41,887 bases of DNA, from positions 1 to 41,887 of the forward strand of contig CAYLGV010000002.1 of NCBI GenBank assembly GCA_964383395.1, given 5' to 3'. The notes beneath the pieces are model-generated. The model was not told the DNA's origin. It saw nothing but the letters and a program-made list of their open reading frames with translations, and searched no databases. The stretch is from an uncultured Candidatus Saccharibacteria bacterium. GTDB lineage: Bacteria; Patescibacteriota; Saccharimonadia; Saccharimonadales; CAYLGV01. Of this stretch, positions 1 to 41,887 are shown one piece after another. The translations under genes were made by a program, and so were the position numbers. The stretch's first letter is position 1; the number at the start of each line of letters is the position of its first letter.

Positions 1-1976
1 GCTCGGTTTGATTTGGGGACTTTTAAAGTTTGGCTTGAAAGGTCAGGAGCTTTGGTTTTGATGGATGGTTTAGGGTAGGTATTTAGTATCGAGAGGTTAT
101 CTGTGAGGGCAAGTATCCTATCTTTTAGCAATACATGTCCCAGACTGTTTGGATGAAAACTCTCTTTGGCTATCGGGCCATGAATATAGGGGTAGTTGAG
201 AATATCATTGCCAATCGTCAAGCCATTGACAGCAATATGGTTACTATTTGTTTCGCATAAACGGTTACCGCGTAATGCGTCTTCGGTATCAAGATAGGTA
301 ACACCAGCATGATCGGAAGCAGCTTTAATTACGTTATCTAAATGACTAACAAGTGTACTGGCAAGCAATAACTCATCGTAGTTTAGATGAACGTTCAGCG
401 CACAATCACCAAACGGGTCTGCGATCTGAGGATAGCCCACCACATATATACGATCTGATTCTGGTGAGTTGTGTTTTATCTCGGTGTACAGAGCCGATAA
501 TTCGTTAAATTGATCACTAATTTCATTGAGAAGCTCTAGACGATCCTCGTAATGGCTATAGCATGTATCTACTCCAAGACAGCGCTGAATAATATCCGAA
601 AAGCCTACATTATTGCCACCGATAGATACGGTGATAACCTTTGGCTTATATTGTTTTACAAAGAGCTTTTGAGCCCGGTATCCAGGCAAAAAGCCGTTGA
701 CTATTGAGTCATCAAAACTGACGTCTTCCTTACCCTTTGCCTGTGAATGATTCAAACGGTAATCAGCTTTACTGTTCACCAAATCATCAATAACCGCCCC
801 AGAACATGCTACTGACTCCATCTGATCTAATTGTTTTTGTTTGGCAATGAGATAAGGGTAGGAACGAAGTGATACATGGCAGCCATTGGCGTTGGTATCG
901 GTCATGGATTTGTATTGATACGCGCCCTCGCCAGAAGCAAAGGAGTCCCCCAGGGCTAAATATTCAAAACGTGCAGCATCCTGACCGTTTGCCACCACAA
1001 GTGCGTTTTGTAAACCGCCGGCGGTATTTATAAACAATTCAAGTGTATAGTCTCCACGAAAGCGCACGCTTGCCACACTGCTATAGTCTTTTACTTTGCT
1101 TGTTAAGAACGGCAGTAGGTCAATAGACGTACAATTCACTGGCCCTGTAATGGCATTTGGGATGCTTCCACACGTCGATAGATCATATAACTTGAAAAGT
1201 GACCTGGTTTTAGAGACAACAACTGCGTAACGTCCATCGGCGTTAATGGCTGTTCGATATGCAGGTCCACTATTTTCTAAGACTGGAGCATCTGCAAAAG
1301 GCAATACTTGATGAGAGGAAGTGTTGATGCGGAGCATAGCAACTGACGGTGCTTCGACAACTGCCCAATCTCCTTCACTTGAGAAGCTTAGAGACGAGAA
1401 CTCGATCCCAAGATTATTCCCAGCATGATCGGTAAGCATGGCTGATGGTGCAGCGGGCAACATATGTGAAACGGTGTCGTTGAAGGCTGAAGTTGATACA
1501 AGATTACGAAGATTATCATAGAAACCAACATAGGCACCGTGTGCCGAAGCTGCAACAGATGCAATAGCACTGTTGGTTCGTGGTATGCCCACAACACCTT
1601 GGTCACCTACCGGCGCTCGCAAGTAGCCAAAGGCATCACTTCCTTGTCGTTGTAGGTAGCCACTGGCGGATATGGCGCCAAAGCCTGTATCGACAATACA
1701 GCTATCATGACTTTGTTTACTTTGTGGCGGTACGACTCTTTCGGGGCGTGTAATTATCTCTGCAGGCTGACAGTCTCGGTTGCCAATCATGTCTGGGATC
1801 AGTGCGGCGGAGTTATCAACCATGCCAAGTTTCTTGTATGTAGGACCAGGGGTTAGCCAAGGTGAGGTAGCAGCTTCAGCGCCCACTTTGGGGAAGAGTG
1901 AAGAACAGACCACGACTAATAGGAGCAAGCAAGTAAATGTACGACGATGTATTGTGGAACGGCTGACTGCGTGCAT
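1..1976 (-). CDS. secreted SGNH/GDSL-family hydrolase (esterase/lipase-like); the C-terminus runs off the left edge
   Basis: Not in the supplied track because the frame is open to the window edge. Minus-strand ATG at 1976..1974 is preceded by an AAGGTGAGG SD. The hand translation starts MHAVSRSTIHRRTFTCLLLLVVVCSSLFPKVGAEA, which looks like a signal peptide. SGNH block I is EYLALGDSFASGEG (965..924), block III is VSIGGNNVGF (629..600) and block V is ESFHPNSLGH (164..135). I checked 1..170 and several internal stretches in this frame and saw no stop, but I did not check every codon. Confidence 0.75.
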   Translation of the reverse strand, partial: MHAVSRSTIHRRTFTCLLLLVVVCSSLFPKVGAEAATSPWLTPGPTYKKLGMVDNSAALIPDMIGNRDCQPAEIITRPERVVPPQSKQSHDSCIVDTGFGAISASGYLQRQGSDAFGYLRAPVGDQGVVGIPRTNSAIASVAASAHGAYVGFYDNLRNLVSTSAFNDTVSHMLPAAPSAMLTDHAGNNLGIEFSSLSFSSEGDWAVVEAPSVAMLRINTSSHQVLPFADAPVLENSGPAYRTAINADGRYAVVVSKTRSLFKLYDLSTCGSIPNAITGPVNCTSIDLLPFLTSKVKDYSSVASVRFRGDYTLELFINTAGGLQNALVVANGQDAARFEYLALGDSFASGEGAYQYKSMTDTNANGCHVSLRSYPYLIAKQKQLDQMESVACSGAVIDDLVNSKADYRLNHSQAKGKEDVSFDDSIVNGFLPGYRAQKLFVKQYKPKVITVSIGGNNVGFSDIIQRCLGVDTCYSHYEDRLELLNEISDQFNELSALYTEIKHNSPESDRIYVVGYPQIADPFGDCALNVHLNYDELLLASTLVSHLDNVIKAASDHAGVTYLDTEDALRGNRLCETNSNHIAVNGLTIGNDILNYPYIHGPIAKESFHPNSLGHVLLKDRILALTDNLSILNTYPKPSIKTKAPDLSSQTLKVPKSNR

Positions 1977-2106
1977 ACCTCACCTTTTTTAACCAAGGGC
2001 AACGATATCAGGTGAGAATTTAAATCAGCAAGCATAAGCGCTCGTTTTAATCGTGCGGTAATAAAAGATTAATCCTGAGCTAATAATTAAGCGGTTTGAG
2101 TAAGAA

Positions 2107-2153
2107 AAGTATTACTATGTAAATAAAGTATTACTTCTGGTATAATGTAATAC
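2107..2153 (+). promoter_or_regulatory. toxin-antitoxin promoter/operator: extended -10 plus three copies of GTATTAC
   Basis: TGGTATAAT at 2138..2146 ends 7 nt before the ATG at 2154, and there is no SD. The 10-mer AAGTATTACT is directly repeated at 2107..2116 and 2126..2135. An inverted core GTAATAC lies at 2147..2153, between the -10 and the start codon. Confidence 0.45.
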
Positions 2154-2432
2154 ATGTTGCAATCAAACTCAGTCACTTCTAAAGGTCAAGCTACTATTCC
2201 CAAGCATGTTCGTGACGAACTAGGCATTAAGACTGGAGACCGAGTTCGCTATGAAAAGAATCAGAACGGTAGGTATGAAATTGTGAAAGAGCCAACTCTT
2301 GACGAAGTGCTTGAGATGAACGCTCAATATACCGAAAACGTACCTAATTACACCGATGATGAACTAAAGAAGCTTATTCATGAAGGTATGCAAAAACAAG
2401 CAGTCGAACGATATAGGCGGTCACTTTCTTAA
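2154..2432 (+). CDS. vapB: AbrB/SpoVT (MazE-like) domain antitoxin
   Basis: The N-terminus VTSKGQATIPKHVRDELGIKTGDRV is the classic SpoVT-AbrB swapped-hairpin motif. The protein is 92 aa. Its stop overlaps the start of the downstream PIN gene (TAATG). Confidence 0.8.
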   Translation: MLQSNSVTSKGQATIPKHVRDELGIKTGDRVRYEKNQNGRYEIVKEPTLDEVLEMNAQYTENVPNYTDDELKKLIHEGMQKQAVERYRRSLS

Positions 2433-2821
2433 TGGTTTCACTCGATACAAACGCAGTCCTGTCACTTATGATTAAAGAGCGTGTTGACCAAAGGACAAAA
2501 GTAACCGAACTTCTATCGGGGAACATTTGTTATATATCTGATATGGTTTTTCCTGAGATCGAATATGCATTGACCAAGGTTTACGGATTCCCAAGGCAGA
2601 ACGTTGCAGCCAGTATTAACATGGTTATGGCGTATCAGAATACGAGGTGCAATGTAGGCCTACTAATTGAAGCACTTGGGATGTATGTCAATAATCCTGC
2701 ACTTTCATTTGTTGACTGTTGTCTTGCAGTCGAAGCTTCTCTAAGCAAGAAGAAGCCACTCTACACCTTTGATAAGAAGCTTGCCAACCAGAGTGGCGGA
2801 CTTGCCAAACTCCTAACGTAA
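2432..2821 (+). CDS. vapC: PIN-domain ribonuclease toxin
   Basis: 129 aa. The conserved PIN acidic residues are in the expected spacing: LDTN (D5), FPEIEY, FVDC and TFDKK. It is translationally coupled to the antitoxin. Confidence 0.75.
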   Translation: MVSLDTNAVLSLMIKERVDQRTKVTELLSGNICYISDMVFPEIEYALTKVYGFPRQNVAASINMVMAYQNTRCNVGLLIEALGMYVNNPALSFVDCCLAVEASLSKKKPLYTFDKKLANQSGGLAKLLT

Positions 2822-2827
2822 CCTATC

Positions 2828-3934
2828 TTACGAACCAAGAGCCTGCTTAAACACCTCAAGCATCTCTTTGCTCATATTGCGCCATGAATAGTGAGTGATA
2901 CGTTCGTTGCCAAATTCTACGAGCGAGCGCCGGATTTCATCGTCGGTAATTACAGTTATGATCTTGCCTGCCATGTCTTGGATATTCTTGGGGTCAAAGT
3001 AGACGGCCGAGCCACCGTACACCTCAGGTAAACAAGTTGCGTTGCTGCTAACCAACGGGCAGCTGTGCGCCATAGCTTCAAGGCCAGGCAAGCCAAAGCC
3101 TTCGCTCAAGCTTGGGAGTACATAGGCGCGGGCATGTTCGTACAGCCACTTCAGGCCTTCGTCTGATACAAAACCGGTTACGTGAATCTTATCGCGGGCA
3201 GGGCTGGCATCAATCTGTTTTTGTAGTTGCTCAAAGTAGTACTCCCTTTTGCCGCCCAAAACGAGTTGGAGGTCTGGTTGGTGCTGATGCACAATCTCAA
3301 ATGCCTCAATAAGACGTTCTAGGTTCTTGTGAGGGAATGGACTGCCAACATGGAAGATAAACGGCTCAGTCACGCCCTCTGGCTGTACACCGTTCACTTG
3401 CAGCGGCGGTTCACTGGCTTCGTAAGCGACACTTACCTTGCCTTTGGTAAATGGGTGGAATCTGTTCAGTGCATCACGTACATACCCAGTGGGGGTGATA
3501 ATATGCCTTGCATTCTTGTGCGCAGACCACATAAGTAGGCGATAACCTTTCATGCGTGCCCAGTGCACCAATCCAGGTAAATGCCCGGCTCGTACATAGT
3601 CATACATGGTTAGATCGTGTGTAAGTGTGACTTGATTGCCCTTAAAGAACAATGGCTGAAAGCCAGTCATGCCAAAGAATACTAAGTCGGGCTTTTGCTT
3701 TTTAAGCTGATGAGTTAGACGGATTTGCTGCAATGGATTAAACGAGAAGTTTGGGAATGGGCACACTTCAGTTTTAAAGTTACTTGCCGTGGGCTGCCAA
3801 TTGTCACCTGGTTTTAATAGTATTGTGTAGGTGTTAATGGTGTCTAGCTCTTGGAGGTATTCGAGCAGGCGGGCGATCGGTCGGCCGGAGCTTGCTCGGC
3901 GAATTCGCGCGTCAATTACAATGTGTTTTGTCAT
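2828..3934 (-). CDS. glycosyltransferase family 4 (GT-B, group 1)
   Basis: C-terminal motif SLSEGFGLPGLEAMAHSCPLVSS (E-x7-E), typical of GT4. The track start at 3946 is a TTG codon. I prefer the ATG at 3934 (MTKHIVIDAR). Confidence 0.85.
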   Translation of the reverse strand: MTKHIVIDARIRRASSGRPIARLLEYLQELDTINTYTILLKPGDNWQPTASNFKTEVCPFPNFSFNPLQQIRLTHQLKKQKPDLVFFGMTGFQPLFFKGNQVTLTHDLTMYDYVRAGHLPGLVHWARMKGYRLLMWSAHKNARHIITPTGYVRDALNRFHPFTKGKVSVAYEASEPPLQVNGVQPEGVTEPFIFHVGSPFPHKNLERLIEAFEIVHQHQPDLQLVLGGKREYYFEQLQKQIDASPARDKIHVTGFVSDEGLKWLYEHARAYVLPSLSEGFGLPGLEAMAHSCPLVSSNATCLPEVYGGSAVYFDPKNIQDMAGKIITVITDDEIRRSLVEFGNERITHYSWRNMSKEMLEVFKQALGS

Positions 3935-3955
3935 AGTCAGGTACAATTATATACA
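3935..3955. promoter_or_regulatory. 21-nt divergent spacer holding two overlapping -10 elements
   Basis: The plus-strand TACAAT (3942..3947, context GGTACAAT) lies 8 nt before ATG 3956. The minus-strand TATAAT (3951..3946) lies 11 nt before ATG 3934. Neither side has an SD. Any -35 element would lie inside the opposing gene. Confidence 0.4.
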
Positions 3956-5314
3956 ATGACGCTCCAAGAACGGATCATGGAATTGCCTCGGCAGGGTTTT
4001 TACCTGTTGCTTATCTATATGCCCTTCCATGTTTTTATTGTGCAGTGGCTCAGTTTGTATACTGGTGGCTTGGCTGTTTGGAAGGGGTTAAAAGACGCCA
4101 TAGCCCTGTTTTTAGTGGCTTTGACTGTTATTCTTGTGTGGCTCAAACGAAAGCAAACACGCGAATTTAACTGGTTTGTATGGTTGGCACTGGCATATGC
4201 GGCTGTGCATTTTTTGGTTTGGGCGCTGAACCCGGGGATCTACAAAGATTCAGCCTTACTCGGAAGTGTGTATAACAATCGCTTGTTATGGTTCTTGGTG
4301 CTGGGAATGGGTGTGCGGCTGCTATGGCCAAAGATTAACGAGAATGGGGTGCTGCGAGTAGTGATCTTTGTGAGCACTCTGGTCTGTGCATTGGGAATTT
4401 TGCAATACTTCTTGCCGAAGGACTTGCTGGAACACTTTGGCTATTCGGTGGCACGCGGTGTAAAACCGATGTTCTTTATTGATGACAAACCAGATCTACC
4501 CCGTATTATGAGTACTTTGCGTGATCCAAACTCACTTGGGGCATTTCTGATACTGCCGATTACTATCTTGTTCTACAAGTTCTTCACGGTAGTTCGTCAG
4601 AAACGTCAGCTTATTGCTGGTTTGCTGTTCTTGCACGGTTTAACGCTGTTCTTGACGTTCTCACGTAGTTCGTGGCTCGGAGCGGTGGTAGCGGTAATAG
4701 TACTCGCCGCATTAGCGCTGCGTGCAAAGTTTGTGCCATGGCTGTTGAAATACTGGCCATTATTACTAGGGGTATTCCTGCTGGTAACGAGCGTGGCACT
4801 TATGTATAAGGATCAATATGCCGTACAGAACATACTGGTTCATAGCGACGAGAGCACGGCTGCCAAAGCTCAGTATGACTCAAATGGCTACCATGTGCTT
4901 TATGCCCGCAAAGGGCTTGAGGGTATTGCAAATCACCCTGAGGGGAATGGGCCTGGTACGGCTGGCCTGGTTTCTATACAACACCCTGATAAAGGGTTCC
5001 TAACAGAGAACTACTACATACAGGTCGGGTATGAAGTTGGCATGCTAGGACTGCTAATATTCTTGGCAGTGAATGTCTTGATATACCGTGAACTTATGCG
5101 TCGAAAGTCATTGCTGCCAGCGGCGTTACTAGCCAGTTTTTGGGGCTATGTGGTGTGTAATATGTTGCTTCACACTTGGAGTAATGAAGCGGTGGCTAGT
5201 CAGTGGTGGTTGTTGGCAGGTTTTGCGGCTGGAGCACCACTAGTTGCGAACAAAAAAACTACGAAGCTTACGCAGACGCGCCGAGTTCGGCGGCAAGTCG
5301 TGAACCAAGACTGA
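3956..5314 (+). CDS. Wzy_C / O-antigen-ligase-like polytopic membrane protein (ligase, polymerase or O-oligosaccharyltransferase type)
   Basis: About 10 or more hydrophobic helices. It carries LTFSRSSWLG and later TENYYIQVGYEVGMLG, which resemble the Wzy_C loop and helix signatures of WaaL/PglL-type proteins. The first 35 codons of the track ORF (3851..3955) overlap the GT4 gene and are discarded. Confidence 0.7.
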   Translation: MTLQERIMELPRQGFYLLLIYMPFHVFIVQWLSLYTGGLAVWKGLKDAIALFLVALTVILVWLKRKQTREFNWFVWLALAYAAVHFLVWALNPGIYKDSALLGSVYNNRLLWFLVLGMGVRLLWPKINENGVLRVVIFVSTLVCALGILQYFLPKDLLEHFGYSVARGVKPMFFIDDKPDLPRIMSTLRDPNSLGAFLILPITILFYKFFTVVRQKRQLIAGLLFLHGLTLFLTFSRSSWLGAVVAVIVLAALALRAKFVPWLLKYWPLLLGVFLLVTSVALMYKDQYAVQNILVHSDESTAAKAQYDSNGYHVLYARKGLEGIANHPEGNGPGTAGLVSIQHPDKGFLTENYYIQVGYEVGMLGLLIFLAVNVLIYRELMRRKSLLPAALLASFWGYVVCNMLLHTWSNEAVASQWWLLAGFAAGAPLVANKKTTKLTQTRRVRRQVVNQD

Positions 5315-6238
5315 GCTAACATAGTTAACTGAAACCTTACGGTTGCGCTGAATATTATTGCGTTGCCAAATCTTTTTTGGAAAAAGCCAGAGCATCGCCA
5401 GAAAGCCTTTTGTGGCAGGCCAGCCACGGCCTTCACGCAGGGAAGCCAGATAAATTGATACGTAAGCTATCGTAAAGCGCACGAATATACCAGGTACTAG
5501 GCGAAGTGGTACGTTTTTCCAGAATAACCAAGGATAGTTTTTGAAAGTTTGGTAGGTGGTAAAGCCCTTGATCTTACTACTGGTAGTACCGTGCTGGTGA
5601 TAGGCTTCTGAGGTAGGAACATAGAGGACTTTCCAACCCGCTAGTTGAGCACGGAAGCTAATATCAATATCTTCGTAGTAAGCAAAAAAATCCTTGTCAA
5701 AGAGACCAATTTGTTCCAACATTTCGGTGCGATATAAGCTGGCACCGCCCGAGCCACCAAAGACGTAAGTATCTTCGTCGTATTTGTCGGAGTTTGGTTC
5801 GTCACGGCCGCGCGGGAAAGGTAATCCCCAGGTAGTGTAAATATCACCTGTACTGTCGATAGTTTCTTTGTCGGCGCTTAAGAGCTTGCTGGTTGTTATA
5901 CCAACATCAGGATGCGTCTCCATGGCTTTGACTAGATGTTTGAGCCAATCTACGTGAGCCACAGCATCATTATTAAGGAGTGCCACCGCATTGGCACCAT
6001 GCTTCATGGCATAGGTAATACCACTATTAACACCACCAGCGAATCCTAGGTTTGTTTGGTTCACAACCAGTTCAACCTGGGGGTACTTTTCGCGCACGAA
6101 CTCAAGCGAACCATCTGTTGATCCATTTTCTACGACGACAATCGTTGTCGGTTGGGTCTGAATAAGCAGGGAGTCCAGGCATGCGCCTAAACTGTCCATG
6201 CCGTTCCAGTTCGGAATTACAACAAATATCTTTTTCAT
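5240..6238 (-). CDS. glycosyltransferase family 2 (rhamnosyltransferase-like)
   Basis: KIFVVIPNWNGMDSLGACLDSLLIQT, VVVENGSTDGS and LLNNDA (DxD-like) are typical of the GT-A fold. I prefer the ATG at 6238 because of an AGGTG SD. The track start at 6265 is the alternative. Confidence 0.85.
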   Translation of the reverse strand: MKKIFVVIPNWNGMDSLGACLDSLLIQTQPTTIVVVENGSTDGSLEFVREKYPQVELVVNQTNLGFAGGVNSGITYAMKHGANAVALLNNDAVAHVDWLKHLVKAMETHPDVGITTSKLLSADKETIDSTGDIYTTWGLPFPRGRDEPNSDKYDEDTYVFGGSGGASLYRTEMLEQIGLFDKDFFAYYEDIDISFRAQLAGWKVLYVPTSEAYHQHGTTSSKIKGFTTYQTFKNYPWLFWKNVPLRLVPGIFVRFTIAYVSIYLASLREGRGWPATKGFLAMLWLFPKKIWQRNNIQRNRKVSVNYVSSVLVHDLPPNSARLRKLRSFFVRN

Positions 6239-6277
6239 AAGAGTCACACCTATCTTATAATACATAGCTAGCGATTT

Positions 6278-7081
6278 ATGATGAAAAAGTTATTTTCGAA
6301 AAAGAATAGGGTTTTATTAAGTGAATTGGTGCGCACAGATTTTAAACTGCGCTACCAGGGCTCTGTGCTTGGATATACATGGTCATTATTGCGACCATTA
6401 CTCCTATTTGTGATTTTATATATCGTCTTTGTTAAGTTCTTGAAGTTTGGCGACGACATTCCACACTTTCCAGTTTACCTATTGCTTGGAATAGTTATGT
6501 GGAACTTCTTTGCTGAAATGACCAGTCAGAGCCTTGGCTCTATTGTTGGCCGTGGAGACCTCATAAGGAAAATTCGCATACCTCGTTGGATGATCGTGTT
6601 GTCTAGCAGCTTTTCTGCACTCATTAATCTAGCACTTACACTAGTGGTTATTGCGATCTTCATGGTAATAAATCACGTTGATCCTATGCGATCGATCTTG
6701 CTATTTCCTTTGATCTTACTTCAGCTATATCTATTGGCGCTCGGATTATCACTATTCTTAGCCGCTCTTTTCGTAAAGTATCGCGACATGAGCTATATAT
6801 GGGAGGTTGTTTTGCAAGCAGGCTTTTATGCGACACCAATTATCTACCCGCTTTCAAAGATTCCAAACGAGCAATACCAGAAACTTATCCTCTTAAACCC
6901 TGTATCAACAGCAATTCAAGATGCAAGATGGGCTTTGATATCTCACCAAACTGTAACGATAAACAGCCTATTTGGTGAAAGTTATGCTCGATTAATTCCA
7001 TATACAATCACTATTGTTATTTTGATCACTGGGATCCTGTACTTCAAGCGTAAGGCACCAAACTTCGCGGAGGATCTTTAG
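6278..7081 (+). CDS. wzm: ABC-2 type polysaccharide/teichoic-acid export permease
   Basis: 267 aa with 6 TM helices. The N-terminus LVRTDFKLRYQGSVLGYTWSLLRP is typical of Wzm/TagG/KpsM permeases. The gene directly abuts the ATPase gene. Confidence 0.85.
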   Translation: MMKKLFSKKNRVLLSELVRTDFKLRYQGSVLGYTWSLLRPLLLFVILYIVFVKFLKFGDDIPHFPVYLLLGIVMWNFFAEMTSQSLGSIVGRGDLIRKIRIPRWMIVLSSSFSALINLALTLVVIAIFMVINHVDPMRSILLFPLILLQLYLLALGLSLFLAALFVKYRDMSYIWEVVLQAGFYATPIIYPLSKIPNEQYQKLILLNPVSTAIQDARWALISHQTVTINSLFGESYARLIPYTITIVILITGILYFKRKAPNFAEDL

Positions 7082-8221
7082 ATGGCAGCAATTGTTGTTG
7101 ATAAAGTCAGTAAAACTTTCAAGTTACCGCATGAGAAGCAGAACAGCATCAAAGGCTTGTTTGTAAATGCATTCAAACACAAGAGAACATTTGAAAAACA
7201 AACCGTCCTAAAAAATGTTTCGTTTCAAGTGGAAGAGGGCGATTTTTTTGCTATCGTTGGGCGCAATGGTAGTGGAAAGAGCACACTACTCAAACTACTA
7301 GCCGGCATTTATGAACCTGACAATGGTGGCATCCACGTAAACGGTAAGCTCACACCATTTATTGAGCTAGGCGTTGGCTTTAATCAAAACCTTACAGGAC
7401 GTGAAAATGTTTTTCTAAATGGTGCACTCTTAGGCTTCAGTCGCAAAGACATGCTAGCCATGTATCAAGATATTGTCGACTTTGCAGAACTCGAAAGATT
7501 CATGGATCAAAAACTGAAGAATTACTCTTCTGGCATGCAGGTTCGTTTGGCATTTTCAATCGCGATTCGTGCACAAAGCGATATTTTGTTGCTAGATGAA
7601 GTGTTGGCAGTTGGTGATGCCGCTTTCCAGCAAAAGTGTTTCAACTATTTCGAGGAGCTGAAACGCAATAAAAAAACTGTGGTGTTTGTGTCTCATGACA
7701 TGGGTGCAGTTAGGCGGTTCTGTAACAAGGCTGTATATATCGAGAATGGAAACCTTATCAAGGCGGGTACTGCACTCGAGATTGCTGATCACTATACGGC
7801 TGAGAATATTGAGTCAGCGCAAAAGGCCACCAAGGCTGACGGCTCAGTGACTAAGAACCCCAATACCATAACCTCTAAAATTGCTAGGCAAACAGATGAG
7901 TATGTGGAAGTGGAAGTAAGTTACGAGTCTAACTTGAAAGATGAATTGTACATTGGATTAGCGGTTATGCGTGATGGTATTGCAGTGGCAGAGATTTCTA
8001 CTCCTCCTAGCAGGCCATTGAAGAAGAAAGGCACTTTAATTTACCAGCTTGACATCAAAGTGTTTAATCCAGGGATTTACCAAGTGGATACTGCCCTATT
8101 CAAAGCTGATAACCGAGAGTTATTGAATTTTACGCATGTTAAACCGCGTTTTACAATTAAGGGCAATGACCCAACCAAGGGCGGTGCGTTGGCGTTGCTA
8201 GATACTTGGCAGTATAAATAG
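7082..8221 (+). CDS. wzt: polysaccharide export ABC ATPase with a C-terminal substrate-binding extension
   Basis: Walker A GRNGSGKST, signature YSSGMQVRLAFS and Walker B ILLLDE are present. An extra beta-rich domain of about 125 aa (nt 7844..8218) follows, as in Wzt/TagH-type exporters. Confidence 0.9.
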   Translation: MAAIVVDKVSKTFKLPHEKQNSIKGLFVNAFKHKRTFEKQTVLKNVSFQVEEGDFFAIVGRNGSGKSTLLKLLAGIYEPDNGGIHVNGKLTPFIELGVGFNQNLTGRENVFLNGALLGFSRKDMLAMYQDIVDFAELERFMDQKLKNYSSGMQVRLAFSIAIRAQSDILLLDEVLAVGDAAFQQKCFNYFEELKRNKKTVVFVSHDMGAVRRFCNKAVYIENGNLIKAGTALEIADHYTAENIESAQKATKADGSVTKNPNTITSKIARQTDEYVEVEVSYESNLKDELYIGLAVMRDGIAVAEISTPPSRPLKKKGTLIYQLDIKVFNPGIYQVDTALFKADNRELLNFTHVKPRFTIKGNDPTKGGALALLDTWQYK

Positions 8222-8225
8222 AGTT

Positions 8226-9296
8226 ATGCAAAGAGTTAATGTCACGAAGACCTTCTTGCCGCCATACAAAGAATATGAAGAATACGTAAAAGAAATTTGG
8301 GCCTGTGACCAACTTACAAACCAAGGCCCATTGCTCCAAACTTTTGAAGCTGAAGTCAGTAAGTTGCTTGATGTCAGTAACCTCCACTTTGTAAGTAATG
8401 GCACTGTGGCGCTACAGCTTGCCATACGGGCTTTGGGCATTACTGAAGGTCAGATAATCACTACCCCATTTACTTATGTTGCAACAGTTTCCTCAATTCT
8501 TTGGGAGCGCTGCGAGCCAGTTTTTGTAGACATTGATCCACAGACACTATGCATTGACGCTGATAAAATCGAAGCTGCTATTACCTCAGAAACCAAAGCT
8601 ATTATGCCAGTCCATGTCTTTGGTATTCCTTGCGACGTAGAGAAAATTGAGACAATTGCCAAAAAGTATAATCTAAAAGTTATCTACGACGGTGCCCACG
8701 CATTTGGTGTAGATTACAAAGGTAAGTCTCTTTTGAGCCGTGGTGATGTATCAACTTGTAGCTTCCATGCCACAAAGCTTTTCCATACCGTTGAAGGTGG
8801 CTGCGTGATCGCCAGAGATGCATCGGTGAGCGCAGAAGTTGAACTCATGAAGCACTTTGGCCACGTCGGTGACGACCACTACACACTTGGTATCAATGCC
8901 AAAGCCTCGGAGCTCCACGCTGCCATGGGCCTCTGTAACCTAAAATACCTAGAAGCCAATATTGAAGAACGAAAGCGGCTCACCAAGCTATACGAATCAT
9001 TGCTTGGTGATAAGTTTGAACGTCCCGTCATACCAGTAGAAGTAACGTACAACTATAGTTATCTTCCTGTAATTTTCAAGAGTGAAGCTGAGCTAGTTGA
9101 AAAAACCAAAACACTTAATGAGCAAGGCATCTATCCGCGACGCTATTTTTACCCGTCGCTAAATACCCTAAGTTATGTGAAGAATAAGCAAGCTTGTCCG
9201 ATTTCCGAGGATATTGCCAGCCGTGTGCTTTGTTTACCGCTTTACATAGGACTTGATGACGAAATAATAACAAGGATATGTGAGATAATTACATGA
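8226..9296 (+). CDS. DegT/DnrJ/EryC1/StrS-family PLP-dependent sugar aminotransferase
   Basis: LTNQGPLLQTFE, SNGTVALQLA and the SFHATKLFHTVEGG lysine motif are present. 356 aa. Confidence 0.9.
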   Translation: MQRVNVTKTFLPPYKEYEEYVKEIWACDQLTNQGPLLQTFEAEVSKLLDVSNLHFVSNGTVALQLAIRALGITEGQIITTPFTYVATVSSILWERCEPVFVDIDPQTLCIDADKIEAAITSETKAIMPVHVFGIPCDVEKIETIAKKYNLKVIYDGAHAFGVDYKGKSLLSRGDVSTCSFHATKLFHTVEGGCVIARDASVSAEVELMKHFGHVGDDHYTLGINAKASELHAAMGLCNLKYLEANIEERKRLTKLYESLLGDKFERPVIPVEVTYNYSYLPVIFKSEAELVEKTKTLNEQGIYPRRYFYPSLNTLSYVKNKQACPISEDIASRVLCLPLYIGLDDEIITRICEIIT

Positions 9297-9940
9297 TGAA
9301 AACTAAAGTTGTGAACAAGCTAAAACAGACCAAGCGCCAAGCTGAATTGAATGCCCAAGTGCGCCGTTTAATGAAAAAGAATCCTAAAGGTGTCATGCTC
9401 AATGTTGGTTGTGGCACTGACTATAAAGACGGATGGATAAATATTGATAACAACATGGACCAGAATATTGAAGATGATAGGCTCGATCTTAACTGGGACT
9501 TGCGTAATCCGTTACCCATGAAGGATAACAGCGTTGATTTCATTTTTAATGAACACCTTGTTGAACACCTGACGGTACCAGAAGCCGAGATTATGCTTAA
9601 AGATTTTAAACGTGTCTTAAAGCCGGGTGGTGTCATGCGTATTGCTATGCCAGACCTTGAAACAGCCATCGAGCATTATTTAAACCTACCACTTGACAAA
9701 GACCCAGTAATTAAACGCTTTAATCTGGACTACATCAAGACCCGTGCCGAGCGTATTAACATGGCATTTAGGGCGTGGGGACACATGTGGTTGTATGACG
9801 CAGAAGAGTTACGACGTCGCTTAACTGACGTTGGCTTTACTAAGATAGTGCAGTGTAAGTTCGGTAAAAGTAAACATCCTGAGCTCTGTAAACTTGAAAC
9901 CAGGGATGAGTCAATTCTCATCATGGAGGTGACAAAGTGA
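9293..9940 (+). CDS. class I SAM-dependent methyltransferase
   Basis: MLNVGCGTDYKDGWINIDN is the SAM motif I. FNEHLVEHL and LKPGGVMRIAMP are also present. The ATGA start overlaps the upstream gene. Confidence 0.8.
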   Translation: MMKTKVVNKLKQTKRQAELNAQVRRLMKKNPKGVMLNVGCGTDYKDGWINIDNNMDQNIEDDRLDLNWDLRNPLPMKDNSVDFIFNEHLVEHLTVPEAEIMLKDFKRVLKPGGVMRIAMPDLETAIEHYLNLPLDKDPVIKRFNLDYIKTRAERINMAFRAWGHMWLYDAEELRRRLTDVGFTKIVQCKFGKSKHPELCKLETRDESILIMEVTK

Positions 9941-10638
9941 AAGTTGCAATTATGCAACCTTACTTTTTACCGTATATTGGTTATTGGCAACTTATAAGTT
10001 CAGTTGATGTGTTTGTTGTTTACGATAATATTCAATATACCAAAAAGGGCTGGTTCAACCGCAACCGTATGCTTGAAATAGACCATGATCGTTTGTTTAG
10101 CATTCCACTTAAGAAAGCATCAGATTATTTAGATGTCCGTGAGCGGGAACTAAGTGATGACAGTAAAAATGAAATTGGCAAGATACTGCGAGCCATCCAG
10201 GCTAATTACCGCAAAGCCCCTTATTACAATGATGCCTATCCGGTCATTGAAGCCTGTTTTTTATCAACTGAGAGTAACTTGTTTAATTACATACATCATT
10301 CAATAAAAGCTGTTTGTGAATATCTGGATATTACTACTGAGATTGTCATATCATCATCGGTTCATATTGATCACCAGTTAAAAGCCGAAGATAAGGTGAT
10401 GGCCATCTGTAAAGCACTAGGCGCTAATACATACATTAATGCCAGTGGCGGCAAGGAGCTGTATGACAAAGCTACTTTTACGGCTAATGGCTTACAGCTG
10501 CAATTTATCAATAGCGAGCCAATCGAGTACGATCAACTAGGCAGACCATTTGTGCCTTGGCTCTCAATTTTGGATATAATTATGTTTAATTCAAAAGACG
10601 AAGCAAAGTTGTTGCTTCAAAATTTCACACTGGAGTAA
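9937..10638 (+). CDS. WbqC-like family protein
   Basis: The N-terminus KVAIMQPYFLPYIGYWQLISSVDVFVVYDNIQYTKKGWFNRN matches my recollection of the WbqC family signature. The GTG start has a GGAGGTG SD and a GTGA overlap. Confidence 0.75.
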   Translation: MKVAIMQPYFLPYIGYWQLISSVDVFVVYDNIQYTKKGWFNRNRMLEIDHDRLFSIPLKKASDYLDVRERELSDDSKNEIGKILRAIQANYRKAPYYNDAYPVIEACFLSTESNLFNYIHHSIKAVCEYLDITTEIVISSSVHIDHQLKAEDKVMAICKALGANTYINASGGKELYDKATFTANGLQLQFINSEPIEYDQLGRPFVPWLSILDIIMFNSKDEAKLLLQNFTLE

Positions 10639-11384
10639 TGATGGCAAAAAAGAACCAACTCGACGACCACGTAAGAGCCTATGAGGGAAATCTTCTCTAT
10701 GACTTTGATAACGAAATTATTCTTAAGTGGTACGCTAAGCGCATTGCAGAAAGTATTAAACCAGAAGCTAGTCTACTGGAACTTGGACTTGGCTATGGTT
10801 ACACTTCAAATATTTTCTCGGAAATTGCCAAAGATCATGATGTGATCGAAGGTTCGCAACTAGTCATAGAAAACTTTAAAAAGAACTTCCCAGATTGCCC
10901 CGTTAACGTTATTGAATCGTTCTTTGAAACTTACGAAACTGATAAAAAGTACGATCTGATCGTGATGGGCTTTATTCTAGAACATGTTGATAATCCAGTG
11001 CAGGTACTCAAGCACTATAAAAAGTTCCTAAATTCTGGGGGAGGTATTTTTGCCACTGTTCCAAATGCTGAGGTGATGAATCGTAAACTTGGTAACATCA
11101 TGGGTGTTTTACCTAACATGCAAGTATTATCTGAGCATGACCATGTTCTTGGCCACAAGCGTTATTACACGATGGATTCATTTAAGGATGATGCTAAAAA
11201 AGCCGGCTACGAGGTATCGCGCATTGAAGGAATTTACCTAAAACCACTAACTACCAAACAACTGATTTCCCTGAACCTCGATCAGTCAGTTATTGATGCA
11301 CTGTGCGTACTAGGTGTTGAATACCCCGAACTATGCTGTGCTATGATGGCCGAGCTAAAATTGCCAAACGGGCAAACGGACTAA
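10638..11384 (+). CDS. class I SAM-dependent methyltransferase (paralogue of 14606..15346)
   Basis: LLELGLGYGYTS and DLIVMGFILEHVDNPVQVLK are present. The start overlaps the upstream stop (TAATG). Confidence 0.8.
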   Translation: MMAKKNQLDDHVRAYEGNLLYDFDNEIILKWYAKRIAESIKPEASLLELGLGYGYTSNIFSEIAKDHDVIEGSQLVIENFKKNFPDCPVNVIESFFETYETDKKYDLIVMGFILEHVDNPVQVLKHYKKFLNSGGGIFATVPNAEVMNRKLGNIMGVLPNMQVLSEHDHVLGHKRYYTMDSFKDDAKKAGYEVSRIEGIYLKPLTTKQLISLNLDQSVIDALCVLGVEYPELCCAMMAELKLPNGQTD

Positions 11385-11385
11385 T

Positions 11386-12681
11386 ATGGTAGAGAAAACA
11401 AAAGTATTAATTTTCCCTGCAGGTTCAGAAATAGCACATGATATCTTTAACTCACTACGATACAATTTGCATGTAGAATTATTTGCTGCTTCCGGTAAGC
11501 CTGATGATGCCCGTTTTTTATATGATGAGAAGCATTACGTAGAAGACGAATTACTATATGTAAACCATCCCGACTTCATTGCTAGCTTCAACAAGCTACT
11601 GATAAACAACAAGATTGATATGATCATGCCTACTCATGACACAATTACCTTATACTTGGTACAGCATGCAGCCGAGTTATCTGCCAAGGTCTTGTCGTCT
11701 GATTACGAAACGGCTTTGGTGGCTCGGCAAAAGAGCCGGACCTATGACCTGTTTAAAGACGATGGTATTTGTCCAGAAATTTATGAAGCTCCATTCGAGA
11801 ACCTATCATACCCTGTGTTTATAAAACCCGACCAAGGTCAAGGGGCTAAAAATACGGCACTTTGTGAGAACAGGGATCAACTAGACTATTACTTAGCCAA
11901 CTATGATGATTTGCTTGTTTGTGAATATTTGCCAGGCGATGAGTTGAGCGTAGATTGTTTTACTGATCGACACGGCAAGCTCCTGTTTGCGGGACCCCGC
12001 ACTCGCAACCGTGTGCAAATGGGCATCACCTTTCATTCGGCCAGTGTTGAAATAACCGATGAGATTCAGCATATTGCTGATCTCATCAACACTAAGCTAA
12101 AAATTCGCGGCGCATGGTTCTTCCAAATTAAAAAGGATAAAAATGGCACTTATAAGTTGCTAGAATTTGCTGTTAGACAGGCGAGCACGATGGGCTTGTA
12201 TCGCCAAGTTGGCGTTAACTTTGCATTGTTATCTATTTTTGACATGCAGAACTTGGATGTAAAGATTCTCAAGAATGACTATCCAATAGAACTTGAGCGT
12301 AGCTTATACAACCGCTACAAGAGCAGTTTTAGTTACGACACGGTTTATATAGACTTTGATGACTGTGTAGTAGTTAATGATACTGTGAATGAAGCTGCTA
12401 TTCGCTACCTGTACTACTGCAAACGAAAAAATAAGAAGGTAATTCTGCTTACCAAACACCGCTTTGATATTAACGCAACACTCGAGAAGTACTGTATTCA
12501 TACAGGCTTGTTTAACGAAATCGTTACAATTAGTGACAGTGAAGACAAAGCCCAGTCTATTACTGAGCCTAATGCTGTTTTTATAGATAACTATTTCTTT
12601 GATCGCGATCGTGTTATGCAAGAAAAAAATATCCCCGTATTTGACGTTGATGCTATTGAAGCTTTGATTGAAGAGTCTTAA
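11386..12681 (+). CDS. ATP-grasp ligase fused to a C-terminal HAD-like domain
   Basis: Residues 1 to about 300 have ATP-grasp organisation: PVFIKPDQGQGAKN, a CEYLPGDELSVDCF region and LLEFAVRQ. From residue 321 (nt 12346) the HAD motif I YIDFDDCVV appears, followed by VILLTKH and AVFIDNYFFD. Confidence 0.7.
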   Translation: MVEKTKVLIFPAGSEIAHDIFNSLRYNLHVELFAASGKPDDARFLYDEKHYVEDELLYVNHPDFIASFNKLLINNKIDMIMPTHDTITLYLVQHAAELSAKVLSSDYETALVARQKSRTYDLFKDDGICPEIYEAPFENLSYPVFIKPDQGQGAKNTALCENRDQLDYYLANYDDLLVCEYLPGDELSVDCFTDRHGKLLFAGPRTRNRVQMGITFHSASVEITDEIQHIADLINTKLKIRGAWFFQIKKDKNGTYKLLEFAVRQASTMGLYRQVGVNFALLSIFDMQNLDVKILKNDYPIELERSLYNRYKSSFSYDTVYIDFDDCVVVNDTVNEAAIRYLYYCKRKNKKVILLTKHRFDINATLEKYCIHTGLFNEIVTISDSEDKAQSITEPNAVFIDNYFFDRDRVMQEKNIPVFDVDAIEALIEES

Positions 12682-12685
12682 CAAA

Positions 12686-13648
12686 ATGTATACATGGAAA
12701 AAGCTCGGTCACGTATTTGATCCGACTAAAGCTGATGTCGGCAACTGGATGAAAGAATTTGCACAAACCCCATCAGTGCTTATTTATGATGACTACGTAC
12801 GCATTTATTTTTGCTGCCGCCCCTTACCTGTTGATGGTATGTACGTCAGCAATCTTGCATATGTTGATGTTGATAAAACTGACCTCACAAAAGTAGTCAA
12901 GGTTTCACCAAATCCACTAATAGAATTAGGTGCACTCGGAACATTTGATGAGTTCGGGGTATACCCAGCTTCAATCATTAAACACAATAATGACATCCGC
13001 GCCTACTATGGCGGCAATACACGCTGTCAGTCGGTACCTTTTAACGCCGCTATTGGCGTGGCAGTAAGTGAAGACAACGGCGAGACTTTTAAACGCATAG
13101 GTCCCGGTCCGGTGCTTTCCTATAGTCTTGACGAACCATTTACGCTGGGTAGCCCCAAGGTTCGTATGTTTAATAACATCTGGTATCTGTGGTATACAGC
13201 CGGTAAAAAGTGGGTAGAGCATAGTGGCAGCAAAGTGCCAGTTTATAAAATTCGCATGGCCATTTCCAAAGACGGTATCTCTTGGCAAAAGCATGGCAAA
13301 GATTTGCTGGAAAGTGTGTTAGAAGAAAATGAGTGCCAAGCCAGCGCTGATGTCACCTATGCCAATGGCAAGTATCACATGTTCTTCTCATATCGTTTTC
13401 ATACTGACTTTAAAGAAAAAGGCCGTGGCTACCGGATAGGTTATGCAGTTTCGGATGATCTAATAAACTGGACTCGGCAAGATGAAAAAGCTGGCATTAC
13501 CCCATCAGAAGAAGGGTGGGACTCAGAGTCGGTTAGCTATGCGCATGTCTTTGAGTATGACCAAAAAACCTATATGCTCTACCAAGGTAATTACATGGGC
13601 AAGTTTGGTTTTGGCTTGGCTGAATTGCAAGGGGAGCTAATACAATGA
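12686..13648 (+). CDS. cytoplasmic beta-propeller-like protein, paralogue A (GH43/32/130-superfamily-like; function unknown)
   Basis: Blade-like motifs recur: SKDGISWQKHG, SDDLINWTRQ, GTFDEFGVYP and GWDSESVSY. There is no signal peptide. The track start at 12668 is TTG; I prefer the ATG at 12686 (MYTWKKLGHVFDP), which aligns with the start of paralogue B. Confidence 0.8.
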   Translation: MYTWKKLGHVFDPTKADVGNWMKEFAQTPSVLIYDDYVRIYFCCRPLPVDGMYVSNLAYVDVDKTDLTKVVKVSPNPLIELGALGTFDEFGVYPASIIKHNNDIRAYYGGNTRCQSVPFNAAIGVAVSEDNGETFKRIGPGPVLSYSLDEPFTLGSPKVRMFNNIWYLWYTAGKKWVEHSGSKVPVYKIRMAISKDGISWQKHGKDLLESVLEENECQASADVTYANGKYHMFFSYRFHTDFKEKGRGYRIGYAVSDDLINWTRQDEKAGITPSEEGWDSESVSYAHVFEYDQKTYMLYQGNYMGKFGFGLAELQGELIQ

Positions 13649-14628
13649 TGAAATGGAATAAACTCGGCCATATTTTTGACCCTACCAAATATGATTTGCC
13701 AAATAATTGCCATGAATTTGCGCAGGCACCGCAAGCCTTGGTATTTGATGACTTTGTACGCATATATTTTTCTACTCGAGAAAAAGACGCTACCGGACAG
13801 TTTCTAAGCCACATTAGTTATGTTGAAATGAGCAAAGACTTTAAGCAAGTAAAAAACGTTGCATCTAAAGCCGTCTTGCCATTGGGTGAGCTGGGGACTT
13901 TTGACGAGCATGGTATATTCCCACTTAATATTCTTCACAAAGATGATGAGATCTATGGATACATCAGTGGGATTAGCCGCCGAGTTGCGGTTTCGGTAGA
14001 CGCCTCAATCGGTTTGGCCAAAAGCAAGGACAATGGTTTGACGTTTGAGCGTAATGGACCGGGCCCAATCCTAAGCTCGTCATTATATGAACCGTTCTTG
14101 GTTTGTGATCCTTTTGTTAAATACATAGGGGATATTTATCACATGTGGTACGTCTACGGGTTGGAGTGGATTCGTGAAGCCGAGCAAGATAAGGCACCAT
14201 CACGTGTATATAAAATTGGTCATGCAACATCTGCAGATGGTATTAATTGGGAGCGCGAAGGCAAACAAATTATTAGTGACAAGCTGAACGATGATGAGTG
14301 CCAGGCATTACCAACTGTCTTTGAATACGATGGCAAGTTCCATATGTATTTCTGCTATCGCCAATCGACAGACTTTAGGACGAATAGCAGTAATGGCTAC
14401 CGACTTGGCTACGCTTATTCTGATGATCTGGTAAATTGGACCAGAGCCGATGACCAAACGGGGATAGATGTGTCAGAAGAAGGTTGGGATTCCGAAATGA
14501 TGTGTTATCCGCACGCTTTTACCTGCGATAACAAGATATACTTACTATATAATGGGAATAACTTTGGAAAGAATGGTTTCGGCATTGCTGAGTTAATAGG
14601 AGGAAATGATGACCAAACGGGATTTTAA
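13645..14628 (+). CDS. cytoplasmic beta-propeller-like protein, paralogue B
   Basis: Collinear with 12686..13648 over its full length, for example WNKLGHIFDPTK, FAQAPQALVFDDFVRIYF, GELGTFDEHG, GPGPIL, VYKIGHATSADGINWE, GYRLGYAYSDDLVNWTR and EEGWDSE. Identity is roughly 40-50 percent by eye. The ATGA start overlaps the upstream gene. Confidence 0.85.
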   Translation: MMKWNKLGHIFDPTKYDLPNNCHEFAQAPQALVFDDFVRIYFSTREKDATGQFLSHISYVEMSKDFKQVKNVASKAVLPLGELGTFDEHGIFPLNILHKDDEIYGYISGISRRVAVSVDASIGLAKSKDNGLTFERNGPGPILSSSLYEPFLVCDPFVKYIGDIYHMWYVYGLEWIREAEQDKAPSRVYKIGHATSADGINWEREGKQIISDKLNDDECQALPTVFEYDGKFHMYFCYRQSTDFRTNSSNGYRLGYAYSDDLVNWTRADDQTGIDVSEEGWDSEMMCYPHAFTCDNKIYLLYNGNNFGKNGFGIAELIGGNDDQTGF

Positions 14629-15346
14629 CAAGGAATTTAACGATAACGTAGGCCGCAAATATTCCTACAATTTTGACTACGACGTCATGAATCCGTTTAT
14701 GATTAAGTCCTTCCATCCATTTTTTGTACCAGGCAAATTATTAGAACTTGGCAGCTTTAAAGGTGAGTTTACTAAGCGCTATCTACCATATTTTGACGAC
14801 GTAACTTGTGTTGAAGCTTCTGATGTTGCCGTTCAAGAGGCTAAGAAGCTGCATGGTGACAAAGTAAAGTTTGTTAACTCTATGTTTGAAGACGCTGACT
14901 TACCTGAAAAATATGAGAACATCGTTATGACACATGTTTTGGAACATGTTGATGACCCAGTAAAAGTTCTAAAACGCGTTAATGATGAATGGCTCGCCGA
15001 TGGTGGTAAGTTTTTCTTGGCTTGCCCAAATGCAAATGCACCCTCACGACAGATTGCGGTTAAGATGGGCTTAATCACACACAATGCTGCAGTTACACCA
15101 GCTGAAGAAGCCCATGGCCACCATGTCACCTATAGCTTGGACACTTTAGAGCGCGATGCTAAAGCAGCGGGCCTAAAGGTCGTGCACCGCTCAGGTGTAT
15201 TCTTTAAGGCCTTGGCTAATTTCCAGTGGGATAAACTGCTTAACACTGACATTGTTTCAGACGAATATCTCGAAGGCTGTTATCAACTAGGCCAACAGTA
15301 CCCTGATCTTTGCTCAACTATCTATTTGGTCTGCGAAAAAGGTTAA
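14606..15346 (+). CDS. class I SAM-dependent methyltransferase (paralogue of 10638..11384)
   Basis: LLELGSFKGEFT and NIVMTHVLEHVDDPVKVLK are present. A strong TAGGAGGA SD precedes ATG 14606. Confidence 0.8.
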   Translation: MMTKRDFNKEFNDNVGRKYSYNFDYDVMNPFMIKSFHPFFVPGKLLELGSFKGEFTKRYLPYFDDVTCVEASDVAVQEAKKLHGDKVKFVNSMFEDADLPEKYENIVMTHVLEHVDDPVKVLKRVNDEWLADGGKFFLACPNANAPSRQIAVKMGLITHNAAVTPAEEAHGHHVTYSLDTLERDAKAAGLKVVHRSGVFFKALANFQWDKLLNTDIVSDEYLEGCYQLGQQYPDLCSTIYLVCEKG

Positions 15347-15352
15347 AACCAC

Positions 15353-16426
15353 GTGAGCGAGCAACTTCTTACTGTTTGCCTGATTACGTACAACCACGCC
15401 AACTATATAGAGGAGGCACTCGATAGTATTTTGATGCAAGAAGTAGATGTACCGTGGGGGTTGGTCATTGCTGATGACTTTTCTACAGACGGGACTAGGA
15501 AGATACTAGAGCAGTACCAGAAGAAGCACCCAAAGTTAATCAAGCTCATTTTGCAAGACAAAAACTATGGTCCGCAAAAAAACTGGCTAGATTTAATGGC
15601 GGAGCCAAAATCAGAGTATGTACTGTATGCCGAAGGCGATGATTATTTTACTGATCCAAATAAGTTTCAAAAACAGATTGATTTTTTGGAGGCACACAAA
15701 GACTTTGCAATCTGTTTCCACCCAGTACGTGTGGTCTATGAAGGTATACAAAGACCTGATGAGATTTACCCATCATCCGCCCATCGCTTTGATAAAGAAG
15801 TGCTGGGTCTTGAAGACATCTTGACGCGTAACTTTATTCAAACCAATTCAGTTATGTACCGCTGGGGCTTCAATGACCAGGATATTAGGGATAATTTTCC
15901 TAAACAGATTTTTCCTGGTGACTGGTATTTACATATCCTCCATGCGCTCAACGGCAAGATAGGTTTTATTCCAGATGTGATGGCGGTTTACCGTCGTCAT
16001 ACTGACGGTGCGATGTGGGGATTACACACCGATAATGACAAATTTATGCTTAAGTACGGCGTAGATTGGCTTGGTATGCACGTTGCAGTTATGGAAGCCT
16101 GCCGAGATCGTAAAGAAGTAAAGAGGCTTGCCGAAGGTTCGGTTATCACCATGCTCAATACGATCGTTGCATTAGACCAAAAATACGGTGAGCATAAACT
16201 TTTAGAAGCTATTACACGCTTTCCCGAAGCCTTTGAATTATACACATATGATCTTAAAGATCAGGCAACACAATTAATTGAACATAGTGAAAAACAAGCA
16301 ACAATCATCCAACATTATGTAGACATGAGTAATGCATTAAAAGACGAAAACTTGATGATAAAGAACCGATCACTGGTAAAATTAGACAGCGCCATGAGAC
16401 GACACATAAAAAGGAGCAACAAGTAA
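15353..16426 (+). CDS. glycosyltransferase family 2 with a helical (coiled-coil-like) C-terminal tail
   Basis: LTVCLITYNHANYIEEALDSILMQ, VIADDFSTDGT and YAEGDDY (DxD) are present. The last 60 aa or so are heptad-like and charged. GTG start. Confidence 0.85.
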   Translation: MSEQLLTVCLITYNHANYIEEALDSILMQEVDVPWGLVIADDFSTDGTRKILEQYQKKHPKLIKLILQDKNYGPQKNWLDLMAEPKSEYVLYAEGDDYFTDPNKFQKQIDFLEAHKDFAICFHPVRVVYEGIQRPDEIYPSSAHRFDKEVLGLEDILTRNFIQTNSVMYRWGFNDQDIRDNFPKQIFPGDWYLHILHALNGKIGFIPDVMAVYRRHTDGAMWGLHTDNDKFMLKYGVDWLGMHVAVMEACRDRKEVKRLAEGSVITMLNTIVALDQKYGEHKLLEAITRFPEAFELYTYDLKDQATQLIEHSEKQATIIQHYVDMSNALKDENLMIKNRSLVKLDSAMRRHIKRSNK

Positions 16427-18946
16427 ATGAGTAAGCGATGTATTATTTTGTCCCAAGGCCCTGTGCCTACCCCCGAACATAAAAAAGTTGAAGGGGGTGG
16501 TCTTCGTTGTTGGGGTTTGGCAAAAGGCATGCTTGCTAATGATCCATCACTCGAAATAACCGTTGCGTACCACGAGAGTTATACGCAGGATGTATTTACT
16601 GATAACTTCGAAGGCATCAGTATCAAGACATGGGATCTCGGTAATATTGCAGAGCTTGTTGTTGGCTACGATACCGTAATTGTTAGTTATTGTATGTCTG
16701 AGTTATCTGTCAAAACAGCAGACGCCATGCGACCAGATCAGCAACTTATCCTAGACTGCTATGTGCCAATATATGTTGAGGCATCTGCGCGGGACACGGA
16801 CAACCTAGATCGTGAGTACTACGCTTTCCATGGTGAAGTAGGGCGCCTAGCTCATGTGTTAAAACGTGGTGATATCTTCTTGGTGGCCAATGAGCCCCAA
16901 CGTAAGTTTTATCGTGGGGTATTGGCTGCTGTTGGTCGTATCAACCCAGCAACCTACGGCCAAAACCTGATTCAGGTCGTGCCCTATGGTATATATCGTG
17001 AAGAACCAAAAGCAACCGAACAGCCGATAACTAAACTTATGTCTAAAGGTAGCAAAGAAAAGAAAATCCTCTGGTTTGGTGGCATCTATCCTTGGTTTGA
17101 TTTGCGTGGTTTAGTTGATGCAGTCGGCATATTGAATGAAAAGGTACCTGCCAAACTAATTATTGTTGGTGCCAAAAATCCCTTCAATAACCACCCAGAC
17201 TTTACCAGGCCATACGACCAGCTTATTGAACATATTGAAACCACTTCGTCTCAAGACCGTGTGATTGTGCAAGACTGGGTTGAGTTCGACAAGCGAGCTG
17301 ATTGGTATTTAGACAGTGATGCGGTGGTTGTGATCAACAAAGAAGGTGAAGAAAACGAACTGTCATGGCGCACACGTTTAGTCGATTTCTTATGGGCTGA
17401 TCTACCACTTCTTACGAATGGGGGCGATCCACTCGGTGAGATCTTAATCCAAAAACAAGCTGCCCAGAAACTTACTGGCCTAACACCCAAAGAAATAGCA
17501 CACGATCTACAAACAATGCTTAAAGATGATAAGCACTTACTTAAGCTTAAAGAAAATCTTAGTGAATTACGCTCAGATTATTACTGGGACACACTCACTG
17601 CTGATCTTGTGAATGCCGTGAACACACACAAGCGTGCCAAAGATCTTCAGCACTTTGGTGACCAGACTATACTTCCACCAGCTCCTGGTGGCCGCAGAAG
17701 CAAACTCAAGAAGGCAGTTGTGAAGGGCAAGATGTTGCCGGCCTATGCACGCAAGCATGGTTTGAGGAGCACATACCATGTTGTGCGAACGATCGCAGAC
17801 AACCAGTTTAAACGTGTTAGTGTCGGTCGCCGAACACAACCAGGTATAGTTATGGTTTCTCACCAACTTGACCTGTCTGGTGCCCCGTATGTCTTTATAG
17901 ACCTTGCACAGGCTATCAAGGAAGGGTCTGGCAACGTACCGCTCGAATTCCATACATTCAACCCAATCCACAAAGACAATATTGTTCGCCTTAATAAGCT
18001 GAACATTCGACCAAAAATACACCTGAGCAAAGAGATAGGCTTGGATCTTGTACAGGGCGACACCGTTGTCCTAAATACAGTCGCACATAGTGGTCTCATG
18101 AAAGAGTCAGTCTATGCTGGGCTTGAGAACGGCACCGTTAAAAGACTAGTATGGTTTATTCATGAGGACGAGCCAGAATTACTCTTCGATAAGGGCGAAG
18201 CTCGACGCATCAGTACCTTGCTGCAAAAAGATAAAATCATCATGTTTATTGCTGCCGAAAAAGCCATGAAAAACTATCAAAAGTATTTCGAGCAGACTAA
18301 GAACATACGCCTACAGCCCTACAAATACGTTATTCCAAAAAAATTCCAAAAGATGCGAAGTGAAGACGACTTTAAGACAATTAAGTTTATCTTAACAGGT
18401 AACGTTGCCGATGGCCGTAAAGGGCAGTTACCAATTCTCTATGCCTTTCGTGCATTCATTGACCAATATCATGCCAAGAACCCTAAAGCCTATCGAGACT
18501 TTGAACTTACCTATGTCGGATTGTCTCGTGACTTTATATCAAAGCAAATTCTAGATCACGCCGACAAGCTACTCGGCAAGCGCTTCAAGCACTACGGGCA
18601 GGTAGCTCATGATCGTTCTTCCGAGCTAATGATGCAGTCTAACGTCACTATCTGTTATTCACTGCGTGAATGCTTGCCTCTGTTTGTATTTGAAGGTATG
18701 GCGGCGGGACATCCAGTCTTGCGTAATGACTCCTCGGGCATGGTTGAGCAACTTTACCCTGGAAAGAATGGTTTTTACCTGGATAGCGCTGACTACAATC
18801 AGATTGTTGATACCTTAGAAGAAATTTTGAACAAAACGAAGACGACCAATAAGCACCTTGCAGAAATGTCTAAGTATTCAAACAAGATTTCCCTCAATCA
18901 GGCTAACAACACGTATCAGCCGATGATTGATGTAATTCTCAAGTAA
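16427..18946 (+). CDS. large two-module GT-B glycosyltransferase (839 aa)
   Basis: The N-terminal module contains KKILWFGGIYPWFDLRGLVDAV. The second module starts near residue 470 (GIVMVSHQLDLSGAPYVF) and ends with the GT4-type motif RECLPLFVFEGMAAGHPVL. An AAGGAG SD is present, and the start directly follows the upstream stop. Confidence 0.8.
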   Translation: MSKRCIILSQGPVPTPEHKKVEGGGLRCWGLAKGMLANDPSLEITVAYHESYTQDVFTDNFEGISIKTWDLGNIAELVVGYDTVIVSYCMSELSVKTADAMRPDQQLILDCYVPIYVEASARDTDNLDREYYAFHGEVGRLAHVLKRGDIFLVANEPQRKFYRGVLAAVGRINPATYGQNLIQVVPYGIYREEPKATEQPITKLMSKGSKEKKILWFGGIYPWFDLRGLVDAVGILNEKVPAKLIIVGAKNPFNNHPDFTRPYDQLIEHIETTSSQDRVIVQDWVEFDKRADWYLDSDAVVVINKEGEENELSWRTRLVDFLWADLPLLTNGGDPLGEILIQKQAAQKLTGLTPKEIAHDLQTMLKDDKHLLKLKENLSELRSDYYWDTLTADLVNAVNTHKRAKDLQHFGDQTILPPAPGGRRSKLKKAVVKGKMLPAYARKHGLRSTYHVVRTIADNQFKRVSVGRRTQPGIVMVSHQLDLSGAPYVFIDLAQAIKEGSGNVPLEFHTFNPIHKDNIVRLNKLNIRPKIHLSKEIGLDLVQGDTVVLNTVAHSGLMKESVYAGLENGTVKRLVWFIHEDEPELLFDKGEARRISTLLQKDKIIMFIAAEKAMKNYQKYFEQTKNIRLQPYKYVIPKKFQKMRSEDDFKTIKFILTGNVADGRKGQLPILYAFRAFIDQYHAKNPKAYRDFELTYVGLSRDFISKQILDHADKLLGKRFKHYGQVAHDRSSELMMQSNVTICYSLRECLPLFVFEGMAAGHPVLRNDSSGMVEQLYPGKNGFYLDSADYNQIVDTLEEILNKTKTTNKHLAEMSKYSNKISLNQANNTYQPMIDVILK

Positions 18947-18948
18947 AA

Positions 18949-18977
18949 TTGACAGTTAAGTCACCAATACTTAAGAT
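18949..18977 (+). promoter_or_regulatory. candidate sigma70-type promoter: TTGACA, 17 nt spacer, TAAGAT
   Basis: TTGACA at 18949..18954, a 17-nt spacer, then TAAGAT at 18972..18977. The ATG at 18987 lies 9 nt downstream with no SD. The -10 sits in a tandem 9-mer, TACTTAAGA x2 (18968..18985). Confidence 0.35.
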
Positions 18978-18986
18978 ACTTAAGAT

Positions 18987-19910
18987 ATGAATAGCGATAT
19001 ACGCTGCCTAGTTATAGGTGCAAATGGTTTTATTGGTAGCCATCTGGTTGATGAGTTGGCAGAAGCAGGTTATCTTGTGCGTGCTTTTGATCGCTTCTCT
19101 GAACCTATCCAATATAAACAACACCAGAATATTCAAACAGTTAAAGGTGATTTTTTCAGTGAAGATGATATTAGTGAATCACTGAAGGATGCTGACTTTG
19201 TTTTTCACTCGCTCTCAATGACAACACCGTTCAGTTCAGACAACGATCCATTCACAGATATAGATAGAAATCTACGTCCAGCGGTACAGCTTTTCAACCT
19301 GTGCTTAAAGGCGGGTGTTAAGAAGGTAATCTATATGTCATCCGGAGGAGCTATATATGGGCATATCTCTGAAGAACGTGCTGCAACAGAGGATGATGCA
19401 ACAACCCCCGTTTCTCCTTACGGCATAATTAAACTCGCAATTGAGAATTATCTGGCGTATTTCAATCGTAAATTTGGGCTTGATTACACTGTTTATCGTC
19501 TCACAAATCCATATGGACCCAGGCAACAATTCCGTAACAATCAAGGAGTTATACCAGCTTTTTTGCAGCAAATCAAAGAGAAGCAAGAAGTGACTGTATT
19601 AGGTGATGGTGAAGCATCCCGTGACTATGTGTATATCCGTGACGTTACACGTATGATAACGGAAAGCTTTTACAAAAGTACTAAGTACCGCACCTATAAT
19701 ATTGGAAGTGGCAAGCAAACCACTGTTAATCAAATCATTGATGCTATTAGAAACGCCACCCATCTGGATTTTTCAGTAACTAACGTTGAGCCGCCAAAGA
19801 CATTTTTAAAAAGCGCAAACATAAGCACTGACCGTTTTCAAAACGAATTCGGTGATCATGCAACGACAAGCCTCGAAGAAGGTCTAAAAGCAACCACTAC
19901 TGAGTATTAA
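18987..19910 (+). CDS. NAD-dependent sugar epimerase/dehydratase (extended SDR)
   Basis: VIGANGFIGSHL is the Rossmann motif, and SPYGIIKLAIE is the YxxxK catalytic motif. 307 aa. Confidence 0.85.
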   Translation: MNSDIRCLVIGANGFIGSHLVDELAEAGYLVRAFDRFSEPIQYKQHQNIQTVKGDFFSEDDISESLKDADFVFHSLSMTTPFSSDNDPFTDIDRNLRPAVQLFNLCLKAGVKKVIYMSSGGAIYGHISEERAATEDDATTPVSPYGIIKLAIENYLAYFNRKFGLDYTVYRLTNPYGPRQQFRNNQGVIPAFLQQIKEKQEVTVLGDGEASRDYVYIRDVTRMITESFYKSTKYRTYNIGSGKQTTVNQIIDAIRNATHLDFSVTNVEPPKTFLKSANISTDRFQNEFGDHATTSLEEGLKATTTEY

Positions 19911-21231
19911 AGCTCGGTCCTTCGTACAAGTAACCAGCCTTATGATACAACCAGTCTTTGTCAGCTTGGGTTGGGTTGGCAACTAAGAAGTGAAGATAGG
20001 TATTTGGGTTATAAAAGCTGTGTGCTTGGTTTGGTGGGTTTGATATTCCACCTGGCAATACATAAAATACGATACCTGCCTCTTGTTGATAGCCTGTACG
20101 GCCTGCAGCTAGTTGCTCAGGAGTTTCGTAATGTGTCGTCCATAGATGCATTTGTGTGCGTGGATTATATAAACGATAAACAGGTGTTGCGAGTGGTGAA
20201 GTAGCAGGTGTAGTGTTAAACACTGGTCCTTCGTTTATGTAGCCAATTTGCGCAAGGAATGATACATCGCAGTCACGTGCAGAGTAGAAGTGATCAAATG
20301 TTCGAGGGTTATAGAAACGGCGGACGTAGGATAGGGTAGGTTCGTTGGCTGTACAAGCACCGGCAATTGTGCTCCCAAACCATCGGCTAAAGTACCAAAA
20401 GAAGTTCCTATTACCATACGCGCTACAACCGTCCCCACCGCCGGCATTAGAATCTGAAAGACCACTCAAAGCTGCTGGGTTAGGCTGGTATGGCGTGTAG
20501 TTATAAAGGCCAGCAGTAGCTTGGTTACGAATGAAGATGTTTGTTCCACCACAACCAGCGTTAGGGTTGTACTGAATATAGTTATTGCGACCTTTCTGGT
20601 AACTAAAGAGGTTGGCATCACGGGCATATCGCTTAAACTGTCGTGCTGCGTTATAGACTTGGTTGAAAAAGCCATAGTAGTTCGCATCGCAAGGAGCTGT
20701 GTCAGGACATCCGTAGCCTGTTGCGCTACGGTACTGAATACTCCATGGCCAATCATCGGTGATAAGTGACTGTTCTTTTTGTAACAAAACAATAAGTACT
20801 TGGGGGTTTATACCACAGCTACGCGACACCACGTAGATAATTTCTGCTGCAGATTTTGTACCAGAACCAATCCCTGTACATAATCCGCTTTCTGCATCCT
20901 TTTGGGGGATACCTACCTGCACGTAATCTTTAAGGCAGGTGAATGGTGCGGGATAGCCCCTGGATGCGCCATATGCTGCTCTTGTGGTACCTGCATAAGG
21001 CTGTGTACCATTTGTGTCACAAACGGGAACTTTGCTATTCAGGAAGTTCTGGATGTCGGGAATACTCATTAAGCTTGAGTTGAAGAAAACTTCATCGTCA
21101 ATGATTCGGCCTGGGTCAAAGTCACTGGCTGCGAGCGCGCTAGCTTTTGGCTGCGGAGCTGCAGCAACAATGCTTAAGCAAAGAACTAGGCTGATGGTGA
21201 CTGCAAATAGGGTGTTTAACTTTCTTAACAT
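19897..21231 (-). CDS. secreted protein: cysteine-rich N-terminal domain (possible cell-wall hydrolase-like) plus three C-terminal repeats
   Basis: The signal peptide is MLRKLNTLFAVTISLVLCLSIVAAAPQPKASALA. The central stretch is SAAEIIYVVSRSCGINPQVLIVLLQKEQSLIT. The C-terminal repeats are listed as a separate feature. The start overlaps the stop of the upstream gene (TAATG at 21231). Confidence 0.7.
   Translation of the reverse strand: MLRKLNTLFAVTISLVLCLSIVAAAPQPKASALAASDFDPGRIIDDEVFFNSSLMSIPDIQNFLNSKVPVCDTNGTQPYAGTTRAAYGASRGYPAPFTCLKDYVQVGIPQKDAESGLCTGIGSGTKSAAEIIYVVSRSCGINPQVLIVLLQKEQSLITDDWPWSIQYRSATGYGCPDTAPCDANYYGFFNQVYNAARQFKRYARDANLFSYQKGRNNYIQYNPNAGCGGTNIFIRNQATAGLYNYTPYQPNPAALSGLSDSNAGGGDGCSAYGNRNFFWYFSRWFGSTIAGACTANEPTLSYVRRFYNPRTFDHFYSARDCDVSFLAQIGYINEGPVFNTTPATSPLATPVYRLYNPRTQMHLWTTHYETPEQLAAGRTGYQQEAGIVFYVLPGGISNPPNQAHSFYNPNTYLHFLVANPTQADKDWLYHKAGYLYEGPSFNTQ
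19903..20328 (-). repeat. three protein-level repeats of about 40 aa (FYNPxT..H......GY..EG..F; DUF5648-like as I recall)
   Basis: R1 is RRFYNPRTFDHFYS...IGYINEGPVFNT (aa 302-340). R2 is VYRLYNPRTQMHLWT...GYQQEAGIVFYV (aa 351-391). R3 is SFYNPNTYLHFLV...AGYLYEGPSFNT (aa 404-443). Confidence 0.6.
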
Positions 21232-21830
21232 TACTGAGCCCTAACACTTAAGTTACTGGTTGTCGTGCCTTCAGAGGTTGGTGAAGTATAGGTTACCTTC
21301 AAGCTCCAGTCACCTGCGCTTAGTTCTGATGATGAGAAAGTGATAGGCGCACAGTTGGTATTTGAGACGTTATCGACGGCAGCTCCTGACTTAGTAACAG
21401 GATTTGCGCCTGAGCGAGAAGCGGTTACTGTACATGTTCCACCGGCTTCAATAACACCAGAGACAATAGCATTTACGACGTAGCCATCTGAACCAGCTGG
21501 CCCAGCGTAAGAGACAGTTACGGTAACTGCTTTTTTACCACTTGGAGTTTGGCTAGGGGTAGGGTTGGTATTGCTACTATTGTTCTTTGGGTCCGATGTG
21601 TTCGTTGAGTTTGAATTTTGTTGGTTAGCAAGCTCTTCCTTGTGCTCCTCAGTGGCTTGCTTCTCTTGAGGAGTAGGTCCACTTACTGTATTGGTAGGAG
21701 TGTCATTTTGTCGAGCCTTATAGAATGCAAAGCCAGTTCCAAAAACTACCAAGACGGCAAGGATAGCCACAAATATAGCCTTTTTGTTTCTTGGTGATCG
21801 ATGATTTTTTGAATAGGTTTTTGTCTTCAT
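21231..21830 (-). CDS. membrane-anchored exported protein with an S/T/N/P-rich linker and a small beta-rich C-terminal domain
   Basis: The N-terminal anchor is AIFVAILAVLVVFGTGFAFY. A low-complexity stretch NSNSTNTSDPKNNSSNTNPTPSQTPSG follows. The C-terminal domain of about 100 aa has two Cys residues. Confidence 0.7.
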   Translation of the reverse strand: MKTKTYSKNHRSPRNKKAIFVAILAVLVVFGTGFAFYKARQNDTPTNTVSGPTPQEKQATEEHKEELANQQNSNSTNTSDPKNNSSNTNPTPSQTPSGKKAVTVTVSYAGPAGSDGYVVNAIVSGVIEAGGTCTVTASRSGANPVTKSGAAVDNVSNTNCAPITFSSSELSAGDWSLKVTYTSPTSEGTTTSNLSVRAQ

Positions 21831-21842
21831 GGTAACGTTGAT

Positions 21843-21871
21843 AGTCTACCACAAAAAGCTTAAGTTTACAA
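21843..21871 (-). promoter_or_regulatory. candidate internal promoter: TTGTAA, 17 nt spacer, extended -10 TGGTAGACT
   Basis: On the minus strand the -35 TTGTAA is at 21871..21866. A 17-nt spacer ends in the TGG at 21851..21849. The -10 TAGACT is at 21848..21843. ATG 21830 lies 12 nt downstream with no SD. Confidence 0.3.
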
Positions 21872-21886
21872 TAGCTTCCAGCTCGT

Positions 21887-23818
21887 TTACTTGCGAACCC
21901 AGACCGTTTGTTGACCGAAACCAGTTAGTGGTTCATATTTCTCATTCAGAACACTATATACCTCTGGGAAGCGCTGAGGATTTGGCACAAAATCAAAATT
22001 ACTTGTCCAGTTATTATTTGTGACAACATACTTGACATTGTCCATGCTGTTTAGCTGGCCAGCAATCTCTTGGCGTTGAGCGCCTGTGTAGGCATACCAG
22101 ATGATAAAGTAACGAATGGGTGATGGTTTGTCTGCTAAGTAGTACCAAATACCTTCCGAGGTAAGGGTTACGAATGTATCTGATCCGTGCATATTCTGTT
22201 TTAAGAACGCTGCTGTTTCGAGATAGTCAGGACGGACGATCTCACTGTCTTTCAGGTGTATTGGAAATGCATCGTGAGCGATGTCGATCTTTTTAACTTG
22301 TATGCTAAATGCCAAAAGCACAATACCCAACAATAGTATGGTCAAGTAATTGATCGCCGTACCAAGTTTAAGTTTGCTACTGAAAAGATAGTTTACAAGC
22401 AGGACGGATAGAAGTAGGTAAGTCCATTGAACAGTATAGGCAAAGTGTGACACGTCAGACCTGCCAATTGCACTACGTAAGAAAACAGCAGCTGTTACAA
22501 AAAGAAGTATTACAATATAGTGTTTTTGGATGAGATCGGCGGTATTGTCTCTTAGAGCCGCAATGCGTGCACTCCAGTTTTTGGTGCTGAGTTTCTTCTC
22601 TGACCATATCTTAACTAGGTAACTGCCACCTATGAAAACACCAACCGACATTATTAGCAGTAAGATACTCACAGACATGTTGGGCTGCTTAAAGATGATG
22701 CCGTCAAGATACTCTTTATACCTAGACATAGTGAGGGTGTAGACGATGAAGTCACGGAATGCCCATTTGAGGGCAAGCCCGAGTACTGGTATACCAACAA
22801 TAAGGCCAAAAATATACGGAGCAACAGTGTACTTTAAGAAGCTTCGGAACGGAGAAAGAATGAGCAACATCAATAGCCAACCAAGGGAGAGGAAGGTTAT
22901 GTAGAAAGCTCTATCAATTGAAACTGCGTAGGTGGTCATGACAATGAAGCCAATTGCAAAACTACAGAGTGCAAAAAGTGCAAATCGCTTCCTTCGCCAA
23001 TATCTAATGCCAGTAATCGCTGATATAAGGAACAGAATCGTGGGTATGTCTCTGAACGGAAATTGAACAGGTATGAAAATCTTATTGAGAAGACCGAGAC
23101 CGGGTAGGGATAACAAAGCCAGACCGATAAGAGAAAGACCAAGAGCTGATTTGAGTAGGTTACCTTTAAATATTACCAACAGTAGCAGGAAGTAGAGCAT
23201 ATAGGTGATGATGATGAGAATCGTTGTAAAGGCTCGAGATGCGCCAATACTTTGGCCGAAGAACTTGAAGGCTAACACCGTTCGCAATGTATCTTGAAAG
23301 ACTCCATGGATTGGCACGAAGTCTCGATATGGCTTGAGATTAGGTTGTTGATAAGCGAGCGCTGGTGCTAGTGTCTCGCCTTCATGGAAGGTATCAACCA
23401 GAGCGTATTTATAGGGTTCGCCGTAGGTACCTACCGGATTATTAGCGGGGTTAGTACTGTTCTGGTAGATTCCCATCCCAACGCAAAGTAAAAGACAGGC
23501 CAGAGTTAGAATAATCTTGCCACTAAATATAAGTCGTTTGTTCTTGGTAAGCTTTTGGAGTGACTTTGCGTTAACAAGAAGCCAGAAACCAAAGCAGGCT
23601 AACGGGGGTAATAATACTGCAAATAGAAATCGCAAAATGTTGCTTGTCGGATTGTACTGAATTGTCGGCAAGTAACTAATAATCCCAGCATGATCGCGGT
23701 ATGGAAGTTGGATTGCTCCCCAACAAAGCCATACACCATAGAAGGTTAACAAGAAGATATATGTGTATGCACTACGCAAGACAGCAGTAAGATTTTTCAT
23801 AAATGTTTCTAAGCCCAT
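21887..23818 (-). CDS. polytopic membrane protein with a C-terminal extracytoplasmic domain; possible GT-C-fold glycosyltransferase
   Basis: 643 aa with about 12-14 hydrophobic helices. An acidic loop VDTFHEGE follows the early helices, and the soluble tail is about 130 aa. The family assignment rests on architecture and neighbourhood only. Confidence 0.6.
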   Translation of the reverse strand: MGLETFMKNLTAVLRSAYTYIFLLTFYGVWLCWGAIQLPYRDHAGIISYLPTIQYNPTSNILRFLFAVLLPPLACFGFWLLVNAKSLQKLTKNKRLIFSGKIILTLACLLLCVGMGIYQNSTNPANNPVGTYGEPYKYALVDTFHEGETLAPALAYQQPNLKPYRDFVPIHGVFQDTLRTVLAFKFFGQSIGASRAFTTILIIITYMLYFLLLLVIFKGNLLKSALGLSLIGLALLSLPGLGLLNKIFIPVQFPFRDIPTILFLISAITGIRYWRRKRFALFALCSFAIGFIVMTTYAVSIDRAFYITFLSLGWLLMLLILSPFRSFLKYTVAPYIFGLIVGIPVLGLALKWAFRDFIVYTLTMSRYKEYLDGIIFKQPNMSVSILLLIMSVGVFIGGSYLVKIWSEKKLSTKNWSARIAALRDNTADLIQKHYIVILLFVTAAVFLRSAIGRSDVSHFAYTVQWTYLLLSVLLVNYLFSSKLKLGTAINYLTILLLGIVLLAFSIQVKKIDIAHDAFPIHLKDSEIVRPDYLETAAFLKQNMHGSDTFVTLTSEGIWYYLADKPSPIRYFIIWYAYTGAQRQEIAGQLNSMDNVKYVVTNNNWTSNFDFVPNPQRFPEVYSVLNEKYEPLTGFGQQTVWVRK

Positions 23819-23988
23819 TCCAACTCGTTGATTTAATAGACGCGTACGGAGTCACTACTATAATAAACATGTTCAAGGCTGTCGCAAAATTATTACACTT
23901 ACAGCAGTAGTAACACTTAAAAAAACCCCCAAATTCTGATACTATACAATCAACTTCTAATAGCAGAAAAGGTGTAAGGTAGATTTGG

Positions 23989-24447
23989 GTGTATAGGGTA
24001 TTGCCGCAAAATAAACACATTGCATGGAGCTGGCAGCTAGTAAAAGAGTCTTTCGAGCTCAGCCCAAGCCGCAAGACATCCATCCAGCTTATTCGTAGCC
24101 TGATTGTTTCGATTGTTGCTCTTGTGGTGGACTTTGGCGGACTAATCTTTCTTAAAGAAGTCTTTAATATTAATTATCTAGTTGCAGCGACAATAAGCTT
24201 TCTGGCTGGTGTTACGGTCAACTACATACTAAGTGTTAAATGGGTGTTTGCTGATCGCAAGCTCTCTTCTCGCAAGGCTGAGTTTATTATTTTCGTTGGC
24301 ATTTGTACGATTGGGCTTGGATTGAACTTGGCTATTATTGCCGGTATGGTTCAAATCGGGCATCTTGACTATCGTGTGGCAAAAGCTGTATCAACGGTTG
24401 TTGTATTCTTTTGGAATTTCATTGCACGGAAGAAGATATTGTATTAA
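23989..24447 (+). CDS. GtrA-like family membrane protein
   Basis: LIVSIVALVVDFGGLIFL and SFLAGVTVNYILSVKWVF are typical of the 4-TM GtrA family. The start is GTG at 23989; TTG at 24001 is an alternative. Confidence 0.8.
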   Translation: MYRVLPQNKHIAWSWQLVKESFELSPSRKTSIQLIRSLIVSIVALVVDFGGLIFLKEVFNINYLVAATISFLAGVTVNYILSVKWVFADRKLSSRKAEFIIFVGICTIGLGLNLAIIAGMVQIGHLDYRVAKAVSTVVVFFWNFIARKKILY

Positions 24448-24486
24448 GTTCAGTTCAAGTATTGAACAGGTTAAACTGGAGGCGTA

Positions 24487-25923
24487 GTGAGTAACAAGAA
24501 GAAAAAAGTTGCAGTAATTGGAGCGGGACCAGCAGGCATCACTGCTGCATATGAATTAACAAAAAAAGGTGTTGAAGTAGATCTTTACGAGGCTTCTCCG
24601 TTTGTTGGAGGCATGGCGCGTTCTTTTAAACTCTGGGGTCAGATCGTGGATATTGGTCCACACCGATTCTTCAGTAATGACACCCGTGTTAACAAGCTTT
24701 GGCTAGAAGTTATCGGCAAAGACTACGAAATGGTAGATCGTTTGACTCGAATCTTTTTCCGTAACAAGTTCTACTACTATCCTATTAAAGCAGGCAATGC
24801 TTTGGGAAACCTTGGTATTATCGAAGCTATCCGCTGTTTAGCAAGTTATGGTTGGCAACGCGTGAAACCAGGTGGCCGTGACCTGGGTGATACTTTCGAA
24901 TCATGGGTGGTAGCACGTTTTGGCAAGCGCCTCTATGGCCACTTTTTCAAGACATACACTGAAAAACTCTGGGGTATTCCTGGTAACAAACTTGACTCTG
25001 AGTTTGCCTCACAACGTATCAAGAAGCTATCAATGAGTGAAGCTCTCAAGAGTGCAATTTTTGGTGGTGGCGGGGAGAAGCACAAAACTTTAGTTGACCA
25101 ATTTGCGTATCCAAACAAGGGGACTGGTGAAGTCTACGAACGGATGAAGAAGTACATCGAGAAGAATGGTGGCAAAGTACATCTGAAAACACCAGTCGAC
25201 TCACTTATTACAAGTGGTAAAACAGTAAAAGGTGTGAAATTAGTCAGTGGTGAGTCAGTAAACTACGATCAGGTAGTTTCATCAATGCCACTAACACTTC
25301 TAGTTGGCCGACTGAAAGGTGTGCCTGAGAAAATTGTTAAAGCCAACAAATCCCTGAAATTCCGTAACACACTAATTGTTTACTTGAAGGTAAATGCTAA
25401 GAATATTTTCCCTGACAACTGGATATATGTGCATAGTACTGATCTCCGAACTGGGCGTATTACAAACTTTCAAAACTGGGTTCCATCAATCAATCAGGGC
25501 AAAAAAGAAGCCATTATTGCAATGGAATATTGGAGTTTTGACGAAGATGATTTTTGGCACTGGGATGAAGAAGAGTATGTTGCTCTAGCTAAGGAAGAAC
25601 TTGCTAAGACAGGCCTTGTGAAAAGTAATCAAATTACTGACGGTATGATCGTTCGTGTGCCACGTTGTTACCCTGTTTATGGTCGCGGTTATAAGAAGCA
25701 ACTGACACAAGTTGAAGACTTCCTACGTGGTTATAAGAATCTACAGATTATTGGACGCTATGGTGCGTTCAAGTACAACAATCAAGACCATAGTATTCTG
25801 ATGGGAATGCTAGCTGCAGAGAATATTGCCGATGGTGCCAAGCATGATCTCTGGGATATTAATAGTGACGACGAATACCAAGAATCATCAGTAATTACAA
25901 AAACCGGCCTGAAAGAAAAGTAG
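24487..25923 (+). CDS. FAD-dependent enzyme, UDP-galactopyranose-mutase-like / amine-oxidase-like fold
   Basis: KVAVIGAGPAGITAAYEL is the dinucleotide-binding GxGxxG motif. The C-terminal IIGRYGAFKYNNQDHSIL resembles the GR-x3-[YF]-x-Y-x-N-x-D tail that I associate with UGM-type flavoenzymes. GTG start with a GGAGG SD. Confidence 0.7.
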   Translation: MSNKKKKVAVIGAGPAGITAAYELTKKGVEVDLYEASPFVGGMARSFKLWGQIVDIGPHRFFSNDTRVNKLWLEVIGKDYEMVDRLTRIFFRNKFYYYPIKAGNALGNLGIIEAIRCLASYGWQRVKPGGRDLGDTFESWVVARFGKRLYGHFFKTYTEKLWGIPGNKLDSEFASQRIKKLSMSEALKSAIFGGGGEKHKTLVDQFAYPNKGTGEVYERMKKYIEKNGGKVHLKTPVDSLITSGKTVKGVKLVSGESVNYDQVVSSMPLTLLVGRLKGVPEKIVKANKSLKFRNTLIVYLKVNAKNIFPDNWIYVHSTDLRTGRITNFQNWVPSINQGKKEAIIAMEYWSFDEDDFWHWDEEEYVALAKEELAKTGLVKSNQITDGMIVRVPRCYPVYGRGYKKQLTQVEDFLRGYKNLQIIGRYGAFKYNNQDHSILMGMLAAENIADGAKHDLWDINSDDEYQESSVITKTGLKEK

Positions 25924-25952
25924 CATTGCAAACGTAAGTAGGGGGCAGTGAT

Positions 25953-27272
25953 ATGAAAATTGGGGTAGTTGGAACGGGTTACGTTGGACTTGTGTCAGGA
26001 ACTTGTTTTGCAGAAATAGGTAATGACGTTGTCTGTGTTGACATTGACGAAGCAAAAGTTAAACGCTTGCAGAATGGTGAAATACCCATTCATGAGCCTG
26101 GTCTCGAAGACTTACTTGAGCGCAATATACGTGAAGGTAGGATGAGCTTTACGACTAAACTGGAAGATGCACTAGATGCTCAAATCCTCTTCCTGGCACT
26201 ACCTACTCCTCCTGGAGAGGACGGATCAGCTGATCTATCTTATATTCTCGGGGTTGCGGATGATATTGGCAAGCAACTCAAACAGTATATTGTCGTCGTT
26301 GATAAGAGTACGGTGCCTGTCGGCACCGCAAAGAGAGTTCACGAAGCAATCGCGGCACATTCTACGGTTGAATATGATGTAGTTTCTAACCCTGAGTTCT
26401 TGCGCGAAGGACAAGCCGTTGGCGATTTTATGAATCCAGACCGCGTTGTAGTAGGCACTTCTTCTGATCGTGCCAAGCAACTTATGCAAGAGTTGTATCG
26501 GCCGCTAGTTCGTAAGGAACCAAACAGACTTATTATTACCGATGAACCTTCAGCCGAAATGATCAAGTATGCGGCAAACGGTTTTCTAGCTACAAAGATT
26601 AGTTTCATTAACGAGCTGACCGCATTATGTGAAGCTGCTGGGGCAGATATCGATATGGTACGTAGCGGTATAGGTTCTGACAGACGCATAGGTCCTGACT
26701 TTCTTTATCCAGGCCCTGGTTATGGCGGTAGCTGTTTTCCAAAGGACACCTTGGCGCTGAAGAAAACAGGCGAGGAACACGGGGTAGAATTACGCATTGT
26801 TCAAGCGACTATTGATGCTAACGAACGTCAGAAAAAGGTTCTTCCAGAAAAGGTGATCAAGTATTACAAAGGTGATGTTAAAGGCAAGACGTTTGCTCTC
26901 TGGGGGCTAGCATTTAAAGACAATACTGATGATATTCGTGAGTCACCAGCACTTGAAATTATTCGTCAATTGACAGCGGAAGGTGCGAAGATTGTTGCCT
27001 TTGATCCTCAGGCGATCGACAATGTAAGACGAGTTATGATAGATAACAAGAATCTTTCTTTTGCGGAGAATGAGTACGATGTCTTAGAACAAGCAGATGC
27101 ACTTATTATTGCTACCAACTGGAAAGAGTTCTTTGCCCCAGATTATAAGCGTGTAAAAGATCTATTAAAGGCAGCTGTTATATTTGATGGTCGAAATCTC
27201 TACGACCTAAATGAGATGAAAGATCAAGGCTTCCACTATGAAAGTATTGGTCGACAGCCGGTTGATATCTAA
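25953..27272 (+). CDS. ugd: UDP-glucose 6-dehydrogenase
   Basis: MKIGVVGTGYVGLVSGTCFAEIGNDV, LQNGEIPIHEPGLE and the catalytic GGSCFPKD are present. 439 aa. Confidence 0.93.
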   Translation: MKIGVVGTGYVGLVSGTCFAEIGNDVVCVDIDEAKVKRLQNGEIPIHEPGLEDLLERNIREGRMSFTTKLEDALDAQILFLALPTPPGEDGSADLSYILGVADDIGKQLKQYIVVVDKSTVPVGTAKRVHEAIAAHSTVEYDVVSNPEFLREGQAVGDFMNPDRVVVGTSSDRAKQLMQELYRPLVRKEPNRLIITDEPSAEMIKYAANGFLATKISFINELTALCEAAGADIDMVRSGIGSDRRIGPDFLYPGPGYGGSCFPKDTLALKKTGEEHGVELRIVQATIDANERQKKVLPEKVIKYYKGDVKGKTFALWGLAFKDNTDDIRESPALEIIRQLTAEGAKIVAFDPQAIDNVRRVMIDNKNLSFAENEYDVLEQADALIIATNWKEFFAPDYKRVKDLLKAAVIFDGRNLYDLNEMKDQGFHYESIGRQPVDI

Positions 27273-28144
27273 GGTAAATCGTTGTTAGCCAGTAGACCCG
27301 TCAGGTATTTTCCATAGCCCGATTTGACCAAACCACTCGCGAGTTGTTGTAGCTGTTCTGCCGAGATAAAGCCTTCACGGTAAGCAATCTCTTCGGGGCA
27401 GCCAATTTTAATGCCCGTACGACGCTCAATAACTTTTATGTACTCAGACGCGTCATTCATTGATTCAAAAGTACCAGTATCAAGCCATGCGGTGCCTCGA
27501 TCAAGTAACGACACTTTTAGTTTGCCTTTTTGAAGATACGCATCGAGAACGGAAGTAATTTCAACTTCCCCGCGTTCGCTTGGCTGAACGTTCCTCGCAA
27601 TTTCTACTACTTCATTGTCACAAAAGTACAAACCAGAGTTTGCGTAATTAGACTTAGGTTTTGTAGGCTTTTCTTCGATTGACAGTACGTTCATACTTTC
27701 ATCGAACTCATATACACCATAGCGTTCGGGGTCTGTAACTTGAGCAGCAAAGCCAACAGCACCCTCAACGTTTAATAGTCCTTTGAGACTCTCCTCCATA
27801 CTTGGGCCATAGAAGAGGTTATCGCCTAAGATCATGGCCACTTTGTCGCCCCCAATAAATTCAGCACCAATTGTGAACGCTTCTGCTAGACCTTTTGGTT
27901 CGGGTTGCACTGCGTAGCTAAGGCTTATACCCCAGTCCGATCCATCCCCTAGTAGCCGCTGGAATTGTGACTGATCCTGCGGTGTTGTAATAAGGAGAAT
28001 TTCACGAATACCAGCACCCATCAGGGTACTAATAGGATAGTAAATCATCGGTTTGTCATAAATTGGCATGAGCTGTTTGCTAATGCCTTTAGTAATTGGA
28101 TAAAGACGGGTGCCAGAACCGCCAGCTAGTACAATGCCCTTCAT
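27269..28144 (-). CDS. rfbA: glucose-1-phosphate thymidylyltransferase
   Basis: MKGIVLAGGSGTRLYPITKGISKQLMPIYDKPMIYYPISTLM is close to canonical RmlA. Confidence 0.95.
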   Translation of the reverse strand: MKGIVLAGGSGTRLYPITKGISKQLMPIYDKPMIYYPISTLMGAGIREILLITTPQDQSQFQRLLGDGSDWGISLSYAVQPEPKGLAEAFTIGAEFIGGDKVAMILGDNLFYGPSMEESLKGLLNVEGAVGFAAQVTDPERYGVYEFDESMNVLSIEEKPTKPKSNYANSGLYFCDNEVVEIARNVQPSERGEVEITSVLDAYLQKGKLKVSLLDRGTAWLDTGTFESMNDASEYIKVIERRTGIKIGCPEEIAYREGFISAEQLQQLASGLVKSGYGKYLTGLLANNDLP

Positions 28145-28145
28145 A

Positions 28146-29003
28146 TTATGAAAGCTCCTTCTCTATATATGATTTCAAATCTTCTTCCCAATCTCGTGAA
28201 GTAAAACCCGTTGCTTGTATTTTAGCAAGATTAAGCGTGCTTTGAAGTGGTCGTAGTGCAACCCCCACCTTGCCAGCAAAATAATCGGTGGTAGATGTAT
28301 CAGTTACGGTAAGCTCGTTGTGGCCAGAAAGCTTGAAGATGCGACGAGTAATTTCCGCCCAACTAGTTGGCGTACCCTCATTGGTAACATTATAGGTACC
28401 AAATGGAGCGCCTTCATTAAGAAGGTGTACAATTCCTCGAACGAGCTCGCTCGTGAAAGTGAGGCGTCCGATCTGATCTGCAACCACTGTAGGTGAAACG
28501 CCTTTTTCAGCCAGTCTGAGCATTGTGCGGACAAAGTTATTTCCTTCACCAATCACCCAGCTAGTACGCAAGATGTAATATTTCTCTAACTGAGCTATCA
28601 AAAGGTCTCCTGCTGCTTTACTTGCTCCATACACAGAGAGTGGCGCTAAGGCCTCATCCTCGGTGTGAAGGTCTTTCGTGCCGTCAAATACATAGTCAGT
28701 AGATATATGCACGAGTGTCATGCTGTATATTCGTGCAACCTCAGATAAATACCCGACTGCAGTAGCGTTTACTTCCCAGGCAGCCAAGCGGCCATCTTCG
28801 GTTTCAGCGGCATCAACATTAGTGAATGCTGCTGCGTTTAAGATAACTTCTATCCCAGTCCAATCAAAACCCAGAACTGATTCACGGTCTGTAATATTAA
28901 GTTCGTAAATATCTGCCTTTTTGGCGTTAGGATACTGTGCATGTAGGGCCTGGCCAAGCTGACCATTAGCACCAACAATCATTACTTTGGAGTCGTCCAT
29001 CAC
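28146..29003 (-). CDS. rfbD: dTDP-4-dehydrorhamnose reductase
   Basis: VGANGQLGQAL, ISTDYVFDG and YGASKAAGD (YxxxK) are present. 285 aa. It sits within an rml gene cluster. Confidence 0.9.
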   Translation of the reverse strand: MMDDSKVMIVGANGQLGQALHAQYPNAKKADIYELNITDRESVLGFDWTGIEVILNAAAFTNVDAAETEDGRLAAWEVNATAVGYLSEVARIYSMTLVHISTDYVFDGTKDLHTEDEALAPLSVYGASKAAGDLLIAQLEKYYILRTSWVIGEGNNFVRTMLRLAEKGVSPTVVADQIGRLTFTSELVRGIVHLLNEGAPFGTYNVTNEGTPTSWAEITRRIFKLSGHNELTVTDTSTTDYFAGKVGVALRPLQSTLNLAKIQATGFTSRDWEEDLKSYIEKELS

Positions 29004-29556
29004 ACCCTCAGGACTTCTTTAAGTGAAGAGCTATTTAGATCTTTTTCCGAGATAATCATACCTTTACCAAGTTTAATCGGCCAGTCAATTGCAAGTTCAC
29101 TGTCGAGAGGGTTGCATGCAAGGCCAGGCATGTCGGGACGCCACTCATCCTCAAAGTAATATAGGTAAACTGAAGGTTCGTCACTCGTTGACTGAAATGA
29201 GTTGCCAAGGCCACTCGAGATAAATAGACCCTCTCCTCGACGTAGAGTAAAACCTTGCCACTTACCAGCAGTTGGAGATTCTTTGCGTAGATCAACAATA
29301 GCTGCGTAAACTTCGCCACTGGCAACAGACACAAGCTTATGAGCAAACTCTGCATGTACGCCCCGCAAAGCACCTTTCACGGTCAGGGGCGCGTTAACCT
29401 GTGGTCGTTCACCCAGACTTGGTAGGCCAGCTGCTTCAAATTCAGACTGACGATAGAATTCCATAACTGAGCCACGTTCGTCTTTAAAGACCTTGTACTT
29501 TACGGTATATAGCCCTTCGATTGTGGTTCCTTCGACTTTGAGGGTGGACTGGCTCA

Positions 29557-29557
<1 letters not shown>
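29000..29557 (-). CDS. rfbC: dTDP-4-dehydrorhamnose 3,5-epimerase
   Basis: Cupin-type RmlC features are present (FKDERGSVMEFY, RGVHAE). I prefer the ATG at 29557, which overlaps the rfbB stop (TAATG). The track extension to 29614 lies inside rfbB. Confidence 0.88.
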
Positions 29558-30561
<1,004 letters not shown>

Positions 30562-30564
30562 TTA

Positions 30565-31584
30565 TTATACCTCAGGTTTAATTAATGTTCGCTGCCAATT
30601 CCATGCATCTAACAGAGAATCTTCAATTGTTTTCTCTGCGCGCCAATCAAGTTCTCGGTTGATTTTCTCTGTGCTGGCATATGCACATACGACATCACCT
30701 GATCTTTTCGGTCCAATTATATATGGAACCTTTTGCTTAGTGGCTTTTTCGAAGGCTCGAATAATCTCAAGGACACTTTTACCATCTCCTGTACCAACAT
30801 TGAAAACATCAATAAAGTTTGCATCTTTTTTAGAGAGAAACTCAACCGCTTTTATATGTGCTTTAGCAAGATCAATGACATGCACATAATCACGAATACA
30901 TGTTCCATCGATTGTAGGATAGTCATTACCAAAAACAGTCAGCTCTTTATGCCAACCTGCAACAGTTTGGGTAAGAAAAGGTACGAGATTACTTGGCTTA
31001 CCGAGCGGCAGCTCACCAATCCTTGAAGAAGGGTGTGCACCAATTGGGTTGAAATACCGCAGAAAAACACTTCTCAGCTGTCGACTCGCGGCTGTTGCGT
31101 CAGAAATGATTCTCTCACCCATTTGTTTAGTTGACCCATATGGAGAGTTTGCAGGCTGAACTTCGGACTCTTCATTGAGAGGCTGTTCATCGGTTTCTCC
31201 ATAAACAGTGCACGATGATGAAAACACGAGGTTATTTACTGAACACACTTCCATTGTTTCTAATAATGTAACAAGACCAGCAATATTATTCCTATAGTAC
31301 TTAAGTGGGTTATCTACTGATTCACCAACAGCCTTATATGCAGCAAAGTGGATTACACCTTCTATGTTCTCTTTGACGAAGAGTCCCTTCAAGAACTCAG
31401 AATCTGCATAATCGTGTTCGTAAAAAACCGGTTCCTTACCAATTATTTGAGCAATACTACTCAGAACTTCTGGTCGTGAATTATTAAAATTGTCCACTAT
31501 GATGGGATTATGTCCCGCGTTCACTAGTTCCACGACAACATGAGATCCGATATAGCCTGTACCGCCCGTAACTAATATATTCAT
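30565..31584 (-). CDS. galE: UDP-glucose 4-epimerase
   Basis: MNILVTGGTGYIGSHVVVELVNAGHNPIIVDNFNNS, SPYGSTKQM and FLRYFNPIGAHPS are present. Confidence 0.9.
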   Translation of the reverse strand: MNILVTGGTGYIGSHVVVELVNAGHNPIIVDNFNNSRPEVLSSIAQIIGKEPVFYEHDYADSEFLKGLFVKENIEGVIHFAAYKAVGESVDNPLKYYRNNIAGLVTLLETMEVCSVNNLVFSSSCTVYGETDEQPLNEESEVQPANSPYGSTKQMGERIISDATAASRQLRSVFLRYFNPIGAHPSSRIGELPLGKPSNLVPFLTQTVAGWHKELTVFGNDYPTIDGTCIRDYVHVIDLAKAHIKAVEFLSKKDANFIDVFNVGTGDGKSVLEIIRAFEKATKQKVPYIIGPKRSGDVVCAYASTEKINRELDWRAEKTIEDSLLDAWNWQRTLIKPEV

Positions 31585-31613
31585 CAGTTAAGTATAACAA
31601 TAACCAGGCTGTT

Positions 31614-32960
31614 TTACTGACCCGTCACCTGTGTGACTTTTGCAACAACTTCGTCTAGCTGGGCTTGTGTCTTTGCTTCGGCATTCAGGCGCATTACTGG
31701 TTCGGTGTTGCTGGCGCGTAGGTTGAACCAAAAATCAGGATAGTTCACGGTGAGGCCATCCAGCTCATCGAACTCACCATCTGCAAACAACTCCTTAAGT
31801 TGTGCAAAAACAGTCTCCTTAGGTGTACTGGTATGAAGGTTGATCTCAGGCACTATTACGTAGGTTCGATATGAATCCACAAGCTCAGATAACTTCTTGC
31901 CACTGTTAGTCAAGGCCTGCATGCCCACCAAGGCAGTGATAAGCCCCGAGTCCGCGTCGTAATTCTCTTTAAAGAACATATGACCCGTGGTTTCGCCACC
32001 AAACGGAGCACCAACTTCACGCATAAGGCTACCAATGTTAACGCGGCCAGCTTTGGTACGCACCGGTTCGCCGCCGAATTCGCGAATGAACTCTTGTGTC
32101 GCACGGCTGGTGCGTACGTCGTGCACAATCTTGCTACCAGGGTATTTCTCTAGATACAAACAGGCAATCATGGTCAGTAGATCAGTTCCGAGTACTGGGC
32201 GGCCTTTGTCGTCTACAAAGACAGCGCGGTCGCCATCACCATCAAAAGCGATGCCAAAGTCGTAACCTTGATCAATCACCACCTTAACGAGGTCTCTCAA
32301 ATTTTCAATAACTTGCGGGTTAGCTTCGTGGTTAGGGAAGGTACCATCAAGCTCGAAATACATCTCTTGAGTAGTAAGCGGGAGCCTTGGCAAGATGTGG
32401 GGCAGGATTTCACCAGCCATACCGTTGCCAGCATCAATAGCGATCTTGTATGCTGGCAAATCATTAACGAAGGTTAAGCAGTGCTCGACCCAATCATCAG
32501 TGATCGATTTTTCGGTAACGGTTCCTGGAGTTGTGGCTGGCGGGTTGAATTCACTAGCCAGGTATTTGTCGCGGATTGCACCGAGCCCGGCATCAAGGCC
32601 AACAGCAACTACTTGATCACGATACAACTTAATACCATTATCAGCTCCAGGATTATGGCTTGCTGTTATAACAGCGCCCCCAGCCAGATTCCACTTACCA
32701 ACGGCAAAATAAATCATGTCACTGGTAACTAGGCCAATATCCCATACGTCATAACCTTGGGATTGCAGTCCTTCCATAAAAGCATGGGCGAGCTCAGCGG
32801 AATCTGGGCGCATATCATGTCCGACAGCCACAGTACCTTGAGTAGGTAGCCAGTCAGCATAGGCTCGAGCGATGTCTCGAACACTATCATTAGTCAGTTG
32901 AGCACCAACCTTACCGCGTATGTCATAGGATTTGAAGATTTCAGCAATTGATGTGTCCAC
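31614..32960 (-). CDS. phosphomannomutase/phosphoglucomutase (alpha-D-phosphohexomutase)
   Basis: FKSYDIRGKVG, the active-site loop TASHNPGADNGIK, the metal loop FDGDGDR and GGETTGH are present. GTG start with a GGAGGG SD. Confidence 0.9.
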   Translation of the reverse strand: MDTSIAEIFKSYDIRGKVGAQLTNDSVRDIARAYADWLPTQGTVAVGHDMRPDSAELAHAFMEGLQSQGYDVWDIGLVTSDMIYFAVGKWNLAGGAVITASHNPGADNGIKLYRDQVVAVGLDAGLGAIRDKYLASEFNPPATTPGTVTEKSITDDWVEHCLTFVNDLPAYKIAIDAGNGMAGEILPHILPRLPLTTQEMYFELDGTFPNHEANPQVIENLRDLVKVVIDQGYDFGIAFDGDGDRAVFVDDKGRPVLGTDLLTMIACLYLEKYPGSKIVHDVRTSRATQEFIREFGGEPVRTKAGRVNIGSLMREVGAPFGGETTGHMFFKENYDADSGLITALVGMQALTNSGKKLSELVDSYRTYVIVPEINLHTSTPKETVFAQLKELFADGEFDELDGLTVNYPDFWFNLRASNTEPVMRLNAEAKTQAQLDEVVAKVTQVTGQ

Positions 32961-33024
32961 AGGGGCCCTCCGTTATTTCTTATCTTAGTGTAGCGGATAG
33001 CTCACCTTTTGGCAGCCACTTCAC

Positions 33025-34857
33025 CTACTCAACAGTCACCGACTTCGCCAAGTTCCGAGGCTGATCAATATCTAGACCTTTCTCCAGTGCCACGTAGTAG
33101 GCAAAAAGCTGCATGGCAATGGCAGCCAGAATCGGCTGGGTTTGAGGCAAGCTTTCAGGTAGCTCAATAATGTCTTTGGTAAGTCTCCTAAGCGTATCGT
33201 TGCCTTTTGTGCCTACGGCGATGATGGGACCACTCCGGGCACGGATTTCTTCAAGGTTTGATAGCGTTTTTTCTTCAAGCTCACCAGATCCTGCCAGAGC
33301 AAAGGTCGGTAGTTCTTTATCGATCATGGCTAACGGCCCATGCTTTAGCTCCCCAGCTGCAAAGCCCTCAGCATGTATGTATGAAACTTCTTTTAACTTT
33401 AAGGCACCCTCTAGCGCGGCTGGGTACAGATTACCCCGTCCAACATATAAAAAGTTCTTACTAGAAGCATATTTCTTAGCAAGCCTCTTGATCTTCTCCT
33501 TGTCTTTTATAGCCTCTTCAGCCTTGCTTGGTAAGGCCAGGAGCTCTTCAAAAAGCTCGGTATGTAAGGCAGAACGATCGCCAGATAAATGAAGCGCCAG
33601 TTCAAGTAGTATGGTTACCTGGGCAATGAATGCTTTAGTACTCGCTACAGATCGCTCAGGTCCAGCGTGACAGTACACACCAGCTTGGGTAAGTCGAGCA
33701 ATCGTTGATCCGACGACATTAACAATACCAAGTGTTAAAACGCCGAAAGGGGCTACTTTTTTAATTGCAGCAATAGTGTCAGCTGTTTCGCCAGATTGCG
33801 AAATAGCTAGTAAGGCAGAGCCACGTGATATAGGCTCTTCACGGTATTTAAACTCAGACGCTAGTTGCACCTCAACTGGTATACCTGCTATTTCTTCGAT
33901 CAGGTACTCGCCAACCAGTCCAGCGTAGTATGACGTACCGCAGGCAACAATAATTATCCGTTCAATGTGCTTGAGTTGCTCGCGCACCGCTTCAATGCCA
34001 CCAAGCTTAACGGTGGTGCTATCGGGCTGAATGCGACCACGAGTAGCCGATCTGATCGTTTCGGGGATATCATGGATCTCTTTGATCATGAAATGGTCAA
34101 AACCATGCTTACTATTCTCTTCGGTATCAATTTCAATCGCTTCACTGTTTCGTTTAATCGATGTTTTTTCGTGCAGGTGAGTGATTTCCAGGTTGTTGGC
34201 AGTTATTCGGGCCACTTCAAAATCTGCTAGGTACACTACTTCTTGGGCCTTTCCTTGAATCGCTGAAGCGTCAGAGGCAATGTAATGTGCCTGCGTGCCG
34301 ATACCAATAATCAACGGGCTTGATAAGCAGGCAACATATAGCGCATCAGGCTCGTGAGTATATAGTGCAGTAATTGCATAGGCGCCTTTAAGCTCTAAGA
34401 TGGCTTGCTGAAACGCTTCTGAAAATTCCTTGGTAGTTCGCAGATGGTACGCAATCAACATAGGTATTACTTCTGTGTCGGTATCAGACTGAAATACATA
34501 GCCCTCACTTTCTAGAAATCGTCGAAGTTCCTGGTAGTTCTCAATAATCCCGTTATGCACTACGAAGACCTCCTGGTTCATGTCACAATGCGGATGCGCG
34601 TTACTTACAGTAGGTGAGCCATGTGTAGCCCAACGTGTGTGTCCAATTGCCAAACTAGACTCAGTAAGTTGCTGAGCTAATACTTCTTTTTGAAGTTGAT
34701 TAACGCGTCCTGATTGTTTTAAAAGTCGAGGTGAGCCAGATTCAAGCGTGACGAGGCCAGCTGAGTCGTAACCTCGATACTCCAAAGCTTGTAAACCAGT
34801 CAGAATGAAATCGATTGCTTTAGGTTTTTTGCCTACATAGCCAACAATGCCGCACAT
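33025..34857 (-). CDS. glmS: glutamine--fructose-6-phosphate aminotransferase
   Basis: The MCGIVGYVG N-terminal nucleophile, two SIS domains and a C-terminal LAKSVTVE are present. 610 aa. Confidence 0.95.
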   Translation of the reverse strand: MCGIVGYVGKKPKAIDFILTGLQALEYRGYDSAGLVTLESGSPRLLKQSGRVNQLQKEVLAQQLTESSLAIGHTRWATHGSPTVSNAHPHCDMNQEVFVVHNGIIENYQELRRFLESEGYVFQSDTDTEVIPMLIAYHLRTTKEFSEAFQQAILELKGAYAITALYTHEPDALYVACLSSPLIIGIGTQAHYIASDASAIQGKAQEVVYLADFEVARITANNLEITHLHEKTSIKRNSEAIEIDTEENSKHGFDHFMIKEIHDIPETIRSATRGRIQPDSTTVKLGGIEAVREQLKHIERIIIVACGTSYYAGLVGEYLIEEIAGIPVEVQLASEFKYREEPISRGSALLAISQSGETADTIAAIKKVAPFGVLTLGIVNVVGSTIARLTQAGVYCHAGPERSVASTKAFIAQVTILLELALHLSGDRSALHTELFEELLALPSKAEEAIKDKEKIKRLAKKYASSKNFLYVGRGNLYPAALEGALKLKEVSYIHAEGFAAGELKHGPLAMIDKELPTFALAGSGELEEKTLSNLEEIRARSGPIIAVGTKGNDTLRRLTKDIIELPESLPQTQPILAAIAMQLFAYYVALEKGLDIDQPRNLAKSVTVE

Positions 34858-34881
34858 ATACTACCTTTTTAAATGTATGGG

Positions 34882-36003
34882 CTATTGTAGAACGGTATTT
34901 ACCAGAGAATGAAAACTTTTTTTGAAATTTTCCTTTTTGAAGCGTTCAACCTGTTTTTTCATATCATTTGGAGTATATTTGCTGCCATCAAAGGCTTTTA
35001 GGCAGTTAATAAGGCTCTCAACCGTTTGTTCTTCAAAAAACTCACCAGTTTTGCCTGGCTTGATGTAATCAAGTGCGCCACCAGCCTTGTAGGCAATTAC
35101 TGGTGTGCCGGCAGCCAAGGCTTCGACGGCAGAGATTCCAAAGTCATCAACTCCAGGGAATATGAAGGCCACAGATGACTGTAAAGCCTTTGTGACTTCA
35201 TCTCGGCTAGCCCAGCCCGCGAACGTAATGCTTGGACCAGCCATGGCTTTCAGTTTTTCGTGATCAGGGCCAGTTCCAAAGACAGTCAAGGGTAGATTCA
35301 GGGTAGTACAAGCGGCTACGGCTAAATCCATACGTTTGTACGGCGTTTGGCGTCCGGTAATTACAAAGCCAGCTCGATTACTTGATCCACTACTTGAGAC
35401 AGGAAAGAATTCCTCCACATTTACGGGTGGGAAAATCACTTCACAGTCACGGTCGTAATACTTTTTTATCATGGTCTGTATATGTGTAGAATTAGCGATC
35501 ATAACATCTGGGCGTTGGGCGGCCTTGTAATCCCAGCGGCGCATCGGTCCAACCAATAGGCGCAAACCAAGGCGTGCCAACCAATCAAATGGTCCAAAGC
35601 CCGGGTGCTTCATATATTCATCGTAGCGACTCCAATAATAATGCGTAGGTGAGTGACAGTAGTTAATATGCTTTACTTCCTTCGGTACGCGAATACCCTT
35701 GGCCTCGGACCCAGAACTACTAATAACAAGGTCGTATTCGGATAAGTTCAGGTGCGAGAACCACCAGGCTCTCAAAAATGGCACATATTTACGAAGACGT
35801 GGAAAGTGCTGCAAGTACCCAGTGATTACCTTGCTGTCTAGGCGTTGGCGCCATTCATCGGTAGCATACGAAGTGTAAATAGGTGCTTCAGGATACATTT
35901 CATGCAGAGCAGCTACCACCTGTTCCGCGCCACCAGCGATTAGCCAATCATGTACGATAGCGACACGAAGTGACAATTTATCAGTGGGCAAGTGGGCTGC
36001 CAT
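34882..36003 (-). CDS. glycosyltransferase family 4
   Basis: RVAIVHDWLIAGGAEQVV and DDFGISAVEALAAGTPVIA are present. I place the start at ATG 36003. The alternative ATG at 36027 overlaps the upstream gene by 20 nt. Confidence 0.85.
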   Translation of the reverse strand: MAAHLPTDKLSLRVAIVHDWLIAGGAEQVVAALHEMYPEAPIYTSYATDEWRQRLDSKVITGYLQHFPRLRKYVPFLRAWWFSHLNLSEYDLVISSSGSEAKGIRVPKEVKHINYCHSPTHYYWSRYDEYMKHPGFGPFDWLARLGLRLLVGPMRRWDYKAAQRPDVMIANSTHIQTMIKKYYDRDCEVIFPPVNVEEFFPVSSSGSSNRAGFVITGRQTPYKRMDLAVAACTTLNLPLTVFGTGPDHEKLKAMAGPSITFAGWASRDEVTKALQSSVAFIFPGVDDFGISAVEALAAGTPVIAYKAGGALDYIKPGKTGEFFEEQTVESLINCLKAFDGSKYTPNDMKKQVERFKKENFKKSFHSLVNTVLQ

Positions 36004-36007
36004 GAGA

Positions 36008-37426
36008 CTATTTTGCTCCAGAGCCATTTATAACGGTGCGGATAGTGCGAAGCAGAATGCTAATGTCGAGCCAAAACGTCCAGTTCTGAACATAATACAT
36101 GTCAATAGTGCGGCGTTCTTCAAAACTAATATCACGACGTCCAGAGATTTGTGCCAAGCCCGTTAACCCAGATTTTACACTAAGGATCTTATGGCGCTTT
36201 TCATACTCATTGAGTTCTTGAGGGATGAGTGCGCGAGGACCTACAAGACTAATGTCACCTTTGAAAACGTTGATGAGCTGGGGTAGTTCATCGAGGCTGG
36301 TTTTACGCAAGAAACGTCCCATTGGCGTAACGCGAGGATCTTTTTCTAAGAAATCACCATTAGCTCGGTAGGTTTTCGATAGTTCTGGTTTACCCATCAT
36401 CTTAAATGCTTCTTCTGGTGTAGTGCCGTCGTACTTCTTGTACTGCGTCCTAAATTTATAAACTCTAAAAGAATTATTGAAGCGCGTTAGGCGATCTTGT
36501 CTAAAGAACACCCCACCTCCCCATATGGCATTTATGGCAGCGATCAGTAATAGAAAAGGTGCGAGGAAGATAAGTAAACACAGGCTCATAACGAGGTCAA
36601 ACAAGCGCTTAATGATACGGCCCCAGCCAACCAGAGGTGTTTGATGCACTGCAATTACTGGTAAGCCTGCGAATAACTCCACAGTTATGTTGCCTACGAA
36701 TAAGTCGCTATTGCCTGGAACAAATCGGTATGAAATGTGGTTGATTTGTGCAAAACGTAATATCTCGTCATTGCGCTCCGCAGCTTTGTACAGCTCAGTT
36801 TGAATAATGCCATTTGGCAGTTCTTTAAGATGCTCAAGTGCTTCAGCAAAAGTGGTGTAGTGTTTGAACTTGTCGTTTGAGTTATGGCCGACAATACCAA
36901 CGATACGTACACCTGTATTACGGGTATCAGACATAATCCTGGCAATCTCAGCACTGGCAGTCGTATCACCAACAATCAAGATATTGCTTATACCAATACC
37001 GTAGTTAAAAAGAGCATGGCGAATCCAGCGAGCAATTGAGCGAAAGATGACCAAGAAGGTAAAGCCTACAATGAGGCCATATAGGGGAACGAGACGACCA
37101 GGGAGTAGCTTGTCTTCAGTCATAAAGTCATAGCCAATAACCATGAGAATTCCTAGGAAGGATCCAAACAGCAGGCGTCCCAGCTCACGGAAGCGCCGGT
37201 CGTAAATATTCTGGTTGTAGAGACCCAGTAAGCCATTTACGAGAATCCACAGCGGAAGCACACTAATGATAGTTACTAGATATGCGCGTCCTGGAACGGT
37301 TGAAATGCCAGGTGTCTCAAGCCATCGGAACCGTAAGAAGTAGGCAGTAGCAAAGGCAGCGACCAACGCCAAGAAATCACCAACGATGAGAAACAGTGAG
37401 AAAACGGCCGAGGCGTTGTTCTTCAT
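36008..37426 (-). CDS. polyprenyl-phosphate glycosyl-1-phosphate transferase (WbaP/CpsE-type initiating sugar transferase)
   Basis: The C-terminal bacterial sugar transferase domain contains [25 protein letters not shown] and [28 protein letters not shown]. An N-terminal TM bundle and a central Rossmann-like region are also present. Confidence 0.9.
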
Positions 37427-37437
37427 ATCTGGTCACC

Positions 37438-37446
37438 ATTGTACCA
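37438..37446 (-). promoter_or_regulatory. extended -10 (TGGTACAAT) for the minus-strand precursor operon
   Basis: The minus-strand TGGTACAAT ends 11 nt before ATG 37426. There is no SD in the gap. Confidence 0.4.
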
Positions 37447-37459
37447 TCGCCAGTCCACT

Positions 37460-37546
37460 TTTTGTTTGTAGGGTACGGAAAGCCGCCAATAGAACAATTG
37501 TTCTTGGCTTTCCTCCGGCAAATAAGCCGAGCCCCTACAAACAAAA
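37460..37546. promoter_or_regulatory. nested inverted-repeat operator containing a GAAC-N4-GTTC palindrome
   Basis: The outer 14-bp arms are TTTTGTTTGTAGGG (37460..37473) and CCCTACAAACAAAA (37533..37546). The middle arms are GGAAAGCC (37477..37484) and GGCTTTCC (37506..37513). At the centre is a perfect 14-bp palindrome AGAACAATTGTTCT (37491..37504). The element lies between two divergent -10 elements. Confidence 0.6.
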
Positions 37547-37567
37547 TGTGTACAGGCATTCTCTCGG

Positions 37568-37576
37568 TGGTATACT
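37568..37576 (+). promoter_or_regulatory. extended -10 (TGGTATACT) for the GtrA-like / LexA-like operon
   Basis: TGGTATACT lies 21 nt before ATG 37598. There is no clear SD. Confidence 0.4.
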
Positions 37577-37597
37577 AGTCTAAGAAGCAAAAGCGCT

Positions 37598-38149
37598 ATG
37601 AAGCTCAAGAAAAAACAAACCAGAGAAATAAAACGCTTTACCGAGTACATGATCAGCGGTGGGGCTTATTTTTGGTCAGGCTATCTGACGTTCTTCATTT
37701 TCGACAAAGGCTTTCAGTCGAGCTTCTTCTGGGCTAAGTCTATCTCGACACTGGTCGGCTGGACGGTAAATTATCTGTTGCAGCGTTACTGGGTATTTAG
37801 AAACCCCAAACTTAAGGACCACCAAACCCAAGTGACTTGGCGTTATGCAGTGATCACCGTCACCGACTTCGTACTTGACTATCTCATTGTCTTTGGGCTT
37901 AAGACGATCGGTATTACGCCTTACATTGGTCAATTTGTATCATCTGGATTCTTCACCATATGGAATTACTTCTGGTACAAGTACTGGGTTTTCCCAGAGC
38001 AGTTCGCCAAGAAAAAGGGCCAACCCAAGGCACGCCCACATGCTCCATACGTTGCACATCGTCCTCATGGACATGCAGCCTATACTCGTAAAACAACCAA
38101 AAAGCCAACTACTAAAGGGGCGAATCGCACAAGGAGACAACATGCCTGA
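37598..38149 (+). CDS. GtrA-like family membrane protein with a basic His/Lys/Arg/Thr-rich C-terminal tail
   Basis: FTEYMISGGAYFWSGYL, LVGWTVNYLLQRYWVF and IWNYFWYKYWVF are GtrA-type. The tail starts at nt 37994. Confidence 0.75.
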   Translation: MKLKKKQTREIKRFTEYMISGGAYFWSGYLTFFIFDKGFQSSFFWAKSISTLVGWTVNYLLQRYWVFRNPKLKDHQTQVTWRYAVITVTDFVLDYLIVFGLKTIGITPYIGQFVSSGFFTIWNYFWYKYWVFPEQFAKKKGQPKARPHAPYVAHRPHGHAAYTRKTTKKPTTKGANRTRRQHA

Positions 38150-38597
38150 AGTTATACGACCAACCAAGAAACAGCGTGAACTGCTCACCTTCATCGAAAC
38201 CTTCATCGGTGAGCATGGCTATAGCCCAAGCTACCGAGAGGTTATGCAGGGCCAGGGCTATAATTCAGTGGCCACCGTAGCCCTACATATAAACAGTCTT
38301 ATTAAACGAGGTCATCTAAAGAAGCGTGACAACTCCGCACGTTCGCTTGAGGTAGTTAAGGCCTCAGATACTTCACCACTGCAAACTAACGAGGTTAAAC
38401 CTCACGAAGAAAAGTGGCTGGTTGAAAAGGTTGAGCATAGATTTACGCAAGCCGAACAAGCAAGTGTACTCGAAGAAGCTGAGCTAGATGCGCTCTATGT
38501 ATTAATAGGTGGCTTAAAGGTACTTGGTCTTGAAGGGGCAGCACAAAGCTTCATCCCCCGTTTAACAGAGTTGAAGGCAAAAACTCAACCGGTCTAG
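38142..38597 (+). CDS. LexA N-terminal DNA-binding-domain protein lacking the S24 peptidase domain
   Basis: AAGGAGA SD, then ATG 38142. The sequence PTKKQRELLTFIETFIGEHGYSPSYREVMQGQGYNSVATVALHINSLIKRGHLKKRDNSARSLEV follows the LexA winged-helix pattern. The remaining 80 aa or so are helical and charged, with no Ala-Gly cleavage site or Ser/Lys dyad motif. The track ORF start at 37875 overlaps the GtrA gene. Confidence 0.75.
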   Translation: MPEVIRPTKKQRELLTFIETFIGEHGYSPSYREVMQGQGYNSVATVALHINSLIKRGHLKKRDNSARSLEVVKASDTSPLQTNEVKPHEEKWLVEKVEHRFTQAEQASVLEEAELDALYVLIGGLKVLGLEGAAQSFIPRLTELKAKTQPV

Positions 38598-38611
38598 CGT
38601 ACAATAAACTC

Positions 38612-39505
38612 ATGGCTATCATTGAACTTAAACACCTCACCAAAATGTATGGCACAAGCCGTGGTGTGAGTGACCTCAACCTCGAAGTCAAAGAAGGCGA
38701 AGTCACGGGCTTTTTGGGCCCAAATGGCGCAGGAAAAACGACAACTATTAGTATGCTCATAGATTTGATTCGCCCGACATCTGGTGAAGTTACTATCTTT
38801 GGCATGGATGCTCGAAAGCAAGGTGTTGAGATTAGGAAACGGATTGGCTTCTTGGCGGGTGACTTTGCGCTTGATAAAGACCTGACAGGGTGGCAGCAAT
38901 TGAAATATTACGGCAATCTGCGTGGTAGCTTCGATAAAGCGTACATTCAAGGACTCGCTGATCGGTTGGAATGTGACCTTAACAAACGATTCAAAAACCT
39001 ATCCCGAGGTAATCGGCAGAAAGTTGGGCTTATTTCAGCCCTTATGCATCGCCCTGAGTTGCTAATTTTTGACGAACCAACCAGTGGCCTGGACCCGCTG
39101 ATGCAGGCGGAATTTAACAGAATCATCGCTGAACATAAAGCAGCTGGAAAGACAGCGTTCATTTCTTCACATGTACTAAGTGAGGTTGAAGCGTTGTGCG
39201 ATAACGTGGCATTTATTCGTGATGGTGAACTGGTTGCAACGCGTACTATGCAGGAGCTGACCCACACTTCAACACGTTTCATTCGGGTTACTACCAAAGA
39301 CAAAAAGCTGCTCCAACAATTGGGTAAGCTACCTGGCACAAAGCTGCAAAATACTACTAATGAGTACACAGAATTCACCTCAACAGGTGACATTAATCAG
39401 GTGGTTGCACTGCTCGCGCATCATAACGTTCAAAACCTCACAATTACAGAAGCTGACCTGGAGTCAATCTTCATGCACTACTACCAGGAGGAAGACCATG
39501 TTTAA
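38612..39505 (+). CDS. ABC transporter ATP-binding protein (ABC-2 / DrrA-like)
   Basis: GPNGAGKTTT, LSRGNRQKVGL and LLIFDEPTSGLD are present. A TACAAT at 38600..38605 lies 6 nt before the ATG. Confidence 0.9.
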   Translation: MAIIELKHLTKMYGTSRGVSDLNLEVKEGEVTGFLGPNGAGKTTTISMLIDLIRPTSGEVTIFGMDARKQGVEIRKRIGFLAGDFALDKDLTGWQQLKYYGNLRGSFDKAYIQGLADRLECDLNKRFKNLSRGNRQKVGLISALMHRPELLIFDEPTSGLDPLMQAEFNRIIAEHKAAGKTAFISSHVLSEVEALCDNVAFIRDGELVATRTMQELTHTSTRFIRVTTKDKKLLQQLGKLPGTKLQNTTNEYTEFTSTGDINQVVALLAHHNVQNLTITEADLESIFMHYYQEEDHV

Positions 39506-40295
39506 GTCTATCTTTACAAAAACTCTGTATCAACAGCGTTGGTCTATCGTGTTTTGGGGTCTGGGTGTGATTGGCATGTGTTTACTGATGATGGCGTTCT
39601 ACCATTCATTTTCTGGTGGGCAGTTCGACGAAGCGCTTAAGAACCTTCCTGAATCAATGAAAGGTTTAGTTGGTGATGTTGATCTTATCAAGACGGTGCC
39701 AGGTTATGTTTCGCAAGAAGTGTTTGGGCTTCGAGTGCCGCTTCTTGTGTTGGTGATGGGTATTATGTTGTTTACTGGCTTGTTGGCTGGAGAAGAAGGC
39801 GACGGCACGCTTCAAACAGTGTTATCACAACCCGTTTCTCGACTAAAGGTTTTTGTTGAGAAACTACTAGCCGGTATAGTGGTGAGCCTGATCATTTGTA
39901 TGACGGCTGTAGTGGGTGTTTGGGTTGGCTTGTTACTCATCAATGAGACGATGAGTATAACTCGATTAATCGAGGCTGTGTTAGGTGTCTGGCTACTCGT
40001 GTTCTTGTTTGGTAGTCTTGGTTTTGCAATCGGTGCGATTACTGGTCGCCGAGGCTTTGCGGGCAGTATTGCTGGCCTGGTGGCATTTTCTACGTATCTT
40101 CTTACGTCATTTGCTGCCAGTGTGAGCGGAATCAAAACGGTTGAGCGATTGTCACCGTTCCACTACTACAACAATCCTGGTATTGCATCCTATGGCCTAA
40201 AGGCAACGAATGTATACGTGATGCTTAGTGTTTCGGCGATCTTTCTCTTGGTAGCGGCTGTGATATTTCTGAAGCGCGATATTTATCAACGCTAG
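39498..40295 (+). CDS. ABC-2 family transporter permease
   Basis: AGGAGGAAG SD, then ATG 39498 (MFKSIFTKTLYQQRWSIVFWG), overlapping the ATPase stop by 8 nt. The protein is multi-TM. The track extension 39360..39497 is a different frame of the ATPase gene. Confidence 0.8.
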   Translation: MFKSIFTKTLYQQRWSIVFWGLGVIGMCLLMMAFYHSFSGGQFDEALKNLPESMKGLVGDVDLIKTVPGYVSQEVFGLRVPLLVLVMGIMLFTGLLAGEEGDGTLQTVLSQPVSRLKVFVEKLLAGIVVSLIICMTAVVGVWVGLLLINETMSITRLIEAVLGVWLLVFLFGSLGFAIGAITGRRGFAGSIAGLVAFSTYLLTSFAASVSGIKTVERLSPFHYYNNPGIASYGLKATNVYVMLSVSAIFLLVAAVIFLKRDIYQR

Positions 40296-40313
40296 CGTAT
40301 ACTAGAGAAGATT

Positions 40314-41111
40314 ATGACGATTTTTCAGGCGTTTATTTTGGGGCTAATCCAAGGCCTCACAGAGTTTATCCCCGTTTCATCCTCGGGTCACCTGGTTATT
40401 GCGCATCATGCGCTTGGAGCATTCAATAATGGCTTGGCCTTTGACGTAGCTCTTCATGCTGGTACGCTCATTGCTCTGATTACATATTTCTGGAAAGACC
40501 TCATTGTTTATGCCAAAGCATTGTTTGTAAAGAGCAAAGAAACACGCCTGACATGGTTACTCATAGCAGCTACCATTCCAGCGGCCGTTATTGGTTTCTT
40601 GCTTGAGAGCTCTGCTGAGTCTGTTTTTCGATCTGGGCGACTTGTAGGATTCACAATGCTTACCTTCGGATTAATTATGATCTTGGCGGAACAGTACTAT
40701 AAGCGTCGCAAACAACACACATCCCTCGAAGATGTTACCACCAAGCAGGCCATGAGTATGGGCTTGGCTCAAGCGATTGCTATCATACCTGGCGTATCAC
40801 GCTCAGGGAGTACTATCACTGCTGGTTTATTCTTTGGGCTTGACCGTGTATCGGCAACTCGCTTTTCATTTTTACTCGGTATTCCTATCACCGCAGGCGC
40901 AATACTAAAAGTCTTCACTGAACAGGGTATTATCCAGCAGTTCCAAGATGAACGTGCTGCTGTTCTTGTTGGCATCGTAACGGCAATGATCAGTGGCTTG
41001 TTTGCTATTCGCTTTATGATTCGTTTTCTTGGTAAGCACGGGCTGTATATCTTTGGGTATTACCGGATAATTATAGGGTTACTATTAATTCTCGTCTTCA
41101 CCTTGAATTGA
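40314..41111 (+). CDS. uppP: undecaprenyl-diphosphate phosphatase
   Basis: FILGLIQGLTEFIPVSSSGHL and IPGVSRSGSTI are canonical BacA/UppP motifs. Confidence 0.93.
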   Translation: MTIFQAFILGLIQGLTEFIPVSSSGHLVIAHHALGAFNNGLAFDVALHAGTLIALITYFWKDLIVYAKALFVKSKETRLTWLLIAATIPAAVIGFLLESSAESVFRSGRLVGFTMLTFGLIMILAEQYYKRRKQHTSLEDVTTKQAMSMGLAQAIAIIPGVSRSGSTITAGLFFGLDRVSATRFSFLLGIPITAGAILKVFTEQGIIQQFQDERAAVLVGIVTAMISGLFAIRFMIRFLGKHGLYIFGYYRIIIGLLLILVFTLN

Positions 41112-41146
41112 CCAATCTAAGCGTAAGCAGGTATCATGGGAGCAAT

Positions 41147-41803
41147 ATGGAATCAGTGAAAAAGAAGAAGAACATCAAGAAACCGCTGTTCGCAGCGGCT
41201 AATGTATTGGTTATTGTTGGTCTTGCCGCTTTCGGCACCTACTATTTCCGCCAGTACCAACACCTAAAAGATAACCCGCCTTCGGCTGATTCAGTCCAAA
41301 AGGCAGAGAACGATAAGATCGTTGCAAAAGCAGCCAAGCTATATAACCTACCATCCGATGAACAGCCACAGGTAATCTTTGTAAAAGATAAGAGCAAACT
41401 TACCGATCAAGAAAAGTCTATCCTTTTGGCAAAAGCCGAAACAGGAGACTACGAGCTTATTTATCTAAAGAATAAACTAGCTGTTCTATACCGACCTTCA
41501 GAGAACAAGATAGTACAATCCAGCCCAGTTACTGTTAACAACACAGCGCTAAAGACGAAAGTCATTGGAACTGCGGTGGCTCGACAAACCGTCACCGAAG
41601 CATTGAAAGCTCAACAGATAACACCTACTGATGGGGGTGATGCTAAAACTCCACCAACGTCTATTGTGGTTGTGGATCTGACAGGTAAAAATGCTGATCA
41701 GGCAAAGAAAATTGCCGATTCAGTCAAGGGTACGGTTGGCAACTTGCCAGCTGGCGAAGACAAGCCTAGTGACGTTGATATCTTGATTGTCGCTGGCCCA
41801 TAA
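41147..41803 (+). CDS. membrane-anchored hypothetical protein (possible LytR_C-like C-terminal domain)
   Basis: I prefer ATG 41147 (MESVKKKKNIKKPLFAAANVLVIVGLAAFG, an N-terminal anchor). The track start at 41108 is a TTG overlapping uppP. The C-terminal SIVVVDLTGKNADQAKKIADSV weakly resembles LytR_C. Confidence 0.6.
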   Translation: MESVKKKKNIKKPLFAAANVLVIVGLAAFGTYYFRQYQHLKDNPPSADSVQKAENDKIVAKAAKLYNLPSDEQPQVIFVKDKSKLTDQEKSILLAKAETGDYELIYLKNKLAVLYRPSENKIVQSSPVTVNNTALKTKVIGTAVARQTVTEALKAQQITPTDGGDAKTPPTSIVVVDLTGKNADQAKKIADSVKGTVGNLPAGEDKPSDVDILIVAGP

Positions 41804-41869
41804 CTACAGTTTCTAACACTAGTTTAGAAGCGTAAGCGTCATGTATAATGTGGGATAAGGTGTCAATAT

Positions 41870-41887
41870 ATGGAAGTTAAATACAAA
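41870..41887 (+). CDS. first 6 codons (MEVKYK) of an unidentified gene running off the right edge
   Basis: TATAAT at 41844..41849, an AAGGTG SD at 41856..41861 and an ATG at 41870. Too short to identify. Confidence 0.3.

Follow-up and report, generated by a model that had tools for sequence, protein, structure and literature searches.

A conserved pair of cytoplasmic five-bladed beta-propeller proteins in a widespread bacterial amino-sugar cassette

What are two tandem propeller proteins, built on a classic 'hydrolase' fold, doing inside a biosynthetic operon? This question was raised by a 41,887-nucleotide stretch of DNA from an uncultured Candidatus Saccharibacteria bacterium (assembly GCA_964383395.1, contig CAYLGV010000002.1, positions 1 to 41,887), referred to here as the window. 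The two proteins, PropA and PropB, are encoded among the following features.

6278..8221, + strand: Wzm/Wzt ABC exporter (ABC2_membrane, ABC_tran), giving the context of an ABC-transporter-dependent surface polysaccharide
8226..9296, + strand: DegT-family sugar aminotransferase, VioA/DesI-like, core (PF01041, E 3.5e-88)
9293..9940, + strand: MT1, class I SAM methyltransferase, locus-specific accessory (Pfam)
9937..10638, + strand: WbqC-family protein, core (PF08889, E 6.6e-72)
10638..11384, + strand: MT2 methyltransferase, part of the ATP-grasp accessory module (Pfam)
11386..12681, + strand: Ter-type ATP-grasp ligase, accessory alternative to GNAT (PF15632)
12686..13648, + strand: PropA, cytoplasmic five-bladed beta-propeller, A-clade of the pair (ORF, AF2 model, Foldseek)
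13645..14628, + strand: PropB, paralogous propeller, B-clade (ORF, identity to PropA, clade separation)
14606..15346, + strand: MT3, NodS/Methyltransf_23-like methyltransferase, core (Pfam)
15353..16426, + strand: GT2 glycosyltransferase, often found after the cassette (PF00535)
27269..30555, - strand: rmlA, rmlD, rmlC and rmlB, in window order (Pfam), for dTDP-4-keto-6-deoxyglucose supply

PropA is a 320-aa protein read from an ATG start (the ORF listing stretches the frame to a TTG at 12668), and PropB has 327 aa. Full-length BLASTP gave 48% identity and 66% positives over 320 aligned columns (E 3e-110), well above chance level and in agreement with the first-pass annotation of this DNA, which had described two collinear paralogues with roughly 40-50% identity. 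The S-x-DG-I-x-W and DDL-x-NWTR motifs that it had pointed out are present in both proteins (SKDGISW and SDDLINWTR in PropA, SADGINW and SDDLVNWTR in PropB). No 19-residue window in PropA, PropB or 162 homologues reached TM-like hydrophobicity, and no signal peptide was found among these homologues, every N-terminus being hydrophilic; the scan supports the cytoplasmic location first read from the sequence. Translational coupling through ATGA overlaps had also been claimed for the neighbouring genes. It holds for the PropA stop and PropB start (ATGA at 13645-13648), but not for the ATP-grasp gene, which ends at 12681 and leaves a 4-nt gap before PropA at 12686, nor for the methyltransferase junction, where MT3 (ATG at 14606) overlaps the 3' end of PropB by 23 nt.

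The AF2 model of PropA (pLDDT 94.4, pTM 0.93) is all-beta, with about 20 strands forming a propeller that fills the whole chain. Foldseek searches with this model retrieved GH137, GH130, GH43, GH32 and GH117 propellers at TM 0.6-0.76. There were 375 PDB matches at E ≤ 0.001, and the best 50 of the 375 all belonged to the five-bladed propeller clan, with a top E of 3e-15 and TM 0.70-0.76 to GH137 and GH130. The GH43/32/68/130-like propeller fold proposed at first pass is therefore borne out, and an unrelated fold is no longer in question.

Sequence comparisons placed the nearest relatives of the pair among the GH130 beta-1,2-mannoside phosphorylases (profile E 9e-17 and 3e-15). The GH130 profile PF04041 scored 20.7 bits on PropA, under the GA of 26, and 30.7 bits on PropB, yet with only residues 189-248 aligned; the NCBIfam GH130 equivalogs gave 55.8 and 49.6 where the cut-off is 450. 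The GH32 profile PF00251 reached 40.2 and 27.6 bits (GA 22.1) by aligning about 80 residues to profile positions 15-89, a blade-level similarity, and the C-terminal beta-sandwich found in GH32 is absent, the propeller occupying the whole of both chains. The GH43 profile PF04616 gave 18.7 bits on PropB against a GA of 32.2 and had no match on PropA, and the GH137 profile had an E of 4e-10, its match being partial and shifted (NCBIfam 22.8 versus 1800). The pair's partial profile matches comprise GH32N, GH130, GH43, BNR_4 and GINT1_N. Placement in any single GH family was rejected, as the Pfam, NCBIfam and PDB phmmer/hmmsearch matches were partial and mutually inconsistent. PropA and PropB belong to none of the GH families named at first pass, and their resemblance to GH families is at the clan level only, through blade-shifted partial profile matches. 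They form a distinct uncharacterised family within the five-bladed clan (GH43, GH32, GH68, GH117, GH130, GH137), a new branch of a known fold inside a largely unstudied pathway.

PropA and PropB fall into separate orthologous clades, with about 65% identity within clades and about 45% between them. A word-index search turned up more than 4,900 homologues of PropA, and there were 4,089 clusters at 50% identity. PropA has 57-62% identity with its orthologues, which come from at least 10 phyla, and PropB 52-65% with those of the B clade. The duplication behind the pair is ancient, not an event local to this operon; that it has been functionally retained, as the earlier reading held, is supported by two clades that have never parted. 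The PropA-PropB junction measured ≤ 100 nt in 83 of 83 cases, and insertions were found at other cassette junctions. The pair is obligate, and the genetics suggests that it is probably a heteromer. A rare single-copy propeller form, which retains 18 of the 19 near-invariant residues described below, would fit a homomer-to-heteromer history. PropB is fused to GNAT in P0122, P0125 and P0134, and one GNAT-MT3 fusion was seen; these fusions link the pair to one and the same intermediate.

Gene order in the cassette is DegT, WbqC, PropA, PropB, GNAT or ATP-grasp, MT3 and often GT2, and the window contains the five-gene synteny DegT-WbqC-PropA-PropB-MT3 between 8226 and 15346, with PropA directly upstream of PropB. 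Across 85 PropA-anchored loci, all of which had the pair in a sugar-pathway cassette, PropA was counted in 85, PropB in 84, MT3 in 79, WbqC in 78 and DegT in 77. An independent MT3-anchored metagenome sample gave the cassette with the pair in 37 of 40 loci. These counts confirm the biosynthetic setting recognised at first pass and dispose of the idea that the orthologues are routinely secreted hydrolases unlinked to glycan loci. The proposed tie to an ATP-grasp ligase did not hold up in the same way, since no more than about 20 of 81 loci have this gene along with the pair; DegT, WbqC and MT3 are the partners that stay constant. GNAT alone occurred in 53 loci, ATP-grasp alone in 17 and both in 3. 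MT2 was present in 23/85 loci, almost always with the ATP-grasp module, and an MT1 homologue in 2/85 only. The C-terminal tail of the ATP-grasp protein (about 130 aa) had no Pfam or PDB match, and a HAD-phosphatase reading of it found no support from either source.

The other members of the cassette link it to dTDP-viosamine-type chemistry. The best NCBIfam match of the window's DegT was DesI, and the gene had a DNA-level match to E. coli vioA. RmlA and RmlB often adjoin the cassette, with no RmlC/D beside them at 45% identity or above, and in locus L010 RmlA is placed within the cassette. MT3 is the best-conserved member (65-77% identity in 79/85 loci) and matches the 'hypothetical protein' of PDB 2P7H/2P7I at E 4.6e-117, a crystal structure that has had no function attached since 2007. 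The AF2 model of WbqC (pLDDT 91) had a best PDB fold match at E 0.1 and TM 0.32, and was rejected as a functional clue for want of a significant match; a nucleotidyltransferase role for WbqC is hypothetical, and the idea that its PYIGY resembles HIGH is speculative. A literature search, which was incomplete, returned no functional study of WbqC or DUF377. In 25/85 loci, and in a Rhizobium plasmid cassette, MT3 is immediately followed by a GT2 homologue. The cassette is found in ABC-transporter and Wzx/Wzy polysaccharide loci, in flagellin glycosylation islands and on Rhizobium plasmids. It is conserved and horizontally mobile, and it builds a modified amino sugar for surface glycans and flagella.

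The E. coli O123/O186 locus resembles this arrangement, with rfbB, rfbA, DegT (a DNA-level match to the window's), WbqC and then GNAT; its WbqC is 38% identical to that of the window (E 6e-58). It differs in having neither propellers nor MT3, and a DNA search of E. coli found none of these. The slot after WbqC is instead occupied by an unrelated 324-aa protein, here protein X, followed by a MaoC hydratase. Protein X was considered as a hidden propeller and rejected, as it is not a propeller, and no support was found for a DegT/PLP-like assignment. The O123/O186 sugar is named as 4-{N-[(S)-3-hydroxybutanoyl]-D-alanyl}amino-4,6-dideoxyglucose in a title cited in PMC7685785. Since O123 carries an aminoacylated viosamine made via DegT, WbqC and GNAT without propellers, the pair would add a further step, dispensable for the basic aminoacyl-viosamine route.

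A pathway can be proposed on this basis. RmlA/RmlB would supply dTDP-4-keto-6-deoxyglucose, which the VioA-like DegT would convert to a 4-amino-4,6-dideoxyhexose. An aminoacyl or acyl group would be attached, most likely by WbqC or by an L-amino-acid-ligase-type ATP-grasp in its place, and the amine would be capped by GNAT or, as in the window, by the Ter-type ATP-grasp module. MT3 would provide the methylation step, and the product would be installed by a single conventional glycosyltransferase, GT2 or, next to flagellin, GT41. PropA and PropB would act within this route as an obligate pair of cytoplasmic enzymes, probably a heteromer.

The conserved residues indicate what kind of enzyme this may be. 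The A and B clades have 66 near-invariant residues in common, among them Q27, R45, D88, E89, R113, E150, E216, Q218, H231, R237, R264, D266 and D279, and across phyla 19 residues that are polar or charged hardly vary in either clade. The model and alignment place D88/E89, E150, E216 and D279 just before innermost blade strands. Five invariant Arg, together with a His and a Tyr, would be in keeping with a phosphate or diphosphate as ligand. Blade I of the pair has E-F-A-Q-x-P as its innermost strand, in which Q27 is invariant, and contains no invariant Asp; GH32 has its nucleophile there (in a WMNDPNG-type motif) and GH43 an Asp of its Asp/Asp/Glu triad, an equivalence by position and not by superposition. 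On this positional reading, the Gln in place of the catalytic Asp argues against water-activating hydrolysis. The pair shares with GH32 and GH43 the fold clan and the S-x-DG-x-x-W blade motifs, and with GH32 a Glu at the start of blade IV (E216-C217) that we take to correspond to the 'EC' motif. It differs from both in its blade-I Gln and in being cytoplasmic and biosynthetic.

Two further groups of enzymes bear on this. The GH137 beta-L-arabinofuranosidase domain of BT_0996 (PDB 5MT2/5MUI), a large pectin (RG-II)-degrading enzyme of a gut Bacteroides, comes closest in structure (TM 0.75/0.69 at E 3e-15, with about 349 columns aligned), but it has only 16-17% sequence identity and no biosynthetic context. 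The GH130 phosphorylases (PDB 7FIP, 9FJ8/9GPH) are likewise single-domain, cytoplasmic five-bladed propellers of about 300 aa and, by position, also lack a blade-I Asp and hence a water-activating base. Their identity to PropA is 16-18%, and the profile alignments cover only part of the chain and are offset by two blades, which leaves residue equivalences unproven; a mapping of catalytic residues via 7FIP was rejected for this reason. The invariant D88/E89 and the five invariant Arg would at most be candidates for the Asp proton donor and the basic phosphate pocket of GH130. GH130 enzymes serve catabolic mannoside utilisation, whereas the pair sits in a biosynthetic amino-sugar cassette, and we know of no obligate A/B pairs among them. 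A synthetic role has a precedent in GT108 of Leishmania, a family of tandem paralogues with the GH130 fold. These mannosyltransferase/phosphorylases build cytosolic beta-1,2-mannan from a nucleotide-sugar or sugar-1-phosphate donor, a GH130-type propeller working synthetically in the cytosol. They are eukaryotic, however, make a storage homopolymer and have no link to amino-sugar cassettes.

By analogy with these enzymes, we tentatively favour a non-hydrolytic, GH130/GT108-style glycosyl transfer on the cassette sugar, with an anomeric centre as the site of reaction. A sugar activated by phosphate or an NDP would be moved onto the cassette's own conserved sugar, with one or both paralogues being catalytic. 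The phosphorylase or transferase role put forward at first pass is plausible as a hypothesis. Several observations run against transfer. The pair's identity of about 60% across phyla is like that of RmlA/RmlB-type enzymes, against 30-44% between loci for the cassette GT2, and its genes lie among the precursor genes and not beside the glycosyltransferase, so that it looks more like nucleotide-sugar-modifying enzymes than glycosyltransferases. Compact islands already have one conventional glycosyltransferase each, so extra transferases are not required; the propellers as sole glycosyltransferases of flagellin islands were rejected, as TPR-GT41 or HMW1C-like glycosyltransferases were present in 4/4 flagellin-adjacent loci examined. 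In two propeller-less cassettes (L136 and L150) the slot of the pair holds protein X and a PhyH-type dioxygenase, which hints at tailoring of a substituent and not at transfer.

Non-glycosidic tailoring of the soluble dTDP-sugar is the main rival, although we consider it unlikely. It would consist of acid/base chemistry on the hexose ring or of action on the N-acyl/aminoacyl group installed by WbqC. The pair's level of cross-phylum identity speaks for this reading. The pair sits between WbqC and GNAT/MT3, in a slot that protein X, a member of the D-alanyl-Qui4N route in E. coli O123, can fill instead, and the lack of a redox partner in the cassette agrees with acid/base chemistry that needs no cofactor. 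The PropB-GNAT fusions recall FdtD, a bifunctional ketoisomerase/N-acetyltransferase, and DegT and N-acyltransferases again accompany a very distant propeller pair, which has no WbqC or MT3 beside it. On the ring, one such reaction would be epimerisation adjacent to the 4-keto group, with one centre per paralogue and conserved carboxylates, Tyr and His taking part. Against tailoring stands the clan itself, whose characterised members, to our knowledge, all act on glycosidic bonds, so that this would be new chemistry for the fold. MT3 is moreover equally similar (71%) in L136 and L150 and in propeller-bearing cassettes; the pair therefore probably leaves the part recognised by MT3 unchanged, which counts against ring epimerisation upstream of MT3.

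Cytoplasmic cleavage of a glycosidic or sugar-nucleotide bond by a processing hydrolase or phosphorylase, as in PseG-like release of the sugar from dTDP, proofreading against aberrant intermediates or recycling, seems quite improbable. It would agree with the fold and the nearest relatives, which are hydrolases and phosphorylases, with the PGAP label of PropA ('glycosylase') and with the pseudaminic acid pathway, in which DegT and GNAT are followed by a nucleotide-sugar hydrolase. However, no NeuB/PseI-like synthase or kinase was found in the cassette to re-activate a freed sugar, blade I has a Gln at what would be the general-base position, and one would not expect the gene of a purely corrective enzyme to be duplicated, translationally coupled and invariably part of the core. 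That the propellers, a common type of scaffold, are non-catalytic sugar-binding subunits kept as a heterodimer to scaffold or give specificity to MT3, GNAT or WbqC would agree with the strict co-occurrence with MT3 and with the fusions, but is very improbable given the 19 near-invariant residues, the active-site pattern of carboxylates before the innermost strands and the functioning of MT3, GNAT and WbqC in cassettes without propellers.

Taking transfer and tailoring together, it is possible, though we hold this with some doubt, that the PropA/PropB heteromer carries out a reaction new to the GH43/32/130 fold, either a cofactor-free, non-glycosidic change of the dTDP-amino sugar or its aminoacyl substituent or the work of a bacterial GT108-like synthase. 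With WbqC, whose fold lacks a solved relative, and MT3 it would then mark out a new and widespread route to a modified 4-amino-4,6-dideoxyhexose, as yet undescribed, that is carried on O-polysaccharides and flagellins across more than ten phyla. The cassette occurs in thousands of genomes and metagenomes, its carriers including plant pathogens (a Dickeya flagellin island), rhizobial symbiosis-era plasmids, methanotrophs and candidate-phyla bacteria, and no reaction is assigned to three of its five core proteins. Once assigned, the reaction of the pair would correct the routine annotation of propeller genes as degradative GH32, GH43 or 'glycosylase' enzymes and would tell whether bacteria have turned a classic hydrolase fold to biosynthesis, in the way of GT108 in Leishmania. 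A new surface-sugar modification affecting flagellin and O-antigen recognition would be identified as well.

The two propeller proteins are encoded by adjacent, collinear ORFs, followed by the gene for a methyltransferase (MT3) of NodS/Methyltransf_23 type:

12686-13648, forward strand: PropA, 320 aa
13645-14628, forward strand: PropB, 327 aa
14606-15346, forward strand: MT3, in family terms nearly identical to PDB 2P7H/2P7I (E 4.6e-117), an entry titled 'hypothetical protein'

PropA and PropB aligned end to end with 48% identity (E 3e-110), in keeping with the 40-50% estimated in the first-pass annotation. A hydrophobicity scan of the pair and 162 homologues detected no signal-like or TM-like segment, confirming the proposed absence of both. 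The ATGA coupling had been extended to the flanking genes; it was found where the PropA stop overlaps the PropB start, but not at the ATP-grasp gene, which ends 4 nt before PropA, or at MT3, which starts 23 nt within PropB.

The AlphaFold2 model of PropA (68 sequences) was all-beta, with a pLDDT of 94.4 and a pTM of 0.93. Foldseek against the PDB returned 375 matches with E ≤ 0.001, the best 50 of which were all five-bladed propeller glycosidases or phosphorylases. The top match was GH137 BT_0996 (E 3e-15, TM 0.75), followed by GH32, GH117, GH43 and the GH130 beta-1,2-mannoside phosphorylases 7FIP and 9FJ8/9GPH (TM 0.70-0.76). The propeller fold proposed from the sequence was therefore largely right. 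The same phosphorylases were the nearest solved proteins by sequence (E ~1e-7 with single sequences, 9e-17 with a family profile), the profile alignment to 7FIP being rotated by two blades. Matches to the GH32N, GH130, GH43, BNR_4 and GINT1_N profiles were all partial and disagreed with one another, and NCBIfam equivalog scores reached about one tenth of the cut-offs. From these fold and profile matches, we conclude that PropA and PropB belong to the five-bladed propeller clan and to no curated GH family. They are a new, uncharacterised family of known fold.

Comparison of 81 PropA and 81 PropB non-redundant sequences showed two classes, with ~65% identity within and ~45% between them. Sixty-six columns had the same residue in both classes, with conservation of at least 95%, including Q27, R45, D88, E89, R113, E150, Y170, Y187, E216, Q218, H231, R237, Y249, R264, D266, W278, D279 and Y285. 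According to DSSP of the model, acidic residues lie just before the innermost strand in blades II (D88/E89), III (E150), IV (E216) and V (D279). In GH43 and GH32 the catalytic Asp is in blade I; PropA and PropB would have a Gln at this position, equivalence being judged from predicted secondary structure rather than superposition.

PropA had more than 4,900 homologues, the best 120 of which were all at least 59% identical, and a PropB search of 50%-identity representatives recovered 4,089 clusters. Scanning species-representative genomes gave 80 loci from Bacteroidota, alpha-, beta- and gamma-Proteobacteria, Campylobacterota, Chloroflexota, Verrucomicrobiota, Patescibacteria, Omnitrophota, Chlamydiota, Nitrospirota, Chlorobiaceae and Smithella. 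PropA and PropB are thus two ancient classes found across phyla, and not the local duplication suggested earlier. A PropB orthologue lay 3' of PropA in 84 of 85 loci; the junction was at most 100 nt in 83 of 83 loci (at most 20 nt or overlapping in 77), and gene insertions were tolerated at the WbqC-PropA, PropB-MT3 and DegT-WbqC junctions. One rare locus, L172, encoded a lone propeller keeping 18 of 19 shared residues. The two classes, the fixed junction and this single copy form the pattern expected if, as we predict, a homomer became an obligate heteromer. The single-propeller cassette of L172 (5622-7531) is followed by a GNAT::MT3 fusion ORF truncated by the contig end. The 5,844-aa homologue P0121, with 31 PropB-matching stretches (32% identity), seems from its sequence to consist of a giant array of such propeller units.

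The biosynthetic context put forward in the first-pass annotation was also largely correct, the pair being part of a sugar cassette. In the 85 loci, selected by PropA similarity and so representing a core clade, tblastn with the window proteins detected PropA in 85, PropB in 84, MT3 in 79, WbqC in 78 and DegT in 77. MT3 was the most conserved member (65-77% identity), and a GT2 lay downstream in 25 of the 85. The commonest order was DegT-WbqC-PropA-PropB-GNAT-MT3(-GT2), with the small GNAT between PropB and MT3 in 53 loci. In 17 loci an ATP-grasp module replaced it, located between WbqC and PropA; the module also contained a methyltransferase (MT2), with either a metallophosphoesterase or a C-terminal tail and, in many cases, an SDR. 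GNAT and the module occurred together in three loci. Since the window is an ATP-grasp variant, its ligase is an accessory alternative to GNAT and not the key partner it had been taken for. An independent MT3-anchored metagenome sample contained the pair in 37 of 40 loci with sufficient upstream sequence. Of two more distant members, one retained the entire cassette, and the other had two propellers, DegT and N-acyltransferases, with WbqC and MT3 absent. Fusions of PropB to GNAT (P0122, P0125, P0134) and of GNAT to MT3 (L172) indicated that PropB, GNAT and MT3 work on one intermediate.

RmlA and/or RmlB adjoined the cassette in ~10 loci, for instance RmlA between DegT and WbqC (L010) or RmlB-RmlA directly 5' of DegT (L092); RmlC/RmlD were never found beside it at ≥45% identity. 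The window DegT was nearest to C4 aminotransferases (DesI, perosamine synthase) and had a match to E. coli vioA that extended to the DNA sequence. The gene order of the O123/O186 cluster of E. coli is rfbB-rfbA-wzx-DegT-WbqC-X-GNAT-MaoC, and its WbqC is 38% identical to that of the window. With DegT accounting for amination and GNAT plus MaoC for the hydroxybutanoyl cap, WbqC, with protein X, is left for the alanyl group. Three Bacteroidota loci had an L-amino-acid-ligase-type ATP-grasp exactly at the WbqC position. From the Rml neighbours, the DegT kinship, the O123 route and this replacement, we infer that the product is a dTDP-4-amino-4,6-dideoxyhexose with an aminoacylated or acylated amine, the roles given here to WbqC, GNAT and MT3 being putative. 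Its N-cap would be acetyl or an acid added by the ATP-grasp enzyme, and the sugar would also be methylated. An IS-flanked glycan module on the small E. coli plasmid pLAU-OXA3 (L091; NZ_CP045280.1 18671-32882) encodes a dehydratase, RfbA, a flippase-like protein, DegT, GNAT, an ACC-deaminase-like PLP enzyme, ATP-grasp and a GT, and neither WbqC nor propellers; judged by gene content, it is probably another aminoacyl-amino-sugar variant.

Three further components were analysed:

9937-10638, forward strand: WbqC-family protein (AlphaFold2 pLDDT 91)
12286-12678, forward strand: C-terminal tail (~130 aa) of the ATP-grasp ORF 11386-12681
L088:10478-11452, L090:8478-9452, L136:2247-3206, L150:2425-3396: protein X (~320 aa)

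The WbqC family is very large (~8,000 scored matches). Its model had no significant PDB fold match (best E 0.1, TM 0.32), and a literature search of patchy coverage found no functional study. Speculatively, its P-Y-I-G-Y loop after strand 1 lies where HUP-class nucleotidyltransferases carry HIGH. The ATP-grasp tail had no Pfam or PDB match; L006, L017 and L067 keep it, at 46-50% identity, with the same type of ATP-grasp. Since a stand-alone metallophosphoesterase takes its position in related loci, the tail may have a phosphatase-like role; by eye only, a motif resembling DxD was noted. Protein X had no Pfam match. It always lay 3' of WbqC, both in the O123/O186 loci and in the two MT3 cassettes that lack propellers (40% identity, E 6e-68), and is a candidate WbqC partner in making the D-alanyl substituent.

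The cassette occurred in several settings. The window represents the ABC-transporter type, with Wzm/Wzt, a WaaL-like protein, a double GT4, an initiating Bac_transf and BacA; Wzx/Wzy loci also carried it, and Rhizobium leguminosarum plasmids had it as a compact stand-alone unit. Flagellin-adjacent cassettes were accompanied by TPR-GT41 or HMW1C-like transferases, and in Dickeya zeae WH1 the cassette lies between fliA and fliC (PMC9650423). Other features of the window were:

2432-2821, forward strand: PIN-domain protein, putative toxin, at the glycan-locus edge
7082-8221, forward strand: Wzt ATPase, 379 aa, ABC domain in residues 43-174 only
16427-18946, forward strand: 839-aa protein, GT4-type matches in residues 474-816 only
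19897-23818, reverse strand: three ORFs (444, 199 and 643 aa) between two glycan operons
23989-25923, forward strand: GtrA-like small membrane protein, then a 478-aa FAD/amine-oxidase-type oxidoreductase
33025-34857, reverse strand: GlmS

By analogy with other ABC-dependent O-polysaccharide exporters, which have a glycan-cap-binding domain, the long C-terminal part of Wzt could be one. The 839-aa protein, whose N-terminal ~470 aa had no assignment, might polymerise the ABC-dependent glycan, and the GtrA-like protein and oxidoreductase may be an extra glycan-modification pair. The 444-aa ORF ends in a DUF5648 domain; the 199-aa and 643-aa ORFs had no Pfam match. The best GlmS match was 78% identical, the only named relatives being Candidatus Saccharimonadales MAGs at ~62%. 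Because these relatives are Candidatus Saccharimonadales, 'O-antigen' may not be a fitting term for the surface glycan here. The lineage is sparsely sampled. The contig nonetheless carries genes for a Wzy_C/WaaL-like ligase and for Wzm/Wzt.

The O123 route runs without propellers, and in L136 and L150, both MT3 cassettes, protein X, GNAT and a PhyH-type dioxygenase stand in the pair's place. The pair is therefore an added module, outside the basic aminoacyl-viosamine chemistry. The degree of MT3 conservation was the same whether or not a cassette contained the pair, an argument against epimerisation of the ring before the MT3 step. Action on a soluble precursor is favoured by high cross-phylum conservation (against 30-44% for GT2), by embedding among precursor-pathway genes, by fusion with GNAT and by the single conventional GT per compact island. 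To our knowledge, every characterised member of the propeller clan acts on glycosidic bonds, which by analogy points to glycosidic chemistry. So do the missing blade-I Asp and the many invariant Arg, by which the pair would resemble phosphorolytic or synthetic GH130/GT108 enzymes and not hydrolases. Weighing this fold prior against the genomic context, we tentatively favour a non-hydrolytic reaction in which a glycosyl group is transferred to the sugar made by the cassette. Non-glycosidic tailoring, which would agree with the context and depart from the clan-wide activity, is rather unlikely. A processing hydrolase or phosphorylase is improbable, and a non-catalytic scaffold is very improbable. 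Collectively, these data indicated that PropA and PropB are an obligate pair inside a sugar cassette that is widespread and largely unstudied.

Follow-up and report, generated by a model that had tools for sequence, protein, structure and literature searches.

A lineage-specific nested DNA palindrome with a recurrently flipped core between divergent surface-glycan operons of Saccharibacteria

Short inverted repeats in intergenic DNA are known in several forms. In plastid non-coding DNA the loops of stem-loops flip repeatedly between close relatives; such a segment, enclosed by a short inverted repeat, may lie either way round in closely related lineages and follows no consistent phylogenetic pattern, and the two stem arms evolve as a pair and stay complementary. 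Intrastrand template switching at quasi-palindromes is expected to give the same flips and the same paired changes in the arms. The palindromic intergenic elements of bacteria, among them the Correia elements of Neisseria, REP/BIME, ERIC and RUP sequences and the MITEs, are about 100-150 bp long, carry terminal inverted repeats of about 25 nt, can form long hairpins, lie in either orientation and can give promoter parts to their neighbors. A genome carries tens to hundreds of copies of a Correia, REP/BIME, ERIC or RUP element, and the Correia family also shows target duplications. Inverted repeats also surround the two-orientation segments of fimS in E. coli and of the Bacteroides capsule invertons, which lie near surface-glycan genes, and known phase-variable loci include sites between surface-polysaccharide operons. 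A smaller palindrome, CGAAC-N4-GTTCG, is the Gram-positive LexA operator or Cheo box; the full LexA repressor joins a winged helix at its N terminus to an S24 self-cleaving peptidase domain at its C terminus. Finally, divergent transcription builds up negative supercoiling between promoters, and supercoiling experiments with engineered reporters have placed cruciform-forming palindromes at such positions.

Here we describe a palindrome of about 110 bp located between two divergent operons in a large surface-glycan locus of Saccharibacteria (TM7). The whole stretch of DNA analyzed, 41,887 nt long, is called the window throughout, and all coordinates refer to it. In form, the closest known sequences are the palindromic intergenic elements (MITEs and REP-like sequences), and in behavior the closest are the hairpin flip-inversions. 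The element shares with the former its size, its terminal inverted repeats, its intergenic site, its capacity for long hairpins, its occurrence in either orientation and its contribution of promoter parts to a neighbor. Unlike them, it was seen as one copy, always at the same orthologous position; no target duplication accompanied it and the collections searched gave no related copies, and so it departs from MITE and REP elements in copy number and in target duplication. With the plastid inversions it shares a segment that is bounded by inverted repeats and found in both orientations in close relatives, together with arms that stay complementary; here, however, the flipped "loop" consists of a structured core, 59 nt long, that contains a sequence-conserved hairpin, and the setting is bacterial, between two promoters.

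Other likenesses are partial. As in fimS and the Bacteroides capsule invertons, inverted repeats enclose a two-orientation segment near surface-glycan genes, but this segment is 59 bp long and has no internal promoter, no recombinase was seen in the ORFs scanned, and three assemblies of one carrier species showed no heterogeneity. A GAAC-N4-GTTC core with a LexA-type winged-helix protein encoded nearby recalls the Cheo box, whereas here the neighboring protein has no self-cleaving peptidase domain, the box is missing from the orthologous operons of other Saccharibacteria, and the site carries extra nested repeats and a side hairpin. Like the engineered cruciform palindromes, the element has an AT-rich perfect center at a place where divergent transcription concentrates negative supercoils; those are reporter constructs, and this is a natural site at which extrusion and any regulatory effect are putative. 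In the loci compared we observed a nested geometry, a distribution restricted to one clade, flips of the core, a deletion, paired changes in the arms and conservation of the central hairpin.

Structure of the palindrome and its flanking promoters

The element lies in a spacer of 171 nt that separates two start codons (37427-37597). To the left, on the minus strand, runs a glycan operon whose first gene codes for a polyprenyl-phosphate sugar transferase (36008..37426; Pfam Bac_transf, E 1.7e-58), with a GT4 glycosyltransferase and a 610-aa ORF (33025-34857) that occupies the place of a GATase/SIS, GlmS-like gene in the related locus L056. To the right, on the plus strand, are a gtrA-like gene (37598..38149; Pfam GtrA_DPMS_TM, E 2.9e-17), the gene of a 151-aa LexA-type winged-helix protein (38142..38597; Pfam LexA_DNA_bind, E 3.8e-13), an ABC transporter and a 265-aa ORF (40314-41111); in three relatives (L055, L056 and L126) this operon encodes BacA. 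A replication origin was considered for this region and rejected, as gene orientation is mixed in the window and GC skew tracks the gene strand.

The whole element is a nested palindrome of 109 bp (37449-37557), which falls in the size range of about 100-400 bp for MITE and REP-like elements, and the three nested inverted repeats described in the original prediction are all present. The outermost has perfect 14-nt arms, TTTTGTTTGTAGGG (37460-37473) and CCCTACAAACAAAA (37533-37546), spaced 59 nt apart. These can be extended outward to 25 nt with 88% complementarity, giving a left arm GCCAGTCCACTTTTTGTTTGTAGGG (37449..37473), of which the inner 14 nt are perfect, and a right arm CCCTACAAACAAAATGTGTACAGGC (37533..37557), whose outer portion contains a -35-like TGTACA (37549-37554). 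In this register 22 of the 25 positions pair, compared with 5-10 of 25 in slid registers. Between the arms lies the central hairpin, hp1 (37477..37513), which consists of an 8-bp stem formed by GGAAAGCC (37477-37484) and GGCTTTCC (37506-37513), an asymmetric internal loop, and the perfect 14-bp palindrome AGAACAATTGTTCT (37491-37504) with CAATTG in its middle. Fold prediction places a side hairpin, hp2 (37513..37531; CTCCGGC-AAATAA-GCCGAG), next to it, so that the predicted fold is a three-way junction, or Y shape, rather than a simple nested stem. Neither the arms nor the two hairpins are assigned to a strand. Because hp2 renders the core asymmetric, its position marks the orientation of the core. 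This side hairpin was absent from the original description of the site.

By our estimate, chance would give about 0.03 perfect inverted repeats of 14 nt with arms within 200 nt of each other in 42 kb, and a search of the entire 41.9-kb window with an 11-nt seed and the same 200-nt limit found just two inverted repeats, which bears out the rarity claimed for the outer repeat at its spacing. The central palindrome, as was also foreseen, is not rare by itself: GAAC-N4-GTTC occurs once in the window against 0.6 expected, and at least once in 43 of 100 shuffles. No further copies of the outer arm or of the center were found within the window. With RNA parameters the fold reaches -53.6 kcal/mol on the plus strand and -53.2 kcal/mol on the minus strand, against about -25 to -28 kcal/mol for dinucleotide-shuffled sequences (z -8.9 and -7.1, respectively; none of 200 shuffles equaled it), and with DNA parameters it reaches -31.1 kcal/mol (z -7.4, again against dinucleotide shuffles). 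Furthermore, the element joins a near-perfect inverted repeat to a short AT-rich center able to nucleate extrusion, the combination looked for in a cruciform-forming sequence.

Two extended -10 boxes flank the element. That of the sugar-transferase operon, TGGTACAAT (37438..37446, minus strand), was read from the sequence and is conserved in relatives; it sits 11-12 nt upstream of the transferase ATG (37426), and the same distance is found in relatives, element-bearing or not. With the box only 11 nt from the ATG, the transferase mRNA would be nearly leaderless. That of the gtrA / LexA-like / ABC transporter operon, TGGTATACT (37568..37576, plus strand), was placed by promoter scan and by conservation. 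The gtrA promoter reads TGTACA, 16 nt, TATACT, with TG, and its -35-like TGTACA is provided by the right arm of the element. Upstream of gtrA, TGnTATACT followed by a conserved leader is found throughout the phylum, and the leader motif in relatives is AAAAAGCGAAAGC. Both conserved boxes point outward, away from the element, and both are kept in relatives with or without it; the separation between the two -10 hexamers is 127 nt with the element and 12-23 nt without. Since conservation places both promoters, the element lies upstream of both transcription starts, as had been proposed. No promoter-like site was found inside 37474-37532, the sole scan match using the outer arm and facing outward, and no terminator was predicted in the element.

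Distribution, loss and copy number

The comparison drew on 51 loci from genomes and 55 from metagenomes, together with about 20 contigs recovered through close protein homologues. The element is confined to one genus-level clade of Saccharibacteria, in which GtrA is 82-90% identical to that of the window. Its carriers are the window, L001 (also L132-L134), L053/L054, L124/L125, L129, and L126-L128 with L057/L130; it is partly decayed in L131 and heavily decayed in L052. The element or a remnant of it stands upstream of gtrA in L001, L053, L054, L124, L125, L126-L129, L131 and L052, and it is always directly upstream of the gtrA promoter, at a single orthologous site. Two independent rearrangements (L052 and L125) have put unrelated genes beside its distal arm. 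A shared inserted gene upstream of the element in these two loci was also considered, and it was rejected because the upstream genes are unrelated.

In the more distant relatives L055 and L002 the -10 hexamers are 22-23 nt apart with nothing between them, and in L006, also more distant, they are similarly close and equally bare. Within the clade, L056 has an empty site, ATTGTACCA-CTTCGG-TGATATACT, that leaves 12 nt between the -10 hexamers. In a tree of GtrA and the LexA-like protein, L056 is sister to the element-bearing L001, at 93% identity. As L056 falls inside the clade and has a clean 12-nt spacer, the entire repeat has been lost there. The element is dispensable, having been deleted in L056 and decayed in L052 and L131.

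No second copy was found in the 41.9-kb window or in about 800 kb of related Saccharibacteria loci, a scope that covers a small part of each genome, so that diverged copies may lie elsewhere. Three Logan contigs (L125, L133 and L134; k=31, two species) span the element unbroken, which makes a near-identical second copy unlikely in the samples concerned. A blastn comparison with plasmids and phages gave no match to the element. A scan of JGI metagenomes for AGAACAATTGTTCT-N(0-10)-GGCTTTCC returned 0 matches, and a scan of the same collection with the transferase protein returned no full-length relative above 64% identity and a few short C-terminal fragments at 69-79%; the lack of a closer full-length relative indicates that the clade is absent from the JGI metagenomes. 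In viral contigs, 11 matches to the center pattern proved to be an unrelated phage intergenic motif, CGAACAATTGTTCGGCTTTCC, and 3 matches to a 19-mer of hp1 had none of the palindromic context; all were discarded.

Flips of the core and paired evolution of the arms

The side hairpin hp2 lies on the gtrA side of the core in the window, L001, L053 and L124/L125, and on the side far from gtrA in L129 and in a basal lineage whose form of the element is here called type B; the type B sequence joins L130/L057 to L126, two contigs from one sample, through an 11-nt overlap. L129 and L124 are sisters at 93%, and the hp2 of L129 matches that of L124/L125 exactly when reverse-complemented. This pattern of orientations across lineages indicates that the core has flipped at least two times. 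Type B folds with the same Y-shaped topology (z -8.25) and carries a hairpin of other sequence at the place equivalent to hp2; the hp2 types are not column-homologous in the alignment, and this equivalence means that a hairpin can be drawn in both. All comparisons of complete elements draw on only four to five full-length sequences. A sigma-54 promoter, suggested by TGGC-N8-CGGCA across the hp1/hp2 junction, was rejected because by inspection its spacing is not kept in type B.

The outer arms are about 50% different between types, yet the two arms of each element stay complementary. Watson-Crick pairs join 22 of 25 positions in the window, 20 of 25 in L001, 23 of 25 in type B and 13 of 18 in L131, against 3-10 of 25 in slid registers. 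When the arms are aligned without gaps, 83.9% of the cells in the outer stem pair, compared with 27-51% when the arms are slid, and changes on both sides that still pair are found at 15 of the 25 outer-stem positions, a number reached by none of 500 shuffles. For the window and L001, reconstruction of the ancestral arms gives a perfect repeat of 25 nt. These two sequences differ by seven substitutions in the gtrA-distal arm and one in the -35-bearing arm, none of them compensated, and the eight uncompensated changes indicate that pairing is not under tight selection in the short term. The right arm has hardly changed among the window, L001 and L125; the drift is in the opposite arm. Flip and template-switch processes would keep the arms complementary without any need for selection.

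The central hairpin behaves differently. It is 77-97% identical in all pairwise comparisons, while the arms and hp2 agree at about 50% between types. One of its stem pairs is altered on both sides in type B, from A-T to C-G. One half of the hairpin, GCCAAGAACAATTGT, is invariant, and the opposite half varies (GTTCT, GTTCA, GTTCC, GTCCT, GTTTT), a lopsided conservation that fits poorly with a simple symmetric dimer site. The flip and template-switch processes leave the conservation of hp1 unexplained, and judged from the sequences it points to purifying selection, most simply on a protein recognition site.

Competing explanations and biological meaning

We favor, with our confidence evenly balanced for and against, the reading of this sequence as a DNA palindrome of some 110 bp, present in one copy and specific to its lineage, that is capable of forming a hairpin or a cruciform and that has a probable protein-binding core. 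The same observations could come from a selfish or neutral palindromic insertion, either the remnant of a MITE or some other tolerated hairpin, in which flips, deletion and decay would express the instability of palindromes. The length of about 110 bp with 25-nt terminal inverted repeats, the patchy distribution, including a sister genome whose site is cleanly empty, the decay in L052 and L131, the uncompensated changes gained since the perfect ancestral repeat of the window and L001, and the two rearrangement breakpoints at the edge of the element would all suit it. We nevertheless hold it to be unlikely, because the element has no second copy in the window or the roughly 800 kb of related loci, no match in JGI metagenomes, plasmids or phages (the 14 matches in viral contigs being contextually unrelated), and is crossed by k=31 contigs in two species; because inspection of filled sites (window, L001 and type B) against the empty one (L056) revealed no target-site duplication; because none of the 26 window ORFs scanned (2.8-24.4 kb and 34.9-40.3 kb) has a transposase or recombinase domain; and because neutral decay does not explain an hp1 so much better kept than its neighboring segments. 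An active inversion switch, that is, a very short inverton in which a recombinase would invert the 59 bp lying between the 25-nt arms and thereby toggle the surface-glycan operons, is very unlikely. It would account for the presence of both orientations in nature, even in sister lineages with 93% protein identity, and, in lying between surface-polysaccharide operons, the site is like known phase-variable loci. Nine Logan contigs (L053, L054, L057, L124 and L126-L130), moreover, end inside the core. A palindrome assembly artefact was rejected as the source of these breaks, given that the perfect palindrome is 12-14 nt long and three Logan contigs span the element. The ends, however, fall about 30 nt inside the core and not at the edges of the arms, so that, reasoning from k=31, co-occurring strains sharing a conserved core fit them better than inversion does. 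The invertible part also contains no promoter-like site, 59 bp is very short for recombinase synapsis, the ORF scan returned no recombinase, and three independent assemblies of the L001 species are identical and in a single orientation.

The two remaining explanations turn on what would read the element. If it were a LexA-type operator, the 151-aa protein or a true SOS LexA would bind GAAC-N4-GTTC as a dimer and repress both promoters. The original prediction was right that the core matches the Gram-positive box: GAACAATTGTTC at 37492-37503 fits it, is the only such site in the window, is kept in five element-bearing sequences (window, L001, L125, L126 and L127/L128), and precedes the operon that encodes the regulator itself, as is common among repressors that control their own synthesis. 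It was also right about the kind of protein encoded nearby, which has a LexA-type winged helix (PF01726 at residues 8-67) and whose best solved relative is the LexA repressor DNA-binding domain, PDB 3k2z. The link between this protein and the element found no such backing. The protein has the winged helix as its only Pfam domain, with no peptidase domain, and the PDB matches cover that domain alone. In 67 Saccharibacteria loci gtrA is followed by the LexA-like gene, and among these the box occurs only in the element-bearing ones; none was found near the gtrA operon of element-less loci, nor at the empty sites of L056, L055, L002 and L006. A scan for GAAC-N4-GTTC over 725 kb of loci gave 6 boxes against 10.8 expected by composition, 4 of them within the element itself and the other 2 in loci with no gtrA match. 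Furthermore, the protein is intact where the element has been deleted (L056, 87% identity) or has decayed (L052, 93%), the box is degraded in L129 (GTCC) and L131 (AAAC), and an operator would leave the outer arms, the side hairpin and the conserved asymmetry unexplained. PMC7739468 gives the LexA motif of Patescibacteria as a direct repeat and not as a palindrome. With the box missing from element-less gtrA / LexA-like loci, the operator idea is not supported and we give it a small probability; the core looks like a Cheo box, but the comparison of loci gives this likeness no backing, and the 151-aa protein is a neighbor and, from its sequence, a candidate binder of the element. For a structured small RNA or leader, in which the Y fold would be that of an RNA, from its own transcript or from read-through, regulating the glycan operons, the probability is slim. 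The fold is highly stable on either strand, the stems covary, and the core substitutions between the window and L001 are located in predicted loops, as an RNA would have it. Rfam, however, returned no family at gathering score in the whole window and, with permissive E-values on the spacer, a best weak match of E 0.22; an ARAGORN search gave no tRNA or tmRNA match; the element has no terminator, its sole scanned promoter-like site points away, and the -10 boxes conserved in the phylum are both external to it. L129 and type B have the core turned round with respect to the two genes, so that the same transcript would there contain the opposite strand. Selection on a stem in one RNA strand would be expected to leave an excess of one mismatch class, whereas the outer-stem mismatches are balanced, G.T 6 and A.C 5, as a DNA palindrome would have them; an assignment to the minus strand from wobble pairs in the window and L001 was dropped when this full count gave no signal. 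The outward promoters, the absence of an internal promoter or terminator, the lack of an Rfam match, the inverted cores and the balanced mismatches thus favor a DNA-level palindrome, whose two strands read alike, over a strand-specific RNA. Together, these results weaken the operator part of the original prediction and strengthen its preference for DNA over RNA.

Under the favored reading of a DNA palindrome, the element would have been inserted between formerly overlapping divergent promoters, which stand back to back in relatives, and would supply upstream promoter DNA for gtrA. Intrastrand pairing, whether through flip recombination, template switching or selection on the stem, may keep the arms complementary, and the conserved center may be the recognition site of a putative protein, which would read it either in duplex form or after extrusion as a hairpin. 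The element may act on both promoters in either orientation, as a spacer or insulator and possibly as an operator. Its loss and decay in some lineages, the lopsided conservation of hp1, the small number of full-length sequences and the joined sequence of type B count against a strong function. A more elaborate regulatory module, in which supercoiling from the divergent operons would extrude a three-way cruciform, a protein would read the folded hp1, and flips of the asymmetric core, in evolution or as rare somatic events, would swap the promoter that hp2 faces, seems improbable to us; if it were true, it would be a very small orientation-dependent switch for envelope glycans in a genome-reduced episymbiont.

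Should the sequence be merely a tolerated palindromic insertion, it would be an ordinary one, and it would then serve as a warning that a GAAC-N4-GTTC match beside the gene of a LexA-domain protein is not evidence of an operator. Regardless of function, the locus is a clean bacterial case of hairpin-driven micro-evolution, in which one orthologous site combines repeated flips, arms that evolve as a pair, a clean excision and the breakpoints of rearrangements. Few regulators are known in Saccharibacteria, which are episymbionts with reduced genomes and probably attach to their host bacteria by means of their surface glycans. A 37-nt conserved hairpin stands here between the promoters of a glycan locus of about 40 kb and of an operon for GtrA, an ABC transporter and an undecaprenyl-diphosphatase, and, if it is functional, the element would offer a rare testable handle on the control of these operons.

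Contig ends and a probable local rearrangement in the element

The nested palindromic element between the divergent transferase and gtrA promoters (window 37449-37557) is crossed whole by the Logan contigs L125, L133 and L134, and nine other Logan contigs (L053, L054, L057, L124 and L126 to L130) stop within its core. Several of these nine ends lie about 30 nt inward of the junction between arm and core, a distance equal to k-1 for k=31. The contig ends suggest either co-occurring strains that have the conserved core in common and differ in their arms, or low coverage. An assembly artefact caused by the palindrome itself is not indicated, since three contigs pass through it. In L052, a relative with a heavily decayed element, a second promoter box of the outward type (TGATACAAT, within L052 positions 1050-1210) precedes the element and is now directed at gtrA, and an unrelated gene of 285 amino acids, without a Pfam match, precedes it as well. 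Together, the box and the unrelated gene indicate a local rearrangement with its breakpoint inside the element.

Other repeats, short matches and viral boxes

Besides the element, the window has just one more inverted repeat of appreciable size, at 1851-1869 and 1976-1994; its arms of 19 nt are 84% complementary and are spaced 106 nt apart. In the distant relatives L029, L094, L095 and L032 (GtrA identity about 41-44%), the region ahead of the gtrA promoter contains TTTGTTTGTATTTTGTT, which has the 10-mer TTTGTTTGTA in common with the left outer arm of the window's element. Two readings of this shared 10-mer are possible: derivation of the arms from native DNA upstream of the promoter, or coincidence in low-complexity sequence. 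The central palindrome contains the 8-mer TTGTTCTT (8-mer at 37498-37505), which is seen again at 37416-37423, where it spans the first codons of the transferase gene (ATGAAGAACAA, minus strand); this recurrence is probably due to chance. A perfect Cheo-type box, CGAACAATTGTTCG, is found in one family of IMG/VR viral contigs (L058-L068), in a non-coding stretch adjoining repeated TTGAC-containing units, with a second copy about 0.6-1 kb from the first. These copies are plausible phage SOS boxes, and they are unrelated to the Saccharibacteria element.

The divergent promoters and the gtrA leader

In all relatives, only 11-12 nt separate the minus-strand transferase promoter TGGTACAAT (promoter region, window 37426-37446) from the ATG downstream of it, so that the transferase mRNA should be nearly leaderless. 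Many more distant Saccharibacteria have only about 20 nt (TACAATCTAGTATAG) between the two divergent genes, with the -10 boxes placed face-to-face. The gtrA promoter and leader (window 37568-37600) are kept across Saccharibacteria, as read in the window, L055, L089, L090, L008, L018, L027, L002 and others: TGnTATACT is followed by a few bases and by AAAAAGCGAAAGC, close ahead of the ATG, and a classical Shine-Dalgarno sequence is absent from this conserved leader.

The gtrA gene overlaps the LexA-domain gene by 8 nt (window 38142-38149), and the pair, present in 67 loci, is kept throughout the Saccharibacteria loci examined. The DNA-binding protein is encoded within an envelope operon of flippase, ABC transporter and BacA functions. 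The same glycan locus holds a second GtrA-family gene (window 23989-24447; Pfam E 2.2e-23), near two large ORFs (21231-21830 and 21887-23818) with no Pfam match. The leader motif AAAAAGCGAAAGC is a direct repeat of AAGC, which is noteworthy because PMC7739468 cites the LexA motif of Patescibacteria as a direct repeat. Two roles are conceivable for this conserved leader: it may serve as the true operator for the LexA-domain protein, whose gene is co-transcribed, or it may be a signal for translation.
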